Shown: positions 1 to 64,000 of the stretch, piece by piece
How the letters are laid out: the number at the start of each line of letters is the position of its first letter
Numbering within the stretch: position 1 is the first letter of the stretch
Virus record (IMG/VR): IMGVR_UViG_3300045988_107608
Span: 16,948-80,947 of that record
Source of the DNA: a virus
Reading direction: 5' to 3' (one strand)
Length of the DNA: 64,000 nt
Program-made: the position numbers and the translations under genes
The notes under the pieces: model-generated
Databases searched by the model: none
What the model saw: the letters and a program-made list of their open reading frames with translations, nothing else
What the model was told of the DNA's origin: nothing

Positions 1-1989
1 CGTGAGGCTATAGAAAAATTATCTACGGTTCCTGATGTTGTTAAGTGGGTAGAAGATGAAAGCAGGAATGTGAAAGACATTGTGACGTCTGAAGTAGAAT
101 CTGGAATAGATTTCGAAGGTGAGATGTTTGTCGCTCCTAAGATCAGGATTCAGTTTGGCAAATCATCTTCCAGACCTAAATCGCTTATAGAGGATGATCT
201 TCCTTTCTCTGATGAGGGTAAGACCGTTACTTCTAAGGTAGAAGATGTGGAAGTTTATGAAGAGGAAATGCCAGAGGAAGGGGCTGCCCGGGAGACTCAG
301 CCGGCGCCATTAGCTCAGCCGGCTCCTGCGGCACAAGCTACGCAGTCTTTACCTGGCAAGAAGCGTACCTCCAGGAAAAACTTCTCTCTTATGTTAAACG
401 AAATAGAATCTCATATAGAAAAAGAAGGATTGCCGTCTTATGCTAATATTTTTGATTTTATAGCAAGGAAGATTGTAGGAGGTGATTTGAGGTTTCTTCG
501 TGAGAGAGGTAATCCTAAAAGCCTTAAGGAAGAAATGGGATTAGAACCTAAAGGAACAGTAGGTGATAAAATATCCACTCCTTCCAGTAAAGGTGGTAAG
601 ACCTTAGAAGAATACGTTTCTTGGCTTCGTTCTCAAACAGATCAGGTGGTGGTTGATTATGTTGGGCCAAGATCTGACGAACAAATTATATCAGAGTTGA
701 AAAACTTTTTGAAATATATTAATTTTGTTCCAAGCAAGGCTTTGAATTATTCTCTTAGAGTCAATGGCATGGATACCCTAAAAGAATATGGCACAAAAGA
801 GGAAGTAGAAAAAATGGAATCTGATATCAATAGTTTGGTTTCTAAAGTTTTGCCTACGGTGGACAACCAAACTATAGAAGATGTTTCTACTGCAATAAAA
901 TCAAACAACTTGCCTGCCATATGGGAGCCCGTGGAAAGCCTTGATATGACAAACGAGGAAAAAATAGAGTTTTTGAATAACGTAGCAGATTTCCTTAGCG
1001 GCATACCAGAGTATGATGCTGTCGTGGAGTCTATAGAGTCAGAATCAGATAATATTTTAAATGATGGAAAAGAAGGAAGTGCAGAAGGCGGTGCAGTACG
1101 CACTGAGGAAGATGGCGATAAAAAGGGAGATGGAGAAGGCAAAGGACAATCCAGAACAAATGTCGAAGTTAAAGGAAATATCGAATTACCTGGATATGAA
1201 GAAGGAAGAGTAGATAACTATAGGAAGAACGGAGATAAGTTCTCTGACATTGCTGAAGTCACTTTATGGCTACTTAGAAGGGCTGCCGGCATAACCTCTA
1301 TCCCGGAAGGAGAAGAGGTTTATGTAGAGGGAGATGAGGTTAATAGTATTATGACCGATATGGAATCAAGGTATGGTATAGACACCATCAATCACTCGCA
1401 TACGACTAAGGCTATAAGGGATCTTAACGGCGTATCAGGTTATAAAGTAGAATACGGCTTAACCTTTTTGACATACGATCCTTTTATTAGGATATCCAAT
1501 CCAAGGGAAGAATATAAGGCTGCGAAAGACGAGCCTCGTATATCCGAAGAACCTCTTACTCACATATCAAGGGTGACAACCCCTTATTTCCTGTACGGCG
1601 GTGATGAAGCATATACATCTGTTCCGGCTAAGGTAGAACCTATACCGGAGAAGATAATGGGTCGTAATGGCATTAAATTTGGTATGAGTGTAGTCGAGTT
1701 AACCAAATTAGGGTACAAAAAAGCTGGTGGAAACTGGATATATAAATTCTATATGAACTCAGGTGTGTATGATTTGTATAATATCAGTACCGGTGAAGCG
1801 TTTAGGGCAAAACCGGATCTTGGAGTTAAGATAAGTTCCAGTGCATTCATCCGCTCTTTATCTCAATCTGGTAGAAAAATACAAAATATGATGAGTAATA
1901 TGAGCCAGGAAGAGATAGATAGGAATAAGAATCTCGTAGAAGGTTCTGATAATTCGGATTCGATAAATGAGTTAAATAAGGAGTGTTGA
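1..1989 (+). CDS. hypothetical acidic protein, 5' partial; the ORF stays open to window position 1
   Basis: Frame is open from nt 1 into the 639-aa ORF (GTG at 70 is only the first in-window start). Low-complexity QPAPLAQPAPAAQ segment. Confidence 0.55.
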   Translation, partial: REAIEKLSTVPDVVKWVEDESRNVKDIVTSEVESGIDFEGEMFVAPKIRIQFGKSSSRPKSLIEDDLPFSDEGKTVTSKVEDVEVYEEEMPEEGAARETQPAPLAQPAPAAQATQSLPGKKRTSRKNFSLMLNEIESHIEKEGLPSYANIFDFIARKIVGGDLRFLRERGNPKSLKEEMGLEPKGTVGDKISTPSSKGGKTLEEYVSWLRSQTDQVVVDYVGPRSDEQIISELKNFLKYINFVPSKALNYSLRVNGMDTLKEYGTKEEVEKMESDINSLVSKVLPTVDNQTIEDVSTAIKSNNLPAIWEPVESLDMTNEEKIEFLNNVADFLSGIPEYDAVVESIESESDNILNDGKEGSAEGGAVRTEEDGDKKGDGEGKGQSRTNVEVKGNIELPGYEEGRVDNYRKNGDKFSDIAEVTLWLLRRAAGITSIPEGEEVYVEGDEVNSIMTDMESRYGIDTINHSHTTKAIRDLNGVSGYKVEYGLTFLTYDPFIRISNPREEYKAAKDEPRISEEPLTHISRVTTPYFLYGGDEAYTSVPAKVEPIPEKIMGRNGIKFGMSVVELTKLGYKKAGGNWIYKFYMNSGVYDLYNISTGEAFRAKPDLGVKISSSAFIRSLSQSGRKIQNMMSNMSQEEIDRNKNLVEGSDNSDSINELNKEC

Positions 1990-2522
1990 GTATGAGAAGG
2001 AGATTTTTTAATGCTGCGGATAATTTCGTGGGAGGATGTTATAATAAGTTATCCAATGAAGATATAAAAAGGCTTGGAGGAAAAAGACCTTATGTATGTC
2101 AGTTTAATAAAATTCATATACATATAGGACCTGTATTAAAAGATCATGATTCTGATGTTAGTTACATAATGTTTAATAGTAATTGGAATTATGGTGGTTA
2201 TGAATCTATGGTTTATAATCATAGCAATAATGGTATTTTTATATTAGGTGAAAACAAAATTGGTAACATAGAAGATCATATACAAGATCTAACATATTGG
2301 TACGAATATGATCCAAGCATTAATGAAAATTATTGTTATTTTTATTATGAGGCTAATAACAGCGGAAATGCTATCAAGTTGAATGGTGAGTTTGGTGATA
2401 CCAGTACTGTTTTCAACATTCCCAGCTTGGAAGTCACCACTCTTCGTGATGGCAGTTTGAGTTTTCCGGAGATTTATATAGAAGGAATTTGGGATCCGTC
2501 ATTGTATAAGTCGGTTTTATAA
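1983..2522 (+). CDS. hypothetical protein
   Basis: 179-aa ORF overlapping the upstream stop (coupled). Asn/Tyr-rich. Confidence 0.45.
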   Translation: MLSMRRRFFNAADNFVGGCYNKLSNEDIKRLGGKRPYVCQFNKIHIHIGPVLKDHDSDVSYIMFNSNWNYGGYESMVYNHSNNGIFILGENKIGNIEDHIQDLTYWYEYDPSINENYCYFYYEANNSGNAIKLNGEFGDTSTVFNIPSLEVTTLRDGSLSFPEIYIEGIWDPSLYKSVL

Positions 2523-2548
2523 TTAACTTTGCAAAAAAGTTAATTACA

Positions 2549-4807
2549 ATGGGTGTCAAATGTCAGATAGAAAAAAAGGAAAATGAAATAAAACGGGTTA
2601 AGGCTCCTAACGGGGAGCCTTCCGTTCTTTACGAAAGTGCTTTAAAAGTATTAGGAAACAGCGAGCGGGCTCTTCAGGTATGGGCTAAGGCTTACACTCC
2701 TGGTTTTTTGTCGTATTACGGTCATTGGAATAACCCGGCTCCAGGAGAGATGTTTAATACCGATCCCAATGGTGAACCTCTTTTAGAAGACGTGCTGTCG
2801 TATATGAAGCGTCAGACTTATTTTGCTGATCCTTTAACGGCTCAGGATGTTAAGGATGTAAGGGATTTCCTTTTGTCTACTCATTATTTTTTCAATGCGT
2901 CTTCATTGTCTAATGCTATTCTCTTCGATTTTTATGTAGATGGCAGTTTGATACTGAATGAGCAGAAATTAAGGAGATCCGGTTTGTATGATGAAACAGA
3001 AATAAGTCGTATTTTATCCGATCCTTCTGTTTTAAACGAGGTTTCGACTTCCATGAGAAAGTTAATAGATTCTTCTATTAACGAACATGATAGGGAAAAA
3101 GATAATTATTTTATGTCTATTGACTATCAGTATGGTCCTATTGTTTACAAGGAGGGAGTGTTTAACCAATTTGGTAAAAAAGTACCATATAATCCTTCTG
3201 AGCTTTATTATGCTATGCGTAAAACAGTAGCCGGCATAAAAAACTTTTCTGAATTTTCATCTGCTTTTGAATCGTTGAGAAATTCATATCCTGAACTGGT
3301 TGAGAAATTCGTTTCTGATAAAGAATTTGCCGAATCTATGTTTGATGAGTTCTCATCTACGAATAAGATTCCGGTAATAAACATAGAAGGGGATGATGTG
3401 GTGGAAGGCAAGAGAAGATCTTTGTCTAAGCTACAAGATCTTTCTTATTACAATTCCGGCAAAATAGAGTTCCTAAGAGCTCGTATATCAGCTTATTTAC
3501 ATAGGGCTAATGCCGACACCGAATCCGATTTAAGAAGCATGATATGGGATATAGAAGAGGCTTGTACGTGGTTTGGCATAGATATAATAGGGACATCGGA
3601 AACTTATGATGGCACAGAAGAATCTTTGAATAAGATAGATAATTTGATGCTGGATCTTGATATTTATGTGGCCAGGCATAATGATGTAAATTATGCTCCA
3701 ACGCTGGCATCTTCTATAGATGATGTTCTTGGTGATAGTACAGACTATTATTTTGGATTATTGCCGGAGTATATGGATAATTTGAATATCGTTTATTCTG
3801 AATCCGATATAGACCCAGTAGAGGCATTTGAGAAACATTCATTGCTTAAGGTAGGAGATAATCTATATCAAAGGATCAGCAAAGATGATCTTAACGAGAT
3901 GTATCAAATATCAACAGTATTAGCCAAGCACAACCTAACTCATTTTTCTACTAAAATATATCCTGAATCTTGTTTTAAGAACGGCGTTTTGGATAAAGAG
4001 AAAGTACGGAACGTAGATAATAATACGCTCATGGCTTCCATTAAAAAATACGTCAGATCGTTCATGGATTCTCAGAACACAGAGGACATGATAATGACCA
4101 GGATGGTGTTTGGGCACCCTGCGGTACTTGACGTTCCTTACGTGGATGTGGATCGGGAGTATAGTCGATACATGAACAAAAAACAAGATAGCGAAAACCC
4201 ATTATCCTTATTCGATTTATACCAATCTTACCTTGACAACAAACTCCATAAAACAAAATTATATGATAATGCCTATAAGTATCTTGACTTCAAACCTGGT
4301 CCATCTTTGGGTCTTATTTCTGATGATCCTGATATTTTGAAATCAATAGAATTATCTTTATCTGGAAAAGACAGGTTGATGTTGTTTGATTATAGCATGA
4401 CCAGTACCGACCCTTCTTTATCAGAATTGTTTTATTTGGAGAGGTATGACCCTTCGTATGCTGGGAATGATTTTGAACACTATTTTTACACCAGGCACCC
4501 GTATTTGTTAAAAGAAAAATCGGGTTCTAATATCGTAGAGCAAGATGGTGTTATAACAGCAGAAGGTATTTATGATAATTTTATAAGAGTAGGTAATAAG
4601 ATATGGTCTAAAGTAAGCGAGAGTAGTTCCGGCTCTATCTACCAAAATCTGACAGGAACCGAATCGGAGGTGAAATACGATTCTACTCAGAAGGTAAAGA
4701 CGGTAGAAACCGATTACGCTCCATACCAAAACAGATCTGGCTTGACGCAAGATATGATCGTAAGCAAGTCTGAATTGGATGATCTTAACAAATTAGAATG
4801 CAAATAA
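2549..4807 (+). CDS. hypothetical large protein (752 aa), probable virion/morphogenesis module
   Basis: Long intact ORF in the plus-strand block. No recognised motif. Confidence 0.6.
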   Translation: MGVKCQIEKKENEIKRVKAPNGEPSVLYESALKVLGNSERALQVWAKAYTPGFLSYYGHWNNPAPGEMFNTDPNGEPLLEDVLSYMKRQTYFADPLTAQDVKDVRDFLLSTHYFFNASSLSNAILFDFYVDGSLILNEQKLRRSGLYDETEISRILSDPSVLNEVSTSMRKLIDSSINEHDREKDNYFMSIDYQYGPIVYKEGVFNQFGKKVPYNPSELYYAMRKTVAGIKNFSEFSSAFESLRNSYPELVEKFVSDKEFAESMFDEFSSTNKIPVINIEGDDVVEGKRRSLSKLQDLSYYNSGKIEFLRARISAYLHRANADTESDLRSMIWDIEEACTWFGIDIIGTSETYDGTEESLNKIDNLMLDLDIYVARHNDVNYAPTLASSIDDVLGDSTDYYFGLLPEYMDNLNIVYSESDIDPVEAFEKHSLLKVGDNLYQRISKDDLNEMYQISTVLAKHNLTHFSTKIYPESCFKNGVLDKEKVRNVDNNTLMASIKKYVRSFMDSQNTEDMIMTRMVFGHPAVLDVPYVDVDREYSRYMNKKQDSENPLSLFDLYQSYLDNKLHKTKLYDNAYKYLDFKPGPSLGLISDDPDILKSIELSLSGKDRLMLFDYSMTSTDPSLSELFYLERYDPSYAGNDFEHYFYTRHPYLLKEKSGSNIVEQDGVITAEGIYDNFIRVGNKIWSKVSESSSGSIYQNLTGTESEVKYDSTQKVKTVETDYAPYQNRSGLTQDMIVSKSELDDLNKLECK

Positions 4808-4950
4808 TTTTTGTACACATATAATATAGTTTTTTCATAATTACGATTTGGGAAGTGGGGCTTGTGAAAGTCTCACTTTTCTTATATATGCACGTATATC
4901 AACAACATACAAGAAAAGTTAGATTTTTATTGTTTATGGATTATTTTTAT

Positions 4951-4958
4951 TAAGTTTG
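4951..4958 (+). promoter_or_regulatory. TAnnTTTG -7-like element in the long non-coding region
   Basis: TAAGTTTG. The nearest downstream ORF is only the 65-aa 5033-5230. Confidence 0.2.
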
Positions 4959-5318
4959 CGATATTAGTTTCAGGAAGGGATTATAGAAAATAGGAAAAAG
5001 TAAGAACCGAACGTAACTAATAACAGTAGGAAATGAGAATCAGTACCATCAAACGTAACAACAGCATTCATCTTATGTATAAAAACATTATGAATGATTT
5101 AGGTCAATTAAGAACTGTAGTTTCAAAATCCTATATTTATAATCTGATACAAAATCAAACCGGATTAAGTATCAGAACTATATCCCATGTACTTAACCAT
5201 ACCAAAGAACAGGATACGGATTCTTTGTGAAAAGCATGTATTTTCATACATTTGTTCGTTCTTTAGTTTTAGTAGGGAAAAGTTTTTCATGGTATTTTAG
5301 TTTAGATTAGTTGAGGCA

Positions 5319-5351
5319 GGATTCGCAGTGATGCGGATCCTGTTTTGATTT
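5319..5351 (+). terminator. terminator-like hairpin plus T-rich tail
   Basis: ggattcgca gtga tgcggatcc (9-bp stem with one G-T wobble) followed by tgttttgattt. Confidence 0.35.
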
Positions 5352-5399
5352 ACAGCGCTTTACCCAAAAAAAGAAAAGCGAAAGTTGCTGATTATCAAT

Positions 5400-5421
5400 T
5401 TTTCCCCATAAATGGGGAAAA
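5400..5421. promoter_or_regulatory. 10-bp-arm inverted repeat TTTTCCCCAT aa ATGGGGAAAA
   Basis: Perfect arms with a 2-nt spacer, ~70-90 nt upstream of the 5491/5566 gene, inside the 680-nt non-coding stretch 4808-5490. Confidence 0.4.
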
Positions 5422-5490
5422 CTACTCGTTGTATATTATATTTCCGTTTTTACTGAAAATCCTTCCATTTTATCGGAAACAAACTCAGCC

Positions 5491-6573
5491 TTGTTCCACC
5501 CTGCAATCATGATCTTTGTTACGTGCTTCATGCACGTATGTTTAACAATTAAATACTATAAAATTATGGGTGGTGATAAAATCGTCCTTTTAGATGGAGC
5601 CGGGGCTAACGGTGGTGGTGCAGCCACTAACGGTCTTCTTTCAATGATTCCCGGCATGTTTGCTAATTTGATAGGTGGTAATAAAATGGATCCGAATCTG
5701 GTGGCGGCTTTGATGAACGGTCGTAACAACCAGGACGGTTTCGGTGGGGCTAACGGTTGGTGGCTCTGGATAATTGTTTTGTTCTGGCTGTGGGGTGGAC
5801 GCGGCTTCGGTAACGGTTTTGGAAATGGCGGTGATTGTTGTGCCAATGGTTTGCCGGCTCAGTTGAATAACGATTACGGTCGTGAACTTTTGATGCAGGC
5901 AATTCAAGGTAATCGTAGCGCCATAGATCAGATTGCTTCTGCTTTGAACTGTTCTACTACTCAACTTCAGAACGCTATCTGCAACGTACAGGGTGCTATT
6001 GATAAAGTAGCTGGTCAGGTAGGTATGACTTCTCAGGCTGTTATCAACGCAGTTCAACAACAAGGTTGTGAAATAGGAAATCAAATCAGCTCTTGCTGCT
6101 GCAATCTGAGTTCGTTGATCAATCAAAGCACTTGCCAGACTCAGGGAATGATTACTCAGCAAGGTTTTGATAACCAGCTTCGCACGTTGGAACAAACCAA
6201 TGTCTTGCAGAACGGTCTCAACCAAGGTCTGGCTAACAATCGTGAGCAAGCTACAAGCCAATTCAATATCTTGTCTGCGAAACTTGACGCCCAAACCGTT
6301 ATGATCAACGACAAATTCTGTCAGTTGGAAATGAGGGAAATGCAGAACACTATTGCTCAACTTCGTGAAGAAAAAGCGGCTTTGACAGCTTCGGCATTAT
6401 CTCAGCAACAAACCCAGAATATCGTTGGTCAATTACGCCCGACGGCCGTCCCGGCCTACCCCTCTTGTTCTCCTTACCAGGCTTATACTTGGGGACAGGT
6501 ATTCGGAGGAGGTTGCTGTAATAACGGATGCGGATGTAACAACGGATGTTGCAATAACAACGCTGCTGTCTGA
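5491..6573 (+). CDS. Gly/Gln/Cys-rich protein with a Trp-rich hydrophobic segment (true start may be Met at ~5566)
   Basis: 360-aa ORF with GGxGxG repeats, WWLWIIVLFWLW segment, Q/N-rich coiled region and a C-terminal CCNNGCGCNNGCC cluster. Confidence 0.5.
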   Translation: MFHPAIMIFVTCFMHVCLTIKYYKIMGGDKIVLLDGAGANGGGAATNGLLSMIPGMFANLIGGNKMDPNLVAALMNGRNNQDGFGGANGWWLWIIVLFWLWGGRGFGNGFGNGGDCCANGLPAQLNNDYGRELLMQAIQGNRSAIDQIASALNCSTTQLQNAICNVQGAIDKVAGQVGMTSQAVINAVQQQGCEIGNQISSCCCNLSSLINQSTCQTQGMITQQGFDNQLRTLEQTNVLQNGLNQGLANNREQATSQFNILSAKLDAQTVMINDKFCQLEMREMQNTIAQLREEKAALTASALSQQQTQNIVGQLRPTAVPAYPSCSPYQAYTWGQVFGGGCCNNGCGCNNGCCNNNAAV

Positions 6574-6596
6574 TTTTATTAAGAAAGGAGGCTAAT

Positions 6597-7010
6597 ATGG
6601 CTTGTGTTTCTAAAATAGGATCGTTGTATGAGATGGTTACGAAGAATGTTATTGTCAGTACGACAAATACAGTCTTCGGTATTAACCCACGGGCTTGGAT
6701 CGCCCTTCCGTGTGAGGGTCTTATCCTTCTTAAGATAAGGCAAGTAGTCCCCACAGCCGGAAGTGCTCTACCGGTACAGATTGCGGTCCCGGCAAACAGC
6801 ACAGTTTCAACAGTAGGAGCCGACACCTGTTGCCCGGTTACGGGAGTGAATGTCGTGAACCCTATTAACGTAGCTGTCACGGGTGCTGCTATGGTAAATG
6901 GCACAGAACGCCTTCTGTACTTCAATAAAGTTCGTGGCGTGTTAAGATTAATGGATTGTTGTGTTCCGACAACAACAGCCCAGGCGTCTGAAGTTAAAGC
7001 AGGTAAATGA
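6597..7010 (+). CDS. hypothetical protein
   Basis: 137-aa ORF preceded by an aaaggagg Shine-Dalgarno-like sequence 8 nt upstream, which is rare in this window. Confidence 0.5.
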   Translation: MACVSKIGSLYEMVTKNVIVSTTNTVFGINPRAWIALPCEGLILLKIRQVVPTAGSALPVQIAVPANSTVSTVGADTCCPVTGVNVVNPINVAVTGAAMVNGTERLLYFNKVRGVLRLMDCCVPTTTAQASEVKAGK

Positions 7011-7060
7011 TTTCAGTAGGGTGATGAAGATCATCACCCTATTTTCACCTAACTAATATT

Positions 7061-7555
7061 TTGATCATGTTTTCAGATTTGAAGAAAGGGTTTCAGGTAC
7101 ATACCCTTGATACTAATACAGTACCTAAATACGAATTGGGAAAGGTAGTAGCCGTATCCGAACCCAGGTATCTTCCTCCTCAGCCAGGTCAGTATCAGGC
7201 GATGCAGACCCGCGTGGTGGATCTGACGGTAGAGCTCACTGGCGAAACCAAGACCTATACGGTCCCGGAATCCCAGAATGTGGCTAAGGCTATGGGCATA
7301 ACATTATCTACCAGCATAGATCCGATTATGAACGAACTGAATGCTATAAAAAACACCAGTCAAGACATAATAAACAGCGTAGATGCCCATCGTGCCAAGA
7401 TAGAGGCTTGTGAATCTATATTAGAAGACATCAATCCGGCATTCAAACAAACGAGAGAGCAGGATCGTAAAATAGCTGGTATAGAAAATAAGGTGAATGA
7501 CCTTACTGATTCATTCGAAGATTTAAAGAAGTTAATTGTAGAACGTTTGAAATAA
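7061..7555 (+). CDS. hypothetical coiled-coil protein
   Basis: 164-aa ORF. Confidence 0.45.
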   Translation: MIMFSDLKKGFQVHTLDTNTVPKYELGKVVAVSEPRYLPPQPGQYQAMQTRVVDLTVELTGETKTYTVPESQNVAKAMGITLSTSIDPIMNELNAIKNTSQDIINSVDAHRAKIEACESILEDINPAFKQTREQDRKIAGIENKVNDLTDSFEDLKKLIVERLK

Positions 7556-7562
7556 GTGTAAT

Positions 7563-7931
7563 ATGATAGTATATGATTTAAATTCAGGACACAGAGAATA
7601 TCCTGGATATGACGAGATAGAAGACAGACGAGGTGGAGGCAGAGGCAGAAGCCGGCGTTCTGATGGGACGTACATGGGGTACGGTGGTGGTATTTACGAC
7701 CATTACGGTATGCATGAGAAGATGAAGGAAATGGAAGAACGCGAAAACGAGCTGGAAGAAAGGGAAAGAAGGCTTGAAGAGCGCGAACGTCGTCATGAAA
7801 TGGAGGACCGGGAATACCGGAGGATGGGTTACGAATCCTACCCGACCGATTACTATGGAGACGACAGATACTACGGTGACGGACCTCAGATGCGTAGAGG
7901 TCGCGGACGTGGCAGAGGTCGTTCTTATTGA
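7563..7931 (+). CDS. Arg/Gly- and Glu/Arg-repeat protein (RGRGRGRS at both ends; ERERR repeats)
   Basis: 122-aa highly charged low-complexity ORF. Possible nucleic-acid-binding internal protein. Confidence 0.4.
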   Translation: MIVYDLNSGHREYPGYDEIEDRRGGGRGRSRRSDGTYMGYGGGIYDHYGMHEKMKEMEERENELEERERRLEERERRHEMEDREYRRMGYESYPTDYYGDDRYYGDGPQMRRGRGRGRGRSY

Positions 7932-8024
7932 GGAGCAGACGCAGAGGATCCAGCTTATCAGAAATATGTAGATACTTACGGCTACCATTTTTCTAATGCT
8001 CTCGCTGATGAGGCGGTAAAGAAG

Positions 8025-8318
8025 ATGGTCAACGTCGATGGATCCAAGAGGATCTGGAAGCAGCCGGAAATAAAAGATATTTTTGAAAAGTGCGGAGCGA
8101 AGAAGCCGGATAAAGCGACATGGGGCGATGTCCAATATGTCTTTGCAATGTACTATTCGGATGGTTTTCCGAAGGTCTTCAAATGTGAGAACGAGTTGGT
8201 GAAAGCTACGTTAATGTATTTGGATGATCCGGATGCTCCCGAAGGAGTAGCCTTTATAAGATGGCTTGCCGTGCAAGATTACCTCGGCGAAAAAATAAAC
8301 TGGAAGGATCTGACCTGA
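8025..8318 (+). CDS. hypothetical protein
   Basis: 97-aa ORF, followed by the GCGGGA...TCCCGC hairpin at 8346-8376. Confidence 0.4.
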   Translation: MVNVDGSKRIWKQPEIKDIFEKCGAKKPDKATWGDVQYVFAMYYSDGFPKVFKCENELVKATLMYLDDPDAPEGVAFIRWLAVQDYLGEKINWKDLT

Positions 8319-8620
8319 GATCCAGATCCAGGTCCTTCCGGTGGTGCGGGAGCCATAGTAAAAAATATGATTCCCGCATTCCCGTTTTTCCCGTTTGGAA
8401 AAAAAGGAATAAAAATATTATACCGGTCGGCGGGCAATAGAATACCCGTGGCCGGTTTGTTTCACATAACTTTTTTTGGGATATGAATATAGCACACGAA
8501 TCTAAATCGAATAAAACCCCATTGTATTTAATAGGAGAGTTGATTGGCGTACCGAATACGGTTATGGACTCAGCATTGCATGAACTGAAAGATAGAATAG
8601 ACAAAGACCCTAAATGGGTG

Positions 8621-9959
8621 ATTATATACCACTTTACACCAAAAGCGTAAAGTAATACACATTTATACGGAAATTCGTACCGGGTTACACCAAAACCCTC
8701 TACCTTCTGGTAACATCGTTACATCAAAGGATTCTTTTTCCGATTTACGGATGATGTTAAAAGCACCATTGATATCAGCATTAATTGTCTTACCAGAAGA
8801 GGTTTTAAACAATCCTCGTTTAATCCTTCTTCCTTTGTAAGATTCATGTTTGCAAATCCGTTCATTATCTAAAAAGCTACATTTTGAAGTATAAGATTCT
8901 TCAACGATCTTAACATTAATACCTTCTAATGTAGCTTTATACGATATCATACTGATAAACGAATTAAAAGGAATAGATACAAAGTTCTGATTATTACGCT
9001 TTCCAATATTGATCTCTTGTTTCCAGCACTTGTTATGACCGATTATGATCGTATTAATACCATTGGAAACTACATGATTAACCAATATTCTACTTGCTTT
9101 ATGCAGATAGTCTTTGATCTTGTTATTCCTTTTGTCGGTTAATGACCTTATTTGTTTTGAAATCTGTTTATTGTCTTTTAACTTAGATTTTAAGAATGCT
9201 AACCTTTTGTTATAATATTGGTTAATAGACTTTAGTGGTCTACCATTGATGATAAAACAAGAACCGGTGTTTGAAACACAAGATGCTAAATTATCCAATC
9301 CTATGTCGATGCCAAGATAGTTCCCATTATCGGACATAAGATTCTTTTCCTTCTTATTGTAAACTATTTCAAGAACAATATACCCATTCTTAGGAATGAA
9401 TCTAAGTTGTTGAATATTTTGCTTGTTAGTTCTTGTTGTAAAGGAAAACTGTTTTGGTAACTTAACAATGCCTTGTTTTATCCATTTTTGAGAAAAAGCA
9501 TTTGTTGCAAAAACAGCAGGAAACAAACCACCCTTGTTGAGATACCTTGGCATTCTTACTTCCTCAGAATACTCACCTCTATTCTTTTTATTAAAGAGAT
9601 TGAAGAAAGATTTAAAGTTTCTATCAACCATCATCAATACTTGTTGAGCAACCGGTGCTGGTAAAGCACGATAGTCAACATCATTTTCTGTTCTTAACTT
9701 CTTTTCAAGAGAATAGTAGTTTAGGTACTTATACTTTACAGTATTATCATCCTTGTATTGAAAATAATACTGTCTAACAACATATAACCCTTTATTGTAT
9801 AAGTTTTTACACTTATGCAATAGATCATAAAGTTCATTGTAATAAACAGAACTTGGTTTGATCGTATGTTGTTCGACTAATCTCATGACACAAATATAGA
9901 AATTATTATTTATATATGAAAACAAATTGGCGTATTTGTGGTGTAAAGTTGTATATAAT
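8621..9959 (-). mobile_element. possible TnpB-only IS-like unit bounded by ~25-bp imperfect inverted repeats
   Basis: 8621-8645 attatataccactttacaccaaaag matches the reverse complement of 9935-9959 at 23 of 25 positions. These repeats bracket only the tnpB-like gene. No tnpA is present. Confidence 0.3.
8663..9886 (-). CDS. tnpB: TnpB-like protein (IS200/IS605 OrfB family, RuvC-like); RuvC-II Glu replaced by Gly and zinc finger degenerate
   Basis: Motifs YLGIDIGLDNLA (RuvC-I Asp) and TINADINGAFNI (RuvC-III). At the canonical hhhEDLNVKGM position it reads TIIIGHNKCWKQ. Only 2 Cys remain where the CxxC...CxxC finger is expected. Probable start is MRLVEQ at 9886. Confidence 0.8.
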   Translation of the reverse strand: MRLVEQHTIKPSSVYYNELYDLLHKCKNLYNKGLYVVRQYYFQYKDDNTVKYKYLNYYSLEKKLRTENDVDYRALPAPVAQQVLMMVDRNFKSFFNLFNKKNRGEYSEEVRMPRYLNKGGLFPAVFATNAFSQKWIKQGIVKLPKQFSFTTRTNKQNIQQLRFIPKNGYIVLEIVYNKKEKNLMSDNGNYLGIDIGLDNLASCVSNTGSCFIINGRPLKSINQYYNKRLAFLKSKLKDNKQISKQIRSLTDKRNNKIKDYLHKASRILVNHVVSNGINTIIIGHNKCWKQEINIGKRNNQNFVSIPFNSFISMISYKATLEGINVKIVEESYTSKCSFLDNERICKHESYKGRRIKRGLFKTSSGKTINADINGAFNIIRKSEKESFDVTMLPEGRGFWCNPVRISV

Positions 9960-10029
9960 TACCTAAAGATGTTAAAAATTGGCTCGAATCTTTACCCAAG
10001 ATCTGAACCTATTTTTTTTCAATACCAGG

Positions 10030-10064
10030 CCCGATGCGATTTTAACGTATCGGGTTTTTATTTT
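10030..10064 (+). terminator. rho-independent terminator-like hairpin plus T tract
   Basis: cccgatgcg / cgtatcggg stem (one G-T wobble) followed by tttttatttt. Confidence 0.45.
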
Positions 10065-10109
10065 AATTCATATTGTTTTATTTTAAATCTAATTAATTCA
10101 TGAATGTCG

Positions 10110-10117
10110 TACTTTTG
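10110..10117 (+). promoter_or_regulatory. Bacteroidota-type -7 promoter element (TAnnTTTG)
   Basis: TACTTTTG lies 18 nt upstream of the ATG at 10135. Confidence 0.35.
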
Positions 10118-10134
10118 TTGAAAAAGTATTCTAT

Positions 10135-10362
10135 ATGGAAAATAAGGAAGATTACGTTGGTTACGAAGATCAAGAACTGTGTAACCGGTATTACAAAGAG
10201 GCTGAAGCCATGAGGCAAAAGCAGGACTGGTCTCGGCTTAGGGCTGTCCCTGCTCCGGCCAAGGGAACGCCATCGCCCGGCTGGGGTCAGCTTGGACGTG
10301 GAAATGATGTCCGTGTTAAGTATGTTAGCATCAATTCAGGATTAGGAGGAGATAGGTTATGA
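10135..10362 (+). CDS. hypothetical protein
   Basis: 75-aa ORF at the head of a tightly coupled plus-strand operon. Confidence 0.35.
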   Translation: MENKEDYVGYEDQELCNRYYKEAEAMRQKQDWSRLRAVPAPAKGTPSPGWGQLGRGNDVRVKYVSINSGLGGDRL

Positions 10363-10574
10363 CTGTAGAAGAATTGGCTAATAAAAGATACGGTGGCGAA
10401 TTTGTTTTCATGTTTGGTCATCTTGAAGGTAGAACAAGATTCGTTTTTGAATGCTTTGATCCCAGACCTGATCACGAAGGTAAAAACACTTATATGGTTT
10501 CCTATTTTGATAAGGGACTTCGTAGAAGAGATGTGGTAGATGTGCCGTGTTATATGAATATTTTGCCAAAATAA
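10359..10574 (+). CDS. hypothetical protein
   Basis: 71-aa ORF with ATGA overlap to the upstream gene. Confidence 0.4.
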   Translation: MTVEELANKRYGGEFVFMFGHLEGRTRFVFECFDPRPDHEGKNTYMVSYFDKGLRRRDVVDVPCYMNILPK

Positions 10575-10777
10575 TGGAAACATTAATCTTAGATGTACCT
10601 GTATTTTCCGGTAAGATTATTTCTCCTATCTGGATTAAAGCCGTAAGAGATTTTCAATCCAAATCGAAGACAGAAAGAGACTCGTATTGTTTGATTTGTG
10701 GATGTACAGGAGGGTGTAACTTGTGCGATGATATAAGTAAATATAGGATTTCAGAACAATTAAAATATTACAAATAA
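10547..10777 (+). CDS. hypothetical protein
   Basis: 76-aa ORF. Confidence 0.35.
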   Translation: MLYEYFAKIMETLILDVPVFSGKIISPIWIKAVRDFQSKSKTERDSYCLICGCTGGCNLCDDISKYRISEQLKYYK

Positions 10778-11508
10778 TGGAATTAAAAGATTCAGTCAGG
10801 GTAATGACTAAAGAAGAGTTCGAATCAGCAATCAACGAAGATATTAAATTCGTTGAAAGAATTAAGCATTTTTTTAAACATGATGATGCTACGAGGGTAA
10901 TGGAACACGTAAAGTCCGTGTTAGAGGCATCAGTAGACTACCACTACCCGAATCATCCTGAACCTGAAGCAGAACCTGGAGACATGGGAGAGGTTTCTGA
11001 TGGATACCATACTTTCAATGAATTGTATCGGTACCGCATGTTGTATAATGCCGCCTTCTTTAATCTATTAGCCAGAAACGGACAGGTTGAAGTTTGCAAA
11101 TCAAGGAGACACAGCGATGGAGAAAAATGCTTCGGTTCTGATGATTGGTTTATTGTGATGGCGATCCTACCTACCGGTCAGGTATCTAATCACTATGAAA
11201 GCAAATACTGGGATTTGTTTGATGTTCCTGAAAGAGAAACCGCTTTCGAATACGATGGCCATACACCAAATGAAGCCTCCGACAGACTTGAAAAGTATCT
11301 CAAACTGCCTCGTCATGGCATGACATTCGAACAGGCTTTAGAACGGCTTAAATTAGGTCGTAAGATAAAAAGAATCGATTGGGGTAAAAAGTATATCTGT
11401 ATGTTTGACGTAAATATATTGATGATAGATACAGGTCAAAAAGTAGCATCAAATTGGAATCCAACCGAACATGATATTATGTCTAATGACTGGGAGATTG
11501 CGGGATGA
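10777..11508 (+). CDS. hypothetical protein
   Basis: 243-aa ORF, coupled to its neighbours. Confidence 0.5.
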   Translation: MELKDSVRVMTKEEFESAINEDIKFVERIKHFFKHDDATRVMEHVKSVLEASVDYHYPNHPEPEAEPGDMGEVSDGYHTFNELYRYRMLYNAAFFNLLARNGQVEVCKSRRHSDGEKCFGSDDWFIVMAILPTGQVSNHYESKYWDLFDVPERETAFEYDGHTPNEASDRLEKYLKLPRHGMTFEQALERLKLGRKIKRIDWGKKYICMFDVNILMIDTGQKVASNWNPTEHDIMSNDWEIAG

Positions 11509-11780
11509 GTTTGTTTGTTTGTTCAAAATGTGGCTGTATAGATAATACAGCCACATCCTGTTATTGGGCTCTTATAAGACCTTGTAAGAATCGTATTTAC
11601 GATAAGTCGCTAAAGGGATATGAAGGCAAGCCTCTTTGTTCTGAATGTGCCGCTATTGAATATAGTAAGGGAGACGAAGTGGTGGTAGTTCCTGGAACGT
11701 GGCATGGTAAGTTCAAGAAAGAATGGCCTACTGAAGAAGAGAAGAAGCATATTGGTAAAAACGGTATTTTAAATATGTAA
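11505..11780 (+). CDS. small zinc-ribbon protein
   Basis: CSKCGC...CSEC cysteine pairs. 91 aa. Confidence 0.45.
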   Translation: MSLFVCSKCGCIDNTATSCYWALIRPCKNRIYDKSLKGYEGKPLCSECAAIEYSKGDEVVVVPGTWHGKFKKEWPTEEEKKHIGKNGILNM

Positions 11781-11783
11781 ATT

Positions 11784-12089
11784 ATGTGTGATAAGGAAAT
11801 TGTTGTATGCGCAGCTATATGGGTTCAAGATCACAAGAACAAGCCTCACGGTCCAGTAAACATACCATCCGGAACCGTATTTTGTGGATTGAGACATTGT
11901 TCTATCATTTCTCAGTTTGCAGCTTATGGTATTGCTCATAAAAACCGCAGTGTTCAAGGATTTTTGACAAGCAAGAATCGGTTTCTAACAAGAGAGGAGG
12001 CATCTGCTCTTGTTAAGAGCAATAATCAGGAAATGGTAGTAGATAGGAGTGCCATTAGAGAACAATTGTATTCAGAAGATCTATATTAA
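11784..12089 (+). CDS. hypothetical protein
   Basis: 101-aa ORF. Confidence 0.45.
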   Translation: MCDKEIVVCAAIWVQDHKNKPHGPVNIPSGTVFCGLRHCSIISQFAAYGIAHKNRSVQGFLTSKNRFLTREEASALVKSNNQEMVVDRSAIREQLYSEDLY

Positions 12090-12106
12090 CTAAAAAACAA
12101 AATAAC

Positions 12107-12460
12107 ATGGGGTTTAAAATCAAAAAGTCAATCACTTATGATATGATGGACGACAGTCGGGTAGAGTACGAATTTGATAATACCAATGATTTAAATCATA
12201 TCATATTTAAAGGTAATTGTAGAGAACCTTTTTCATTCAGCAGAGTACTTGTTGAAGAATTAATTAAGACATTTGAAACCATACGGGATAGATACTCTGA
12301 TAATTATGAACTTAAGGTCTATCTTTACAATTGTATAATTCAACTGAGCGTAAATCCAAAGGATCCCAGTGAATCCTTTTTTGGCGTATATGATAGAGAT
12401 GAGATGAAATTGATATACGGAATAAAGATCAGTATTCTGAAAGGAATGTTTGGCATATGA
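12107..12460 (+). CDS. hypothetical protein
   Basis: 117-aa ORF. Confidence 0.45.
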   Translation: MGFKIKKSITYDMMDDSRVEYEFDNTNDLNHIIFKGNCREPFSFSRVLVEELIKTFETIRDRYSDNYELKVYLYNCIIQLSVNPKDPSESFFGVYDRDEMKLIYGIKISILKGMFGI

Positions 12461-12777
12461 TGACTAAACAAGATATACAAGCAGCAGCATCGTATGTTTT
12501 CCGAAGCAGTTTTGTCTCGGAGGACCAGACAAGGAAAACAATGGTAAAAGCCGGCAATAACGCTACCAAGATCCTCGTCAAGACCTTTAGAGGCAAATTG
12601 TTCAAGAAAGCTTTTGAAAGAGCCCGTAGAGGAAAGGATATCAGTTCTTTTGAAAGACAGGAAAAAGAAAGTGGTTTCAATTTTCTTTACAATCCTAATA
12701 ATGGTCGTATGCAAAGCGGTCATATTATAATAGATGGAATTGGTCTGTTTAAACAAATAATGAAGTCGGGTACGTGA
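12457..12777 (+). CDS. hypothetical basic protein
   Basis: 106-aa ORF with ATGA overlap. Confidence 0.4.
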   Translation: MMTKQDIQAAASYVFRSSFVSEDQTRKTMVKAGNNATKILVKTFRGKLFKKAFERARRGKDISSFERQEKESGFNFLYNPNNGRMQSGHIIIDGIGLFKQIMKSGT

Positions 12778-13130
12778 GTTATCCGACTTTTTCGTATATT
12801 TGTGGCATGGCAAAAGGTTATTATTGGATACCACAAACAGATGAAACGTTAAATGGCATAAGCTATTACGTGACTAAGGTAGTAGGAGATATAGTGTTTG
12901 ATACTAAACGAAAAAGAATAGTGTTTCAAACTACCAGGTATTTCCCAGTAGGCTCCGTATTCCATTTTACCCACAACTGCTTTAAATACGTCATAACCTG
13001 CCGGCTCCGTAAGCCGGGGCTGTGGTATGAGGCAAGGAGGGAAGACTGCGGACCTATTGGACCGGATGATGTGGAAAGGTTCGAATCAGGAAGGTTTATT
13101 CATAGAAATGGGTACAAATATAATGCGTAA
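12774..13130 (+). CDS. hypothetical protein
   Basis: 118-aa ORF with ATGA overlap, followed by a terminator. Confidence 0.45.
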   Translation: MSYPTFSYICGMAKGYYWIPQTDETLNGISYYVTKVVGDIVFDTKRKRIVFQTTRYFPVGSVFHFTHNCFKYVITCRLRKPGLWYEARREDCGPIGPDDVERFESGRFIHRNGYKYNA

Positions 13131-13182
13131 GCGTAACTTGACGATTTACGTCAGATTATAATTATTTTTTCATATGTATATT

Positions 13183-13220
13183 AAGCCGTCAGACTGGGAA
13201 GTTAGACGGCTTTGTTTTTA
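13183..13220 (+). terminator. rho-independent terminator
   Basis: aagccgtc ... gacggctt 8-bp stem followed by tgttttta. Confidence 0.55.
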
Positions 13221-13240
13221 TCATGTGCCTGATTTTTAAT

Positions 13241-13248
13241 TACCTTTG
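13241..13248 (+). promoter_or_regulatory. Bacteroidota-type -7 promoter element (TAnnTTTG)
   Basis: TACCTTTG lies 23 nt upstream of the ATG at 13271. Confidence 0.35.
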
Positions 13249-13270
13249 TGTCAAAACAAAATAAATTCTT

Positions 13271-16200
13271 ATGGCGTCAACGTGTATTATTAAAAGAGAT
13301 AATAAAAAGAAAGTTGTTTCTGTCTCTACCAGATCAGGGGACAGGTCTATGTTGTTTGATAAAATAGCATCTATTCCTCTTATGGAAAATAGGGAGCGGG
13401 CTACTACTGTTTTTAAAACCGTATTTTCTAATAAGTTCTTAAAGGCTTTTGGCGACTGGAGAAAGAGAGTGCCTATCAACAAACCGGCTTATAATAAGGT
13501 AAAATCCAACATCGATCTTATTCCGGAAGCCTATAGAGAAAGGGTGCTGGATAAGGCTTCTAAGATGAGTAATCCTGTTCTTGTGTCAAAATCAGATGCA
13601 CCTTATGAAATCCGAGAATCGGGCTTTGGATTCTACAGCCAAAATCTGGGTGATAATATTATGTTGGTGGATGCTATGGTTCCGTCAAGTATTTCCGTAC
13701 CGGAAGGACCTGGAATAGACGCCGGTCAGTATCTACAAGATACTATATCTTCGGACTTCACCCCCGTATCTATGGTACAGGATAAGGGTGTTAATTATAT
13801 GGTTATAAAAGACGGTCTTAAGATATTTAGCCCAGAAGAGCTACCAGAAACAGATTCTAATCCTGTGGGTGTAACGTATCAGACCGGAGAGCCTCGTTTG
13901 TTTTTCATGAACGATCGTAGTCAATTATTTGAAGATTACGGAGAAGCTCTTCGCTCTGGCGGGAATGATATTAGAATAGGATTCTTATCCGGCACCGTTC
14001 AAGAATCTACCGTGGATGGCGTGGCAGACATTACTTACAAGGCTGGAAAGTATGTTCTTAATAATCCCAAGTCTTTTATACCGGTCATGACCGCTTCTGC
14101 TTCTACTTCTTTATCAACGAAAGGCGGGATAATTAACTACCTTATAAAGAAAGGTCTTTTGTCCGGATCCAAGATATTCGATCCTGAAACAAGGAGCTAT
14201 TATCTTACAGGAGAAGGACATACAGGACAAATTAGACTTTTCAATTCAGCATTATCCTACACCGAGCTCCGTAATCATTTTGGTTCCGATGTTTCCATGA
14301 ACGACCAAGGTATGATAACCATAAGCTCGTTGGATAATAGTAAGGTAACTATGAGGCTCGCTACCGGAGGAACGGAGAGGGTTAGCAAGGAACAGATAAA
14401 GAACGATCTCAAGTCAGGAAGATACAATGAATTGGACGCCAAGTACGATCATTTTGATGCGCTTGTAGTTTCATTCATATTAGAAGACAACGATCTTTAT
14501 GCTGATACTAAAGCTAAGATCGTATCAGATTATAGCAGGCAGGAACGTGACCAACGAAATTCTATTGTCGAGATACTGAAAACTCTTGGCGTTAGTGTCA
14601 TAGGTATGACCGATTATATAGAGAAGTACCAAACCAAATACGGGCACGAACCTTCTGCTAAGGCATTGGCGGATATTGCCAATAACGTAATAGCAGTTGG
14701 TGAAGATGCTACTTTATCTGATTTAGTAGAAGAAACAGCCCACTTCCTTGTAGAGGCATACAGAGATCAGAATGCTGTTGAGGCTGTTCTGCAAGATGTG
14801 GAAGGTACGGAAGAGTGGAACCAGTATGCAGGTCAGTATTATAATACATACGGTAAGGTATATGAAGGAGCTGAGCTTGATAATGCTGTTAGGAGAGAAA
14901 TTCTAGGAAAGATCCTCGCCAGGGAGATGCAGACCGGCACAGCACAGGCGCCGGTAGAGCCCACCTCCTTCCTGGGGCGCGTCCGGCGGCTTTTCTCTGG
15001 AATAGTAAGCTGGCTTAAATCAGCTTTATCAACCCAAAGACAAGATTTGAATAACGTTATTAAAAACATTCGTGATCTTGCCATTACTGACATAGATAAA
15101 GGATTTGACACTTCTCTGTTAAAGGATAATGACTTTACATTATACTCCCTTTCTTCTATGAACAAGAACAAGTTTCTTGAGTCTAAGATCCGGGCATTGA
15201 GAAAAACGTTAAGAGACTTACGTCAGATAAGCTCTGATAGGGCTGTAACTACGTCTATGACCCTTGCTCAGCTTAAGACCATAGAAGATAAGATAAATAA
15301 GGTAGAGACCGAAATAGACAAGAATGAGATGGCGGCTGCCATGAACAGCATGATCTCTACAGCCGAAGCTCAGGTCAGATACTTAAGCAATGTGGTGAAC
15401 ACCATCCTTCATGGTGATACCAAAGACGGTAAGCTTCACTTCAATACCAATGATCGAAAGAACGTAGATATTATCAACAATCAGGTTCTTCCGATCATGA
15501 ACGATCTTCGAGGATATATCCGTAACAGAAGTACCGAATTTGATGAACGTGAAAAGCAGGATTATACAAATAGGATCAATACCGTCATTGCCGACATCAA
15601 TGGTATTCAGTCTGATATTAAATCAGTACAAGACCTTGATGAAAGTACGTTGCTTGATAAGTTAATGAACGAACTTCATGTGCCGGCAGATAAGGTAAAG
15701 AGAGTAAAAGAATTTTTCGACAAGGTTCAACACGATGTTTCTTGGATAAGTAGGTGGTTCGGTATATTAGAGCATTCTTCCAGTCCGTTCAATAACGCTC
15801 TTGGAGCTATGATTGCCAAAGACAATTACAATGCGATGGTGAATGCCCAGCCCGCCATATCCGATTTCCTGGCATATGCGAAAAAGCATGGTTTTAACAA
15901 ATCTGAATTTGAAAAACTGCTTCAGAAAGTAGACGGCAAAACTTCTAATTACCTTCGTAGTGCTCTTGATATGGCTAAATACGATCGTAATAAGAAGCTG
16001 GCGCAGATGCGAGCGTTTGCGACTGCCATGAACATAGAGATATCAGAAGAAGAAATTGGTGATGTGGTTGACAATAACCGTAATTACGTATTTAAAAGAG
16101 AAGTAGTTGACAAGGATGGAAATACGGTTACTGAAAACGCTAAATTCAAACCATCGTCTGATAGGGTTAATACCGATATTTTTACCATCGAGCAGGAAAA

Positions 16201-19200
16201 GATCTATACAGAGCAGATGGAAAAGTGGGATGCTGAAAATTCGGAACTGGAATTTAGCGAAAGTTATGCCACAAGAATGGAATCCATATACAAAAAGGCT
16301 GAAGAAGAATTAGGGTATCCGGTTTCTCAAACAACCAAAGAATATCTTAATGCCCTATCCCGGCAAAAACGGATATTGAGGCAGCCTTTTATTGATAGCG
16401 GTGGTAATTTTGATGAGGTTGCCTATTTTAAAAGCAGCAATTACGAAGAAGAAGGACTGCTTCGTAAACAACGTAAGGAAGCAGCTTCAGAATACATATA
16501 TGTAGGAACCAGGAGAGTGGAAAAAACCGGCGACCAACTTAAGATGGCCAAAGAAATACAAGCTATAAATGAAGTTTGGAGAAAGGAATCAAATAATGCC
16601 ACTAATGCCGTATCAGAATCGTTTTTGCAAAAATTAAGAACGATTCAGAGCGAGTCTGGAGGAGAAGCTGCGCTGAAGACACTTATGTTGGGAGGTCACC
16701 TGTCATTCAACGATCGGTTTTGGAATGATGTAGAATCAGAACAGTCGGCACGTACCGAATCAAATAACAAGGCTTCGTATCTTAAAATGGCGCATGATAT
16801 CATTAGTTCTACGACAAGTGATAGAGATGCGACTGACGTGGATTCTATTGTGAAAGATATAGAAAAAAATAAGGCTATTATCAAGGAAATAATCGGAAAC
16901 AATCGCGATGTGGCTGATATCGGAGAAATTAACGAAGCGACATTTACCTCATCCGAAAGAGATGCTTTTAGGGCCGCATCTGAAGCTATTGAAGCCGATT
17001 ACACTATTTTGATAGATTATGCTAAGATGGTGGGTCTTGAAGATATTGATAAGTACCTTACTAAAAGCAGTAAGGCTGAAAACGAAGTAAATCAGTCTTA
17101 TTTAAATGCTCTTGCTGACTCCAAGGAAGTGGAATGGAAGTTCGTACAACGTCATACTACGGCGAAGAAAGCAAAAAGGATTCAGGCTTTAAGGGATAAG
17201 CTGTTTAAGGCTGCTGATAACCGATATCTGTTTACCGTATCTGAAACCAACTACCTGTCAGAAAAGCTTGGTATAAGCAAAGAATTAGACGGTAGAGATT
17301 TCAGGAATGCTGTTAATGCTAAGATGGCCAGCTTATTTTTAAATAATACAAGAGAAGAGGGCGTAGAAGAAGCTAATGCTATTGTTAATGAATTTGCCAG
17401 AAGCCAGGTTTTTTCGTACTATAAACGCATGGCGCCTACCGGATATGCAGCTATGATCGACAAAATCGGTCGAGGTGAGATAGATGTGGCGCAAATGGTT
17501 AAGGACGTACAAAACGGTACATCCACCCAAGATTATGGCATGGACATATCGTACTTGTCTTTCGACCCTGCAAGGGCATGGGTGGCTGAATCTGAAGCCG
17601 AAAATAGCGGTCGTAATCCTGATTATGTAAAAGATCATGGGTATGGTCATCGAATGCCTAAGAAAAGCCTGTATCGTGACGAATCGTATTTCAATGACTT
17701 TGGTATCAAGTATGATGCTGACGGTAATGAGGTTGCTACTAAAAACGTAGAGCAGTGGAATATGATTCAAAAACTCAAGGAAATAAAAAGACAATCCCTT
17801 GATCTATACAAAGAGCAGAGCCCGAACCTGTATGCTATTCCACAGATATCCAAACAAGATATAGAACGTGTAGAAGGATTGGGTATTAACTTCAAAAATA
17901 CGGTTCGTAATTTTGTATCAGATCTGTGCCTGGACAGAGTAGACGATTCTCTATATGGTAAGACCAGGCAAGGAGAAGTGTATGATCCAGAAGACAGGCT
18001 TAGGTCTATACCTAAATACTACATATATGAATTGGAGAACCAAGATGATGTATCTCACGATTTTGGCTACTCTTATTCGATGCTTATGATGCAATCATCG
18101 TTATACAACGAAAAGCAGAAGTCTATAGAGCTTGCCCAAGGACTGGAGCAGATGTTACTAAATAAACAATTTGAAGGTGGTAAAAAGGCTGAAGCAACCC
18201 AAGCATATCAGATGTTCAGGGACTTCTTCAACGATCATTATTATGGCATTAGGATGAACACCAAAAAACTTACGGTGAACATCGGAGGATATACGGTAGA
18301 CCTTACAAGAATTATGATGGCTGTTGAAAGATTTATGTCGGTTATGAACTTGGCACTGTCTCCGTTTGTGGCAGCTACCGGCGCCCTGACAGGCCATATC
18401 AACCTCATCATGGAATCAGCCGTAGGACAGTATATAAGCAAAGATTCCCTTAAATACGCATCGGCTGAGTTTTCCCGTCTTGCGCCATCTTGTATAGCAG
18501 AAACCGGAGACATAGATAGGAAAAGCAAATTATATGTCATAGGTGAGAGAATGGGGATATTCAATATCCGAAATCGTATGTATGGTGCCGGATACAATAG
18601 AGCGGCCAGGACCTTAATGCGTTCGCCTATGTATGCTTTTATGGAAATCCTGAACTACCCTCTTGATCCGCAGGTTATGATTGCTACTATGGACAATGTT
18701 CGTTATTACAAAGGCCGGTTCTACACGTTCCAAGATTTCAAGATGGAAAAAGAACGCAATAAAGAACAGAGTACCATAAAAAGAGAATGGAACGCATTAA
18801 AAGATCGTACTTTATGGAGTATGGTAGACGTCGTGGATGGAAAGGTGGTTGTAAAGCCGGGATCGGGTGTTACTGTTGAGGAAGTTGAAACCCAGATGGC
18901 TATAACCAGGAATCAAGTCCGTAGCTTGTCGCAGATATGTAACGGATCTTTGAATGAAGAAAACCGAACTGCCGCATCGCGCAACTGGATAGCCAGGTTC
19001 ATGACCGCCCACCGAGGATGGTTGGTGCTGGCGGCTCAACGTCTGTGGAAAAGACGTGGCTTCAATTTCCAGACAATGCAAGAAGAGGAAGGGTTGTCAA
19101 TTACGTTAAAGAATATGATAGCCAAAACATTTAGCTTAGCTTCCGAGTCTGGTATGAAAAACATCATAGATGCCTGGAACGAAAATAAAGACAATATGAA

Positions 19201-19693
19201 TGAGGTAGAGAAAACCAATATAAAACGTCTCAGTGTCTATGCCGGCACGTTCCTTATCATGCAAGCCGTATCCATGCTTCTTGCCGGATGGCGTGATGAT
19301 GATGAAAACGAAGAAAGTTGGCTTACTCAATTTGGATCCTATGTCGGATTCAGAACCATAAACGAAATAGCTTCACAGATGCCGTTTATTATGGAGCTTA
19401 ACGTTGTAGATATCATTAACGACCCGTTTGTCATGGGGCGGAAGTTGAAGGATCTTACTGATCTTAGGAATTACTCACTTGATAAAGTAACATCCGGCAC
19501 ATACAAAGGAGAGTCTAAGTTATTTAGGCAACTCGCCAAACAGACGTTTATCAAACAATGGTATAATATCAAGACGCCGGAAGACGTAGCGCGTGCCTAT
19601 AACTGGTGGCAGCAGACGAACAACAAGTCAATGATGTTTTTCATCGGTGCCACTCCTGATTCAGAAGGAGACGATGATGTGAGCTACAAGTAG
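13271..19693 (+). CDS. very large protein (2140 aa), probably virion-associated (tail or ejected protein); function not assignable
   Basis: 6.4-kb intact ORF with coiled-coil-rich middle. No polymerase or other catalytic motif recognised by eye. Confidence 0.7.
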   Translation: MASTCIIKRDNKKKVVSVSTRSGDRSMLFDKIASIPLMENRERATTVFKTVFSNKFLKAFGDWRKRVPINKPAYNKVKSNIDLIPEAYRERVLDKASKMSNPVLVSKSDAPYEIRESGFGFYSQNLGDNIMLVDAMVPSSISVPEGPGIDAGQYLQDTISSDFTPVSMVQDKGVNYMVIKDGLKIFSPEELPETDSNPVGVTYQTGEPRLFFMNDRSQLFEDYGEALRSGGNDIRIGFLSGTVQESTVDGVADITYKAGKYVLNNPKSFIPVMTASASTSLSTKGGIINYLIKKGLLSGSKIFDPETRSYYLTGEGHTGQIRLFNSALSYTELRNHFGSDVSMNDQGMITISSLDNSKVTMRLATGGTERVSKEQIKNDLKSGRYNELDAKYDHFDALVVSFILEDNDLYADTKAKIVSDYSRQERDQRNSIVEILKTLGVSVIGMTDYIEKYQTKYGHEPSAKALADIANNVIAVGEDATLSDLVEETAHFLVEAYRDQNAVEAVLQDVEGTEEWNQYAGQYYNTYGKVYEGAELDNAVRREILGKILAREMQTGTAQAPVEPTSFLGRVRRLFSGIVSWLKSALSTQRQDLNNVIKNIRDLAITDIDKGFDTSLLKDNDFTLYSLSSMNKNKFLESKIRALRKTLRDLRQISSDRAVTTSMTLAQLKTIEDKINKVETEIDKNEMAAAMNSMISTAEAQVRYLSNVVNTILHGDTKDGKLHFNTNDRKNVDIINNQVLPIMNDLRGYIRNRSTEFDEREKQDYTNRINTVIADINGIQSDIKSVQDLDESTLLDKLMNELHVPADKVKRVKEFFDKVQHDVSWISRWFGILEHSSSPFNNALGAMIAKDNYNAMVNAQPAISDFLAYAKKHGFNKSEFEKLLQKVDGKTSNYLRSALDMAKYDRNKKLAQMRAFATAMNIEISEEEIGDVVDNNRNYVFKREVVDKDGNTVTENAKFKPSSDRVNTDIFTIEQEKIYTEQMEKWDAENSELEFSESYATRMESIYKKAEEELGYPVSQTTKEYLNALSRQKRILRQPFIDSGGNFDEVAYFKSSNYEEEGLLRKQRKEAASEYIYVGTRRVEKTGDQLKMAKEIQAINEVWRKESNNATNAVSESFLQKLRTIQSESGGEAALKTLMLGGHLSFNDRFWNDVESEQSARTESNNKASYLKMAHDIISSTTSDRDATDVDSIVKDIEKNKAIIKEIIGNNRDVADIGEINEATFTSSERDAFRAASEAIEADYTILIDYAKMVGLEDIDKYLTKSSKAENEVNQSYLNALADSKEVEWKFVQRHTTAKKAKRIQALRDKLFKAADNRYLFTVSETNYLSEKLGISKELDGRDFRNAVNAKMASLFLNNTREEGVEEANAIVNEFARSQVFSYYKRMAPTGYAAMIDKIGRGEIDVAQMVKDVQNGTSTQDYGMDISYLSFDPARAWVAESEAENSGRNPDYVKDHGYGHRMPKKSLYRDESYFNDFGIKYDADGNEVATKNVEQWNMIQKLKEIKRQSLDLYKEQSPNLYAIPQISKQDIERVEGLGINFKNTVRNFVSDLCLDRVDDSLYGKTRQGEVYDPEDRLRSIPKYYIYELENQDDVSHDFGYSYSMLMMQSSLYNEKQKSIELAQGLEQMLLNKQFEGGKKAEATQAYQMFRDFFNDHYYGIRMNTKKLTVNIGGYTVDLTRIMMAVERFMSVMNLALSPFVAATGALTGHINLIMESAVGQYISKDSLKYASAEFSRLAPSCIAETGDIDRKSKLYVIGERMGIFNIRNRMYGAGYNRAARTLMRSPMYAFMEILNYPLDPQVMIATMDNVRYYKGRFYTFQDFKMEKERNKEQSTIKREWNALKDRTLWSMVDVVDGKVVVKPGSGVTVEEVETQMAITRNQVRSLSQICNGSLNEENRTAASRNWIARFMTAHRGWLVLAAQRLWKRRGFNFQTMQEEEGLSITLKNMIAKTFSLASESGMKNIIDAWNENKDNMNEVEKTNIKRLSVYAGTFLIMQAVSMLLAGWRDDDENEESWLTQFGSYVGFRTINEIASQMPFIMELNVVDIINDPFVMGRKLKDLTDLRNYSLDKVTSGTYKGESKLFRQLAKQTFIKQWYNIKTPEDVARAYNWWQQTNNKSMMFFIGATPDSEGDDDVSYK

Positions 19694-19829
19694 ACGAAGA
19701 ATATCGGACTTGCATTGTTTTTGTATGATTCCAATATGTTATATTAGCATCGTCAAAGAGTAGATTGTACGTTTTTTGTTCTTACTTGAAAGATTATGTA
19801 GGTTAAATTTTTTCTGAAATTGTTTTCTT

Positions 19830-19870
19830 ACCGGTTCTCAGTCAGAGATGATAGGGAACCGGTTTCTTTT
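19830..19870 (+). terminator. rho-independent terminator
   Basis: accggttc / gaaccggt perfect 8-bp stem followed by ttctttt. Confidence 0.5.
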
Positions 19871-19906
19871 ATGTTGTCAATTATTGCTATCTTGCAAACA
19901 AAAATC

Positions 19907-20524
19907 ATGAGACGAAGATTTCAAATAGGGATGGGGGTAAATCCCTCGCTTATAATCAATAAAGGCATATACATCCAACATGTAGATGGAGGATTATATA
20001 CAAAAGAAAATTGGTCTAATAAAGGATATTCCAATGATCTATGCAATGGAATAGCTCTTGTAGATAAAGTGTGTTTTGTTATAGCCACCGAATATATTGG
20101 CACATTTAGTTGGGGTAAGGATGGAAGAGTAGACAATGTATTTGCACAAAATAGTTCTTATATGGAGACCGTTAAAAAGGATTATTGGGGGCGTGAAAAT
20201 CAGAATGCGTATCTTGAATATGATACCAGTAATGAAAATTACGCTTTTAATAAAGCTAATAGCTATTTATTTAAAAATGGTCAAAATGGATATGTAGGTG
20301 GCGCCGGAGAGTTTTTTTTGATATCATTGTATGCGAATGAAATAAACGAATGCCTTTTAATGGTAGGAGGTACGATAATGAGTAATAAAATGTGGACATC
20401 CACTCAATCTACACAATTTACCTATTCGTGGTATTATGATATAAACATCCAAGGAGATCATTTGGATACAAGTACAAGGAGTAATCCACGTTATGTCCGC
20501 CCCTTTACCGAATTAATTTTATGA
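19907..20524 (+). CDS. hypothetical protein (probable start MRRRF at 19907, downstream of the terminator hairpin)
   Basis: The ORF track begins at 19820 but the hairpin sits in that extension. The N-terminus MRRRFQ parallels that of the next gene. Confidence 0.45.
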   Translation: MRRRFQIGMGVNPSLIINKGIYIQHVDGGLYTKENWSNKGYSNDLCNGIALVDKVCFVIATEYIGTFSWGKDGRVDNVFAQNSSYMETVKKDYWGRENQNAYLEYDTSNENYAFNKANSYLFKNGQNGYVGGAGEFFLISLYANEINECLLMVGGTIMSNKMWTSTQSTQFTYSWYYDINIQGDHLDTSTRSNPRYVRPFTELIL

Positions 20525-20528
20525 AATT

Positions 20529-21266
20529 ATGAGAAGAAGATTTGAAAATAATGCTAAACTATATGAGTATAAGATAGTTAGCAATTGTATAGGGGGGGGG
20601 GTAATCGTAGAAGGAAAGAAAGTAGGCACCATTCCACAGGGCGGGCAATTTATCTTTCTGTCTAAAAAAGAACGGCTGGATTCCATAAGTGTCCAAGGCG
20701 GTGTTCCAATGGAAGATAGGCAAGAGATCGATAGTCAGGTTGATACGACAGAGGAATTGCTTGAACAGGATTCGGTGGTTCTTGCTATTGCTTTAACAAC
20801 CTCTCCTTATTATGGATTTAGAGTAAGTGTGATAGCACCTGATGAGTTTACGCTAAGAACAACCAATAGGATTAATAGAACCTTTTTAATAACAAGCTTT
20901 ACTCCACCTGCTGCTATATACGGTGTAAACTTTGGTGATCCTATTGTCCTTAATTATGATAGTTACCAATATAAGATGCCAGATCTTGTAATTGATGGAC
21001 CTCATGATAGAATAGTTAGGGCAGATCCTAATCTTACTTGGGTTGTAAGATGTACAGACGCCGACTTTAAACCTTTGCCATATCCAGAATCATGGTCTGG
21101 CCAAGGTTTAAATTCTATGTTCTTATCAGATATGAAACGTCTTGCTCCTGGTGATCATCATGTATCATATACAGCTTATATTAATTTGGACTTGATAAAT
21201 GATGGCGGAAGTAAAGTTCATACTGAATATCTGATATTAGAAGAAACACTTAATTTTACGATATGA
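20529..21266 (+). CDS. hypothetical protein with a G10 tract at codons 22-25 (candidate tail or receptor-binding protein)
   Basis: 245-aa ORF with N-terminus MRRRFE. The homopolymer gggggggggg sits at 20592-20601. Confidence 0.5.
   Translation: MRRRFENNAKLYEYKIVSNCIGGGVIVEGKKVGTIPQGGQFIFLSKKERLDSISVQGGVPMEDRQEIDSQVDTTEELLEQDSVVLAIALTTSPYYGFRVSVIAPDEFTLRTTNRINRTFLITSFTPPAAIYGVNFGDPIVLNYDSYQYKMPDLVIDGPHDRIVRADPNLTWVVRCTDADFKPLPYPESWSGQGLNSMFLSDMKRLAPGDHHVSYTAYINLDLINDGGSKVHTEYLILEETLNFTI
20592..20601 (+). repeat. G10 homopolymeric tract inside a coding region
   Basis: Ten consecutive G encoding GGG(V), in an otherwise AT-rich gene. Confidence 0.9.
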
Positions 21267-21311
21267 CAACAATCCCCAACCGTACGCCTATTGTATGGTT
21301 GGGGATTGTTG
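21267..21311. terminator. bidirectional terminator hairpin between convergent modules
   Basis: caacaatccccaacc / ggttggggattgttg perfect 15-bp stem with a 15-nt loop, between the plus gene ending at 21266 and the minus gene ending at 21356. Confidence 0.55.
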
Positions 21312-21355
21312 TAGTTACCATCTTTTCTTGTATAAGCAGAACATGAAATAAGTTT

Positions 21356-21844
21356 CTAAGCATTAACTTCATGACCTCCCCTATCTGTGAAAACTAAACC
21401 AATACCTTCTATGATATGTCCTACTACAGGAGCTTTGTCAAATTCCTCCTTCGTAGCCCAAGTAGCATTATCAGGCATAAGATCCTTGAATGCGTCCGAA
21501 ACATCACCTTGACACCAGCAGTTATTTGATGTAACAATGCCTTTCCCTTCGATATTGATATACATTTTTCTTCCACCACATCCAAGGCTGTTCCATCCGC
21601 TCGGTACGTTTTCCACCATAGGCTTAAGCACCCAGCTTTCACCGTCTATCCTAACCCATCCTGGATCGTCTTTGTGCTTGTCGTACAAGTTTTGCCAAAA
21701 AGAGCATTCGTAGCACCACCCCCTGTCTTCCATGACAGTTCTTATCTCACACCTTTCAAATCCATCTGCATCCATCGTGTGCGGAGAATGAGGCTGGTGA
21801 GGAGTGCCACATTTTGGACATATGAGTTTTAAATTCTTTTCCAT
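21356..21844 (-). CDS. hypothetical Cys-rich protein
   Basis: 162-aa ORF with CPKCG and CYEC motifs. Confidence 0.45.
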   Translation of the reverse strand: MEKNLKLICPKCGTPHQPHSPHTMDADGFERCEIRTVMEDRGWCYECSFWQNLYDKHKDDPGWVRIDGESWVLKPMVENVPSGWNSLGCGGRKMYINIEGKGIVTSNNCWCQGDVSDAFKDLMPDNATWATKEEFDKAPVVGHIIEGIGLVFTDRGGHEVNA

Positions 21845-21845
21845 A

Positions 21846-22082
21846 TTATTTAACTTTTACGATCTTAATAGAATCTCCGATATTGTATTCCCCTTGGTAT
21901 CCAACGAATTTTATAAGCCTATTATTATAAAATATTGAAATTCTTTCGTCTTTACCATAATACATTATACATCCATCTTCTAAAGGACGTAAATCATATA
22001 TAACCCATCCGTTATTAACCTGACTATCATCATGCGAACATGATGATAACACAAGTGCCATCAATAAAATAAAATACCTCAT
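21846..22082 (-). CDS. putative small lipoprotein
   Basis: MRYFILLMALVLSSC: signal peptide with an LSSC lipobox-like motif. Confidence 0.45.
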   Translation of the reverse strand: MRYFILLMALVLSSCSHDDSQVNNGWVIYDLRPLEDGCIMYYGKDERISIFYNNRLIKFVGYQGEYNIGDSIKIVKVK

Positions 22083-22089
22083 ATTATTT

Positions 22090-22281
22090 TCAACATAAAA
22101 ATTTATAACCTGTTTTTACAGCTTCCGCTTCTTCTCTCGTATCAAACATTAAGATAGTAGTTGATTCTGTACCTTCACAAATGTAAGATACTTCCACCCA
22201 CCACCTAAAAATTCCAGAGCCATAATCATCATAGTACGGCTCAGAAAGAATCTCTTCTACATACCCATCCAAATAATTCAC
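22090..22281 (-). CDS. hypothetical protein
   Basis: 63-aa ORF. Confidence 0.3.
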   Translation of the reverse strand: MNYLDGYVEEILSEPYYDDYGSGIFRWWVEVSYICEGTESTTILMFDTREEAEAVKTGYKFLC

Positions 22282-23000
22282 GATCGCTCCTCCTTATTTT
22301 TAGATTCTGCCTCTTCGAGTATGCTGATCACCTTATCAACAATATCCGAATCAGACATTTTCTCAATAAAAACATCCATTGCCTTAGTTATATCATTGGC
22401 TTCTTTTTCTTCAAGAGCTATTTCCCCACCGGTAATAGCATCAGATAATGATGTAGATAAGTGTCTTATCTTATCAATGCTCATAAACGTAAATGGATTA
22501 CCACCTTGACCCCCACCCATTTCTTTCATGATCTGATATCCACCTGAGATAAGTCTGCCTGATGTCGTGGCCAAAGAGGATACGATTAGGGACAGTACCG
22601 CCGCTTCCGTCCGCTCCTCGGACACACCCCTCGACCACACGGCTGCCCTTATAGCGCCGGCCAGGTCGTCTATGTATGGCATGAGGCAATCCTCCATCGC
22701 TTGTGTTATATCAGCTATAACCTCACTACGCTCTTTATTTATGTAGTAGATAGAAGCATTGTACCTCTTTATCTCTTTGTCCATATCATTTAAAAGACGC
22801 TTGATATTGTGCTTATACATAGGACTGGTTTTAATTATTTCCTTTAGTTTAAGAATGTAATTATAAGCCTGGTCGTTTACGAATAACGTCATGGTCTCAA
22901 CCGTTGAATGAAGCGTGTTAAGACTGTTAAGAATCTTATCGAAATTGTTTATCAAATAAGCTTTTCTGGCTTTTGCTGCATAGTTAATCATCGCATTCAA
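22278..23000 (-). CDS. hypothetical protein
   Basis: 240-aa ORF. Confidence 0.45.
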   Translation of the reverse strand: MNAMINYAAKARKAYLINNFDKILNSLNTLHSTVETMTLFVNDQAYNYILKLKEIIKTSPMYKHNIKRLLNDMDKEIKRYNASIYYINKERSEVIADITQAMEDCLMPYIDDLAGAIRAAVWSRGVSEERTEAAVLSLIVSSLATTSGRLISGGYQIMKEMGGGQGGNPFTFMSIDKIRHLSTSLSDAITGGEIALEEKEANDITKAMDVFIEKMSDSDIVDKVISILEEAESKNKEERS

Positions 23001-23514
23001 ATTTTAGATTTTCAAGTTCATTCAATTTTTTCTTAATAAATTCGATCAGGTGCGCTCTCCGTTCCTCTGCATGTTTTAAAGCTTCTTCTTTGCTCTCAAA
23101 AGCATCCATTCCTATTTCATAAGGAGTGAACCTATCAGGGATGTCGGCTAACAAAAGACCACCATACTCTTCTATTTTAGCTTTTACTTTTCTTATTATA
23201 CCGTTTCTCAGGCACGCATCCGTAACCCATATAAATCTATCACATTCTTCTAATTCCCTTTCGTACAATTCATACCATTCCGGCTTAGGGAATCTTAATG
23301 TGAATCTAATTTCGGTATCTTTCTCTAAGACATTAATATCATACGCCTCCGGCCACAGTTCTTTTATGCTGTCTTCATCTTCAGCATACGCTACCAATAC
23401 AAATGAATTATCGGATTCTGCACTACACCAATATGGATATTTTATAGGCCATTTGACTGGACGGTAGTCGTTGTCGCAGTCGGATTTTTTAATGTAAAAT
23501 CTTGCTCTAATCAT
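22984..23514 (-). CDS. hypothetical protein
   Basis: 176-aa ORF. Confidence 0.45.
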   Translation of the reverse strand: MIRARFYIKKSDCDNDYRPVKWPIKYPYWCSAESDNSFVLVAYAEDEDSIKELWPEAYDINVLEKDTEIRFTLRFPKPEWYELYERELEECDRFIWVTDACLRNGIIRKVKAKIEEYGGLLLADIPDRFTPYEIGMDAFESKEEALKHAEERRAHLIEFIKKKLNELENLKFECDD

Positions 23515-23521
23515 ATCGTTG

Positions 23522-23764
23522 CTAATCTAATAATTTTTCTATTTTAATTAATTTTGATGATAGATACATATTCCATTTTCCTCTGCCTCTGTCACCTTTT
23601 TCGTTTTGTTTTTGGATTGTCAAGTACAGATCTCCGTCTTCACATACTTCAACTTTTTTCAAGAAGCCTATCATTTCATCTCCTGCTTCGTGTAAAATAC
23701 GGATCTTATCTCCTTCTTTTAACCCATAATTGGAATCAAAATATTCTTTTTTTGATTCTATCAA
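23522..23764 (-). CDS. hypothetical protein
   Basis: 80-aa ORF. Confidence 0.35.
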   Translation of the reverse strand: MIESKKEYFDSNYGLKEGDKIRILHEAGDEMIGFLKKVEVCEDGDLYLTIQKQNEKGDRGRGKWNMYLSSKLIKIEKLLD

Positions 23765-23830
23765 TATTGTCTTTATGGTTTTTTATAGCATAAAGCTCTT
23801 TTCTTAATAAATAATTTAGTTGTTCTATTG

Positions 23831-24388
23831 TCATTTCTTTTCCTCCTTATTTAATTGTATTAATCCTTTCCCGTGCTTATCATACCACAGCATAGCTATA
23901 CAATTCCATGCACATTGTGCAAGATGAAAAGCTCCTGTATCTGAGTCTATTCTTTCCCCTTTCATGTATTCCATTAGGTGTCTGGCAGCCGCAGCACGAT
24001 ACCGTTCAAACCCGTTGTCAAGGTTCTGCCATTTATTGGGTCCGTACTTCTTGGCGCCAGCATGATAGACTCTTACAATGTCTTCAATCTCCTCCATTGG
24101 AAGCAAGTCCCATCGTAGTTTATCATCAATGATGTCATTTTTCACCGATTTGTTTTCTATGGGGTCTTTGGTAAGAATAATATCCATAATATCTGTTTCT
24201 ATGACGAACGTCTCCCCATTACAACAAACCTCAGCATATTTATCATTTACTTCTATGTCTGATACTGCCTCCGCTATAGCTCCTTTGACGATTTTAAATT
24301 CTGCACTGATTATATCATCTTTCAATATGCGAAAAATAGATCCTTTTGGATAAAGGATATTTTTAGTATTATCATCCATCTTTTCCAT
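23831..24388 (-). CDS. putative MazG-like dATP/dGTP pyrophosphohydrolase
   Basis: RWDLLP...GAKKYGPNKW...HLMEYMKGERIDSDTGAFHLAQCAWN resembles the phage dATP/dGTP diphosphohydrolase family. Recalled from memory and not verified. Confidence 0.35.
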   Translation of the reverse strand: MEKMDDNTKNILYPKGSIFRILKDDIISAEFKIVKGAIAEAVSDIEVNDKYAEVCCNGETFVIETDIMDIILTKDPIENKSVKNDIIDDKLRWDLLPMEEIEDIVRVYHAGAKKYGPNKWQNLDNGFERYRAAAARHLMEYMKGERIDSDTGAFHLAQCAWNCIAMLWYDKHGKGLIQLNKEEKK

Positions 24389-24440
24389 TGCTTTATCGTT
24401 GTTTTACCTCATTTCGATAGTAATATAATCCATCTTCGTC

Positions 24441-24728
24441 TTATACCCTATCATTTCTGTTTTTCTCAAAATACTGTCTTACGGCTTCAATCGCCTTATC
24501 GTCATCAAAAGCCTCTACAAACCCCTCATAGAATCTATTTCGCTCCATAGAGAACGTATTGCTTCCATCCGGAATGGTTCTGAACACAACTACCTTCTCT
24601 CCATCTACGTTCGTTCCTATGATGTTGTTATGGAGAATAATAGAATACCGCCCAGATTTTTTGTTCTGGACGACACTATGTTCGAGATTGTAGAGTCTAA
24701 GTAGTTCTCTTATTTCTTTTACTCCCAT
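24441..24728 (-). CDS. hypothetical protein
   Basis: 95-aa ORF, 42 nt downstream of the tnpB-like paralog. Confidence 0.4.
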   Translation of the reverse strand: MGVKEIRELLRLYNLEHSVVQNKKSGRYSIILHNNIIGTNVDGEKVVVFRTIPDGSNTFSMERNRFYEGFVEAFDDDKAIEAVRQYFEKNRNDRV

Positions 24729-24770
24729 GTTATGAAAAATATTAAATTCAATAAAATCTATTATGTTTCT

Positions 24771-26027
24771 TTATAAGTTTCCGGATATATTCATTTTGTA
24801 AAATACATTCGTAATCCTTACCGGGTTAAACAATAACCCTCTATCGATTATCCTACGAATTGATTCACAGGAATCACCGACTACTTTTCTCATAATGTTT
24901 AATGCTCCATTTATGTCTGCATTTATGAGTTTTCCTACCGAGGATTGAAACAATCCTCGGTTCTTCCTCTTTCCTAAATAGTTTTCATGTTTTCCTATCT
25001 TCTCAAATGCTAATGAATCACATTTTGAAGTATATGACTCTTCATGAATAACTATTTCAATACCAGCTAATTCACATTTATATTCTAAGTAACTCACCAA
25101 TCTCGCAAAAGGGATTTGTGTGAATTTCTGGTTATTCCTTTTTCCCATATTCACATTCTGTTTCCATCCCTTGTTATAGCCTACAACTAATTTTGTTATC
25201 TTAGAATCGACAAGCAAATCAACTATCTTTCTACTGATTTTATGAAAGACATCTTCTATGTACTGTTCCCTATCATAATATAATTTCTTTATTCGCTTTG
25301 TTATTCCTTTTATCTTTTGTAAATCCTTGATACTATTTAATTTAGCAAGTGTTTTATTAAATAATTGATTGTATGATTTAACAAATTTACCACTAAACAA
25401 AACAGTAAAATCCTCACTTACTAATGTTGCAAGATTATCAATCCCTAAATCGATTGAAGCAACTTTCTCTTCCCTACATTTAGATACTCCAGTATCTTTT
25501 ACCTCATAAATGATTTCTATTTTATATCCACACGCTAATGGTTTTATTCTAATCTGTTTGAAATCTTTTATCAAATCAGAATACTTTTCATATTGAGGAA
25601 TACTTATTGAAATATCTTTTGATAGGATTATTTTTCCATCTTTTATTTTGCAACTCTGATTCGTGTAATACAAATTAAATTCAGATCCTCTTTTTCTATA
25701 ACTTGGAAGGCCTGGTTTTTCCCTATACTTATTATAATTTTTCTTGTAATCTTGGACCGATTTGTAGTAACCTTTAATGTTTTTATCAAGAATACGAAGA
25801 ATTTGTTGTGAACATTGCGCCTTTAATAATTTGTAATTAATATCTCCATCCAAATTCTTGGTATTTTTCATGATAGCATCAAGTTCAAAATAGGACAACC
25901 ACTTATCTTCTTTAGAAAGTGTTTCTCTGAAAATATACAATGCCTGATTGTACAAGTTGTTGCTAATCTTGCATAAAGATGATATATTTTCATTTTGTCC
26001 TATGTTAAACTTATATACTAATCTCAT
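24771..26027 (-). CDS. tnpB: TnpB-like protein, paralog 2 (RuvC-II Glu replaced by Gly, zinc finger lost)
   Basis: SIDLGIDNLATLV (RuvC-I Asp) and LINADINGALNI (RuvC-III Asp). At the RuvC-II position it reads KLVVGYNKGWKQ. One Cys remains in the zinc-finger region. N-terminus MRLVYKF. Divergent paralog of the 8663-9886 gene. Confidence 0.8.
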   Translation of the reverse strand: MRLVYKFNIGQNENISSLCKISNNLYNQALYIFRETLSKEDKWLSYFELDAIMKNTKNLDGDINYKLLKAQCSQQILRILDKNIKGYYKSVQDYKKNYNKYREKPGLPSYRKRGSEFNLYYTNQSCKIKDGKIILSKDISISIPQYEKYSDLIKDFKQIRIKPLACGYKIEIIYEVKDTGVSKCREEKVASIDLGIDNLATLVSEDFTVLFSGKFVKSYNQLFNKTLAKLNSIKDLQKIKGITKRIKKLYYDREQYIEDVFHKISRKIVDLLVDSKITKLVVGYNKGWKQNVNMGKRNNQKFTQIPFARLVSYLEYKCELAGIEIVIHEESYTSKCDSLAFEKIGKHENYLGKRKNRGLFQSSVGKLINADINGALNIMRKVVGDSCESIRRIIDRGLLFNPVRITNVFYKMNISGNL

Positions 26028-26133
26028 GATTTTTAATACATTAAATGCTATTTACAAACCATACATCTAAGATACATATTCCATTTATATTACAGAATAG
26101 AATCAATTATTTTTAATGTTATTTTACATTATA

Positions 26134-26901
26134 TTATTTTACGTTTTTAGAAGTTACAGCCTCTTCTCCCCATTTCTTTACATATATAGATCTCATCATG
26201 TTCATTAAATTAGAGAAAGAAGAGATGGTTCCCATCTCTATGCAGAATGCAAGATTAGACTGTAGGGTTTCAAGTTCTTTCAACTGCTCCTGTGTAGCCC
26301 TATTTCTTATCATGCTTTCATGCTCATTAAATACAATCCAATTTAAGCCTTTAGCCATCTTGGAGTAATCGGCATCCGGAAATCTTGATATAGCTCTTGA
26401 TAGGACATTGTATTTATCACCTGCCTCTATTCGGTTTAAGATAAGCTTATCTGTTAACCACGTAACAACCTCAGCATACAACATAGGGTTTAGTTCCATA
26501 GCTACAAGCACCCATATATATGGATTACACATAGTTCTCCTATTCTCTCCTCTACCCATTGTCTTATAAGCTCCCATTTTTTTCATCACTTTTATAAGTG
26601 ACTCTTTTTCAACAGATTGTATAAAACCAGGAAATCCTGATTCTATCTTATATCCTTGTTTTTCAAGGATATAGTAAACACGTTCCGCACTCTCCTTATT
26701 AGATAGGATATTCTCTATTCTCTTTTCATTCCACCCCATCTCAACCCTCTTCTTCGTATAGGCTTCCTGAAGGTCTGTTAAGGACATAAACGAAGTTTTA
26801 GTGTCCTGCTTAATTATTACGCCAAATAATTCTCGGTCTTTTGATACCATTGTAACATTTGTTTTCATAAAATATAACACATAAAAAATAATACGATACA
26901 A
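26134..26901 (-). CDS. hypothetical protein (possible KilA-N/antirepressor-like DNA-binding N-terminal domain)
   Basis: 255-aa ORF. Weak resemblance only. Confidence 0.3.
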   Translation of the reverse strand: MYRIIFYVLYFMKTNVTMVSKDRELFGVIIKQDTKTSFMSLTDLQEAYTKKRVEMGWNEKRIENILSNKESAERVYYILEKQGYKIESGFPGFIQSVEKESLIKVMKKMGAYKTMGRGENRRTMCNPYIWVLVAMELNPMLYAEVVTWLTDKLILNRIEAGDKYNVLSRAISRFPDADYSKMAKGLNWIVFNEHESMIRNRATQEQLKELETLQSNLAFCIEMGTISSFSNLMNMMRSIYVKKWGEEAVTSKNVK

Positions 26902-26966
26902 AAATATGTATCGTATTATACTTATACAAATATACTGTGTTAAATTTTATTATTGTATTTTTTATA

Positions 26967-27329
26967 CTATGCGCCTATCGCTGCCTCTAAATTCCCTATA
27001 ATACCAGTTTCTATGTCATCGATTTTATCATCAATGGTTGAAACCGCATTCTCTAAATCCCCTACAATACTTTCCATATCATCAACAACCGCCTCCATAT
27101 TAGCTACAGCCTCATCTGATTGATAATATCTTTCTGTATCTTGTAATGACTCCGGCATATTGTCTCTTGCTTCTGTCTCCTCGTCTAAAATCATATCAAC
27201 ATCATCCTTGGCTGAATCCAAATTATGCCTGACCTCTAACAGCTTTGATTTGATAAACTCAAGATCTGTTTTATGCTTTTCCAAATTGGAAATAATATCC
27301 TCTATTTTCTTACGTCTTTTGCTGTTCAT
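26967..27329 (-). CDS. hypothetical acidic coiled-coil protein
   Basis: 120-aa ORF. Confidence 0.4.
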   Translation of the reverse strand: MNSKRRKKIEDIISNLEKHKTDLEFIKSKLLEVRHNLDSAKDDVDMILDEETEARDNMPESLQDTERYYQSDEAVANMEAVVDDMESIVGDLENAVSTIDDKIDDIETGIIGNLEAAIGA

Positions 27330-28747
27330 GCTTTTATCCTATTATAATATTCGATAATCTTTTCTTTCCTATCTCCCGGTTTTACCGCCATATTCTCAGC
27401 CAAGAACCTAAAATACGACACCGGTATGTCCTTGAATCTAATTCCTTCATATTTTCCAAACCACATTATTATACTGTCAAGATCGTCTTCTCTCCTACCA
27501 TCTCCATTCACAGATTTAATCGAGGCTGCCCGACGAAGGATCTCGTCTTTGGTAATAATATCACCCATCCTTATATTAGACAGAAGTTGATCGCCGGCAA
27601 ACATACACCAGCCCTTAGAAGGGAATTGCTCGATTGTCAGGTCTTCTATCCGACCAAAGCGCCTCATGTTGTCGCAGCAGTCAACTATCAGCGCCTCTTT
27701 CTTGTCAGGATGGATGCGGACGCACCTGCCGAGCACCTGGTAATATGTTGAATATGAGAATGTTGGTCGTCCAAACATCACACAATCAAGTTCGGGAAAA
27801 TCAAATCCGGTAGCAAGCGTTGAATAATTAAAAACCACCTTCAACTTACCTTCTTTGAAATCGGATATGATTTGCTCTCTTTTCTTTTTGGTTGTTAGCG
27901 ATGTTACGACACCGGTTATGGCTCCCATCCTGGCATTCATGAACTCTGATATTCTATTACATGATTCGATAGAATCCATGCAAACCAAAATAGCTTTACG
28001 CTCGTTCATAAGTTGAAGAAGGCGCTTGTAGATAGAGTTGTTTAAGCCGTTTCGTACGATGCTTTCTTTAATAGATTCGTTGGTATATTCGGCTCCGGTA
28101 CTGTTTAATATCAGAGCCGATTCATCAAACGACCATCGTTCGTACTTAAGAGGGCACCAAAATCCCTGAGAAGTTAGCTCTTGTATTTGAGTCACATGAA
28201 CTATCTTCTTAAAGAAATTATGCTCGTCTTTCGTCAGCATATTAAGTTTGCTGTAGTTTCCTTCCAGCATGGAGCTGTAGGTCCGGAGGCGGCAGGGCGT
28301 GGCGGTGAAGCCCAGCACCTTCGCCTCTGGGAACCTGTTCATAAACTCCATAAATTCAGAACCTTCTTCAGGAGAATACCCGCTATGCACCTCATCTATC
28401 AATAATGTGTCTATCCCTATATCTTTCAACCTTGCTACGTCTTTCTTTATGCTTTTAAGTGTAGCATAAGTCATAGCCGATAACTCTTTTTTTTTACATG
28501 AAGCAGAATATATGGTAGGTTTAGAACCGAATGATACAGCCTTCGCATAATTCTGCTCCAGAATCTCTTTAGATGGCTGTAATACAAGGATAGGTCTTTT
28601 TAATTCATGAGCTATCTTGCTAATTATCAAAGACTTCCCCGCTGCACACGGCAAGACTTCTATGCCAGGCTTCTTAGATCTTCCTGTAAGGAACTTAAGC
28701 CCGGCATCTACTGCCTCTTTTTGGTAAGGTCTAAGTTCAAAGCCCAT
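27326..28747 (-). CDS. SF2 DNA/RNA helicase (DEXH-box)
   Basis: Motif I PCAAGKS, motif II LIDEVH, motif III TATP, motif VI QVLGRCVRI. Confidence 0.8.
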   Translation of the reverse strand: MGFELRPYQKEAVDAGLKFLTGRSKKPGIEVLPCAAGKSLIISKIAHELKRPILVLQPSKEILEQNYAKAVSFGSKPTIYSASCKKKELSAMTYATLKSIKKDVARLKDIGIDTLLIDEVHSGYSPEEGSEFMEFMNRFPEAKVLGFTATPCRLRTYSSMLEGNYSKLNMLTKDEHNFFKKIVHVTQIQELTSQGFWCPLKYERWSFDESALILNSTGAEYTNESIKESIVRNGLNNSIYKRLLQLMNERKAILVCMDSIESCNRISEFMNARMGAITGVVTSLTTKKKREQIISDFKEGKLKVVFNYSTLATGFDFPELDCVMFGRPTFSYSTYYQVLGRCVRIHPDKKEALIVDCCDNMRRFGRIEDLTIEQFPSKGWCMFAGDQLLSNIRMGDIITKDEILRRAASIKSVNGDGRREDDLDSIIMWFGKYEGIRFKDIPVSYFRFLAENMAVKPGDRKEKIIEYYNRIKA

Positions 28748-29114
28748 CGCAATCTATTTTACTGTTTTTTGAAAGTTCTATTATCGCCTCTTTCAACATC
28801 TCCCTTGCTTTATCTTCGTTATCTTCAAGCAAGCATACACTGCACGATATGCCCATACGATCCCCATAAGCCTCGGCATTACCTAATGTGAATGCGCAGC
28901 AGTAATCATAATCCATGTTTTTTGCTACGGCAATAAACTGATTATCTTCTATCAGTACAGCATATTCAGCATCAGTTTCACACATGATAATGGCTTTATC
29001 TTTTTTTATAGACAACACCTTGTTTCTGAAAAGTCCGTTATAAATCCATAGTTCTTTTCCTGTATTTTTATAAAACACAGCCATATCTTCCTTGATTGTG
29101 ACTTCTTTTTTCAT
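28737..29114 (-). CDS. hypothetical protein
   Basis: 125-aa ORF. Confidence 0.4.
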   Translation of the reverse strand: MKKEVTIKEDMAVFYKNTGKELWIYNGLFRNKVLSIKKDKAIIMCETDAEYAVLIEDNQFIAVAKNMDYDYCCAFTLGNAEAYGDRMGISCSVCLLEDNEDKAREMLKEAIIELSKNSKIDCDGL

Positions 29115-29117
29115 GAC

Positions 29118-29447
29118 TTACTTGTGTTTAACATCAGTAATTAAAATGTATTTTTTAACAATATCTTCAAGACTCACAGAAGAACGTATATATGGTTTTT
29201 CTTCGTACTCATATAGAACGTACCCTTCTTTTATGTCTAATATCTTAATCACATGCTTGCCTCTTTCAAATGGATCCTCAAAGTAGTTCTTATGTTCGTA
29301 TCTTTGACCTACTTTGATTTTGTCAGTTTTCTTCTTCATCTTATAACGATCTACTGCTCTACCTGTTTTTATGAAAGCTGTCGTGAGCAAGTATAATAAA
29401 ACTAAATACAAAAGGATCGCTACTCCACATATTAGATCTTCTTTCAT
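29118..29447 (-). CDS. small membrane protein (single TM helix)
   Basis: ICGVAILLYLVLLYLLTTAFI hydrophobic helix. 109 aa. Confidence 0.4.
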   Translation of the reverse strand: MKEDLICGVAILLYLVLLYLLTTAFIKTGRAVDRYKMKKKTDKIKVGQRYEHKNYFEDPFERGKHVIKILDIKEGYVLYEYEEKPYIRSSVSLEDIVKKYILITDVKHK

Positions 29448-29613
29448 TGGACTCCCTTTAAGTAGTTAAACCATATATCCTCCAGCTTCTCCTGAAGTTC
29501 AAATGCTTTCTTGAAATTCCCACATCTTACAGCAACGTCTCTCATGTATTCTACGTTTATAACTTCCGGATCTTGCCGGTATTTTGTTCTTAACTTTTGA
29601 ACGTCCTCGTATT

Positions 29614-30633
29614 TCATCGTTTTATCTTTTTAGACGGATCCCAATCCGAAGAGAAAGGGCATTCGTTTTTGTTATGTAATCCAAAGTCACAATAGTAACA
29701 CAGTGCTGACGGGCAGGGTAGCTTGTTTTGCGGAACAGGCTGGCTTAGGGTGGCACGCCGCTTGCTATACCTGGCTCCTTCTGCTCCCTGGATGTATGCC
29801 TGAAATGTTTTTACACTATTATCTTCAAAATCATACATTTTAGACAAAGTGTCATTTAGCATCTCTATAGATTTTGTTTTACGTTCCTCATCCACCTTAA
29901 CCTTTTGGTATTGTCTGGTCCTGGTAAAGAAATAGATGTTCATATCTGGCAGAACTCCACCATATTTTCTATAGATGTAAAACGAATATATAGGATGCTG
30001 TAAATTCGTTTCCAACTTCTTAGAATCAAAAACCTTATTACCTGATTTCCAATCTATGACATAATGGTGAACTACGTTCTTGCTTTTTATAGCCAGATGA
30101 AGGTCTACCGATCCTACTATGTACACATGAGTATGAATTACTCCATTTATGTTAACAGGCTTAGGAAGACGGTACGGCAGCACAAAATCTTCTTCGACTC
30201 CAACTATAGCGCCGTGTCTGATAAGTTTCTCGCAGGGATTAAGATCACTATCAGCTATCATAAACCTATTGCCGTCTTTTTTGAACAGATCCACAATCCA
30301 AGCAAGAAGCTCTCCAGATTGCTTCATGGCTATCATCATATTTTCCGGTGATTGCCAAGGTATGTCTTCTTGGTAAGCATAGTAACTTATAGCTTCCCCC
30401 AGGTCTTTGCCAGAAGGCTGTCTTCCGTTCTTGAAGAAGTATTCCAGTGTCTTATGAATAACCGTACCATAAGACGTAGCTTCTTGTTTTTCCGTAGACC
30501 TTTTGCCCTCCACGTAAGTTTTATACCATTTCATTGGACAAGTAAGAAACGTATCTATCTGGGAATAAGATATGGCAAGACGTTTCACACCATTAAACTC
30601 CTTATATAGCAAATGCGTTTCCGGGACCATCAT
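29614..30633 (-). CDS. Cas4/RecB-like PD-(D/E)XK exonuclease with a C-terminal Cys cluster
   Basis: IDWKSG (D-x-K motif), an N-terminal Cys (FLTCPMKW) and C-terminal CPSALCYYCDFGLHNKNEC, typical of Fe-S Cas4/AddB-type nucleases. Confidence 0.55.
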   Translation of the reverse strand: MMVPETHLLYKEFNGVKRLAISYSQIDTFLTCPMKWYKTYVEGKRSTEKQEATSYGTVIHKTLEYFFKNGRQPSGKDLGEAISYYAYQEDIPWQSPENMMIAMKQSGELLAWIVDLFKKDGNRFMIADSDLNPCEKLIRHGAIVGVEEDFVLPYRLPKPVNINGVIHTHVYIVGSVDLHLAIKSKNVVHHYVIDWKSGNKVFDSKKLETNLQHPIYSFYIYRKYGGVLPDMNIYFFTRTRQYQKVKVDEERKTKSIEMLNDTLSKMYDFEDNSVKTFQAYIQGAEGARYSKRRATLSQPVPQNKLPCPSALCYYCDFGLHNKNECPFSSDWDPSKKIKR

Positions 30634-30989
30634 AAGTCATTGTCTTTAAATCCTTCCGGGTAATATACGACATACTTCTTACCGTCTTCTGGTGTCATGG
30701 CAAACTGCATGTAGTTATTACGATTACGATGCTTGCCATCCAATCCTCGTTTCCAATACAGGATACCGTCTATATCCACATAAGATCGGCCGCGGTCGGC
30801 TCTAACCACGTCCGTGTGTAGCAGATACCCGTCGGAAGACACAATCCACACTTTATCCCCTTTGCTTAAATAAGATATTCTTTTTCTTACAACAACCCTT
30901 TTCTTATTATCCAATACAAATTCCTCGTCAGTCATACTCTTCATCCTCCTCTTCTTCTGTTTCAAAATCAATTCCATAATACTGATCAT
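30630..30989 (-). CDS. hypothetical protein (real start probably at the internal MKSM/MTDEEF)
   Basis: 119-aa ORF. Confidence 0.4.
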   Translation of the reverse strand: MISIMELILKQKKRRMKSMTDEEFVLDNKKRVVVRKRISYLSKGDKVWIVSSDGYLLHTDVVRADRGRSYVDIDGILYWKRGLDGKHRNRNNYMQFAMTPEDGKKYVVYYPEGFKDNDL

Positions 30990-31065
30990 AATGCTTGGTC
31001 AGTTCTTCTGGTTCTAAATCTTGTCCAAAATCCATGTTAAAAATATCGTAATTAGTAAAGCACTG

Positions 31066-31081
31066 TTCCTGCCGGCAGGAA
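31066..31081. promoter_or_regulatory. perfect 16-bp palindrome TTCCTGCCGGCAGGAA in an intergenic region
   Basis: Self-complementary 16-mer between the SPFH operon end and the next minus-strand gene. Candidate operator. Confidence 0.35.
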
Positions 31082-31142
31082 ATCTATGAATGCTGCTTTT
31101 ATTTCTTCAATTAGGCCCAAGTGTAACCCTGGGCCATTGTAT

Positions 31143-32843
31143 TTATTTTTTGTCATCTCCTTTTAGCTTCTTTAAAGTATCTGCAATCGGAAGCTGATCA
31201 ATGACTCCCAATGCCGGAGCGACGGTCTTAACAACATTGTTAAGGAAATTACCGGTACTGTTCTGACCGCCGTCAAATACCGTGATATTTCCGAGGTTAA
31301 TGTGCTCAAATGCCTTAACCTGTTCTCCGGCAATTTCTTTCCACTGATTAACCATCTTGTACTGGATGGCGATCTGAGGATTGGATTCTGCTGCTTCCAC
31401 CATAGCCTTAAATCCGTCGGCTTCTGCCATCAACGACTTTTTCTTACCTTCGGCTTCCGCTTCCAGCTTCATCTGAATAGCTTTTGCTTCCGCCTCTGCT
31501 TTTGCCAAATGTGCTGCTGCTTCAGCATCGGCCCGGCGTTTGATCTTCTCGGCCTCGGCATCAGCTTGCAACATAGCCTCCTGCTTCTGAATTTCAGCCG
31601 GCACAATCTTTTCAGCTTTAAGCGCAGCTTGAACCTTCTTAGCTTTAGCTTCTTCCACTTCTTTATCAGCAAGCTCTTTTGCCGTTTTCACAGCCGCTTC
31701 CGATTTAACTTTCTCTTCTCCGGCTTTCTTTTCTGATTGAGCTTTGATAACCTGCAATTCTGATTCTGATACAGCAACCTCTTTCTGGGCATTGTTGTAG
31801 CCTACAGAAGCATTTTTCTCAGCCTCAGCTTTCTTAATCTGAGCTTCAGAGTCTTGTATTGCTATAGCTGCTTGTTTGTCAGCTTCAGCTTTATTCTTTC
31901 CAACTTCTTCCATTCTTTCGGCTTCAGCTTTGTTTACTTCAAGTTCCGCCTTAGATCTTGCAATCGCTGATTCCTTGTCAGCCAAAGTCTTTGCTATAGC
32001 CGCAGCCCTATCTCTATCGGCTTGAGCTACACCGATCTGTTTTTCTTTATCGGTTAAAGCCAAAGCTACTTCTTTTTCTTTCTTTGTTTCAGCTACTACC
32101 GTTTCTTTTTCTTTTTCAGTATAGGCAATTTGAATCTCTTGCTCTTTTTGGGTATTAGCTACAGCCGTTTCTTTTTCCTTCTGTTGTACAGCAATCTTAA
32201 TAGCACCCAGCTTTTCCTGTTCTTCGATATTAGCCTGTGCTTCGTTCAGAGCCTTGCTTTCAGCCTCTTTACCAAGATTCATGATGTAGCCGGCTTCATC
32301 TCTGATGTCACTGATGTTAATGTTCAAAAGATAAAGACCCAATTTATTAAGTTCGTTATCAATGTTTTTTCTTGCCTTATCCAAAAACTCATCCCTATCA
32401 GAATTAAGTTTTTCGATTGTCATTTCGGCAATAATCAAACGCATCTGACCGTAAACGATGTCTGTAATAAGATTTTCAGTAGATTCGGTATCCATCCCCA
32501 AAAGTCTTTCTGCTGCATTTTGCATGATTTCAGGATTTGTACTGATAGCTACTGTAATAGTTGTAGGCACATCTACTCTAATATTCTGAGATGACAAAGC
32601 ACCGGTAAGCCTACAATCTATTTGCATAGGCTCCATAGACAAAACATCATAGCTTTGAATAATAGGCAAGACAAATGCCGCTCCACCATGATATAATTTT
32701 GCCGACTTCTTTTCCCCACCTGTCTTACCGTAAACGACCAAGACCTGATTAGGCTTACATCTACGATACCTTGATAAGACTCCGATGATTGTCAAAATAA
32801 TCACTACAGCTAAGATGGCTGACACGTACATAATTGTTGTCAT
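31143..32843 (-). CDS. SPFH/band-7 (flotillin-like) membrane protein
   Basis: N-terminal TM helix, SPFH core (QVLVVYGKTGG...VPTTITVAIS...) and a long KEKE/Ala-rich coiled coil, as in FloT/YqiK. Confidence 0.7.
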   Translation of the reverse strand: MTTIMYVSAILAVVIILTIIGVLSRYRRCKPNQVLVVYGKTGGEKKSAKLYHGGAAFVLPIIQSYDVLSMEPMQIDCRLTGALSSQNIRVDVPTTITVAISTNPEIMQNAAERLLGMDTESTENLITDIVYGQMRLIIAEMTIEKLNSDRDEFLDKARKNIDNELNKLGLYLLNINISDIRDEAGYIMNLGKEAESKALNEAQANIEEQEKLGAIKIAVQQKEKETAVANTQKEQEIQIAYTEKEKETVVAETKKEKEVALALTDKEKQIGVAQADRDRAAAIAKTLADKESAIARSKAELEVNKAEAERMEEVGKNKAEADKQAAIAIQDSEAQIKKAEAEKNASVGYNNAQKEVAVSESELQVIKAQSEKKAGEEKVKSEAAVKTAKELADKEVEEAKAKKVQAALKAEKIVPAEIQKQEAMLQADAEAEKIKRRADAEAAAHLAKAEAEAKAIQMKLEAEAEGKKKSLMAEADGFKAMVEAAESNPQIAIQYKMVNQWKEIAGEQVKAFEHINLGNITVFDGGQNSTGNFLNNVVKTVAPALGVIDQLPIADTLKKLKGDDKK

Positions 32844-32874
32844 AACTTTTAAAATTTAATTGTTGATAAAAAAA

Positions 32875-33369
32875 TTAGATAATTAATTCTCCTTCTTCGT
32901 ATTTTATATTCACCTTGTCACCGTTTTTGTAAGTTTTTCCAGACAAGCATCTTACTCTCATTTGCTCCTGTCTTCCATTTTTCGAAATATTTACCATATA
33001 ATGATTCTTCCCTGATCTAAACACTATCTCCACCTCTCTGCCATTTAAATCTTCCGGACATTCGTACACCATTTCTTGCTTTAACTTAAGAAGTAACTTA
33101 TATACGTAAAACAAAACGATAAAGAAAAACGACCCTATCACAACCCCTACTAAATGGGAACCCGAAAAGTAGGTAGTCCAGCTATATCCAAGAATAAAAT
33201 GTGTTATGCCCTTGAATGATATGATGTCCGACAAAGACATACTTAAATCAGAAGCATCATCAATATCAATATCCGTATCCAGATCAGATCCTAATATCGA
33301 CAACAAAAACTGTATAACAAAAGCAAATGACGCTATTAAAGCCATGCATAAAATTATGTCACTTCCCAT
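32875..33369 (-). CDS. NfeD-like membrane protein (SPFH partner)
   Basis: N-terminal TM helices plus a C-terminal short beta-barrel-like segment (GDKVNIKYEEGELII), immediately upstream of and overlapping the SPFH gene. Confidence 0.45.
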   Translation of the reverse strand: MGSDIILCMALIASFAFVIQFLLSILGSDLDTDIDIDDASDLSMSLSDIISFKGITHFILGYSWTTYFSGSHLVGVVIGSFFFIVLFYVYKLLLKLKQEMVYECPEDLNGREVEIVFRSGKNHYMVNISKNGRQEQMRVRCLSGKTYKNGDKVNIKYEEGELII

Positions 33370-33610
33370 ATCCTTCTGTTATTATTTTGTAAACAAGATC
33401 AGTCATATCTTTGATGGTCTCCATATCATAATCATTAATAACAATATTGAATTTTTGTTCCACCATCACTTCCAGTTCAATTTGATCGATAGAATCTAAT
33501 CCAAGTTCTTTAAACGTCACATCTTCTTCATGAACTATATCTATTTCCGAATTAAGAAACTGAGTAATAATTATATCCTCTATTATCTTTCTGATTCTTA
33601 CTTTTTCCAT
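33359..33610 (-). CDS. acpP: acyl carrier protein
   Basis: ELGLDSIDQIELEVMVEQKFNI matches the ACP phosphopantetheine-attachment motif (DSL/DSI Ser). 83 aa. Confidence 0.6.
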   Translation of the reverse strand: MEKVRIRKIIEDIIITQFLNSEIDIVHEEDVTFKELGLDSIDQIELEVMVEQKFNIVINDYDMETIKDMTDLVYKIITEGYGK

Positions 33611-34311
33611 TGCTTTCTAATTTTGTTAAATAAATACGTTTTTATGTTTTTCAATCGCTCTTTGTCTGTTTCAGAACTTCCGGTAAACAAATAATCCGGA
33701 TTGCCTTTAGCCGGCGGCGTAGGCAATTTAGATACGGCAAACAACCAATCCATTTCCTTATTCTTCTTAGACTCCAAATAAGGCTCGGTAGCGATCTTAA
33801 ATTTTTCAGCTATTAAGTCAAAGAGCTTTGAATTTTTAAGGTTCATATGGACCGAAAAGGCCTGAGAAGGCGGTTTCCATATGAAGTTACATAAGCTCAT
33901 TGTATAATCTCCTGACTCTGCTATATAAGATTCCGTTACCTGAAGTATGACCTCTTTCTTGAATGAGGTGTTACCCATAAACCAACACAACCTGGATTCC
34001 GCTTCTTTTCTGCTGACACCTATGTCTTTTGAATACGATTCGTACATTCCTATCATAATCTTCAACGTTTCCAGAACCTCGTCTGTCATCTCCGGTGTCT
34101 CTATATAATTCACAAAAGACGTTCCTTTGTTGGTCAATCTCATCACGCCTGATTTTAATTTCTCAACCAGGCCAAGCTCTATATACCTCCCAGCATCTTT
34201 TTCCAGCATGGCTTCGATCATAACCGTATCCTTCTGTCTTATAGCAAGAAGATTAGCCAGATCATTAGGAGTCATGTCTGATGCTGCAAGTTGTCTGAAA
34301 TTGATGTACAT
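33598..34311 (-). CDS. hypothetical protein
   Basis: 237-aa ORF overlapping the ACP start. Confidence 0.45.
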   Translation of the reverse strand: MYINFRQLAASDMTPNDLANLLAIRQKDTVMIEAMLEKDAGRYIELGLVEKLKSGVMRLTNKGTSFVNYIETPEMTDEVLETLKIMIGMYESYSKDIGVSRKEAESRLCWFMGNTSFKKEVILQVTESYIAESGDYTMSLCNFIWKPPSQAFSVHMNLKNSKLFDLIAEKFKIATEPYLESKKNKEMDWLFAVSKLPTPPAKGNPDYLFTGSSETDKERLKNIKTYLFNKIRKQWKK

Positions 34312-34313
34312 GC

Positions 34314-34523
34314 CTAATCAGCTTTAATAAAAATAACATCCTTACCATCCTCCCTCTCTACGTGATTACACGGGCCTGCGACTACATCTACCGACCCGCA
34401 TGTAATGTGGTCATTAAATATACATCCTTCACATCCTAAGTCTGGCTCTGGAGCATCCACACATTTTAATCTCACAAGTCCGGCATCAAACACTTCTCCT
34501 ACTTTAAATTCCTTCTTTTCCAT
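34314..34523 (-). CDS. small Cys-rich protein
   Basis: CEGC...C...C pattern. Confidence 0.35.
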   Translation of the reverse strand: MEKKEFKVGEVFDAGLVRLKCVDAPEPDLGCEGCIFNDHITCGSVDVVAGPCNHVEREDGKDVIFIKAD

Positions 34524-34538
34524 ATTTCCTCCTTGTTT

Positions 34539-35141
34539 TTAACTGTTGTACCCTTCTTTGATAATCGAATTTCTACCGGTAGATACCGACTGTCGAAGAT
34601 CGTCATGTACAGAATCTACCGTAGAATACTTGTTTCTGGTTGTAAAAATCACTTCCAGCATCTCCTTGTAATCACCTAAAGCTACTTCATATCTCGGATC
34701 TACTTTGGCTTTTCTTTCGGCCTCGGCATTACTCTTAGCCAGCTCTCGGTCAAGAAGATCTTCTTTGATTCGGTCAGCAATCATATCAAGTTCTTTTTTT
34801 ATGACTTCTCCTGCTGCCCGAAGTTGACCTTCTACGTCGCCAAGCTGATCTTGGACGGTTCCTATTTCTTTCTTTAGGCGATCGTATTCGTTAATCATAC
34901 CCATATCACCTGCATAGCCGGAAAAGTCCTTGATTATTCTGGTTCCTTCTTTAAGGAGTTCAATAACTCGTCTTTTACGTTCTCTGCTTATTAAAGACGG
35001 AAGACGATAATTCATATCCGCCACCGCCTTATCATGTATGGAGTTGATTAAAAACATCTCTCTTTCATCCCCTGCAAACTCAGTAAGAACCAAAAGGAAC
35101 TTACTTATCAGGTATTCGTTTTCTTCTACTGTTAGTCTCAT
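34539..35141 (-). CDS. hypothetical protein
   Basis: 200-aa ORF. Confidence 0.45.
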   Translation of the reverse strand: MRLTVEENEYLISKFLLVLTEFAGDEREMFLINSIHDKAVADMNYRLPSLISRERKRRVIELLKEGTRIIKDFSGYAGDMGMINEYDRLKKEIGTVQDQLGDVEGQLRAAGEVIKKELDMIADRIKEDLLDRELAKSNAEAERKAKVDPRYEVALGDYKEMLEVIFTTRNKYSTVDSVHDDLRQSVSTGRNSIIKEGYNS

Positions 35142-35156
35142 GGTTCTTATTTTTTT

Positions 35157-36290
35157 TTAATACAATGACTGTTCTTCCTTTGTCTCTTGTTCTTGATCTT
35201 GATTGTTCGTAACGTCTTCCACAGTATAGAGCTTGGGCGGCGTCGGCGGCTGGTTGGGGTTCACGAACTTCGTCCCGCCCTCCCCGTACATCCATCCATG
35301 TCCCGGCAGTATCTCTGGGTGGATTGTATTAGTAAGCTCTTCCATACTAACTTGCCTTACCTTCAGTATATGATGAAACACCAGTCCGGCTGTCCTGAAT
35401 GATGTTTTGTTTTCAGTTTTAAACCTATCAAGAGTCTGATACCAATCTTTCCCAAATATCATATACTTATCCAGCCCGTACCTACGAGGATTGTGCAAGC
35501 CTATCATTAACGTACATAACTGACCCAGCGTATCAGACTGGTAAAAATCAGAAAGACGCGGAGGCTGCTCTTGTGGGCTTTTTATCCTTCCTTCTATTTC
35601 TCTGTTGAATTGGGATATGATGAGGAAAAATATGTTTTTATATACTAATTTAGCTTCGTTCATAACCGCCACCAAATCATCTATAGCCGACTTAGGATCT
35701 AATCCCATTCTTTTTATCAAAGCAATATGATCGACTTTAAATATTATAAGACGTTTGTCTTTATGTTTGGTAGCTATATGATACACAGCCGCCTCAAACT
35801 CTTTTACCGTACACGGAGCATCGATGTATATTATATTATTTCTGATTTCACCTTGAAGGATTTCAAACATCCTCATCTCTTCTACTGTATTAGAATCTTG
35901 CCTTCTTAATATTTCAGGAGCCCGCTTTTTCATATCCTGGCTCATTCTACGAAGAAGAAGATCTTGAGGATTCATTTCGAACTCGCAATTAACAAGAAAA
36001 TAATCTTCTGCTTGCGGGTTGATCATCGGATTCATCACATTTTCCAATATCTTTTGGGCCACATACGATTTACCTACAGATGGCCGGGCTCCTATGGCAA
36101 TAGCATGCTGAGGGAAAATACCTCCAAGCAAAGCCTCATCAATATAATCGTATCCGGTTTTAGCGGGGATAAGCTCTCCCCGCCTGTATTTCAAGATATT
36201 CTCATACGCCTCTTCCATAACTTGTTTAGAGGTCTTGAATATCCTTCTTATATCTATCCTATTTGCTATCTCCTCTTGCATTTTTGTCAC
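35157..36290 (-). CDS. DnaB-like replicative helicase (RecA-fold C-terminal domain)
   Basis: TGYDYIDEALLGGIFPQHAIAIGARPSVGKS matches the DnaB consensus TGFxxLD..GGLxxGxLxIxAxRPxMGKT. Confidence 0.7.
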   Translation of the reverse strand: MTKMQEEIANRIDIRRIFKTSKQVMEEAYENILKYRRGELIPAKTGYDYIDEALLGGIFPQHAIAIGARPSVGKSYVAQKILENVMNPMINPQAEDYFLVNCEFEMNPQDLLLRRMSQDMKKRAPEILRRQDSNTVEEMRMFEILQGEIRNNIIYIDAPCTVKEFEAAVYHIATKHKDKRLIIFKVDHIALIKRMGLDPKSAIDDLVAVMNEAKLVYKNIFFLIISQFNREIEGRIKSPQEQPPRLSDFYQSDTLGQLCTLMIGLHNPRRYGLDKYMIFGKDWYQTLDRFKTENKTSFRTAGLVFHHILKVRQVSMEELTNTIHPEILPGHGWMYGEGGTKFVNPNQPPTPPKLYTVEDVTNNQDQEQETKEEQSLY

Positions 36291-36537
36291 CTTTCGTATC
36301 CGACTTGGATCCCCTATTAGCTTTTACTGATTTATACCTAAGACCGTTCTTGGTATGAGAACAATCCTTGCCTTTCCTCCAGCCCTTGCCCTTCTTCTTG
36401 TCCGTTTCGTAGTTTTTACGACCAAGCTCCCGGCGTTTGGCTTTCTGTTCCGGTCTGGCATTTATCTCCTTGTCCTTTTTAGCCTTTTTCTTCCTGGCTT
36501 CTGGATGAGTCCTGTAGTACTCTGTTGATCTGCCCAT
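36259..36537 (-). CDS. small Lys-rich basic protein
   Basis: 92 aa, K/R-rich. Confidence 0.35.
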   Translation of the reverse strand: MGRSTEYYRTHPEARKKKAKKDKEINARPEQKAKRRELGRKNYETDKKKGKGWRKGKDCSHTKNGLRYKSVKANRGSKSDTKGDKNARGDSK

Positions 36538-36589
36538 GTGCTTATATTTTTTTTGATTAATAATAGCACAAAGATAGGCAATTCGCGCC

Positions 36590-37156
36590 CTATTTCAACC
36601 TGCCGTAGCTCATATCAGGATCACACCAGACATACCCATCTTTCTCATCATGGAGATACTCAGGACATCCTCTACATGCGCTACTTCCTGACACTATTTG
36701 ATTGTTCTTATTAGGGCACTTATCTCCAGGCTTATGCCATTCTATTCTCGAACCTGATCGTTCTTTGTTTACATGACAGAACTGAAAGACTTTTCCCATC
36801 GTCTTCTCGCCAAACATACCTATATGTGTGTACTCTTCCGGTATAGATAGAAATTCAGATAAATCTTTATACATCCTTTCCCGTTCCTCCGGCGTAGACC
36901 ATAATCTGTCAAGTTCGGCATGGACTCTTATCTTAAGAGACCTCAGTGATGGCCCCGCAAGCCGGCCTTTAGCTTTTCCCTTATTCGGCCCTGATTCATG
37001 AACACCGACATAAGCGTTGCATGGTTTGCACATCATAACCATCCCTAAGCCTTTTCTGCTATATATTTTATCGGCATTTACCAGCTCAGTTTCTCTTCCG
37101 CAATAAGGACAAATTTCGCCTCTTAAAACCCGTTGTTGGCGCTCATTAAGTTCCAT
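36590..37156 (-). CDS. Zn-finger protein
   Basis: CPYCG...CKPCN. Confidence 0.4.
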   Translation of the reverse strand: MELNERQQRVLRGEICPYCGRETELVNADKIYSRKGLGMVMMCKPCNAYVGVHESGPNKGKAKGRLAGPSLRSLKIRVHAELDRLWSTPEERERMYKDLSEFLSIPEEYTHIGMFGEKTMGKVFQFCHVNKERSGSRIEWHKPGDKCPNKNNQIVSGSSACRGCPEYLHDEKDGYVWCDPDMSYGRLK

Positions 37157-37401
37157 ACCCTATTCTTTTGTTTTTCTTTAAACTTTTCATACAAACTGCT
37201 TTCAGTTTCCATTTCTGAGATCTCTACCTCTACGTCCTCTCTTTTGAAAATTACTTTCTTGGCTGTCGGATACGCACATTTAGAGATACGAATAGCATTA
37301 CGAATAGCGTAAACAAAATACGTTTCTGGTGACGATTCGATCACCACTACCTCATTTAAAGTATTTTTATAATTTTCCATGTTGTTATCTACTTGCTTCA
37401 A
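37123..37401 (-). CDS. hypothetical protein
   Basis: 92-aa ORF. Confidence 0.35.
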   Translation of the reverse strand: MKQVDNNMENYKNTLNEVVVIESSPETYFVYAIRNAIRISKCAYPTAKKVIFKREDVEVEISEMETESSLYEKFKEKQKNRVWNLMSANNGF

Positions 37402-37738
37402 TTATATAACCCGGATGATCTTCACACGCCTCTTTGTATTTGATAAGAAACTTAAGAAATGAATCATAAGACCCCCATCCGTTTTCCGGCTCGTATCTCA
37501 AAAGACTTTTTCTCTTAGAGATCATAATACATATACCTTTTGTAAGTACATTCTTCATCTCATTGGTATATATTTCTTTATACAATTCTTCTGGTCTCCA
37601 AACATAATCGTACAGCGTTTCTTTATTTTCCGATACGAATATTCTTTGTGCCATCTTGTTCATGTTGTGGGTGATGTTTGCAACCCATTCACGATCCTCT
37701 TCTTTCTTCTTACTTTTAATATAAACGTCCAGGCTCAT
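37385..37738 (-). CDS. hypothetical protein
   Basis: 117-aa ORF. Confidence 0.4.
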   Translation of the reverse strand: MSLDVYIKSKKKEEDREWVANITHNMNKMAQRIFVSENKETLYDYVWRPEELYKEIYTNEMKNVLTKGICIMISKRKSLLRYEPENGWGSYDSFLKFLIKYKEACEDHPGYIIEASR

Positions 37739-38729
37739 ACTGTTTTTCTTTTACCTTGTTACTAATTATCAAATCTGCCACATCATCTCCGTCTCCTACA
37801 TTTTCAACATTTTGAAGATAGTCTGATACTTTTATCCTTGACTTCATCATCATCCCATCTATCTTTTTACTCCATGTCTCAAATGCTTGTCCTTTGTCCG
37901 GAAAAGCTACAGTCTTTCTATCTTTTAAAACATCTATCACTTCCGGTCTTAGATTCTGCAACCCACCGGTAGCTACAAATAACTCATCCGGTTTATTCAC
38001 AGCGCATATAATAGCCGTCTTTTCTGATTCCACCAGATTAACCACCTTATCCGGATACTGGCTTAGAAGATGCTCCCCGAACAGGCATTGTCTAAACAAG
38101 AAGTCCCTTGCATGCAACGAGTGATAAAACATAACATGAGGCCGCTCATTGTCACCGTCTTTTTCTTTCACTCTTTTTACATCAATCTCATTCCCCTGGC
38201 TGTCGGTCTTTATACAAAAGTCCATGATCTTGCCGGTTCTGCATACAAAATCTTTGTCTATCTGCCAGAATATACAACACCCTTTCCATCCCCATAAGTC
38301 CATTGTTCCGACATGATACCTTCTGAACACATCAGATACCCTTTCTTTTCCCCATAGAGACGATAAAAATCTAAATACGGTGTTTCTATCGTCTGGAACC
38401 ACAGTCCTCTCAAACTCGCTAAAAGGTATGTAATTTACAACGTCAGGATTTACAGGAGGACGATAAGCTCTTATACACTTGTTTCCCGAAATCCAAAGAT
38501 CTTTGTCACCTACATCCTTGCCGGTAGGTCGTTTATCGTAACCGCAAGTCCGTTCATGATCGCATCTTCCGAACTCGTTGCCAACAACCTGACCTGTTGC
38601 CACATCAATATAAGGAGTGAGGCACCGGCTTTTCCCGCAAGCTGGGCAGGTTAGCTTCAGTCGGCTCCTGCCCGGCCTGCGGTCAAGTTGAAACCGAGGT
38701 ACGTTTTCGTATTTTCTAAAATCAAGCAT
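37716..38729 (-). CDS. putative DNA primase (zinc ribbon plus TOPRIM-like)
   Basis: N-terminal CPACG...C...C zinc ribbon. VNLVESEKTAIIC and AFPDKGQA resemble the TOPRIM Glu and DxD regions. Confidence 0.45.
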   Translation of the reverse strand: MLDFRKYENVPRFQLDRRPGRSRLKLTCPACGKSRCLTPYIDVATGQVVGNEFGRCDHERTCGYDKRPTGKDVGDKDLWISGNKCIRAYRPPVNPDVVNYIPFSEFERTVVPDDRNTVFRFLSSLWGKERVSDVFRRYHVGTMDLWGWKGCCIFWQIDKDFVCRTGKIMDFCIKTDSQGNEIDVKRVKEKDGDNERPHVMFYHSLHARDFLFRQCLFGEHLLSQYPDKVVNLVESEKTAIICAVNKPDELFVATGGLQNLRPEVIDVLKDRKTVAFPDKGQAFETWSKKIDGMMMKSRIKVSDYLQNVENVGDGDDVADLIISNKVKEKQYEPGRLY

Positions 38730-39072
38730 TTTTAACTCCTCTCATCGCCTCTATGATTCTATCTGCTATAGTTATAGACCATGACACCACATCTGGTACA
38801 TATACTCCGCAATCTATTTCACCTTTTCTATTTTGTGCTTTAACAAACTCAATAGAATAAGCCTTGATAAGATCGAATCTACGTTGCTCCCAGTCTACAT
38901 CTTTGTTTTCGTCATTTACAGGAAGGGTATCGAGATAAAAATTTAAACTCTCACTTATCACATTCCCATTATCACCATAGAACTGTATTCTGTCATGGTC
39001 GCTTCTTGTAGTTGAGCTACTGAAAGTGATTACGTCTATTATCTCTCCTGTTCTTCTAATTTTTCTTTTCAT
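38722..39072 (-). CDS. hypothetical protein
   Basis: 116-aa ORF. Confidence 0.4.
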   Translation of the reverse strand: MKRKIRRTGEIIDVITFSSSTTRSDHDRIQFYGDNGNVISESLNFYLDTLPVNDENKDVDWEQRRFDLIKAYSIEFVKAQNRKGEIDCGVYVPDVVSWSITIADRIIEAMRGVKNA

Positions 39073-39302
39073 ACTCTTCTTGTATTTCTGACCAATATAG
39101 GCATTATTATTTCGATGGTCTTGCCATATTTCTTATGAGATGCAAGTACACATATTGCATATTTATCTCCTATTTTCAAATCTTTCGATAATCTTAATCT
39201 CGAACCCCTTTTGATGTTAATAAAATAACCACCAAAAGGATTGATGCATATCGGTTTTACGATTTCTATATAATCTCCTTCAGGAATAACAATATCGTTC
39301 AT
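39069..39302 (-). CDS. hypothetical protein
   Basis: 77-aa ORF. Confidence 0.35.
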   Translation of the reverse strand: MNDIVIPEGDYIEIVKPICINPFGGYFINIKRGSRLRLSKDLKIGDKYAICVLASHKKYGKTIEIIMPILVRNTRRV

Positions 39303-40615
39303 ATTATGAATCTTTTAGACATTTCCTCTGCAATATCATACACGACCGTATGATCCTCTTCATTGTACGGCTTATTGATATTCAGCACTCCTTTTCTCAC
39401 TTTGAACTTCTTATCTTTTCTAAGGTGATTCAACATACCTTGTTGGAACACGCAGTCCGCCTTTTCAAGTGCTATACTGTCTTCTGTCCATTCTTTCAAC
39501 GTATATCCTTTGCTGCTCGTGCTTTTTGGAGAAAAGTTCATAATACGTGCATCAATCCCATACCATGCTTTAACCATTCTTCTTTCAGCTTCTAATTGAA
39601 ATGCGTATGATTCCCATATTCCCCCTGATTTAAAGTCGAGAATAACCACTTCTTCCTTCTCCACGTCTCTTACCTCCTTCTTCGGATCACCTTTTTTAAA
39701 CTGCCCTGTAGCCCTTTGATACACGGCTCCAAAATAACCTTCTTCTTTGTATTTGAATGTCATTTTAACCATCGCATCTATCGGCGTAGCTACTAAATAG
39801 TCTTCTAATGACAATATTCTTTCAATCATCATCGGCTTAACCTTATACTCTGAACAAAATTTGGCAAACTTCATAATTCTGACAATCATATCATCAAGAT
39901 CATCAATACTGTTAAAAAACCGATCAAGATTTTTCTTAGATATTTTCAGCTTGCCTTCTTGCACTGTCTTAACTACAAAGCTTCGATTTAAGACCATATC
40001 TCTACCTGTTAGGTACAATCCGTACAGATAGTGCATGATCGTTCCCCTGTCGGCTTCATACTGTGCCACCTCTTCCGGATTGCGACCAAGCATCTTCATC
40101 TCTTGCTTCCATTCCTGAAGTGCGGTCTTATCATCTACATACCCATCTTTGATTAAAGTTGTTACCGAAGCATATATCTTGGCCGTTCCATCATCCATCT
40201 TCCTTACATAAAAACGATTGTCGTCTAATGTCAATCTTACGAATTTGGGAGTCTCAATCTTCTTTAACTCATCACAGATATAAAACGGTTCTAACGTTTC
40301 CTGATTTTCTGTAAACGGATTCGAATCCTCTTCTCCAGGGTTAGGAGCGGCTTCCTCCGCCGGAGCTTCCGGTTCCTCCTTCTGGGCCTGCTCTGTCTCA
40401 GGCGCCGGCTCTTCAACTACTGGAACCTGTCCGCCTCTTTCTGCTATGTCTCTGTTCTTTATTAAAGACATAACCTCCTTCTTCAACTGCTCTGGTGTTT
40501 GGTTAGGATCTGACACCGACATCACAACATCGTTCATTCTAAACAACGTATTTCCTTCTCCTTCCACCATAGGGACAAATCCTAAATCTGTCAATATTTT
40601 TATTTTCTCTTTCAT
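39299..40615 (-). CDS. hypothetical protein with an acidic Pro/Glu linker; possible PD-(D/E)XK-like C-terminal region
   Basis: VVILDFKSGG...QLEAE resembles a D-x-K nuclease motif. Weak. Confidence 0.3.
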   Translation of the reverse strand: MKEKIKILTDLGFVPMVEGEGNTLFRMNDVVMSVSDPNQTPEQLKKEVMSLIKNRDIAERGGQVPVVEEPAPETEQAQKEEPEAPAEEAAPNPGEEDSNPFTENQETLEPFYICDELKKIETPKFVRLTLDDNRFYVRKMDDGTAKIYASVTTLIKDGYVDDKTALQEWKQEMKMLGRNPEEVAQYEADRGTIMHYLYGLYLTGRDMVLNRSFVVKTVQEGKLKISKKNLDRFFNSIDDLDDMIVRIMKFAKFCSEYKVKPMMIERILSLEDYLVATPIDAMVKMTFKYKEEGYFGAVYQRATGQFKKGDPKKEVRDVEKEEVVILDFKSGGIWESYAFQLEAERRMVKAWYGIDARIMNFSPKSTSSKGYTLKEWTEDSIALEKADCVFQQGMLNHLRKDKKFKVRKGVLNINKPYNEEDHTVVYDIAEEMSKRFII

Positions 40616-40771
40616 GATCTTCCTCTAATCAATTCTTCTTTAATACAATGTAACACTGTTTCCACTTCATCTTTATCTCTATCTTTCACTGCGATAGCTA
40701 TATCCTTACCATAACTTTCTCTCTGTATGTGAGCATAAAAGATAGTTTCATCGTCAGCTTCTATTCTTATT

Positions 40772-41296
40772 TTATAAAGTTTTCTCATATCTGTCAATTA
40801 TTTCAATAATTAATCTACCTCTTTCTTTAATCATTCCCCTGCTTTCCATATCCAGCACCTTCTTTACCGCATACTTCCACACAAAAGGAAATTCTGTTTC
40901 AAGTTTATCAAATTCCATCCGGTCAAGATACATGTCGAATACCGTATGCTCTGATTCATGAAGGAAAACTATATTATCCCTGCAAGTAGCAACCGACTTA
41001 TATATCCTTTTCGGAAGTATGTGACATACGTTACATACTGTAGGAAGATGAATAGCCCTACCAGTCATAGACATCCGAATACTATTTAACTCCTCCAACA
41101 TAAGACGAAAAAACCCGGATAAATCCGGGTTCTCTAACTTTTTCTTCTTGCTGCTGTTTTTAATGGATGTAATTCTGTTTTTTTTCTTCGGAGTCAACTC
41201 TTTGCTCCTGCAAGCCTGGCATAAGTCATGACTTCTTATCATCACTTTTCGTCCGCATCGTTCGCAGACGTATAGCTTCTTTTCCTTGCTTTCCAT
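40772..41296 (-). CDS. Zn-binding protein
   Basis: CERCG...CQAC. Confidence 0.4.
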   Translation of the reverse strand: MESKEKKLYVCERCGRKVMIRSHDLCQACRSKELTPKKKNRITSIKNSSKKKKLENPDLSGFFRLMLEELNSIRMSMTGRAIHLPTVCNVCHILPKRIYKSVATCRDNIVFLHESEHTVFDMYLDRMEFDKLETEFPFVWKYAVKKVLDMESRGMIKERGRLIIEIIDRYEKTL

Positions 41297-41481
41297 TCGA
41301 ATAATAATGATATTATTGAAAAGAACAATCCCGCTGAAGCCAGTAGATAAGGTACGTTCATTAATAATTTAGATACCTCGTCTGTCTTAATCACTATCAG
41401 AAGGAAAGCGCCTGCTGAAAGCAATGATATTATCGCCACAACAAGCGCTATGTTGGAAACTACATCAGCCTTACTCTTCAC
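41242..41481 (-). CDS. small two-TM membrane protein
   Basis: Two hydrophobic helices. 79 aa. Confidence 0.35.
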   Translation of the reverse strand: MKSKADVVSNIALVVAIISLLSAGAFLLIVIKTDEVSKLLMNVPYLLASAGLFFSIISLLFEWKARKRSYTSANDADEK

Positions 41482-41968
41482 TCTTCTTCTCGCCTAATTT
41501 TTCAGCTCCCTTCTGAAGATCGTATTTGAATACGTCAATAATCTTCGTTTCAGCAATAGACTCGCAATTCCAGTCTCCTAACGTACCCTGCATACCTTTA
41601 GTCAACACAGCTTCGGCATCCTTAGGATTGCCGGCCTGGATATACATATAGCATGGAGTTTTCTTTTCTTTACCTTTCTTTTCATCCAGTGTAATGTAAT
41701 TCACCTTACACTTATACCAGTACTCAGCTTCTCCGTTGAAGAAGATTTCCGACACTTTAATAGGATTAATTTTTACAACCTCGAAAGAATTGTACAAATC
41801 CTTGAAGATCTCCAACGATCTTGATTCTGCCTCTGTGTAAGACAAGGCATCCACTAAATACTTTTCAGTTACTTTCTTTTTTTTGCCGTTCTCGATATTA
41901 TCAATCTCGGCTTTTACTGTGATTTCAAACCAACGATTCATGTCTATATTTTTATTCAAATTAATCAA
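41471..41968 (-). CDS. hypothetical protein, translationally coupled to iscB (ATGA overlap)
   Basis: 165-aa ORF whose start overlaps the iscB stop by 4 nt. Confidence 0.45.
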   Translation of the reverse strand: MINLNKNIDMNRWFEITVKAEIDNIENGKKKKVTEKYLVDALSYTEAESRSLEIFKDLYNSFEVVKINPIKVSEIFFNGEAEYWYKCKVNYITLDEKKGKEKKTPCYMYIQAGNPKDAEAVLTKGMQGTLGDWNCESIAETKIIDVFKYDLQKGAEKLGEKKSEE

Positions 41969-43191
41969 TCCATTTCCTTTTGTACCATAAAGCGTTTACA
42001 CCTTGATAATTTCAATTTCTTGTATGTAATATCTCTTTGGTTTTTACCATCAATATCTCGAATATTAAAACTACCGGTTTTACGCCTTGCAAATATAAAG
42101 TAATAACTGTTTTCAAACATAACCCTATCAAACAAACGGAAACCAAAAACTTCAAATGGAGATTGATTTAACCTCTTGATTCCTCCTTTTGGAATCTTTT
42201 GTTTATGGATCTGACGATTATGTCTTCTTACTAATCTTACTTTATAATAATATCCTAACCTTATAGCATCAAAGTTTTTAGAAATAACAAATGCATCGAA
42301 AACATGAGATTTTTCAATACCATGTTTAATCCTATTGTATTTTGTAACATAACCGAAAGTCATAGAAATGTTGTCGTATTTAGATTTTAGTTCTTCATAC
42401 AATCTCCATTTCATTATTCCCATTACGGCTGCGTCGCGAAGCGACTTGCCTCTTCTGATTTTTAAATCTATATTACCTTTATGGTATTCTTTATGACAAG
42501 TTTCACATAAGGTAATAAGATTAGATGGGGAATCTCCACCTGTCTTTCGTGATTCAATATGATGAACATTCAATACTGGGTCTTTTGACTTTCCCTTGCA
42601 ATGCTGGCATTTATGTCCATCTCTTGCTAAAACATATTCCCTAACGTTCCAAAATCCAAGTTGATCACCCTCCTGATATTCTTTACCTGATATATTAGGA
42701 TTGTTAATCTTTTGAGTATCGAATTGAGCTACTTCAATAACAATACGGGATACAGACAGTATAGAAAAAACATTATCAATAACACGAATATGGGCGTCTA
42801 TTTTGTACTTCACCGAAGGTGCTACCCATCCGGGACGCCTACTTTTTATTCTATTGTTAAAACGATGTTTTCTATGTCTCAATCTATTCCGTCTTGTTTT
42901 TCGTAGCTCTCTTCTGGTAGACAAAAGATCTACGATATCATTTCTAAGAATTACTTCACTGCTGTAAAGTTCTTTGCTTTTCGTTGTAGCTGATAGACCA
43001 ACGTGTTTGGTCCCAGCATCAACGCCTAACACAATTTCTTGTTTGTAATCAGATGTGACGTACGTTAATTTGATGGTAAACGGACATAGGTTCACAACAA
43101 CTGCCTTTTTGTCTTTAAGCAGTCGTCTTACCTTACCATGCCTTGTTGTAGGCATCATAGGTTTACCATTTATGTCTTGTACGTACACCAT
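41965..43191 (-). CDS. iscB: IscB OMEGA RNA-guided nuclease (PLMP domain, RuvC-I/II, HNH, RuvC-III)
   Basis: N-terminal KPMMPTTRHGKVRRLLKDKKAVVV (PLMP domain). LGVDAGTKHVGLS (RuvC-I Asp). Arg-rich bridge helix RRELRKTRRNRLRHRKHR. IVIEVAQFD (RuvC-II Glu). HNH: CQHCKG...VHHIESRKTGGDSPSNLITLCETCHKEYH. SHVFDAFVI (RuvC-III). 408 aa with no REC lobe. Confidence 0.8.
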   Translation of the reverse strand: MVYVQDINGKPMMPTTRHGKVRRLLKDKKAVVVNLCPFTIKLTYVTSDYKQEIVLGVDAGTKHVGLSATTKSKELYSSEVILRNDIVDLLSTRRELRKTRRNRLRHRKHRFNNRIKSRRPGWVAPSVKYKIDAHIRVIDNVFSILSVSRIVIEVAQFDTQKINNPNISGKEYQEGDQLGFWNVREYVLARDGHKCQHCKGKSKDPVLNVHHIESRKTGGDSPSNLITLCETCHKEYHKGNIDLKIRRGKSLRDAAVMGIMKWRLYEELKSKYDNISMTFGYVTKYNRIKHGIEKSHVFDAFVISKNFDAIRLGYYYKVRLVRRHNRQIHKQKIPKGGIKRLNQSPFEVFGFRLFDRVMFENSYYFIFARRKTGSFNIRDIDGKNQRDITYKKLKLSRCKRFMVQKEMD

Positions 43192-43647
43192 ATCTACAAA
43201 CGTTTTTAATGTTTATTCAACATAAGTCAGAGTAAAACTCTGTTAGTACCCATCGCCAATGTTATTTAAGGTTTTTCGTAAGCAACACTGTTCCTGAATA
43301 CCAGAACTGTTTAATCACCTACCTTAGAGCTACAGACTTGGGTAAATATCCGTAGGTAACTATCTATTCTTAAATAACGTAGTGTTTGTTTCAACACTTA
43401 GGCTAATAATCGGAATAGCTTTTGGCTATTATGCATAATACAATACAAATTGGTTATGATTTGTATGAGTTATGTATTATTCTCGATTATTTACTATCGT
43501 GGCCACGAAATACTTACACCCCTCTAAGTGCGTCAGGGCTTCAATCATAGCTTCTTTTATCTCTTTTTCTTCCATTTTGTTTGTTTTTTGGACAAAGATA
43601 TGTCTTTTGATAATAAAAAAGATTCAAAATGATTTAATTTAGCTTAA
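43192..43647 (-). ncRNA. candidate IscB omega-RNA (ωRNA) region
   Basis: 456 nt with no ORF, immediately upstream of iscB on the same strand, in a genome where most intergenic gaps are under 60 nt. Contains several local hairpins (cagag ttt actctg; cctac...gtagg). Exact ωRNA ends not determinable by eye. Confidence 0.4.
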
Positions 43648-44316
43648 TTACGGCTCTTTTGATTCGTCCGGTATAGGCATGTCAAACTTTTTTCTGATAA
43701 ACGACTCTGTTTCTTCATTGAATGGATAGGCCTCCTTAATAAAACTCATAGCTACCTCCATATCACCGTCTGCTATATCTTTATACCTTTCAAAGATACC
43801 AATCAGGTCATTGTTATATGAACGCTCTTGTTTTATGTTGTACACGTATTTCAACACCCTGTCTTTAATTTCATTGGCATTTTTCAAAGTGTTATTGAAG
43901 GAATTTATACTTTCCAATTCTGGATCTTGGTTTTCCTTGTTTACCTTATCAAACTCTTCTTTGCTATACCCCGCTTCCCCTTTAATAGCCGGGCAAACAC
44001 TTTCTTTTATGATCCAAAACTGTTCATACGATCCTGTCAGAAACCTTGATTCTATTTTAAATGCATTATATTTAACAAGCAAATTAGCCACCTCAGTTGC
44101 ACCTTCTATGGTTCTAAAACCGATGCCGACATCTTTTAACATAAATACTGGAACTCCCGTTCTTGGATACACGACTTCTTTTTCGTTCTTTATATTCCAA
44201 TTTTTAGCTTCAATTGGAATACCCTTACCAACAAGCTCTTTGTCTATATACAGACTTATCTCTTCGTCTGTCAATGCCACAATCTCATCTCTGCTTAAAT
44301 CAAAAACTGTTTTCAT
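43648..44316 (-). CDS. hypothetical protein
   Basis: 222-aa ORF. Confidence 0.45.
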   Translation of the reverse strand: MKTVFDLSRDEIVALTDEEISLYIDKELVGKGIPIEAKNWNIKNEKEVVYPRTGVPVFMLKDVGIGFRTIEGATEVANLLVKYNAFKIESRFLTGSYEQFWIIKESVCPAIKGEAGYSKEEFDKVNKENQDPELESINSFNNTLKNANEIKDRVLKYVYNIKQERSYNNDLIGIFERYKDIADGDMEVAMSFIKEAYPFNEETESFIRKKFDMPIPDESKEP

Positions 44317-44516
44317 TTCTTTTTATTTATTAAATTAAACAATCTACCTCTTTGTTCAGGCTCCGTATATTCCACCCATATATCGGCTGCCACATTTCTA
44401 AGAAATTCCATAAAGTCTTGATGATCCCTGTATTCAGCAGAATCAACTTTTCTCACAAAACTTAGAATTTCCTTTAACATCTTATTGTTTTCTTCAAGAA
44501 GTTCTCTGTCGGTCAT
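44313..44516 (-). CDS. hypothetical protein
   Basis: 67-aa ORF with ATGA overlap. Confidence 0.35.
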   Translation of the reverse strand: MTDRELLEENNKMLKEILSFVRKVDSAEYRDHQDFMEFLRNVAADIWVEYTEPEQRGRLFNLINKKK

Positions 44517-44634
44517 AACCTTTCATATTTTCTTCTTAACTCATTTTACCCATTTGGCATTATCAGGTATTAAATCCTTAAATTCTTCTGGGATTTTCCC
44601 TTGACGCCACTTCTATATCTTGTTTCATATCTTT

Positions 44635-44886
44635 TTAATTTTTAATTAATTCAACTCCTATAATATCTTCGTAATCAATATAGTGTATCATTGAAACACC
44701 GTTGTCATCATTAGCCATTATTTCAACACAAGCAGAACATCTATTGAATGCACCTTCGATTGTTATACCTGTTAATTGCCTAAAGAATCCTAAAAATTTC
44801 TTTGGCCTGATAATCCTAATACGGACAAGATCATTCCAAGTTATTCCTTTATATTCACAAATAGATTTAAACTTCTCGGCTGTCAT
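44635..44886 (-). CDS. hypothetical protein
   Basis: 83-aa ORF. Confidence 0.35.
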   Translation of the reverse strand: MTAEKFKSICEYKGITWNDLVRIRIIRPKKFLGFFRQLTGITIEGAFNRCSACVEIMANDDNGVSMIHYIDYEDIIGVELIKN

Positions 44887-44905
44887 AATTCGATTATTTT
44901 AGCTG

Positions 44906-45190
44906 TTAGTCATTTTTTGGAATCCAGTTATCCGTATCACAGTGAAAGCAATATCCGGTTTTAGGATGCTCCGCACCGTCTTTAGCTCCGCAGGTTCCGC
45001 AATAATATTCCTTATCATATTCTGGGGAAAGACCTTTATTTCGTTCTTTGATAACAGCTTTTCTTTCTTCGAGCATCATCATTTTATCAGGATTACGACT
45101 CAAATAAAACTTTCTGACTTTATGTATTTGCTTATCAAACAGATCATCGGACTCGGCAATTTGTTTTGCTGTATATTTACTCATGCTCAA
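44906..45190 (-). CDS. small Cys-rich protein
   Basis: CGTCG...CFHC zinc ribbon. Confidence 0.4.
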   Translation of the reverse strand: MSMSKYTAKQIAESDDLFDKQIHKVRKFYLSRNPDKMMMLEERKAVIKERNKGLSPEYDKEYYCGTCGAKDGAEHPKTGYCFHCDTDNWIPKND

Positions 45191-45343
45191 TTATTTTTAA
45201 AGTTTATCTATTATTTTGTCACCCATTTCCTGCCATTCATCACTCACGCTTATAACCAATCCTATGACAGTGAATGATAATAACAACGTAAAAATAAGTC
45301 ATAACAGAAAGCAGATAAAAACACATACATACCTCATGATTTT

Positions 45344-46090
45344 TTAGTTGTTAGATAAAAGCAAAATCGGTTCATTTGACTCCGCAATTGCTTTTATTTG
45401 TTCTGGATTGATAAAACTCTTGACTTGTTCACTTATCTTACAAATAGATTTGATCATATCAACGAATAATTTTGAGGTGCATTCGTTGCATTCCACTTCC
45501 ATTACCGGCTTATATCGATTGTATGACATACCTGCTACACAATTCAGCCAGTGCGCATAGGTTCCTTTTTCTGTATTTAACCTGCTGTATTCTACTTTTG
45601 TCTCTCCATTTCCATATTCAATTACTCTTTTTAGAAATGGTTTTGCATAAACACTAAAACCGAAAGGTTGGGTGTTTAAGGCATCTAAACGGGAAGTTCC
45701 ATCCCTCCATTCTCCATTTTTATCGCCTCCTGTCCATTCCTTAGAGGGGTTAGGGACAATATTTCCGTTTTTGTCATAGGAAAACATGCAATTCGTTTCC
45801 AGTTGATACTTAATAATAGGCACTTCTTCTACTATTTTATAACTCAAACATCTCTTTAAAACTTCCCTGATTTGACTTTCCAAATCAGAAAGTGCTATAC
45901 TATTGAAATATCCTTCGTTGCCTAATCTGTTTGTAGGTAATTTGATCCCATAAGAATGAATCTTATCCACATCTTCTTTTGACAAGGTAGTGGTAAACAC
46001 TCCTTCTTTGGTGACATTCACTTTAACAGTTACAGACAAACTGTTATTAGCGTTCTTTTCCGTTATATTTAGTGTTGTTAATGCTGCCAT
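45344..46090 (-). CDS. hypothetical protein
   Basis: 248-aa ORF. Confidence 0.45.
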   Translation of the reverse strand: MAALTTLNITEKNANNSLSVTVKVNVTKEGVFTTTLSKEDVDKIHSYGIKLPTNRLGNEGYFNSIALSDLESQIREVLKRCLSYKIVEEVPIIKYQLETNCMFSYDKNGNIVPNPSKEWTGGDKNGEWRDGTSRLDALNTQPFGFSVYAKPFLKRVIEYGNGETKVEYSRLNTEKGTYAHWLNCVAGMSYNRYKPVMEVECNECTSKLFVDMIKSICKISEQVKSFINPEQIKAIAESNEPILLLSNN

Positions 46091-46108
46091 AATCAGATCT
46101 TTTTAAAA

Positions 46109-46360
46109 TCAATTCGAATAAATATAATGCATTCCTGCTTCGTATATTTTGTATATATCAGGATTCTTCTTATCCTCTGGCTCCAATTCGCTTTCCTCAC
46201 GAGTGTAATCCCATTCAGGATTATAATACAAATCCTCATCTGTTTTCTCTAAGGAACAATCTTTCATTAGATTCATATTTTCTCCCCAGACTGCAACTTC
46301 TTTCCGTTGCTCTTCTTCTGTCATAAGGGATATTTTGTCTTTTAATTCTTTCCAGGTCAT
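46109..46360 (-). CDS. hypothetical protein
   Basis: 83-aa ORF. Confidence 0.35.
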   Translation of the reverse strand: MTWKELKDKISLMTEEEQRKEVAVWGENMNLMKDCSLEKTDEDLYYNPEWDYTREESELEPEDKKNPDIYKIYEAGMHYIYSN

Positions 46361-46384
46361 GATTTCTAAAATATGATCAATAAT

Positions 46385-46768
46385 TCATTCTACATCAAAA
46401 AGCTGATCTAACACCAATAATTCGGCATTCATATCTTCATCTTTCGGGAAACGAACTTTTATATTTCCAAACTTAGATGTCTTAAACAAGATGTAGGGGT
46501 TCATATCTTCGGCAGTCACCGGCTTATACTCCTTAACTTCCGACATCTTGAGATACCAGTCGCCTATTTTTACAAACCCAGAAAAGATAGAACACAGATG
46601 CGCTTTTACGGACTGTATCTCCTTTTTATCTTTGAAAGGTATAATTTCGTCCTTTCCCCTTATCCTGATTGACAGAAAAGGACGAATGTTATCTGTTTCA
46701 TTTTGAAATTTGAAGCCTGTTATAGCTTGTTTGGGGATTCTTCTTCCCATTAATATGAAATAAGCCAT
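46385..46768 (-). CDS. hypothetical protein
   Basis: 127-aa ORF. Confidence 0.4.
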   Translation of the reverse strand: MAYFILMGRRIPKQAITGFKFQNETDNIRPFLSIRIRGKDEIIPFKDKKEIQSVKAHLCSIFSGFVKIGDWYLKMSEVKEYKPVTAEDMNPYILFKTSKFGNIKVRFPKDEDMNAELLVLDQLFDVE

Positions 46769-47077
46769 TGCAATAAGTTGTTTTACTTTGTATTCTATAA
46801 TCCTACCAACAAGTTCCCCGATGATAGAAAATATTCTAATTCATAGAGGAAAGAAAAGAAGTAGCTCTTTCAAATTTTCTTCTTAGCTCATTAGACCATT
46901 GATGATCATAATCTGCCAATAATGATCCCATTTCCATTATTAAGGAATAAACTTCTTCTTTTCTTGCTAAAAAAGATTGTTTGTCTTTTTCTTTTAATGT
47001 TTTCATGACTGTAACTTAAAAATGAATAATTAATTGATTTATAAAAAATGTGTTAAAATGACATATAAATGCCTTGA

Positions 47078-47875
47078 TCAATTGGACACAAATGTACAAG
47101 TTTTATTAAGATACCCTTCTGTCATCTCTATGAAATTCACACAATCTAATTTGCTTAACTTGTAAATCAATGCCGGATTGTGTACTATGGCTATAATTTG
47201 TGTTTGTGGTTTATGGAATGACAATACATTATAAATTTGCATTATGTTGTCAATGTCAAGATTCCTATCTGGCTCATCCATGAGAACCGTGTATTCAAAA
47301 CTGCTTTCTGTTAATGTTATGCGGTTTCTTTCATAATACTTCAACAGGTTATCAATTCTTTTAATCCAAAACGCATTTGATTTTTTCTTGTATTCTACAA
47401 GATCTTGTATTGGAAATGTATAATCCTTTTGACCGAACATTAAATTGAAAAGTGATTCCAATGATAACACCACTTTCTCTCCATAAGATCTTCGAATATT
47501 ATTCACATACAAATCTAAGTTGCTGATGTTTTTTAATACACTATCTCGATTCATCTCCGCCGATGGCAATAAACGGAATACTTTCCCTGCATAATCGGAT
47601 GATATGTCAATCCCATCAAGAACCTTGTCATCATCATCAAATATAGGTGGAAAATCCAGTGCCTCGATCGGTATTTCAGAGCACATGGACTTCTCGCATA
47701 ACGCATACATTGATATGATGTTAAGCAAGGTTGATTTTCCACTACCGTTTTTCCCTATAATCACATTCACTCCTGGCTTGAAAATAAATTCTCTGCCATT
47801 TTCAAATGCTTCTATATCCGAAACATATTCAAATGGAGTTTTTGTATTGTCTTTTATTTTTACTGATGTTATCAT
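47078..47875 (-). CDS. ABC-type (AAA_21-like) ATPase
   Basis: Walker A GKNGSGKST, Walker B TVLMDEPDRNLD, H-loop IVHNP. 265 aa. Confidence 0.7.
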   Translation of the reverse strand: MITSVKIKDNTKTPFEYVSDIEAFENGREFIFKPGVNVIIGKNGSGKSTLLNIISMYALCEKSMCSEIPIEALDFPPIFDDDDKVLDGIDISSDYAGKVFRLLPSAEMNRDSVLKNISNLDLYVNNIRRSYGEKVVLSLESLFNLMFGQKDYTFPIQDLVEYKKKSNAFWIKRIDNLLKYYERNRITLTESSFEYTVLMDEPDRNLDIDNIMQIYNVLSFHKPQTQIIAIVHNPALIYKLSKLDCVNFIEMTEGYLNKTCTFVSN

Positions 47876-47886
47876 TGTAATCCTTT

Positions 47887-48723
47887 TTAAAAATCAATTA
47901 CCGCCCGAACCCTGCTACTGTTGTACTTGTCACTGTAGTACGCGCTACCAATGGAGAAGTCCACGTACCACGCGACGCTCGGGCTGCTCTCGGTACTGGA
48001 CCTATACCACGTCGAGGAGAGGGGAGATGCCGAAACATAAGCGAATGCTTTGTTTAGTTCGTCCATATAATGGGCCATTAAATTTAATTGACCAAGAGAT
48101 GGTATATACTCGCCATCTTTCAGCAAATTTTTCAACTTTGGATTTCTGGCCACAAGGCGTTCCGTATTGCCGCGTCCGTCAATGTCAAACAGCGCATCAC
48201 ATTTACGTTCGTAATATGTCTCACTTCCGGATTTTTCACGGCTATCATCGTCAAGCAATTGTACGCTATCATGCTCCGTCAGTGAGATAGCAAACGATAC
48301 GTCTTTGTGCTTTAATCCGATATAACGCACATTCTTTTTGAAATTCTCTCCAGTAAACGGCTCAGCGTGTCCGTTTCCGTAGATTAGATACAAACCATCT
48401 TTTCTTGATGGTACTCTATTTTCACATACACATCTTTCATTTTTGGGTCTTACAATTATGTTCAACTCATTCAACACATGATCTTTTATGACTTCCTTGC
48501 TTATTCTTTCTACAAAACCATAATCCCTTTGTTTAAGTTCGTCATTCACCATACATCTAATCCAATTTTCTATCTGATTGTTTCCTCCGTATGTATTAAG
48601 CATACACTGTTTTACAAGTTTTTCCAATAATGATTCTATGTTTTTGATTATATCTTCTTTGGTAAGGTGAAGTTCATTTAATATACAGTTCCTTACTGCC
48701 TTGTATTCTTTACTCGTGCTCAT
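47887..48723 (-). CDS. hypothetical protein, partner of the ABC ATPase
   Basis: 278-aa ORF 11 nt upstream of the ATPase gene. GNGHAEP and LFDIDGRGN motifs of unknown meaning. Confidence 0.45.
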   Translation of the reverse strand: MSTSKEYKAVRNCILNELHLTKEDIIKNIESLLEKLVKQCMLNTYGGNNQIENWIRCMVNDELKQRDYGFVERISKEVIKDHVLNELNIIVRPKNERCVCENRVPSRKDGLYLIYGNGHAEPFTGENFKKNVRYIGLKHKDVSFAISLTEHDSVQLLDDDSREKSGSETYYERKCDALFDIDGRGNTERLVARNPKLKNLLKDGEYIPSLGQLNLMAHYMDELNKAFAYVSASPLSSTWYRSSTESSPSVAWYVDFSIGSAYYSDKYNSSRVRAVIDF

Positions 48724-48746
48724 AATATTCTATTATTTTTTTTCAA

Positions 48747-49409
48747 TTAGTCCCATCCTCCAGTAGTGTACAAAGATACATCTTCCTCCTCTACATTTAC
48801 ACCTTTAAGAGCCTGTAGAAGTTTTTTCTTTGTCTCCCTACACATATTGTAACCATATCCCTTATACCGATATGAGCGCTCCCATGTGCTTACCGGGAAA
48901 GGAATATTTTCGTCAATTACCAGCCTCTTCATGTGAAGATGTTCGAAGAATTTCTCATGATAGAGTAGTTTGTACTCGTATGCTACTATACTTGCAGATG
49001 AGAATGGAAAATAATCATCTTCCTTTTCTTCGTATTTAGGCTCCTTATAGTAAGCCATTTTTGCTACAGTAAAGTCGAAGCTCCTGAGAATCTCTTCTGG
49101 CTTTCCAAACTCTGATTCTATGAACTCTATCCATACCTTTTCTCCCTCTTTCTGGAACGCACATACCTTCTCATTTCTGTACTTAAATTTCCATCCTTCT
49201 TTCTGATGTTTTTCATCATTGAACAAATCAACAGCTTCCTGAAAATCGCTTTCGCTTTCAAAGAAAATATCAATGTCTTTTACTTTTTCTCCGGAAAGAA
49301 TATTCTTAAAACATCCACCAGCGATGAACCCTTTGTGACCTTCCATATACTTGTCAAGCCATCTTATTTGCCAGAAATTATCTGGAGTATCTATTATAAA
49401 ATTGTTCAT
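48747..49409 (-). CDS. Pol-beta-superfamily nucleotidyltransferase (minimal NTase)
   Basis: IAGGCFKNILSGEKVKDIDIFF fits the hG[GS]x9-13Dh[DE]h NTase signature. 220 aa. Confidence 0.5.
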   Translation of the reverse strand: MNNFIIDTPDNFWQIRWLDKYMEGHKGFIAGGCFKNILSGEKVKDIDIFFESESDFQEAVDLFNDEKHQKEGWKFKYRNEKVCAFQKEGEKVWIEFIESEFGKPEEILRSFDFTVAKMAYYKEPKYEEKEDDYFPFSSASIVAYEYKLLYHEKFFEHLHMKRLVIDENIPFPVSTWERSYRYKGYGYNMCRETKKKLLQALKGVNVEEEDVSLYTTGGWD

Positions 49410-49427
49410 ATCGTTTATATTTTACTA

Positions 49428-49682
49428 TTACCAAGCGAGATAAAAATTCCGCTTTACAATAATACAGTGAGTGTAATTGCTCAGGTCGATTCCGTTGTCC
49501 GTAAATGTATCCAGGACTCGTTTTTCCACGTATTTGAGTTTTACCATTATCCCCTTCTTAAACACTTCTATTAACTTCTCATTGCACTCAATAGGTCCAA
49601 TAAGACAGTATCTATTCGAAGGACTGTCTGATATACAATATGTCTGACATCCTAACATGTTGCTTAAAATTACTTCGTTCAT
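49428..49682 (-). CDS. hypothetical protein
   Basis: 84-aa ORF. Confidence 0.35.
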   Translation of the reverse strand: MNEVILSNMLGCQTYCISDSPSNRYCLIGPIECNEKLIEVFKKGIMVKLKYVEKRVLDTFTDNGIDLSNYTHCIIVKRNFYLAW

Positions 49683-49689
49683 AATTTCT

Positions 49690-50166
49690 CTATGATTCTA
49701 ATATGGTGTCTACAAACTCCGTTATTTTATCAACGGATTCTTTTGATAAGGTATATCTTCTCCAATCCCATCTAAAATGCGCTTTTGGGAGATTTTTAGT
49801 AGAATATTTTTCATTTCCGTCCTTGTTAGTCCATTCGTAATTATCCTCTGGATCCGCCACTTTTATCCCCGATTTAGGTCCGTTACGAAAGCTATATAGC
49901 ATTCTTATAACCGATTCAAAATCCGAACCTATATCAAATAGCATATGATACACCTTGTTTATTAAAGCCCTATCAGCTTGTTCCAAGTCTTCACCAAACA
50001 ACTCTCTTACACTCCAATTTTTCATTTCTGAATAACGAATGAAATTAAGTTTCCCTTTTTCTATATTAGGATTTTTTCTTGATAATACAAGCTCCAAATC
50101 TTTCACAAATGATTCTTTTAGCTTCTGTTGTCCTAACAAGGCGGTGTATTTACTTACTATATCCAT
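49690..50166 (-). CDS. hypothetical protein
   Basis: 158-aa ORF. Confidence 0.4.
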   Translation of the reverse strand: MDIVSKYTALLGQQKLKESFVKDLELVLSRKNPNIEKGKLNFIRYSEMKNWSVRELFGEDLEQADRALINKVYHMLFDIGSDFESVIRMLYSFRNGPKSGIKVADPEDNYEWTNKDGNEKYSTKNLPKAHFRWDWRRYTLSKESVDKITEFVDTILES

Positions 50167-50465
50167 TATCCAAAGTTTTTTAATATTGCTCCAAACGAAT
50201 CATATTTAACCCCTAATATATCATGTGCCTTTTGGGATCCACATTCACATTTTCCTACCTTCTGTCCTGATCCACACCCGCATAAGCCTATTCCCCAATG
50301 GTTGACACAGTGGTCGCAGCAGTAGGACTGGTGAAGCCATGTGGCATCACCAGTATCCAAATCCAATTTTTCAAATGTTTCCCAAAACATGCTATTCGAA
50401 GCACTATTATCAAATCTGATAGTGACTGCACCGCATTTACATTTTTGTATGTATTCTATTTTCAT
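50166..50465 (-). CDS. Cys-rich small protein
   Basis: CKCG...CCDHC...CGCGSG...CEC. Confidence 0.4.
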   Translation of the reverse strand: MKIEYIQKCKCGAVTIRFDNSASNSMFWETFEKLDLDTGDATWLHQSYCCDHCVNHWGIGLCGCGSGQKVGKCECGSQKAHDILGVKYDSFGAILKNFG

Positions 50466-50525
50466 ATATGTTCCATTTTCAAAATATCTGGGGACAGATA
50501 TTCTTGCAACTCCAATTTGCGTACA

Positions 50526-51257
50526 TTAAAGCGCCTCATCAGTTCCTAAAAGATGCTCGTTACCCTCAAAATGAATACAATAATCCCATAATGTTCCATT
50601 AGAACATTCGTACTTATAAGGCAATCTATTATAATCGTCCACAATTTCCCTTGCAAACAAACTGATATTCCATTTTTTATTTCCTTCTTTTCTTACCAGC
50701 ACTTTGTCAAACGGCTTAAACTCATATTTCGGCTCTTCTTTAATCCCGAAGAAGCGTTTCAGATACTCTTTAGCTTTAGGTTCTTTGCTTGCCTTTAATG
50801 CGTCAACCAACTTTTGTCTTTCGGACTCAGTGGCAAATCTGTATTTTTCTATCTGATTTTCCCAAGCAGATAAACCATCTTCTATTTTAAGAATACCTTT
50901 TTGATTTAAAGAGGCATAAAAAGACGTTAAATATTTCCCATGTGTATTTAAAATAAAGATATAGCTACCATCTTTATTACTTAACACCTCTCCATCTTTA
51001 AATGTAATATATTCTGGAACTTCAAGAAGGAGTCGATTTGCGCTGCTAAGTGCTTTTCCTGTAGCAGAAAACCAGTCTGCCGATACAGAAATCGAATGAA
51101 TTACAACCAATAACGGACAATTTGACGAATTGTCTTCATATACGATTTCTGCTCTATTTTGTCCTTTCTCTGTCACAATACGACCTGCTATTTCCCCTAT
51201 GTTTATTTTTTTCGCCGTTTCTAAATCAAACGGAATTGTTGCTGTTCTCTGTTCCAT
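50526..51257 (-). CDS. hypothetical protein, tandem paralog A
   Basis: Shares KPFDKVLVRKEGNKKWNISLFARE and ...NEHLLGTDEAL with the next gene. Confidence 0.45.
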   Translation of the reverse strand: MEQRTATIPFDLETAKKINIGEIAGRIVTEKGQNRAEIVYEDNSSNCPLLVVIHSISVSADWFSATGKALSSANRLLLEVPEYITFKDGEVLSNKDGSYIFILNTHGKYLTSFYASLNQKGILKIEDGLSAWENQIEKYRFATESERQKLVDALKASKEPKAKEYLKRFFGIKEEPKYEFKPFDKVLVRKEGNKKWNISLFAREIVDDYNRLPYKYECSNGTLWDYCIHFEGNEHLLGTDEAL

Positions 51258-51261
51258 GATC

Positions 51262-52056
51262 TTATTTGCTTTTATTAGTTCCTAAAAGATGCTCATTTCC
51301 TTGGTATGGGATACACTCTTTGTATCTCAAACCTCCCAAGCATTCATATTTATATTCTTCTTCTCTTACTCTGGCAAATAAGTGTAGATTCCAATTTCCC
51401 AAATTGCTCGCTCTCACCAAGACTTGATCGAATGGCTTAAAATCGTATTTCTTTTGTCCGTCAAGTAAATATTCGTACTTACTTAGATATTGTTTTATTA
51501 TTCCTGCTTTTTTAAGGTTTTCTGTATTAGCAATTCTTTCAGCAAAAGATTTTTTCTCTTCCTCTGTGGCTAATCTAACATACTTGGATTTATCCTCACC
51601 ACACACACTTGTCCATATTGGAACTTCTTCAGATGTAATCTCGCCATATGCCGATATACCATATATGCATCCCATATCTCCTTCTCTATTAATAATACCA
51701 TTATATATAAATGGGTTCCCAAGCGTGCTTATTAATACATCTCCTTTCTTAAAATACGCTCCAGCCTCTACTTCCAATTCCAGAACGTTGTTGAAAAAAG
51801 TACGACCTTCTGTATCGGCATATATAGCACTTATCCCATATCCATCTTTTTTTACAAAAAGCAAATTATAAGGACCTGCACAGTCTTTCGACTCATATAC
51901 AAATTCTATTTCAATATTATCAATTAATACCGAACCTTCTATTTCTCCGCTTTTAATTTTTCTCGCCGTATTTAAATCAAACGGAACAATAATTGCATTT
52001 TCCATATTTTTCTTGTTTTTAGTTGTTATAAAATAAGATGGGTTACTTACGCCCAT
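51262..52056 (-). CDS. hypothetical protein, tandem paralog B
   Basis: KPFDQVLVRASNLGNWNLHLFARV and ...NEHLLGTNKSK. Confidence 0.45.
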   Translation of the reverse strand: MGVSNPSYFITTKNKKNMENAIIVPFDLNTARKIKSGEIEGSVLIDNIEIEFVYESKDCAGPYNLLFVKKDGYGISAIYADTEGRTFFNNVLELEVEAGAYFKKGDVLISTLGNPFIYNGIINREGDMGCIYGISAYGEITSEEVPIWTSVCGEDKSKYVRLATEEEKKSFAERIANTENLKKAGIIKQYLSKYEYLLDGQKKYDFKPFDQVLVRASNLGNWNLHLFARVREEEYKYECLGGLRYKECIPYQGNEHLLGTNKSK

Positions 52057-53108
52057 CCCAGTTGTTTTGCAATGCTTTCCATCTCGCTATATGCAATCCG
52101 GTGGCATCCGGCTGTTAGTATATCGTTTTCATAACGATTGAACGCCCATCTGTGACCGGTTACATCCAATGCCAAATCGTGCTGGAACTTACCGCCATTA
52201 TGGAAGACCTTAATCAATCTCCAAAGTCTTTCAGCTTCAGTTAGTTCTACTTTGATGCCCTTACTGGTTTCGATTTTTCCATTCTTAATACGCAACCATA
52301 CGTTCGGCTGATCATTCTCAGACCAACAATAATAACTCAACTGGGAAATCTCGCCAGACTTCCACATTTGTATCCGTTCTTCCAATTCTTTGTTATAGGC
52401 CTCTTTCTCTTTCCTTGCCTCTTCAAGGGCTATCGCCTCTCTCTTTTCATAACCTTCTGCCCATCTTTGGCATCTGATCGTATATTTAGCCCATGTTCCT
52501 TCACCACAAACTTCATCCACAACCACATTAACGGTTCCAAGGACTTCCAGTGCTTGATGATTCAACAAGATCTGGAAAACACGTTTCAATTCACGGACAT
52601 GTTCACGTTTAATCTTATCTGATTTCCGTGATAATTCATGGTTAGTTCCAAGCCATTCGTTTGCGCTCTTTTTAAGAAGACGCTGGGGAGTCCCCATATC
52701 GAAGAACTCAATATAACCCATCAGATTTTTAAAAGCTCCCCAAACATTCTGATAAGGCAATTCAGTTCTGGCAAATTTGTATTTTTCAATAGCATCTTTA
52801 ATGGATTCCAACCTACTGGTAACAAAGGCCATGTTACCGGTATTTGACATATTATATCCAACAGAGAACACCTTTGAGCCAGTTGGTATTGCGTCACGAA
52901 CACAACATTGATGTTTGCTTGTGGAAGAGGAACGATATATGTCATTAATCAAATACGCCTTTTCTCCACGCTTGTTTCGCACGATTCTTCCAACCTCAAA
53001 ATGACTTCCATAGGAATAAATACTTTCACCTTCAAAATAGAAGTTACTGCCATTTGCTGATTCTTGCTTTTCGTTTGCCCACAAGTGAGCGACCATTGAA
53101 TTGTTCAT
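52047..53108 (-). CDS. hypothetical protein
   Basis: 353-aa ORF. Confidence 0.45.
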   Translation of the reverse strand: MNNSMVAHLWANEKQESANGSNFYFEGESIYSYGSHFEVGRIVRNKRGEKAYLINDIYRSSSTSKHQCCVRDAIPTGSKVFSVGYNMSNTGNMAFVTSRLESIKDAIEKYKFARTELPYQNVWGAFKNLMGYIEFFDMGTPQRLLKKSANEWLGTNHELSRKSDKIKREHVRELKRVFQILLNHQALEVLGTVNVVVDEVCGEGTWAKYTIRCQRWAEGYEKREAIALEEARKEKEAYNKELEERIQMWKSGEISQLSYYCWSENDQPNVWLRIKNGKIETSKGIKVELTEAERLWRLIKVFHNGGKFQHDLALDVTGHRWAFNRYENDILTAGCHRIAYSEMESIAKQLGWA

Positions 53109-53287
53109 ATAAATATCCTTTTAATTGTTTAACTTACCTTTATCATATGGCATTCTCTTTTCGTATTTTTCAATACGTTCTGTTATCATATCGCAGAAGA
53201 CTTGCCCATCTTTTATACATTAACCGCAAAAGGCGAGTAGAAACCATTTTTTTGATTCTCCTCCAGTGATGGGATTATTATCTTCAT

Positions 53288-53695
53288 CTAACCCACCCCA
53301 TACCTCAAAATGATAAGTCTGCAATGACAATCTTCAAATACCGGAACCATACCCTGTCCCCTGAAATAAGCAGTAGCTAACTTAAAAGCGTACAAGGGAT
53401 TCACTTTCTCGATTTCCTGCGATGATTTTTGGAAAGATAACGGCTGACATACATAGAAATTTTCATTGCCAAGACTCCCAAAAAGCCAATCCATACTGCC
53501 TTCATTACAATTAGTGCCACCCAGTATTATTAAATCACATCCGGTCTTCCGGGTTCCAAGAATAAATATCTTATTCCTGTTTTCCGGTTGCATAAATATC
53601 TCCCTGTCAATCCTAAACCAGTCATTCTGGCAACTCTCCACATCCCGGCGAACAATTTCGTCAATTTCAAGTGCGTATTCTTCTTGTGTTTTCAT
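53288..53695 (-). CDS. hypothetical protein
   Basis: 135-aa ORF. Confidence 0.35.
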   Translation of the reverse strand: MKTQEEYALEIDEIVRRDVESCQNDWFRIDREIFMQPENRNKIFILGTRKTGCDLIILGGTNCNEGSMDWLFGSLGNENFYVCQPLSFQKSSQEIEKVNPLYAFKLATAYFRGQGMVPVFEDCHCRLIILRYGVG

Positions 53696-53703
53696 AAAAT
53701 ATG

Positions 53704-54222
53704 TTATAAAAAATGATAAATGAATATTCCTCTTATTTTAATGACGGTTCCAGGCTTTAAACCTTGAACCCATTCTATTAGTGTTATTGGATCTTTTACA
53801 ACATATCCCGGATATGAATCAATGCAAATACGATACGCGTATCTGCAAATCCCATATTTTATTACATAAATAAGATTATGCCCATTCATATCTTTGTTAA
53901 CATTCATTTTATCTACCCCATTTTGTATAGCACGCATCCATTCCTCTTTTACATCTTCTATATTACCATTATATATAATTTCATCATCAACTTCCCCCTT
54001 TTCAAATATTTTACCAAGACAAGGGTCATTTAATAAATCCTTGATCTCACTCTTTCTGTCACATTCTCGTATTTCTTTCGTGTAATCTATAGATGTGTTA
54101 TTATAGGAGATTTCCCCATCCATGTATCTCCCTGTATATTTCGACTTTTCTTCTAATTCAAATATTATTCCATTCATAAAGCATTTTTTAAATGTAGTTA
54201 TATAACTTCTGAATAAAATCAC
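53704..54222 (-). CDS. hypothetical protein
   Basis: 172-aa ORF. Confidence 0.4.
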   Translation of the reverse strand: MILFRSYITTFKKCFMNGIIFELEEKSKYTGRYMDGEISYNNTSIDYTKEIRECDRKSEIKDLLNDPCLGKIFEKGEVDDEIIYNGNIEDVKEEWMRAIQNGVDKMNVNKDMNGHNLIYVIKYGICRYAYRICIDSYPGYVVKDPITLIEWVQGLKPGTVIKIRGIFIYHFL

Positions 54223-54553
54223 TCATGGTATTGGCATGTTCTCTAAGATCATACCAGTCCATTTCTTCAATATCCCAAGGTCTATTCTCCTTTATATGTG
54301 GATAGAATACGTTTGTGTCCCCTATCTCCAAATTAATCAACTCATCTATTATCGATTCCGGTTTGCCAACAATGAAATACCAATGCGTCGAAATCTCTTC
54401 TTTATCAAATTCTTCCCATTCATTATTCCAAAACTCTTTTGATGTCATGGATGGGCACTCACTCATTAACTTCTCCCAAGCCTTCTTATCTTTGTTTCTA
54501 GACCAATAGACTTCTCTGTTTTGCTCTGTAATAGGAATTTTTATTATTTTCAT
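54188..54553 (-). CDS. hypothetical protein
   Basis: 121-aa ORF. Confidence 0.35.
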   Translation of the reverse strand: MKIIKIPITEQNREVYWSRNKDKKAWEKLMSECPSMTSKEFWNNEWEEFDKEEISTHWYFIVGKPESIIDELINLEIGDTNVFYPHIKENRPWDIEEMDWYDLREHANTMSDFIQKLYNYI

Positions 54554-54566
54554 ATCTGTATAGGTT

Positions 54567-54980
54567 TTAAAAGAAACTCCAACAAAATGTTACGATAAAT
54601 CCTCCCACTCCGTATTCAGCAAGTTGCTTAAACGATTCTATCCCATTGCAATAACAAAAAACATCATCATTGTCATCATCGTTGATGCTCAATGATAGTT
54701 TTATTGTCTTTCTTTGTTCATCTCCTGTCTCTTTCCGTACAATCTGACATTCTACGTATTCAGGCTCCTTCCCTGTTCTTTCTACAAATTCATGAAATCT
54801 TAAATCAATTTCATGTTTGACTTCTTCAATGTTGGATATTATCACCTCGTTTTCACAATTCGAGCAAATAGCATGCATGAAAGATCCATCAAAATAATCT
54901 ATTATTTTTCCGGTATTCGGATTTACTATGGCTTCACAGGCAACATTTGTTCCACCACATCTTGTACATATATATCCCAT
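54567..54980 (-). CDS. Cys-rich protein
   Basis: CTRCGG...CSNC. Confidence 0.4.
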   Translation of the reverse strand: MGYICTRCGGTNVACEAIVNPNTGKIIDYFDGSFMHAICSNCENEVIISNIEEVKHEIDLRFHEFVERTGKEPEYVECQIVRKETGDEQRKTIKLSLSINDDDNDDVFCYCNGIESFKQLAEYGVGGFIVTFCWSFF

Positions 54981-55124
54981 AATTATCTGTTTTTAAAATG
55001 TTCAACAATTTCATCTACTGTAGCATTACGCCACGCAGAGCAGGCCGCGTCTCCTCTGAACCGGAACTCTTCGCGCTTTACCCACCTGTCTCCTGCGGCG
55101 TCCGTCACTATCAGCCATTACAAC

Positions 55125-55934
55125 CTATTCTTCTAAGCCATTCTCTATCATGACTTCCTTTATCAATTCATCTGTCTCCTCGTAACATCCCCAGCAAGAA
55201 TCAACCTCTTCCCATTCTTCGCAATCTTCATCCTCTCTTGATTCGTCTTTGTATTTCTTGGTAAATGCTACCTTCTTTTCAAGAACGTACCCTTTTACAT
55301 CTCCCCACATCCACATACCTATGGACTTTACTTCATTATCTATAATTTTGGCACAATCTTCTTTCCAGTCTCCTTCTTTGTTGCAGACTTCATTATCATA
55401 TTTTTCTTTTGTAACGTATGCTATCCCTTTTATATAATCACCTTGATTATAACCCCTTGTCGACCACTCTATAGCTACCACATCTTTTCCATATTTGGAT
55501 ATGATATCTAACAGGTCTTCATCATCCAGATCCTCTATTAATTCTCCTCTGCAATCAAAGTCCTTCAAATCACCTGGTGAAAACTCTTGACCTATATATA
55601 GACTTGTCTTATGTTTCAACTCCCATACATTGCCACCTCTGTTGTATGTGAATGAGATCCCATTCGCTTCCCCTTTCTTTAAATATTTTACAATGTCTTT
55701 CTGTTCTATATGCTTCATTACAATAGCATCAATAACATCTCTAAGATCATGCTTGTTATCGTAGAAGAAAGTTTTCCAATTGCATTCATCATGTAATCGA
55801 TGTGTATCTGAGTATTCAAAAAAGAATGACCCAAACAAACCCCAATTAGTTATAGGACATTCTGAATCACGGCAATAATACACTTTAATGCGATAATCGC
55901 CTACTTCTTTTGTTGTAATAAGATCGTCTTCCAT
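55125..55934 (-). CDS. hypothetical protein
   Basis: 269-aa ORF. Confidence 0.45.
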   Translation of the reverse strand: MEDDLITTKEVGDYRIKVYYCRDSECPITNWGLFGSFFFEYSDTHRLHDECNWKTFFYDNKHDLRDVIDAIVMKHIEQKDIVKYLKKGEANGISFTYNRGGNVWELKHKTSLYIGQEFSPGDLKDFDCRGELIEDLDDEDLLDIISKYGKDVVAIEWSTRGYNQGDYIKGIAYVTKEKYDNEVCNKEGDWKEDCAKIIDNEVKSIGMWMWGDVKGYVLEKKVAFTKKYKDESREDEDCEEWEEVDSCWGCYEETDELIKEVMIENGLEE

Positions 55935-56120
55935 GTCTTTATATTTTAAATAGTTCTTAATTTTTCTTCGATAAATGCATCTATTTCATCATAGTATGAT
56001 CCATCAAAATCACAATTCCCATATTCCTCTGCAAACTCTTTAGCCCACCCTTGAATGATGTCAAATGCCTCTTCCCTGCTACATTCTTTTAATCCCGTTT
56101 GCTTTAGCTATGGGAGTATG

Positions 56121-56396
56121 TCAAAGAGTGAATACTATATATCTAACACCATAACTGTTATGTTTGTATGATACTAAGAAACCCTCATAACGAGCAAAAT
56201 CAATTGCTATCTGTTCATGTACCATACGAATCGTGTTACCGTTAGGCGATACATCGGTTTCTCGAATATGCTTGTCGCAAATAAAACTTGCATATCCATA
56301 CGCCTTAATTAGACGAGAGATTTTACTAATAAATTCGTCCTTACTAAATGGTGCTTCTTGCGCTATTTCCATACGCAATTTTTCTGCTGCTGTCAT
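56121..56396 (-). CDS. hypothetical protein (may continue by frameshift into a start-less ORF down to ~55936)
   Basis: 91-aa ORF followed in the +1 frame by a ~53-codon protein-like ORF lacking ATG/GTG/TTG. Confidence 0.35.
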   Translation of the reverse strand: MTAAEKLRMEIAQEAPFSKDEFISKISRLIKAYGYASFICDKHIRETDVSPNGNTIRMVHEQIAIDFARYEGFLVSYKHNSYGVRYIVFTL

Positions 56397-56587
56397 AATA
56401 TTAATTTATTATTCTACATCAATTATTCCATACTCTGCCACTTCCAACACATCCTGTACTATTTCCGGATAGTCAGTTGTATCTAACGAAGCATCTTGTA
56501 CGTATGCTTCTGCTAATTTCTTGGCTTCTTCAAACGATTCGGCTTGTATATATAAGTCAAGCGTCAATGAAAACGGGTATAACATAG

Positions 56588-56902
56588 CTAATCGGTTATT
56601 CTGTAATAATAATCAAGTTCTTCTCCCTTAAAGTTGCTCATGGCATACTCGTCAGCTTCTCGCCACAACCGGTCATACAATGCAGCCAGTTCACGATTGC
56701 TTTCATAATGCTGCCAGATTTTATGATTCAATACGAGCGTTAATTCCGTGAAGAACTTATAATCGTCTTTCCATTCATTGAACGCACGTCTGTAGGTATC
56801 TTTGACACCTACTATACCATACTTGTCGGCTATACTAAAATCTTCCCAAAAGGTAGTCAGTAGGTTATAGCCCACTTCTTTCATAAATTCTTTGAATGTC
56901 AT
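56588..56902 (-). CDS. hypothetical protein
   Basis: 104-aa ORF. Confidence 0.4.
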   Translation of the reverse strand: MTFKEFMKEVGYNLLTTFWEDFSIADKYGIVGVKDTYRRAFNEWKDDYKFFTELTLVLNHKIWQHYESNRELAALYDRLWREADEYAMSNFKGEELDYYYRITD

Positions 56903-57147
56903 AAACTATTATTTTAGGTATATAATTATCTTATCTTATCAATGACCTCTCTCTTGAACTCGTAATATTCATATATGCGACCTTTATAATCAGCCACCAT
57001 TTCTTAAAATTACTTCTGCTTCTTCTGCGCTGTTAAGTTTTAATTCGTTTCCCATTTTATGTATTGTTTTCGCCGTTCACTATCTGATTAATGTATGGCC
57101 CTGGCCACGAACAGCCAGGCTGGCCTCATGGCAGGACGGGCGCCTCC

Positions 57148-57336
57148 TTACCCTGGCTGCTCTGCCCACTCCCTGTATCCTACGTTAAAACCAATAGGAT
57201 CATACCTTTTGATCATAGTACCATAATTCTCTCTACCGCAATACCTGTTCTTTCCTCCAATGATCCATGCCTCATCGTCTCTATCTGGAGATATGGAGTT
57301 AAGAAACTTCTCATAATCTTTTCTACTCTTTCCCAT
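57148..57336 (-). CDS. hypothetical small protein
   Basis: 62-aa ORF overlapping the upstream gene end. Its C-terminus runs into a GC-rich palindromic island. Confidence 0.3.
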   Translation of the reverse strand: MGKSRKDYEKFLNSISPDRDDEAWIIGGKNRYCGRENYGTMIKRYDPIGFNVGYREWAEQPG

Positions 57337-57682
57337 CTTTGTCTTGATTTAAGCAATAGTTAATAAAATAAGCAACCTGTTCATTTTCCCCTGTATTATC
57401 AAAATCACCTAAAGTCATATCATCATAGTCCAGCAGAACCATACGAAAATCGTTTTTTTTGACATACACCTCCGTTAAAAACATAGGAATCCCAGCAATT
57501 TCTATTATCACCGGAAACTGATCATCAAAGTCAAACGCATTATTATCTTCTCCCCATTTTTTAAATTTTAGCTTTATACTTCCACCATTCTCCACTAATG
57601 CCTCTTTGATGTACTTTAATCTTTTTGCATTCAGATCAATCTCTGCTTTTTCTATTTCTTTGTACAATTCATTCAGATCCAT
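57323..57682 (-). CDS. hypothetical protein
   Basis: 119-aa ORF. Confidence 0.4.
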   Translation of the reverse strand: MDLNELYKEIEKAEIDLNAKRLKYIKEALVENGGSIKLKFKKWGEDNNAFDFDDQFPVIIEIAGIPMFLTEVYVKKNDFRMVLLDYDDMTLGDFDNTGENEQVAYFINYCLNQDKDGKE

Positions 57683-57769
57683 ATTCCACTATATTTATAT
57701 TGTCAAATTTTTCTTTTATAATATCCAAAGCACCGCACTCGTTTGTTACCATAACATACTTTCCCGGCT

Positions 57770-58021
57770 TCATTCCTTTATTCTCCTTATCTTTAAATTG
57801 TTATTCCCACAGTATTCCTTCAGCCAACTATCCGTTAGATAACGATTAACTCTATCGTATTTCTTTTTCGGACCCTTGCTCCAGAATTTCCATTCGTTTG
57901 TGATATTGTACCCATATTTATCAAACCAATAGATATAATACACTACGTTACCATATAAATCCACTCTTTTTCTTTCCTGTATGACTACCTCATAAGGTAT
58001 CTCCTTGTCTCTTTTTCCCAT
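57770..58021 (-). CDS. hypothetical protein
   Basis: 83-aa ORF. Confidence 0.35.
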   Translation of the reverse strand: MGKRDKEIPYEVVIQERKRVDLYGNVVYYIYWFDKYGYNITNEWKFWSKGPKKKYDRVNRYLTDSWLKEYCGNNNLKIRRIKE

Positions 58022-58098
58022 CTTTGTCCTCCTTCCTTGAATAAAAAAACGGCGCCTATCTTCGCAGACCAGTGCCGGTAACTAACTTACATGGAAAA

Positions 58099-58509
58099 CT
58101 ACTTAACCTCAACTAATTCTACAGAGCTGTAGAATTTAGTGAAGCTACCAACAAATTCTCTTATATTTTTATATTCTTCTGGTCGTTTTCTGTTACCATC
58201 TTTTATATAATTCACCCACAGTCTATCCTCTATGTTCTTAATCGCATTCTCTATCGTAAATTCGTCGCTGACGCTCATTAAACACGAAGACCCGGTTTTC
58301 TTATGTGGTTTATATATCCTTGAAAAAGACCACATTTTTATTCTATCATATATATATCCGTTGTTGGGATAAACGAATCCTATCCGGCTGTCACCTTCTT
58401 TAGCGTAAAACACACCTGGCTCCTTCCCGCCCTTTCTATATACTACAAATCCTTTTTCTTTTAGGATATTAACCACTTTATCTAATTTATTTTCTACGTT
58501 CATTTTCAT
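58099..58509 (-). CDS. hypothetical protein
   Basis: 136-aa ORF, followed downstream (minus strand) by a GC stem and T7 tract at ~58040-58080. Confidence 0.4.
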   Translation of the reverse strand: MKMNVENKLDKVVNILKEKGFVVYRKGGKEPGVFYAKEGDSRIGFVYPNNGYIYDRIKMWSFSRIYKPHKKTGSSCLMSVSDEFTIENAIKNIEDRLWVNYIKDGNRKRPEEYKNIREFVGSFTKFYSSVELVEVK

Positions 58510-58960
58510 GCAAAAATTTAAAAACGACCCTCATTATAGTTGCGAAGTTCTCTACCTTAACCCACTCATGAGCTACTGCTCTAAGTACAGACGTTTCATA
58601 TGTTGGGACATTGTCTTCTTTAACCACCTTACAAGAAGCCAGAACTCCTTCAGTCGGCTTTAGTCCACGGTCATGCAGCTCGCATAGACCGTCCGGCCGG
58701 CGGAATGCGCACCACCCGTCTTTCTCTGTTGGCTGGATCATCGCTATTGGTTTTTCTTTCACTGCAAGATACCCTACCATCCACATTGTTTCTTTTAACC
58801 TGTCAGCGTATCCGGCATCTATGATAGCCTCTATGTCTTTTGGCGTACCAATACAAGGAACCTTACACATGTTCTTGCATTTATCACATGTACAAGGTTG
58901 CTCCCATCTGTTATGATCTATGCCTACCAACTTCTTTATCCGTTCTACTTCTTCTTTCAT
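58487..58960 (-). CDS. YkgJ-family putative Fe-S/zinc-binding protein
   Basis: PCTCDKCKNMCKVPC plus WCAFRRPDGLCELHDRGLKP resembles the YkgJ CxxCxxCC...C.F...G.C.IY..RP..CR pattern. Confidence 0.4.
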   Translation of the reverse strand: MKEEVERIKKLVGIDHNRWEQPCTCDKCKNMCKVPCIGTPKDIEAIIDAGYADRLKETMWMVGYLAVKEKPIAMIQPTEKDGWCAFRRPDGLCELHDRGLKPTEGVLASCKVVKEDNVPTYETSVLRAVAHEWVKVENFATIMRVVFKFLHENERRK

Positions 58961-58961
58961 A

Positions 58962-59243
58962 TTATACTATCTCTGTTAGTTTTTCATAATACAACTTCAT
59001 TTCCGGTGAAGCATATTCCATGAATGCTTCGAATAAGTGGGGTACCTCTATTATCATATTCACATTACAACCTTCTGCCTGTGAAAGAGATTCAAGATCA
59101 TTACTGTATGAACACGTTACATAAGCTCCTACATTAAACACATGTAAATCTAATCTTACATATTCCATACATAAATCTAACGCTTTAAACAAGTTCTCTA
59201 CCTCAATCTCCTGAAATAGGTCTATAAACATCCTTAAATCCAT
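58962..59243 (-). CDS. hypothetical protein
   Basis: 93-aa ORF. Confidence 0.35.
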   Translation of the reverse strand: MDLRMFIDLFQEIEVENLFKALDLCMEYVRLDLHVFNVGAYVTCSYSNDLESLSQAEGCNVNMIIEVPHLFEAFMEYASPEMKLYYEKLTEIV

Positions 59244-59626
59244 TATTTTACCACCCTTTCTACATGTTTAATTAATACTACTGCTATTCCATTGCCGGTT
59301 TTTATCGCACATTCCGATCCCCTTATCCATTCTACACACCCTACATACTTTTCCGTAGCATGAAATCCGGGATTGTATTTTCCAGATGTACTGAACTCTA
59401 CCGTATCCCCTACCCTCAGATCATCAAAAGCAATAGACCATGTGGTCCAAATTCTGTCATGTCTCCCAGGCTGAATGGCCCCGATTACGCCTTTTTTACG
59501 ACCGTTTTTTATTGCCCTTAGTATTATCTTCCTATCACCTTCGATAAGGCTGCAAAAGCGCCCGTAAAAGGTCAAATCAACCTGTTTTCCTCCTATTTCT
59601 TCTCTTATTTTTGTTATTCTGTTCAT
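59243..59626 (-). CDS. hypothetical protein
   Basis: 127-aa ORF. Confidence 0.4.
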   Translation of the reverse strand: MNRITKIREEIGGKQVDLTFYGRFCSLIEGDRKIILRAIKNGRKKGVIGAIQPGRHDRIWTTWSIAFDDLRVGDTVEFSTSGKYNPGFHATEKYVGCVEWIRGSECAIKTGNGIAVVLIKHVERVVK

Positions 59627-59850
59627 TTTCTGATTTTGTTTTATTTTTTTCTTTGTTTTTTCTATCTTCTATAGAAGATGATAATAACATTATCTTTTCT
59701 ATGTTACTTTTTGACTGTAAAAAAGAATCGCATTTCATTACTACTACCACCTTCTTAAGTTCCCCATTATCGTATAGCGATACACGCATCATGTTTTGCA
59801 CCTCGTCCACTATCAGACCTGGAGTAGTCTTAGCCATTTTGCGTAGCTTA

Positions 59851-60135
59851 TTATACTCCGGTCTTTCCATTTCCTCTGTTTATTACTCTATAGTATTTAT
59901 CCTTATCCCCTTCTTTCAACTTCTCCAGATAGAAAATTCCATCATGTAAATGAGACAAACAAAACCTGTATCCGTATTTCTGTACTCTTCTTACATGATC
60001 CCGCAGTCTTATCTCTTCACTTTTGTCTTGTACTTTGATTTTAATACTGTCTCCTTCTTTGATTGTGTATAAAATAGTTTGAATCTCTTCTTTTTTCATC
60101 TTATAAAATATTTTAACGGCAGCACCTATACTCAC
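59851..60135 (-). CDS. hypothetical protein
   Basis: 94-aa ORF. Confidence 0.35.
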   Translation of the reverse strand: MSIGAAVKIFYKMKKEEIQTILYTIKEGDSIKIKVQDKSEEIRLRDHVRRVQKYGYRFCLSHLHDGIFYLEKLKEGDKDKYYRVINRGNGKTGV

Positions 60136-60162
60136 GCACCACTACTGCCTTATGTTTAACAA

Positions 60163-60972
60163 TTAAATACTTAACTCTTCAATGGTCAAGCCTTTTTCTT
60201 TTGCCCACTTTAGCATCGCGCATAATTCTGTTTCTGACTTATATTTCGGATCACGCCACGCCCATCCGAATTTATCCAGGACATGATGATATAATTCGTC
60301 GGCCTTTGCCGTGTAAATGTCTTTGAATAAATGCTCCGAACCTTCCGGTATAAGCATCTCTGTTGTTGCAAAATCGGAATACGATAAACATCCGTAAGCA
60401 TATTCTGTTATTTCACTCCATGCTTCTCCGGCTTTAAATCCAAATTCTTTTACAAAAGCCAAAGTTAGATACATATTTAATAATATTGTTACATCATATC
60501 CGGAATCCGACTTTCTTTCTATTATTTCCTTTTCAAATTCCTTTAAATCTTCAGGTCCTAAAAAGATGTATCCTGATACCGACCGGTAATTAGTCTCCGC
60601 ATACTTCTTGCATTTATCATCATTGACAATCTTACTAATGTTAGATAACATCTTTTGCCTCCATTCATCACAAAACTCTACCTCTACGTTCATCCAATCA
60701 GTACCATAATTATATTCTTTCGGATATCCGACCGATGTTACCTTTATACTATTCACGCCATATCCGTAAAGGCGTTCACTTACCTCATTCGCCCATTCCT
60801 GTACAAAAGGAATAAACTTATTGTAATAAGAATCAAAATCAAAATCCGATTCCTCCTCATATTCTGGCATCTCTTCATAATCCTGTTCAAAGAAATGACG
60901 AGGATCTGCTATTGTTTCGTAGAAACTTACGTTAATGAAACAAAACTCGTTGGTTGTCGTTTTTAATATCAT
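60163..60972 (-). CDS. hypothetical protein
   Basis: 269-aa ORF. Confidence 0.45.
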   Translation of the reverse strand: MILKTTTNEFCFINVSFYETIADPRHFFEQDYEEMPEYEEESDFDFDSYYNKFIPFVQEWANEVSERLYGYGVNSIKVTSVGYPKEYNYGTDWMNVEVEFCDEWRQKMLSNISKIVNDDKCKKYAETNYRSVSGYIFLGPEDLKEFEKEIIERKSDSGYDVTILLNMYLTLAFVKEFGFKAGEAWSEITEYAYGCLSYSDFATTEMLIPEGSEHLFKDIYTAKADELYHHVLDKFGWAWRDPKYKSETELCAMLKWAKEKGLTIEELSI

Positions 60973-61223
60973 AACTTTTTGTATTTACGTACATTTTTCT
61001 TGCCATAGAATCTACACATGGCACGAATCTGACTATAAAATACTTTTGTCCTCCTGGCCTCAAAGTATTTAAACATTTCTTCATTCTTTGTTTCCCAAAC
61101 GTAATCCGTTTGGGAACTCATGCGATCTTTCTCCTTGCGTGAATAATGGTAATATGATACCACAACACGTTTCATACCATTCTTTACAGGTACGATATTT
61201 ACGTCTATACTATTCTCTGTCAT
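60969..61223 (-). CDS. hypothetical protein
   Basis: 84-aa ORF with ATGA overlap. Confidence 0.35.
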   Translation of the reverse strand: MTENSIDVNIVPVKNGMKRVVVSYYHYSRKEKDRMSSQTDYVWETKNEEMFKYFEARRTKVFYSQIRAMCRFYGKKNVRKYKKL

Positions 61224-61342
61224 ATTATTATTGTTTTATGCATTATACAAATACAAAGAGCGCATACCTTCACAGGCCGGCGCTCCTTTCAATAAAAATG
61301 AAAAAACTAATATTACATAAACATATTGTTTTCTACTCTTTA

Positions 61343-61576
61343 TTACAATACTTTTGTTCCGCAATTATTATATCTTCCGTACTCTTTTTTCGTATCATTC
61401 AAGATTTCAAAAACCATCTTCTTGTGATCTTCGTTTGGTAACCTATCCTTAACAGCCGATATTACGCCCGCTATAGACGTAAAGCCTGAATCTGTTATTG
61501 AACACAGCAACACGCCTCTGTCGGCTCCGGTGCTTATTGCTGACGCCTTTATAATATCATTCTTATATATTCTCAT
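61343..61576 (-). CDS. hypothetical protein
   Basis: 77-aa ORF. Confidence 0.3.
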   Translation of the reverse strand: MRIYKNDIIKASAISTGADRGVLLCSITDSGFTSIAGVISAVKDRLPNEDHKKMVFEILNDTKKEYGRYNNCGTKVL

Positions 61577-61593
61577 AACTTTTTTGTTTTATT

Positions 61594-61700
61594 GTTTGTG
61601 AGATGCCCAGAATCGAACCAGGACCGGCACATACGCACCGGCACGCCGCGTCATCCCCTCTATGATGCAGAAATAGGCATGCCTATCCTCACGAACCGAC
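61594..61700 (-). ncRNA. GC-rich structured element with a tRNA T-arm-like motif (GGTTCGATTC on the minus strand); not a canonical tRNA
   Basis: Intergenic. Minus-strand 3' part ...GGTCCTGGTTCGATTCTGGGCATCTCAC. Contains the GGCATG...CATGCC hairpin and the ATAGGCATGCCTAT palindrome. Shares a ~30-nt motif with 62838-62945. Confidence 0.3.
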
Positions 61701-61751
61701 ATGCCAAAACCCAAAACTTAATTTGATGAATAAAATAGATTAACAAAAATA

Positions 61752-62066
61752 CTATTCTAATTCTTTTATAATATCTTTCACAATATTCAGCCTTACCTCC
61801 TTCGTTTCTGGACTAAGACAACCAAACCACCCATAAAACGTTCTTGTTTCCTCTGGTTCTGTGGCCATACTTATCTTCTCTTCCAATTCCGGGAAATATA
61901 TTCTCACCATTTCGTCTGAACGAAACTCATAGATATTTTTATGTGTTTTGAAATACATAAACACTACATTTCTTAACGCAACACATATGTATTCCCCATC
62001 CTCTAACCTATCAATCATCTCATATACCTTTTTCCATATGAATAATCGCTCTTCTTTTGCAAACAT
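61752..62066 (-). CDS. hypothetical protein
   Basis: 104-aa ORF. Confidence 0.4.
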   Translation of the reverse strand: MFAKEERLFIWKKVYEMIDRLEDGEYICVALRNVVFMYFKTHKNIYEFRSDEMVRIYFPELEEKISMATEPEETRTFYGWFGCLSPETKEVRLNIVKDIIKELE

Positions 62067-62074
62067 ATCTTTCT

Positions 62075-62422
62075 TTATTTTTGTGGTATTATTTGACTGT
62101 ACGCAGACTTTTCCATGTACACAATACTATGCTCCTGTCCAAGTATTTTCTTTGCTGCTTCTTTCTTTATCGCGCAATATCTCCCTGTACGATACGGATT
62201 CTTTTGATCTGATCCATCCTCAACTTCGATAATAAAACAACCTCCGTCATCTATTATCTTTTTGCAATTGTCACATATTTCTCCCGTGCATATATGATGC
62301 GGCGCCTGCCCTTTGATGTTATTCCCTAATAAAGCAATCCCCATCTCTTCACCGCATACTATGCATAGTTCTATGGATGGATTCAACCCATGCTCTGGAT
62401 GCAATACAATACCGTCTTTCAT
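62075..62422 (-). CDS. zinc-ribbon protein
   Basis: CIVCGEE...CTGEICDNC. Confidence 0.4.
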   Translation of the reverse strand: MKDGIVLHPEHGLNPSIELCIVCGEEMGIALLGNNIKGQAPHHICTGEICDNCKKIIDDGGCFIIEVEDGSDQKNPYRTGRYCAIKKEAAKKILGQEHSIVYMEKSAYSQIIPQK

Positions 62423-62825
62423 TTTCTATCCTCCTTTATTAATTCTATTATAAACTTTTTATCTTGTTCCCACAATGGCAGCCCTTCTTTTACTGTGTAT
62501 GCCACTGTTTCCCTCTCTCCTATTAATCGCACGGCAATCTCTCTTGCTTTCAAGTCATCCTCCTCATGCGATTTGTTTATTAAATCATAGGCACATGATT
62601 CCACCTTTTGCCTTTCGATTATTATCGAACCCATTAACTCGCTTATATGCGATCCTAAAAACGATAAGACATTAATAGCTTTCCCAATATCATTTGAAAT
62701 AGCACTTGCTAAATACATCTTATCCATATACTCCGGCAAAGCCTCGTATGCCGTTTCTATGTTTTTATACTGATTTTCGTTTACCTCCCTTTTAATCAGT
62801 TCTTCAAATTCTTCTTTTAACATGT
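62419..62825 (-). CDS. hypothetical protein (start trimmed to MLKEEFEEL; the upstream part of the track ORF overlaps a structured RNA element)
   Basis: The track ORF 62419-62970 extends its N-terminus through the GC-rich element. The N-terminus judged genuine begins at ~62825. Confidence 0.4.
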
Positions 62826-62837
62826 TCTTCCCTATTT

Positions 62838-62945
62838 TAATGTTGTGTGAGATCGCCGGAATCGAACCGACTTGCTGCACCATGAATCCCATAAAGCAAG
62901 TGCTCCGATCTTCGCAGACGGGAGCACTCTGTCTAAAGCACAAGA
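62838..62945 (-). ncRNA. structured RNA element with a tRNA T-arm-like motif and an 8-bp GC hairpin, second copy of the 61594-61700 motif
   Basis: Minus strand: AGTGCTCC-cgtctgcgaagatc-GGAGCACT hairpin, CTTGCT...AGCAAG hairpin, then GTCGGTTCGATTCCGGCGATCTCACA. The loop motif atcttcgcagac also occurs at ~58050. Confidence 0.3.
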
Positions 62946-62970
62946 AAATTAATGAAGAAATTTTTCTCAC

Positions 62971-63051
62971 TTACGCCATAGCATCTAAAATAGCTATCAG
63001 CACTATTTCTATGACAAACATAATAGAAAATATCTTAAATGCCTTTTTCAT
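62971..63051 (-). CDS. 26-aa hydrophobic peptide (MKKAFKIFSIMFVIEIVLIAILDAMA) with a strong Shine-Dalgarno sequence
   Basis: aaaaggaggagatagcgatATG: AGGAGG about 10 nt upstream of the ATG. A single TM-like helix. The stop directly abuts the structured element at 62838-62945. Not in the ORF track (under 60 aa). Confidence 0.35.
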   Translation of the reverse strand: MKKAFKIFSIMFVIEIVLIAILDAMA

Positions 63052-63158
63052 ATCGCTATCTCCTCCTTTTTATTTTTTTTAGTTCCACAACAAACTGTTC
63101 CGGCTCTGCTCCGACCTACGTTCCACCTACAACCGCAGGCCTTAGCCCAAGGCGCCGC

Positions 63159-63419
63159 TTACTCCCCCTCTATGGCAGCCTGTTCGTACCTACAAGGCCA
63201 ATCCCCTTCTACACAACTATCATTACACCATAACAAACATGTATCTTTATGACAATCATAAAAAATACATCTCTCACAACTGTAATCCTTAACTTCTATA
63301 CAGCTAACTACCTTAGCATATACTATACCATCACTACCTTCTATTCCTCTTACCCCAAAAATAGAACCTTCTCCCTCCTTACTCAAATCTAAGTCAGGTG
63401 CAAAATCATATACGTTCAT
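63159..63419 (-). CDS. Cys-rich small protein
   Basis: CERCIFYDCHKDTCLLWCNDSC. Confidence 0.4.
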   Translation of the reverse strand: MNVYDFAPDLDLSKEGEGSIFGVRGIEGSDGIVYAKVVSCIEVKDYSCERCIFYDCHKDTCLLWCNDSCVEGDWPCRYEQAAIEGE

Positions 63420-63494
63420 GTTGTTTATGTTTTAATTGTTATACATTCCGATTACTACTAATCTATAGAATATAGTTTTCAACTCTCAACCTAT

Positions 63495-63612
63495 TGAATT
63501 TTGTAGAATAAACTCACATTATGCTGTTTTAAAGCACTGTAAGTCTTAATTTTGTAGGAAAAACCTACATAATGCTGTTTTAAAACGCTGATCTGTTGAA
63601 TTTTGTTGGAAG
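63495..63612. repeat. about 2.5 tandem copies of a ~50-bp repeat (iteron-like)
   Basis: tgaattttgtagaataaactcacattatgctgttttaaagcactg, then ttaattttgtaggaaaaacctacataatgctgttttaaaacgctg, then tgaattttgttggaag. Confidence 0.7.
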
Positions 63613-63830
63613 GAAGTGCCCTCCCTCTCCCCCTCTCCAACCCCGGCTAATCCTCCGGCTTTCCGCATAGAACCTGCGCTCTCGGCCTCACTACCGGCAT
63701 ACGGAGAGCGCTACAAGCTTATACTCTGGCATGAAGTATGGGGTATTTAGAGATAATATCATTCCATAGAGAGAATAGAGAGCCTTCAGCCCACGCCCTA
63801 CCGTCTGCTCCTCCTATCAAGATAGATATT
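63610..63830. other. GC-rich structured island in an AT-rich context
   Basis: ccctccctctccccctctccaaccccggc..., the gcgctctc...gagagcgc 8-bp stem, and no convincing ORF. Lies between the tandem repeats and a small membrane-protein ORF (~63790-63955, minus strand). Confidence 0.4.
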
Positions 63831-64000
63831 TAAGCCTATAATCAAAGCCAATAAAGAAAAGCAAAAGACCATTACGATATTATACTGATCTGCTCCGTAC
63901 TCTAACATAGAACAGATACCAACCGATAAAAAATATAGGTCAGCGATTAATAAAAACCACCACATAAAACAAAAAAAAATACAATAAGTATGTCCTAAAA

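Follow-up and report, generated by a model that had tools for sequence, protein, structure and literature searches.

Organization of the locus

The locus described here lies in a 64,000-nt window (the whole stretch of DNA that was analysed) from a crAss-like phage of about 150 kb that is common in the human gut. The phage origin is well founded, since the window is collinear with phage csAssE-Sib (OR575929.1), to which it is 95% identical over 6 kb and 92-95% identical over the remainder. In the GenBank record of csAssE-Sib a "flotillin family protein" and an "acyl carrier protein" are already annotated; literature searches on csAssE-Sib, on flotillin or SPFH proteins in crAss-like phages and Crassvirales, and on phage acyl carrier proteins (ACPs) yielded no account of the module. 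A first-pass annotation had listed four co-directional minus-strand open reading frames (ORFs), namely a hypothetical gene, an ACP, an NfeD-like membrane protein and an SPFH/band-7 protein, and all four were recovered in place. The features, in the direction of reading, are as follows.

33598-34311, minus strand: gene for a 237-aa protein (hyp237) with a MarR-like winged helix, part of the replication module
33359-33610, minus strand: acyl carrier protein homologue, 83 aa, PP-binding, with the motif LGLDSID and Ser40
32875-33369, minus strand: NfeD-like membrane partner, 164 aa, so named by fold and synteny
32878-33042, minus strand: OB barrel of the 164-aa protein, residues 110-164, from structural matches
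31143-32843, minus strand: flotillin, 566 aa, with Band_7 and Flot matches
32211-32756, minus strand: SPFH/Band 7 domain of the flotillin, residues 30-211, Pfam PF01145
31497-32210, minus strand: coiled coil of the flotillin, rich in Glu, Lys and Ala, about residues 212-449, visible in the sequence
31167-31496, minus strand: C-terminal Flot domain of the flotillin, residues 450-559, Pfam PF15975
31052-31156, minus strand: small ORF, 34 aa, which overlaps the flotillin stop by 14 nt and contains a palindrome
30630-30989, minus strand: conserved phage gene, 119 aa, at the downstream edge of the slot that holds the NfeD-like and flotillin genes

The overlap of adjacent genes that had been proposed is found at two junctions, between hyp237 and the start of the ACP gene (13 nt) and between the ACP and NfeD-like genes (11 nt), but not between the NfeD-like and flotillin genes, which are separated by a spacer. 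The overlap of 11 nt indicates that the ACP and NfeD-like genes are probably co-transcribed and translationally coupled. The locus belongs to the replication block, and the structural genes are encoded on the other strand; phage genes border it on both sides in a complete genome from GenBank and in over 150 viral contigs that are independent of one another. Each of the 84 related viral contigs that were examined keeps the gene arrangement (84/84), as does a second clade whose flotillin is 83% identical, and the lineage is very widespread in the human gut, with 2,400-3,000 member sequences in single 90% clusters.

The flotillin

With both an SPFH and a Flot domain, the product of 566 aa qualifies as a true flotillin, and its earlier assignment to the SPFH/band-7 proteins is upheld by two Pfam matches above the curated cut-offs: Band_7 (PF01145) with 89.7 bits against a cut-off of 23.6 (E 3e-25, residues 30-211) and Flot (PF15975) with 38.6 bits against a cut-off of 27 (E 1.3e-9, residues 450-559). 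An N-terminal hydrophobic anchor (residues 5-24), followed by RYRRCK, can be read off the translation and is conserved in bacterial homologues, and chains of human flotillin-2 and flotillin-1 are matched at E 6e-23 and E 6e-18, respectively. The FloT equivalog model of NCBIfam (NF058507) scored 147 bits and its cut-off of 700 was not reached; by this profile measure the protein is a member of the flotillin family and not a FloT equivalog. No PHROG family was matched by the flotillin, and any match to a flotillin was found in only 9 of 50,697 deposited phage records.

In-frame length variation across the phage population is concentrated in the coiled coil, with deletions of 11, 33, 85, about 99 and about 156 residues, all inside residues 305-460, and C-terminally shortened variants also occur (P0161 with 425 aa and 348 member sequences; P0133 with 507 aa). 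Unless they are assembly errors, these truncated and coiled-coil-deleted variants indicate that a full-length flotillin is not indispensable in every genome. Constraint on the gene is nevertheless strong: pN/pS is 0.044 for the flotillin (69 alleles) and 0.072 for its partner, with 0.050 for DnaB, 0.058 for the nuclease and 0.088 for the 119-aa gene, and no diversifying selection was detected on the SPFH or Flot domains. Purifying selection of this strength (pN/pS 0.04-0.07) shows the NfeD-like/flotillin pair to be in use by the phage.

The NfeD-like partner

The 164-aa protein consists of three predicted transmembrane (TM) helices, an acidic DxDxDxD loop (residues 28-46) and a C-terminal OB-type beta barrel. 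In its AF2 model the helices span residues 2-25, 52-69 and 72-101 and the beta domain residues 112-163, an arrangement that corresponds to the short NfeD architecture of N-terminal TM helices followed by a soluble C-domain. The barrel is five-stranded, like that of solved NfeD C-domains, and its best structural matches are in fact NfeD C-domains, those of YuaF (2k14), PH1510-C (3wwv) and 3cp0; moreover, the gene is adjacent to an SPFH gene, 31 nt upstream of the flotillin.

On the other hand, NfeD was not matched by the 164-aa protein in PHROG, NCBIfam or PDB sequences, and the Pfam NfeD profile (PF01957) gave nothing at E <= 0.1. Within its family a match to PF01957 was found in one member of 52 (E 6e-5), searches of PDB sequences with profiles of 6 and of 52 family sequences returned noise only and left the solved NfeD chains unmatched, and an exhaustive HMMER search, in which the family reached 406 representatives, yielded no strong bridge to NfeD. 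The earlier designation of this protein is therefore retained on account of its fold, architecture and conserved gene order and abandoned as regards sequence, and "NfeD-like" holds solely at the level of modelled fold and synteny. P0295, considered as a possible "long NfeD", was rejected as a fusion with a DPPIV_N protein.

Relationship to bacterial and other phage systems

In bacteria, operons of flotillin and NfeD are well known as a module of membrane microdomains. The closest cellular relatives of the phage flotillin are chromosomal flotillins of Bacteroides, Parabacteroides, Phocaeicola and Prevotella (62-67% identity by tblastn, 66-70% over ungapped columns), with SPFH and Flot domains that are near-identical in the alignment to those of the phage protein. 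A homologue of the 164-aa protein is encoded 19-27 nt upstream of the flotillin in 78 of 80 Bacteroidales genomes, and the pair is a conserved operon of Bacteroidales chromosomes. The Bacteroidales operon (an NfeD-like gene of about 165 aa, then a flotillin of about 525-540 aa) and the phage pair thus share the same two genes in the same order, with a similarly short spacer (31 nt in the phage against 19-27 nt), whereas the phage pair is a fast-evolving offshoot encoded in a replication module, its coiled coil exceeds the bacterial one by about 30-40 residues and varies in length, and a small tail-anchored ORF is appended to it. Flotillin identity is 66-70% between phage and Bacteroidales and 72-99% among the bacteria; the corresponding values for the partner are 33-42% and 41-94%. 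Both phage proteins are approximately equidistant from all Bacteroidales copies, which fits a single joint capture that was not very recent.

More distant systems share parts of this organization. In the yuaF-floT genes of Bacillus subtilis, the yqiJ-yqiK genes of Escherichia coli and the archaeal stomatin PH1511 with NfeD PH1510, a membrane NfeD-type gene with an OB domain likewise lies directly upstream of the SPFH gene, although the phage partner differs in being unseen by the Pfam NfeD profile and in lacking a ClpP-type protease domain. With human flotillin-1/flotillin-2 (9bq2, 9l3g) and E. coli QmcA (8z5g) there is SPFH homology (E 6e-23 to 4e-4) and the same layout of SPFH, coiled coil and C-terminal region, while the phage protein has an N-terminal anchor of bacterial type. 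Vibrio phage KIT04 (Demerecviridae) also encodes an SPFH protein, a "flotillin family protein" that is 28% identical; no ACP is annotated near it, its upstream neighbours being hypothetical ORFs known by annotation alone, and it probably represents an independent acquisition from a different host lineage.

The acyl carrier protein homologue and the gene upstream

The assignment of the 83-aa protein as an ACP proved sound: it is a carrier-protein homologue above the Pfam threshold (PP-binding, PF00550, 32.7 bits against a cut-off of 20.8), it matches phrog_5934 ("acyl carrier protein") at E 3e-9, it is acidic (pI 4.3), and the serine occupies the canonical place. This serine, Ser40 of LGLDSID (codon 33491-33493), is the putative attachment site of phosphopantetheine. 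Residues 6-77 align to solved ACPs with the serine in register, GLDSID pairing with GFDSID, GADSLD and GLDSLD of 1vku, 3gzl and 7ar9, and the protein was also aligned to E. coli AcpP; a four-helix bundle is predicted from this 72-residue alignment. Equivalence to the housekeeping AcpP was not reached, as the best NCBIfam ACP models gave 26-33 bits against cut-offs of 65-106. When compared with the phage ACPs of PHROG 5934 ("moron, auxiliary metabolic gene and host takeover"), the protein is likewise a small, acidic PP-binding protein with the shared DS[ILV]D motif, but it is very divergent, falling below every NCBIfam ACP cut-off, and its sister-clade counterpart has lost the serine. A tblastn search of 50,697 phage records with the ACP found csAssE-Sib as the sole match.

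Within the flotillin-carrying clade the serine is retained in every intact ACP allele despite many other substitutions, whereas the ACP-like protein of the sister clade has Asp in its place (GFDDLD, six loci), and such forms cannot carry an acyl chain. These ACP relatives were drawn from the loci; a homologue search with a concatenated hyp237+ACP query recovered the hyp237 family well and gave, for the ACP part, oddly called fusion ORFs only. With pN/pS at 0.39, the ACP is under far looser constraint than its neighbours; the GC content of its gene is 0.29. A phosphopantetheinyl transferase (PPTase), an acyltransferase or an acyl-ACP synthetase was neither detected nor annotated in the genome; when the window and the remaining part of csAssE-Sib were searched by phmmer with E. 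coli AcpS and B. subtilis Sfp as queries, a test of low sensitivity, nothing was returned below E 0.8. Since no phage PPTase was found, the putative phosphopantetheinylation would need the AcpS of the host.

The hypothetical gene upstream, hyp237, is a conserved replication-module gene whose product combines a MarR-like winged helix at the N-terminus with a C-terminal part that is helical throughout and of unassigned fold. Pfam searches of its family gave HTH_45 in 2 of 44 members and nothing else. Its size would fit an Sfp-type PPTase or another acyl enzyme, a candidate identity that was rejected in view of the MarR-like winged helix and the helical domain.

A variable accessory slot in the replication module

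In these genomes, accessory genes are concentrated in a hotspot that is bounded by the winged-helix gene and a PD-(D/E)XK nuclease. Its flanks are common to the clades, with DnaB, hyp200 and hyp237 on one side and hyp119 and the nuclease on the other, and its content changes. The sister clade keeps hyp237 and the ACP, a C5 DNA methylase and two radical-SAM genes replacing the NfeD-like and flotillin genes, and homologues (98-100 aa) of the 119-aa gene come after the methylase. In one relative there is nothing between hyp237 and the nuclease, both ACP and cargo being absent, and other relatives carry unrelated small ORFs in the slot. Co-occurrence of ACP, NfeD-like and SPFH genes was seen in one lineage only when relatives were surveyed, and neither an ACP nor a hyp237 homologue was found within 5 kb of the NfeD-like/flotillin genes at any of 80 Bacteroidales loci (0/80).

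Interpretation of the locus

Taken together, the locus quite probably comprises a captured two-gene cassette of NfeD-like and flotillin genes, serving as a membrane scaffold, and a separate, older ACP accessory gene that shares the same slot. An ancestor of the phage clade would have taken the NfeD-like and flotillin genes as a unit from a chromosomal operon of Bacteroidales, the likely hosts, and the cassette would have been inserted into the variable slot of the replication module between hyp237 and the PD-(D/E)XK nuclease, where the older ACP gene appears to travel with the winged-helix gene upstream. By homology, the flotillin would be made during infection alongside the replication genes and be anchored in the cytoplasmic membrane of the host by its N-terminal hydrophobic segment. 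Dome-like cages are known for flotillin, HflK/C and QmcA, and the phage protein, with its SPFH homology and the layout common to the human flotillin and QmcA assemblies, may oligomerize through its SPFH, coiled-coil and Flot domains into such a cage, to which the NfeD-like OB domain could bind as in stomatin/NfeD pairs. The phage would thereby add or replace a membrane-microdomain scaffold in the infected cell, and the most plausible use would be to keep the envelope intact and organized during a long productive infection. The cassette is rare in phages and yet ordinary in kind, a host-derived auxiliary module. Its rarity, the wide distribution of the lineage in the gut and a purifying selection similar to that on helicase and nuclease make it a clean and testable case of a borrowed host membrane scaffold, which may also help to learn by what means Bacteroidales cells are kept productive by crAss-like phages.

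The same cassette, with the same identity and origin, has also been considered as a conflict module, in which the scaffold would block superinfecting phages or neutralize membrane-attacking abortive-infection effectors. DNA methylases are typical anti-restriction cargo, and the presence of one in this accessory slot in the sister clade is compatible with such a role, as are the strong purifying selection on the cassette, the varying length of the coiled coil, the attached polymorphic small ORF with its tail-anchored TM helix and the scarcity of flotillins in phage records and PHROG families. This role is nonetheless unlikely, given that SPFH and Flot domains are free of diversifying selection and that PADLOC defence models gave no meaningful match for any of the four proteins: there was none for the flotillin, the ACP or the NfeD-like protein, for which nothing useful was returned, and hyp237 had a weak LmuC match alone (E 0.002, 16 bits). 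A more speculative and rather unlikely variant is that the cage built by the phage from flotillin and the NfeD-like protein serves to counter defence or to time lysis; it would scaffold or seal the inner membrane of the host and keep infected Bacteroidales cells alive and energized in a prolonged, non-lytic-looking infection of the crAss type, or blunt membrane-disrupting abortive-infection effectors, the length of the coiled coil tuning the size of the cage; if true, a viral SPFH scaffold would for the first time have been given a defined role.

It is improbable that the ACP-like protein and the MarR-like hyp237 form a regulatory pair, flotillin expression being merely downstream. The model for such a pair, to be taken loosely, is FabT, a MarR-family repressor that has acyl-ACP as its ligand, and the hyp237 and ACP genes do overlap and are adjacent in three clades. 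FabT is, however, one among dozens of equivalent MarR matches, several relatives have hyp237 without the ACP, and the forms with Asp for Ser could not present an acyl chain.

The first-pass annotation had favoured a single operon of all four genes, and in this form acylated ACP would feed or modify lipids or proteins at flotillin microdomains and so remodel the lipids or membranes of the host. The co-directional and tightly packed genes with their two overlaps, the order kept in both flotillin-carrying clades and the attachment serine of every intact allele would agree with this, and a functional link between the ACP and the pair may exist within the flotillin-carrying clade. As a general explanation it is decidedly improbable: the adjacency goes back to a single lineage, the bacterial NfeD-like/flotillin loci are devoid of a nearby ACP, the sister clade has its Asp-bearing ACP without the pair, the ACP is much less constrained than the neighbouring genes, the enzymes of acyl transfer and carrier activation were not found, and the gene upstream encodes a winged-helix protein and no lipid enzyme. 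The coupling of ACP and hypothetical gene to SPFH-NfeD in one functional unit is thus not sustained, and the more exotic notion of flotillin working in concert with a carrier protein is removed. It is hardly credible that the 566-aa protein belongs to the virion as a structural coiled-coil protein that has diverged, or that the region is host sequence wrongly assembled into a phage contig. A long coiled coil rich in Glu, Lys and Ala does account for about 40% of the protein, but it is closely similar to chromosomal flotillins in both domains, its gene is located among the replication genes and on the other strand from the structural genes, and phage genes flank it in the many independent contigs and the complete genome mentioned above.

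Base composition, palindrome and small ORF

The GC3 of the flotillin gene is 0.37 and the overall GC of the window 0.375. A recent transfer was also considered from GC content, which is uninformative here because these two values are close.

The perfect 16-bp palindrome that had been pointed out downstream of the flotillin gene is real (TTCCTGCCGGCAGGAA, 31066-31081), but its value as a signal is not supported. Perfect 16-mer palindromes number 2 in the window against 1.4 +/- 1.3 in shuffles and are not above chance, the symmetry is broken in close relatives without compensation in the alignment, and the palindrome lies inside an ORF; a function as terminator or operator was rejected on these grounds and because there is no T-run. 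The small ORF itself is shortened in this phage by a 10-nt deletion that is evident from the alignment. Over 83 loci it has 50 aa in 41 and 34 aa in 25; the 50-aa version, which is a hypothetical protein of this length in csAssE-Sib, carries a C-terminal TM helix.

Flotillin and its partner

Four open reading frames (ORFs) are located exactly where the first-pass annotation had placed them, within the long minus-strand block of the window (about 22-64 kb), which composition and strand bias set apart from a plus-strand block (1 to about 21 kb). GC and AT skews both change sign at about 21000-22000, as the plus-strand structural block gives way to the minus-strand replication/early block.

Features of the region
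33598-34311, minus strand: 237-aa gene
33359-33610, minus strand: acyl carrier protein (ACP) gene, 83 aa
32875-33369, minus strand: NfeD-like gene, 164 aa; family signature at residues 28-61 (52 sequences)
31143-32843, minus strand: flotillin gene, 566 aa
31497-32210, minus strand: flotillin coiled coil, an in-frame deletion hotspot
31052-31156, minus strand: small ORF, overlapping the flotillin stop by 14 nt

The proposed overlap of adjacent genes holds for the 237-aa and ACP genes (13 nt) and for the ACP and 164-aa genes (11 nt), but not for every junction, since 31 nt separate the 164-aa gene from the flotillin gene. The 566-aa protein, previously described as an SPFH/band-7 protein, is a flotillin: its Band_7/SPFH (E 3e-25) and C-terminal Flot (E 1e-9) domains both exceed Pfam cut-offs, and solved human flotillin-2 and flotillin-1 match it at E 6e-23 and 6e-18. 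With 147 bits versus the NCBIfam cut-off of 700, it is no equivalog of Bacillus subtilis FloT, and it matches no PHROG family. Its partner, NfeD-like only at the level of fold and synteny, belongs to a family whose 52 sequences share a near-invariant acidic DxDxD loop and then, where the second transmembrane (TM) helix starts, an S-F-K-G-x-x-H-F motif (conserved residues D31, D33, S51, K53, G54, H57, F58 and G61). This signature is not known to have been described for NfeD, and it could represent a metal- or partner-binding site.

The human-gut phage csAssE-Sib (GenBank OR575929.1, 151 kb) is 95% identical to the window over 6 kb and collinear with its remainder at 92-95%, and its record bears crAss-type structural annotations, e.g. 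muzzle and ring proteins. The same genes are annotated there as 'flotillin family protein', 'transmembrane protein', 'acyl carrier protein' and 'hypothetical protein'; no literature description of these four genes was found. Phage flotillins are rare: of 50,697 deposited phage records, tblastn matched 9, and only csAssE-Sib and Vibrio phage KIT04 gave near-full-length matches, the KIT04 flotillin being just 28% identical to that described here.

Origin of the pair

The nearest non-phage flotillin homologues (50-62% identity) are found on bacterial contigs amid housekeeping genes, each with a 165-aa gene immediately upstream and none with an ACP gene. In the two closest metagenomic bacterial flotillins (proteins P0158 and P0169; loci L086 and L088), part of the SPFH domain is duplicated internally, DNIDTELRKFGLYLMNINISDIRDAANYIVNLGKEAESKA occurring twice; the duplication may be genuine or may stem from the assembly. 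A homologue scan taking one genome per species yielded 80 loci, all from Bacteroidales (Bacteroides, Parabacteroides, Phocaeicola, Prevotella, Leyella and Xylanibacter), at 62-67% identity to the phage flotillin. A homologue of the 164-aa gene precedes flotillin by 19-27 nt in 78 of these, the remaining two ending prematurely on the upstream side. With gapped columns excluded, identity between the phage flotillin and each of the Bacteroidales copies is 66-70%, whereas these are 72-99% identical among themselves; the NfeD-like partner follows the same pattern (33-42% versus 41-94%). The shared gene order and the parallel divergence of both genes point to their joint capture from a Bacteroidales-type operon. 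By the same sequence comparisons this capture does not appear recent, the phage copies having since diverged faster than the cellular ones. The GC content of the pair is equilibrated and carries no signal on transfer.

Acyl carrier protein and accessory slot

The identification of the 83-aa protein as an ACP, with its serine in an LGLDSI motif, is borne out by Pfam PP-binding (32.7 bits versus a cut-off of 20.8), by PHROG 5934 ('acyl carrier protein') and by a 72-residue alignment to solved ACPs that brings Ser40 of LGLDSID into register with the attachment serine. It falls far under all NCBIfam ACP cut-offs. The protein is small and acidic (pI 4.3), and its gene has a GC of 0.29 and a GC3 of 0.26, its neighbours ranging from 0.34 to 0.42. 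Its suggested role in lipid metabolism lacks a supporting partner, because neither the annotation of the genome nor searches of it reveal a phosphopantetheinyl transferase or an acyl-handling enzyme. The attachment serine is retained in all intact alleles of the flotillin-carrying clade. In a sister clade (60% identity), the ACP-like protein has Asp instead of the attachment Ser (GFDDLD) at 6/6 loci (L172, L176-L179 and L255; about 5675-5940), and apparently keeps the carrier-protein fold without a prosthetic group. Retention of a small acidic ACP-type protein in these phages is not always dependent on that group.

One gene order is common to 84/84 close viral contigs and to another clade, whose flotillin is 83% identical: DnaB is followed by the 200-aa gene, a small ORF, the 237-aa gene, ACP, the NfeD-like gene, flotillin, a further small ORF, the 119-aa gene and the PD-(D/E)XK nuclease. 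Core and cargo were distinguished using more remote relatives of the 237-aa protein. The sister clade has the 237-aa gene, the ACP-like gene, a C5 DNA methylase (in L178 an ORF of 625 aa instead of about 280), a 119-aa homologue, two radical-SAM genes and the nuclease, with neither NfeD nor flotillin at the locus; in one relative (52% identity) the nuclease directly follows the 237-aa gene, and in others unrelated small ORFs lie between them. Given these differing contents, the stretch bounded by the 237-aa gene and the nuclease is an accessory-gene hotspot, of which ACP is the older occupant (three clades) and the NfeD-like/flotillin cassette the later one (two clades). The proposed coupling of ACP to the SPFH-NfeD pair, from which the module's apparent unusualness derived, is not supported: an ACP or 237-aa homologue occurs within 5 kb of flotillin in none of the 80 Bacteroidales loci, and the sister clade carries its ACP-like gene without the pair.

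A highly variable 69-aa Cys-rich ORF adjoins the 237-aa gene (34314-34523, minus strand; 55-100% identity, pN/pS 0.32) and is replaced in the sister clade by an unrelated 121-aa ORF, forming a second small variable slot. Downstream of the nuclease, an SNF2/DEAD helicase bears intein/homing-endonuclease insertions in some relatives (L173, 8014-9837; L175, 6142-8571), matching Pfam Hom_end_hint, Intein_splicing and LAGLIDADG.

Selection

Pairwise Nei-Gojobori pN/pS estimates across the population
Flotillin: 0.044
NfeD-like gene: 0.072
237-aa gene: 0.053
DnaB: 0.050
PD-(D/E)XK nuclease: 0.058
ACP: 0.39

The low values of the flotillin pair indicate that it is clearly used by the phage, while the ACP value, together with truncated ACP ORFs in 5-6 of 84 contigs, shows that ACP is much more loosely held. 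This conclusion is tempered for flotillin by variation among its clusters (P0114, P0122, P0147, P0154, P0164, P0133 and P0161). In-frame deletions of 11, 33, 85, about 99 and about 156 aa occur between KAEAE-type repeats of the coiled coil, in contrast to the near-invariant SPFH and Flot domains, and two abundant clusters lack the C-terminal end (425 aa, 348 members; 507 aa, 172 members), either as genuine alleles or through errors of assembly.

Between DnaB and the 237-aa gene, a 200-aa coiled-coil protein without a family match (34539-35141, minus strand) is 99-100% identical across 81 loci, its pN/pS of 0.009 (at pS 0.15) being far tighter than that of DnaB or the nuclease.

Possible role

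Flotillin, HflK/C and QmcA, all SPFH proteins, form cages, and NfeD OB domains bind their SPFH partner at its C-terminal part. By analogy, the phage flotillin would assemble, with its NfeD-like partner, into a cage anchored in the inner membrane of the host, presumably expressed alongside replication-module genes. Speculative benefits are upkeep of the membrane while infection is prolonged, a scaffold for phage processes associated with the membrane, exclusion and counter-defence; PADLOC gave no link to known defence systems. The module is of the same kind as the known bacterial NfeD/flotillin operons (yuaF-floT, yqiJ-yqiK type), but is here a host-derived auxiliary module carried by a phage, in a lineage abundant in gut metagenomes (clusters of 2,400-3,000 member sequences).

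Palindrome and small ORF

The perfect 16-bp palindrome noted downstream of flotillin (31066-31081) is present, but is treated as a chance occurrence: shuffled sequences contain 1.4 +/- 1.3 such palindromes and the window two, single substitutions in close relatives break the symmetry without compensation, it sits within the small ORF overlapping the flotillin stop codon, and it has no T-run and was not called by a terminator scan. The only other one, ATCTTCTATAGAAGAT, lies at 59664-59679. In 41 of 83 related loci, the product of the small ORF itself has 50 aa and a TM helix at its C terminus (MTKNKYNGPRLHLGLIEE...LLITIFLTWILDKI), and a 52-aa counterpart exists in the clade with 83% flotillin identity. 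In the window and 25 other loci, a 10-nt deletion shortens it to 34 aa, with loss of the TM segment; this ORF is a possible third part of the cassette, and a dispensable one.

Follow-up and report, generated by a model that had tools for sequence, protein, structure and literature searches.

ISC elements have an N|ATGA target (PMC4810608), and most of the known IscB elements carry no TnpA in cis (bioRxiv 10.1101/2023.03.14.532601). The ISC2 transposons of Kapitonov, Makarova & Koonin (2016, PMC4810608) are about 1.3-1.7 kb in length, encode only the HNH-bearing IscB, possess subterminal imperfect hairpins, lie 5' of ATGA without any target-site duplication and show polymorphic filled and empty sites. 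The element analysed here is alike in all of these respects. However, the described ISC2 examples come from cyanobacterial, proteobacterial and other cellular genomes, whereas the kin of our element belong to one gut-phage clade, where they occupy at least 18 sites and frequently show left-adjacent deletions.

ISGst5 of Geobacillus stearothermophilus, which encodes GstIscB (Meers et al. 2023), likewise belongs to the IS200/IS605 family and is non-autonomous. Its ωRNA precedes iscB, its guide comes from the flanking DNA on the ωRNA side, its TAM abuts the other end and its orientation is that of the upstream gene, as we propose for our element. Co-orientation with the upstream gene has been reported for IscB elements, and the GstIscB TAM, TTCAT, reads ATGAA on the iscB strand (bioRxiv 10.1101/2023.03.14.532601). 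GstIscB is near-identical to our protein in size and catalytic numbering (D58 and H209/H210 versus D58 and H210/H211). In contrast to ISGst5, which resides in a bacterial chromosome, our element is found in phage genomes with no cognate TnpA identified, has an expanded ωRNA 5' hairpin and shows only ATG conserved in the flank.

The structurally characterised OgeuIscB-ωRNA complex (7UTN, 7XHT, 8CSZ) shares its domain order, catalytic residues and HEARO-type ωRNA with our system, and the proteins align over residues 1-333 (E 1e-44 to 1e-61). However, our IscB is shorter (408 versus 496 aa), a stretch of about 30 aa after the bridge helix is unaligned, the C-terminal domain is divergent, and the TAM inferred here is ATG as compared to NWRRNA in OgeuIscB. 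Among phage-borne systems, the Seg and Mob nucleases of T-even phages (intronless homing) resemble our element in that the nuclease gene lies between conserved phage genes, is present or absent among relatives and lies at mosaic-exchange boundaries, and in that the nuclease-free allele is predicted to be cut during co-infection. Seg and Mob rely on protein recognition and have neither transposon ends nor multiple sites, whereas our element has a predicted RNA guide and TAM, transposon ends and many sites.

The IscB protein

The window is the whole 64-kb stretch of viral DNA analysed. The nuclease gene in it is as follows.

41965..43191, minus strand: iscB coding sequence, 408 aa (ORF call, Pfam, alignments and dN/dS)
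Parts of iscB: PLMP domain, RuvC-I (D58), bridge helix, RuvC-II (E153), HNH (H210/H211/N224), RuvC-III (H296/D299) and a conserved C-terminal region of about 75 aa

Pfam search reveals RRXRR at residues 2-175 (5.6e-56) and HNH at residues 195-238 (3.6e-9), and solved IscB structures are matched at 3e-46 with the single sequence and 9e-64 with a profile. Residues 2-110 align to residues 4-114 of OgeuIscB-type chains, including the KPMMPT/KPLMPT segment. All IscB motifs quoted in the preliminary description are present in the open reading frame. The catalytic residues D58, E153, H210/H211, N224, H296 and D299 line up with their counterparts in solved IscBs, and none of them varies among 10 IscBs sharing 47-86% identity with the window protein. 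By these alignments, the 408-aa protein is a bona fide IscB with intact catalytic residues, as had been proposed. The region from about residue 334 to 408 is kept within the clade, has no sequence alignment to solved IscBs and is presumed to be the TAM-interacting domain.

The earlier assignment to IscB and not Cas9 also holds. The IscB alignments are collinear, the protein is compact and no REC lobe could be aligned, while the match to Cas9-like chains is weak and limited to the region 47-239. No direct-repeat arrays are present within about 8 kb of iscB. A type II CRISPR-Cas9 system was rejected on the absence of direct-repeat families in 34000-52000, of arrays by TRF, of cas families by Pfam and of a REC lobe.

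Comparison of the window iscB with 53 other intact copies gives a dN/dS of 0.05-0.14 over dS values up to 1.7, a range which indicates that the gene is under purifying selection. Together with the compensatory changes in the ωRNA described below, these values mean that function has been retained throughout the clade in protein and RNA alike, and the IscB family in this gut-phage clade is apparently active.

Ends and layout of the element

The limits of the element were set by comparison of more than 100 related phage loci, in which copies with unrelated flanks start and stop alike.

41942..43490, minus strand: whole ISC-type (IscB) element, 1549 nt, from ATAATCGAG... to ...ATATAGAC (conservation limits among copies)
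41942..41964, minus strand: 3' terminal tail after the stop codon, 23 nt (conserved in copies at different sites)
42016-42007 (5' arm) and 41963-41954 (3' arm), minus strand: subterminal imperfect inverted repeat, 10 nt, 90% complementary
41939..41941, minus strand: ATG, which serves both as predicted transposon-adjacent motif (target N|ATG) and as start codon of the DUF4494 gene that follows (relatives, empty alleles)
43477..43575, minus strand: 32 codons remaining from a small phage gene that was disrupted (alignment to csAssE-Sib, 11 intact IMG/VR alleles and contig L145)

The 5' end is ATAATCG at 43490 and the 3' end is ...ATATAGAC at 41942; homology to csAssE-Sib is interrupted at about 43490 and about 41981. 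The termini are defined: hairpins lie in subterminal position, and terminal inverted repeats are lacking. The preliminary description had the iscB stop codon overlapping the ATGA of the next gene, with no room for an IS right end. This is not what we find: the stop codon TGA (41967-41965) is followed by the 23-nt tail and then by the ATG of the next gene (41941-41939), as in relatives, and both ends of the element are present, the 3' end at 41942 with its subterminal inverted repeat. The TTG at 41968 is merely a mechanical ORF start.

The gap at 43192-43647 is indeed 456 nt long and holds the ωRNA, but its description as non-coding has to be revised. It is a composite of 157 nt of phage DNA, containing a promoter-like motif, the small-gene remnant (43575-43477) and the guide, and of 299 nt of the element (43490-43192) with the ωRNA. 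The small gene encodes 86 aa when intact, and the stop codon of the remnant is inside the element. In the window, the left junction is an N|ATGA site within this small gene and the right junction the ATG with which the DUF4494 gene starts; the stretch of about 181 nt that would separate these two points is absent. A simple insertion does not account for the window copy, and its most plausible origin is recombination between copies at two neighbouring sites or an adjacent deletion of the transposase type. A search for repeated intergenic motifs found the terminal motifs of the element once in the window, and repeated motifs as an explanation for cassette shuffling were therefore rejected.

The ωRNA and its predicted guide

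The region upstream of iscB contains the following features.

43228..43490, minus strand: ωRNA scaffold (HEARO match, covariation and MFE fold)
43490-43484 paired with 43413-43407, minus strand: P1 helix of the ωRNA
Pieces of the ωRNA, minus strand: expanded 5' hairpin; HEARO core, 43457-43242; 3' hairpin, 43242-43228
43192..43227, minus strand: conserved linker from the ωRNA 3' hairpin to the iscB start codon (near-invariant among copies)
43491..43506, minus strand: predicted guide GTGGCCACGATAGTAA, 16 nt of phage flank directly 5' of the scaffold (adjoins the conserved boundary and P1)
43593..43628, minus strand: Bacteroidota-type promoter-like motif TTTG-N24-TAtcTTTG (pattern match, upstream of the small-gene remnant, conserved in csAssE-Sib)

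An ωRNA had been expected 5' of iscB on the same strand, and covariance-model search of the gap bears this out. With a score of 106.3 bits (gathering score, 83; E 3e-22), the full-length match to Rfam HEARO (RF02033, IscB ωRNA) lies at 43242-43457 on the minus strand and covers model positions 1-211; the 64-kb window has no other Rfam match. RNAalifold analysis of 39 copies predicts 53 pairs, 17 of which show compensatory changes. Four covarying variants of P1 are seen (ATAATCG/CGATTAT, ATATCCG/CGGATAT, GTAACC/GGTTAT and ATAACCC/GGGTTAT), and P1 is imperfect in two sub-families (5 of 7 positions paired, 26 loci). The MFE fold also pairs nucleotides 1-7 with 78-84 (z = -3.6), and the 5' hairpin formed by ATACAAAT and ATTTGTAT covaries among copies. 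It is possible that the linker at 43192..43227 represents the ωRNA 3' end or a translation-initiation region.

Conservation among copies ends at ATAATCG (43490), and the sequence further upstream varies with the insertion site. Because the scaffold starts at 43490, which is 33 nt upstream of the Rfam match, the guide is probably flank-derived, and we infer that the window copy uses DNA upstream of 43490 as guide, as in canonical IscB elements. The guide length of 16 nt is assumed from characterised IscBs; this length, the 5' processing and the TAM are predictions from comparative sequence analysis.

The guide GTGGCCACGATAGTAA has a 16/16 match in the sibling phage contig L145, where it is followed by ATGA (ATGAAG) inside the intact small gene, with flanks 96% identical. 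This allele is predicted to be a natural, TAM-flanked target of the window guide. It came from a second metagenome scan, an IMG/VR search for a TAM-bearing intact allele having given one unrelated chance match. The guide also matches 12 other intact alleles, in which the next letters are ACGA and not ATGA. Since ACGA stands beside the guide match in 12 of the 13 sampled intact alleles, most known empty alleles would escape cutting.

Read-through transcription giving the ωRNA may start at the promoter-like motif at 43593..43628. A scan for sigma-70 promoters performed no better than shuffles (11 found, 8.4 expected).

Distribution among phage genomes

Related human-gut phage contigs of about 80-190 kb carry the same element at no fewer than 18 sites, with unrelated left flanks. 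The right flank starts with ATG at all of the roughly 18 sites, including three where this ATG opens no gene, and at 15 of them the element and the downstream gene point the same way. Beyond the element only ATG is conserved, position 4 is never C, and the ATG usually doubles as a start codon. The insertions show no target duplication. At four sites (F, G, K and Q), filled and empty alleles differ by exactly the element, 1514-1551 nt long with similar termini and with the flank directly followed by ATG, and ATG is present in the empty alleles as well. The predicted TAM of the window copy matches the known ISC N|ATGA target and agrees with the TTCAT of GstIscB.

The window site itself is dimorphic, being filled in the window and 12 IMG/VR contigs, while 11 IMG/VR contigs and csAssE-Sib have the intact small gene. 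At the tRNA-adjacent site I, where ATG opens no gene, all six filled copies have ATGG and all nine empty alleles have GTGG. At sites A and E, several left junctions have no neighbouring ATG in any sampled empty allele. On these comparisons the element is clearly mobile or polymorphic among phages, and the filled and empty pattern across related phages suggests spread between phage genomes. The earlier view of a gene fixed in its operon does not survive this comparison. The accompanying remark that it is not a fresh IS insertion does, since copies at site A are up to dS of about 0.2 apart, by which the window copy is not 'fresh'. In contig L057, a near-identical element (dS 0.008) lies in a diverged left-flank background, indicating recent transfer.

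IMG/VR contains 300 stretches matching the element. Among 8000 proteins matching the IscB at E <= 1e-20, the best 120 are 78-96% identical and lie on contigs of up to 159 kb. Most contigs come from one dataset, and counts of the element are not independent. Left-adjacent deletions are frequent among the gut-phage copies and mini-derivatives exist. An excision joint, expected as GATAGTAA joined to ATGAATCG, was not found in IMG/VR or metagenome contigs. Pfam search detected no Y1 TnpA (Y1_Tnp) among the 77 window ORFs, and tblastn of 1.12 Mb of related loci gave no TnpA match, a weak negative as the IS608 and ISDra2 TnpA queries were approximate. The element may be mobilised by a TnpA of the bacterial host, which is probably a member of the Bacteroidales.

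Among bacteria, sampled as one genome per species, close IscB relatives were found at nine loci only; the best of them are 79% identical on a 'Vibrio olivae' contig and 69% identical on a Phocaeicola MAG contig. This one-genome-per-species search identified no source element, either as a host copy or as a TnpA partner.

Proposed mechanism and alternatives

Very likely, 43490-41942 on the minus strand is a non-autonomous element of the ISC type (IS200-IS605 family) which contains an ωRNA gene and iscB only and which would work as follows. Read-through transcription of the upstream phage unit would give the ωRNA, with a guide of about 16 nt copied from the phage flank GTGGCCACGATAGTAA. IscB-ωRNA would then cut DNA in which GTGGCCACGATAGTAA is followed by the TAM ATG(A/G/T), either at an excision joint or in the element-free allele of a co-infecting sibling genome. 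Recombinational repair from an element-bearing genome would restore or copy the element.

The best-surviving alternative, which we regard as unlikely, is that the window holds an intact but stranded copy, now idle in this genome and inherited vertically with the phage. The negative searches for TnpA and excision joints and the lack of the TAM beside 12 of 13 sampled guide matches are what such a passenger would show, and premature stops in about 6% of related iscB copies, along with the mini-derivatives, tell us that decay occurs. However, low dN/dS over long divergence and compensatory ωRNA changes are not expected of an idle copy, and both the TAM-flanked target in L145 and the recently transferred element in L057 argue against it.

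It is far less probable that the locus encodes a domesticated, immobile phage nuclease with a fixed, element-encoded guide against host, competitor-phage or self DNA, close to what the preliminary description had proposed for the 5'-most nucleotides. The candidate guide would be the 20 nt 5' of the Rfam match, ATACATAACTCATACAAATC. These 20 nt are kept in all copies with two transition polymorphisms, have an exact 20/20 match in an unrelated 21-kb viral contig (L048), and the negative TnpA searches would also suit an immobile gene. However, 43 matches to ATACATAACTCATACAAATC in IMG/VR are nearly all copies of the element with differing flanks, and a sequence conserved regardless of flank is scaffold. 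It lies inside the element, in a covarying hairpin that P1, the helix made by the first 7 nt of the element, closes off, and was rejected as a guide. In the window it matches only itself, with no second match within 3 mismatches, and the L048 match is followed by AAAAAG and not ATG, with about 0.4 chance matches expected by a rough estimate. The mobility or polymorphism of the element also contradicts this model.

A protein-only, free-standing HNH homing endonuclease of the T4 Mob/Seg type, for which the upstream RNA structure would be irrelevant, is suggested by the position between phage genes and by GenBank phage homologues labelled just 'HNH endonuclease' or hypothetical protein, but can hardly be entertained and was rejected, because the HNH is part of a full IscB architecture that includes PLMP domain, bridge helix and split RuvC, a conserved ωRNA covaries with the protein at every site, and the ends of the element are precise and TAM-linked.

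Implications for the phage clade

The element described here is an ordinary, textbook ISC/IscB OMEGA unit and brings nothing new in mechanism. A proliferation of IscB elements in phage genomes is not described in the literature searched, which also held nothing relevant on csAssE-Sib. It is the setting that is useful, as a compact IscB family of 408 aa is abundant in a human-gut phage clade. A small nuclease with a short inferred TAM is also an engineering prospect. The clade supplies many filled and empty allele pairs, a putative minimal TAM (ATG) and guide-target pairs of natural origin, among them that predicted for the window copy. The 'non-restorative homing' of OMEGA elements between co-infecting genomes, so far mostly conceptual for phages (review PMC13565253), becomes directly testable in this clade.

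A broader proposal, which we put forward only tentatively and hold to be doubtful, is that the IscB-ωRNA elements of this clade of large gut phages spread mainly by RNA-guided homing between co-infecting phages, with no transposase of their own. With gene-start ATG used as TAM, the elements would slot in front of genes. The surviving empty alleles would be those in which the TAM is broken (to GTGG next to the tRNA and, at the window site, to ACGA within the small gene), and recombination between copies at neighbouring ATG sites would delete small phage genes. If this is true, these elements would act in phage populations as a naturally occurring, RNA-guided gene drive to which resistance alleles exist.

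Identity and selection of the IscB protein

The preliminary description had named an IscB protein and its ωRNA in this part of the window; the finding is real, and both are correctly named. The protein is encoded by a single ORF:

41965..43191, minus strand: iscB ORF, 408 aa

All the motifs that had been quoted for it are present in the sequence. Pfam places RRXRR, the IscB/IsrB family, at residues 2-175 (5.6e-56) and HNH at residues 195-238 (3.6e-9) of the 408-aa protein. When the window protein was compared with PDB chains (phmmer), the top matches were IscB structures only (3e-46 to 1e-44), IsrB and small Cas9-like proteins ranking next below, while a profile of the window protein and nine IscBs 47-86% identical to it reached 9e-64. 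The RuvC and HNH residues first picked by eye are invariant in the alignment with these nine IscBs, namely D58 (RuvC-I), E153 (RuvC-II), H296/D299 (RuvC-III), HNH H210/H211 and N224, and the zinc cysteines. The C-terminal ~75 residues are kept within the clade and do not align to solved IscBs, so that they are only presumed to form the TAM-interacting domain. Comparison of the window iscB with 53 other intact copies gives dN/dS values of 0.05-0.14 at dS up to 1.7, showing that strong purifying selection acts on iscB.

Ends and target of the element

It had been proposed that the iscB stop overlaps the next start (ATGA), leaving no room for an IS end, and that the gene is fixed in a phage operon. 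The overlap is absent: between the TGA (41967-41965) and the next ATG (41941-41939) lie 23 nt (41964-41942). All relatives start the DUF4494 gene at this ATG, and the TTG at 41968 is merely a mechanical ORF start. Conservation among copies extends through these 23 nt, to ...ATATAGAC (41942), and a 10-nt subterminal inverted repeat is present near the 3' end. ATG follows the 3' end at every one of ~18 distinct sites, and at 15 of them it begins an ORF 41-919 codons long. At three sites, one of which adjoins a tRNA gene, it opens no ORF, so that the ATG is a target motif rather than a start codon alone. Empty alleles of sites F, G, K and Q were present among the fetched loci, and at each of them the element alone (1514-1551 nt) distinguishes the filled from the empty allele, without duplication or deletion, the empty allele reading flank|ATG.

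Fixation in an operon is contradicted by the two conserved ends, the ~18 sites and the exact filled/empty pairs, and the window iscB with its ωRNA is a mobile ISC-type element. ISC transposons that target N|ATGA are reported to behave in this way (PMC4810608), and the TAM of GstIscB, TTCAT (Meers et al. preprint), when read on the iscB strand, is the motif at the element 3' flank here. IscB elements are also preferentially co-oriented with the upstream gene (Meers et al. preprint), and an operon-embedded position is therefore normal for the family. As for the presumed agent of transposition, no Y1 TnpA was found among the 77 ORFs of >= 90 aa in the window, nor any TnpA near related copies, which is a weak test; a search for an excision joint found none. 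The element is an ordinary non-autonomous ISC/OMEGA element.

ωRNA and predicted guide

The 456-nt gap upstream of iscB (43192-43647) does contain the ωRNA but is not uniformly non-coding, as 43575-43477 is what remains (32 codons) of an 86-aa small gene that is disrupted at this site. A complete match to HEARO (RF02033), now recognised as the IscB ωRNA family, lies 5' of iscB (minus strand, 43242-43457; E 3e-22, with 106.3 bits where the gathering score is 83); no other Rfam family was found in the 64-kb window.

The consensus fold of 39 non-redundant copies (RNAalifold) has 53 pairs, of which 17 show compensatory double changes, and includes a covarying hairpin close to the element 5' end. 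In the Rfam alignment, helix P1 falls on AUAACCAA (43457-43450) and includes three non-canonical pairs. The first seven bases of the element, AUAAUCG (43490-43484), are fully complementary to CGAUUAU (43413-43407), which lies directly 5' of the conserved UAGCC. All the pairs of this helix are Watson-Crick (7/7) in 30 loci, and compensated variants occur as ATATCCG/CGGATAT in 7 loci, GTAACC/GGTTAT in 2 and ATAACCC/GGGTTAT in the mini-element of contig L145; a weakness is that two sub-families (26 loci) form only 5/7 of the pairs. The same pairing is predicted by the MFE fold of 43490-43195 (z = -3.6). Because this helix pairs, covaries and matches the MFE fold, we conclude that the ωRNA scaffold probably begins at the element boundary and that the guide would be the flank DNA 5' of it; the first hairpin would then be expanded relative to the Rfam consensus.

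The 20 nt directly 5' of the Rfam match recur in 43 viral-contig stretches, which show many different, unrelated flanks upstream, and conservation begins at ATAATCG (window 43490), another 13 nt in the 5' direction, which argues against the fixed guide that had been proposed. A domesticated nuclease with such a guide is very unlikely for an element that is mobile, has two ends and has a guide predicted to come from the flank. The guide of characterised IscBs is ~16 nt long, and at this length the predicted guide of the window copy is GTGGCCACGATAGTAA (43506-43491). At the left junction of three related loci (L061, L042, L045) the first 13 nt of the element stand in tandem duplicate (TTAATCGAGGATA TTAATCGAGGATA).

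A Bacteroidota-type promoter motif, TTTG-N24-TAtcTTTG, is located at 43628-43593, upstream of the small-gene remnant, and could drive a read-through transcript. The pattern TTTG-N15-25-TAnnTTTG is found 11 times in the whole window vs 5.1 expected in shuffles, a weak hint of a host in Bacteroidota.

Junctions of the window copy

The small gene is intact in csAssE-Sib (OR575929), a related phage with flanks ~88-90% identical to the window, in which 144 nt of the gene replace window ~41982-43489. The site is dimorphic in IMG/VR, 12 contigs having the window's junction vs 11 contigs and csAssE-Sib with the intact gene. The window copy has its right junction at the DUF4494 start codon (ATG) and its left one inside the small gene, ~181 nt upstream of that ATG. 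The first 12 intact alleles to be found all read ACGA after the guide match. A second metagenome scan revealed the contig L145 of a sibling (141.6 kb, 96% identical in the flanks), whose intact small gene reads GTGGCCACGATAGTAA|ATGAAG, a synonymous codon change from the ACGA alleles (AAT versus AAC). This allele shows that the left junction itself is a legitimate N|ATGA site and that the predicted guide has a natural, putatively TAM-flanked target. The window copy thus joins the left junction of one site to the right junction of another, with the interval lost.

The same junction pattern is seen in relatives at a second locus:

10411-11783, plus strand: empty IscB site, block of small genes including a 91-aa ORF (11505-11780)

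At least eight related contigs have an IscB element before ATG 11784, with 0.27-1.4 kb to the left replaced. At least five different left junctions occur (window 10411, ~11140, ~11503, 11514 and 11518), some of which directly precede an ATG in the window sequence. These cases are compatible with recombination between copies inserted close to one another and also with transposase-type adjacent deletion; a few junctions are explained by neither.

Relatives, spread and decay

There are 300 matching stretches in IMG/VR, several contigs having two or more copies, and the best 120 of 8000 proteins (E <= 1e-20) are 78-96% identical, on contigs of up to 159 kb. With one genome per bacterial species, only nine relatives were found, the closest 79% and 69% identical. 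The first of these, the closest match among 185,579 species genomes, is on a 20-kb WGS contig of 'Vibrio olivae' (L135, NZ_JBHMEP010000019.1), a surprising host given that the clade is one of gut phages; the contig may be phage or contaminant. Homologues in GenBank phages (31 records) share <60% identity and are labelled HNH endonuclease or hypothetical protein.

The element of locus L057 is nearly identical to that of the window (dS 0.008) beside a left flank only 26-79% identical, which shows that exchange between backgrounds has occurred recently in this strongly mosaic region. Premature stops are present in ~6% of copies, and internally deleted or ωRNA-only mini-derivatives exist. Two copies at site A (L038 and L010) are internally deleted, with ~300 and ~930 nt remaining between the same flanks, and show that copies decay in place. 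Contig L145 (reverse-complemented, 3225-3584; window ~40790) has a ~370-nt ωRNA-only mini-element without iscB, which sits before an ATG. It forms a compensated P1 of its own and is similar to PATE derivatives of IS200/IS605 elements. Six loci (L077, L083, L084, L086, L091, L095) have IscB ORFs of 415-546 aa that lack the usual stop and read through into downstream sequence; their 3' end is a different one, …CACGGAC|ATG.

Other features of the window

Two TnpB genes together with IscB bring the OMEGA-type nucleases of the 64-kb phage window to three; no TnpB ωRNA family was found in the window at the Rfam gathering score.

8663-9925, minus strand: TnpB, 420 aa (Pfam OrfB_IS605 4e-22, Cas12f1-like TNB domain)
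24771-26027, minus strand: TnpB, 418 aa (Pfam OrfB_IS605 3e-20, Cas12f1-like TNB domain)
13271-19693: 2140-aa ORF
29614-30633: PD-(D/E)XK nuclease
31143-32843: SPFH/flotillin protein
35157-36290: DnaB-like helicase
63494-63611: tandem repeat, 51 nt, 2.3 copies, 78% matches

One of 38 ORFs within 70-37156 that were scanned as a group has a Tad2-like (Thoeris anti-defence 2) domain (5.6e-11), and an EcoRI-like match is also present in the window. No tRNA genes were found in it.

TAM state and proposed homing

At the tRNA-adjacent site, ATGG follows the element in 6/6 filled alleles (L096/L097/L100/L101/L102/L107) whereas GTGG is present in 9/9 empty alleles (L103/L104/L109/L110/L115/L117/L119/L121/L124), a possible TAM-escape polymorphism. 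This and the ACGA of 12 of the 13 intact small-gene alleles suggest that TAM-bearing empty alleles are rare; the contigs are non-independent samples, which makes this a lead and not a result. Under the canonical mechanism, which is the most likely, a flank-derived guide and an ATG TAM would direct cleavage of element-free DNA, in a phage most plausibly the genome of a co-infecting sibling, and recombination after cleavage would reinstate or spread the element. The apparent rarity of TAM-bearing empty alleles is the outcome that such homing pressure would give.
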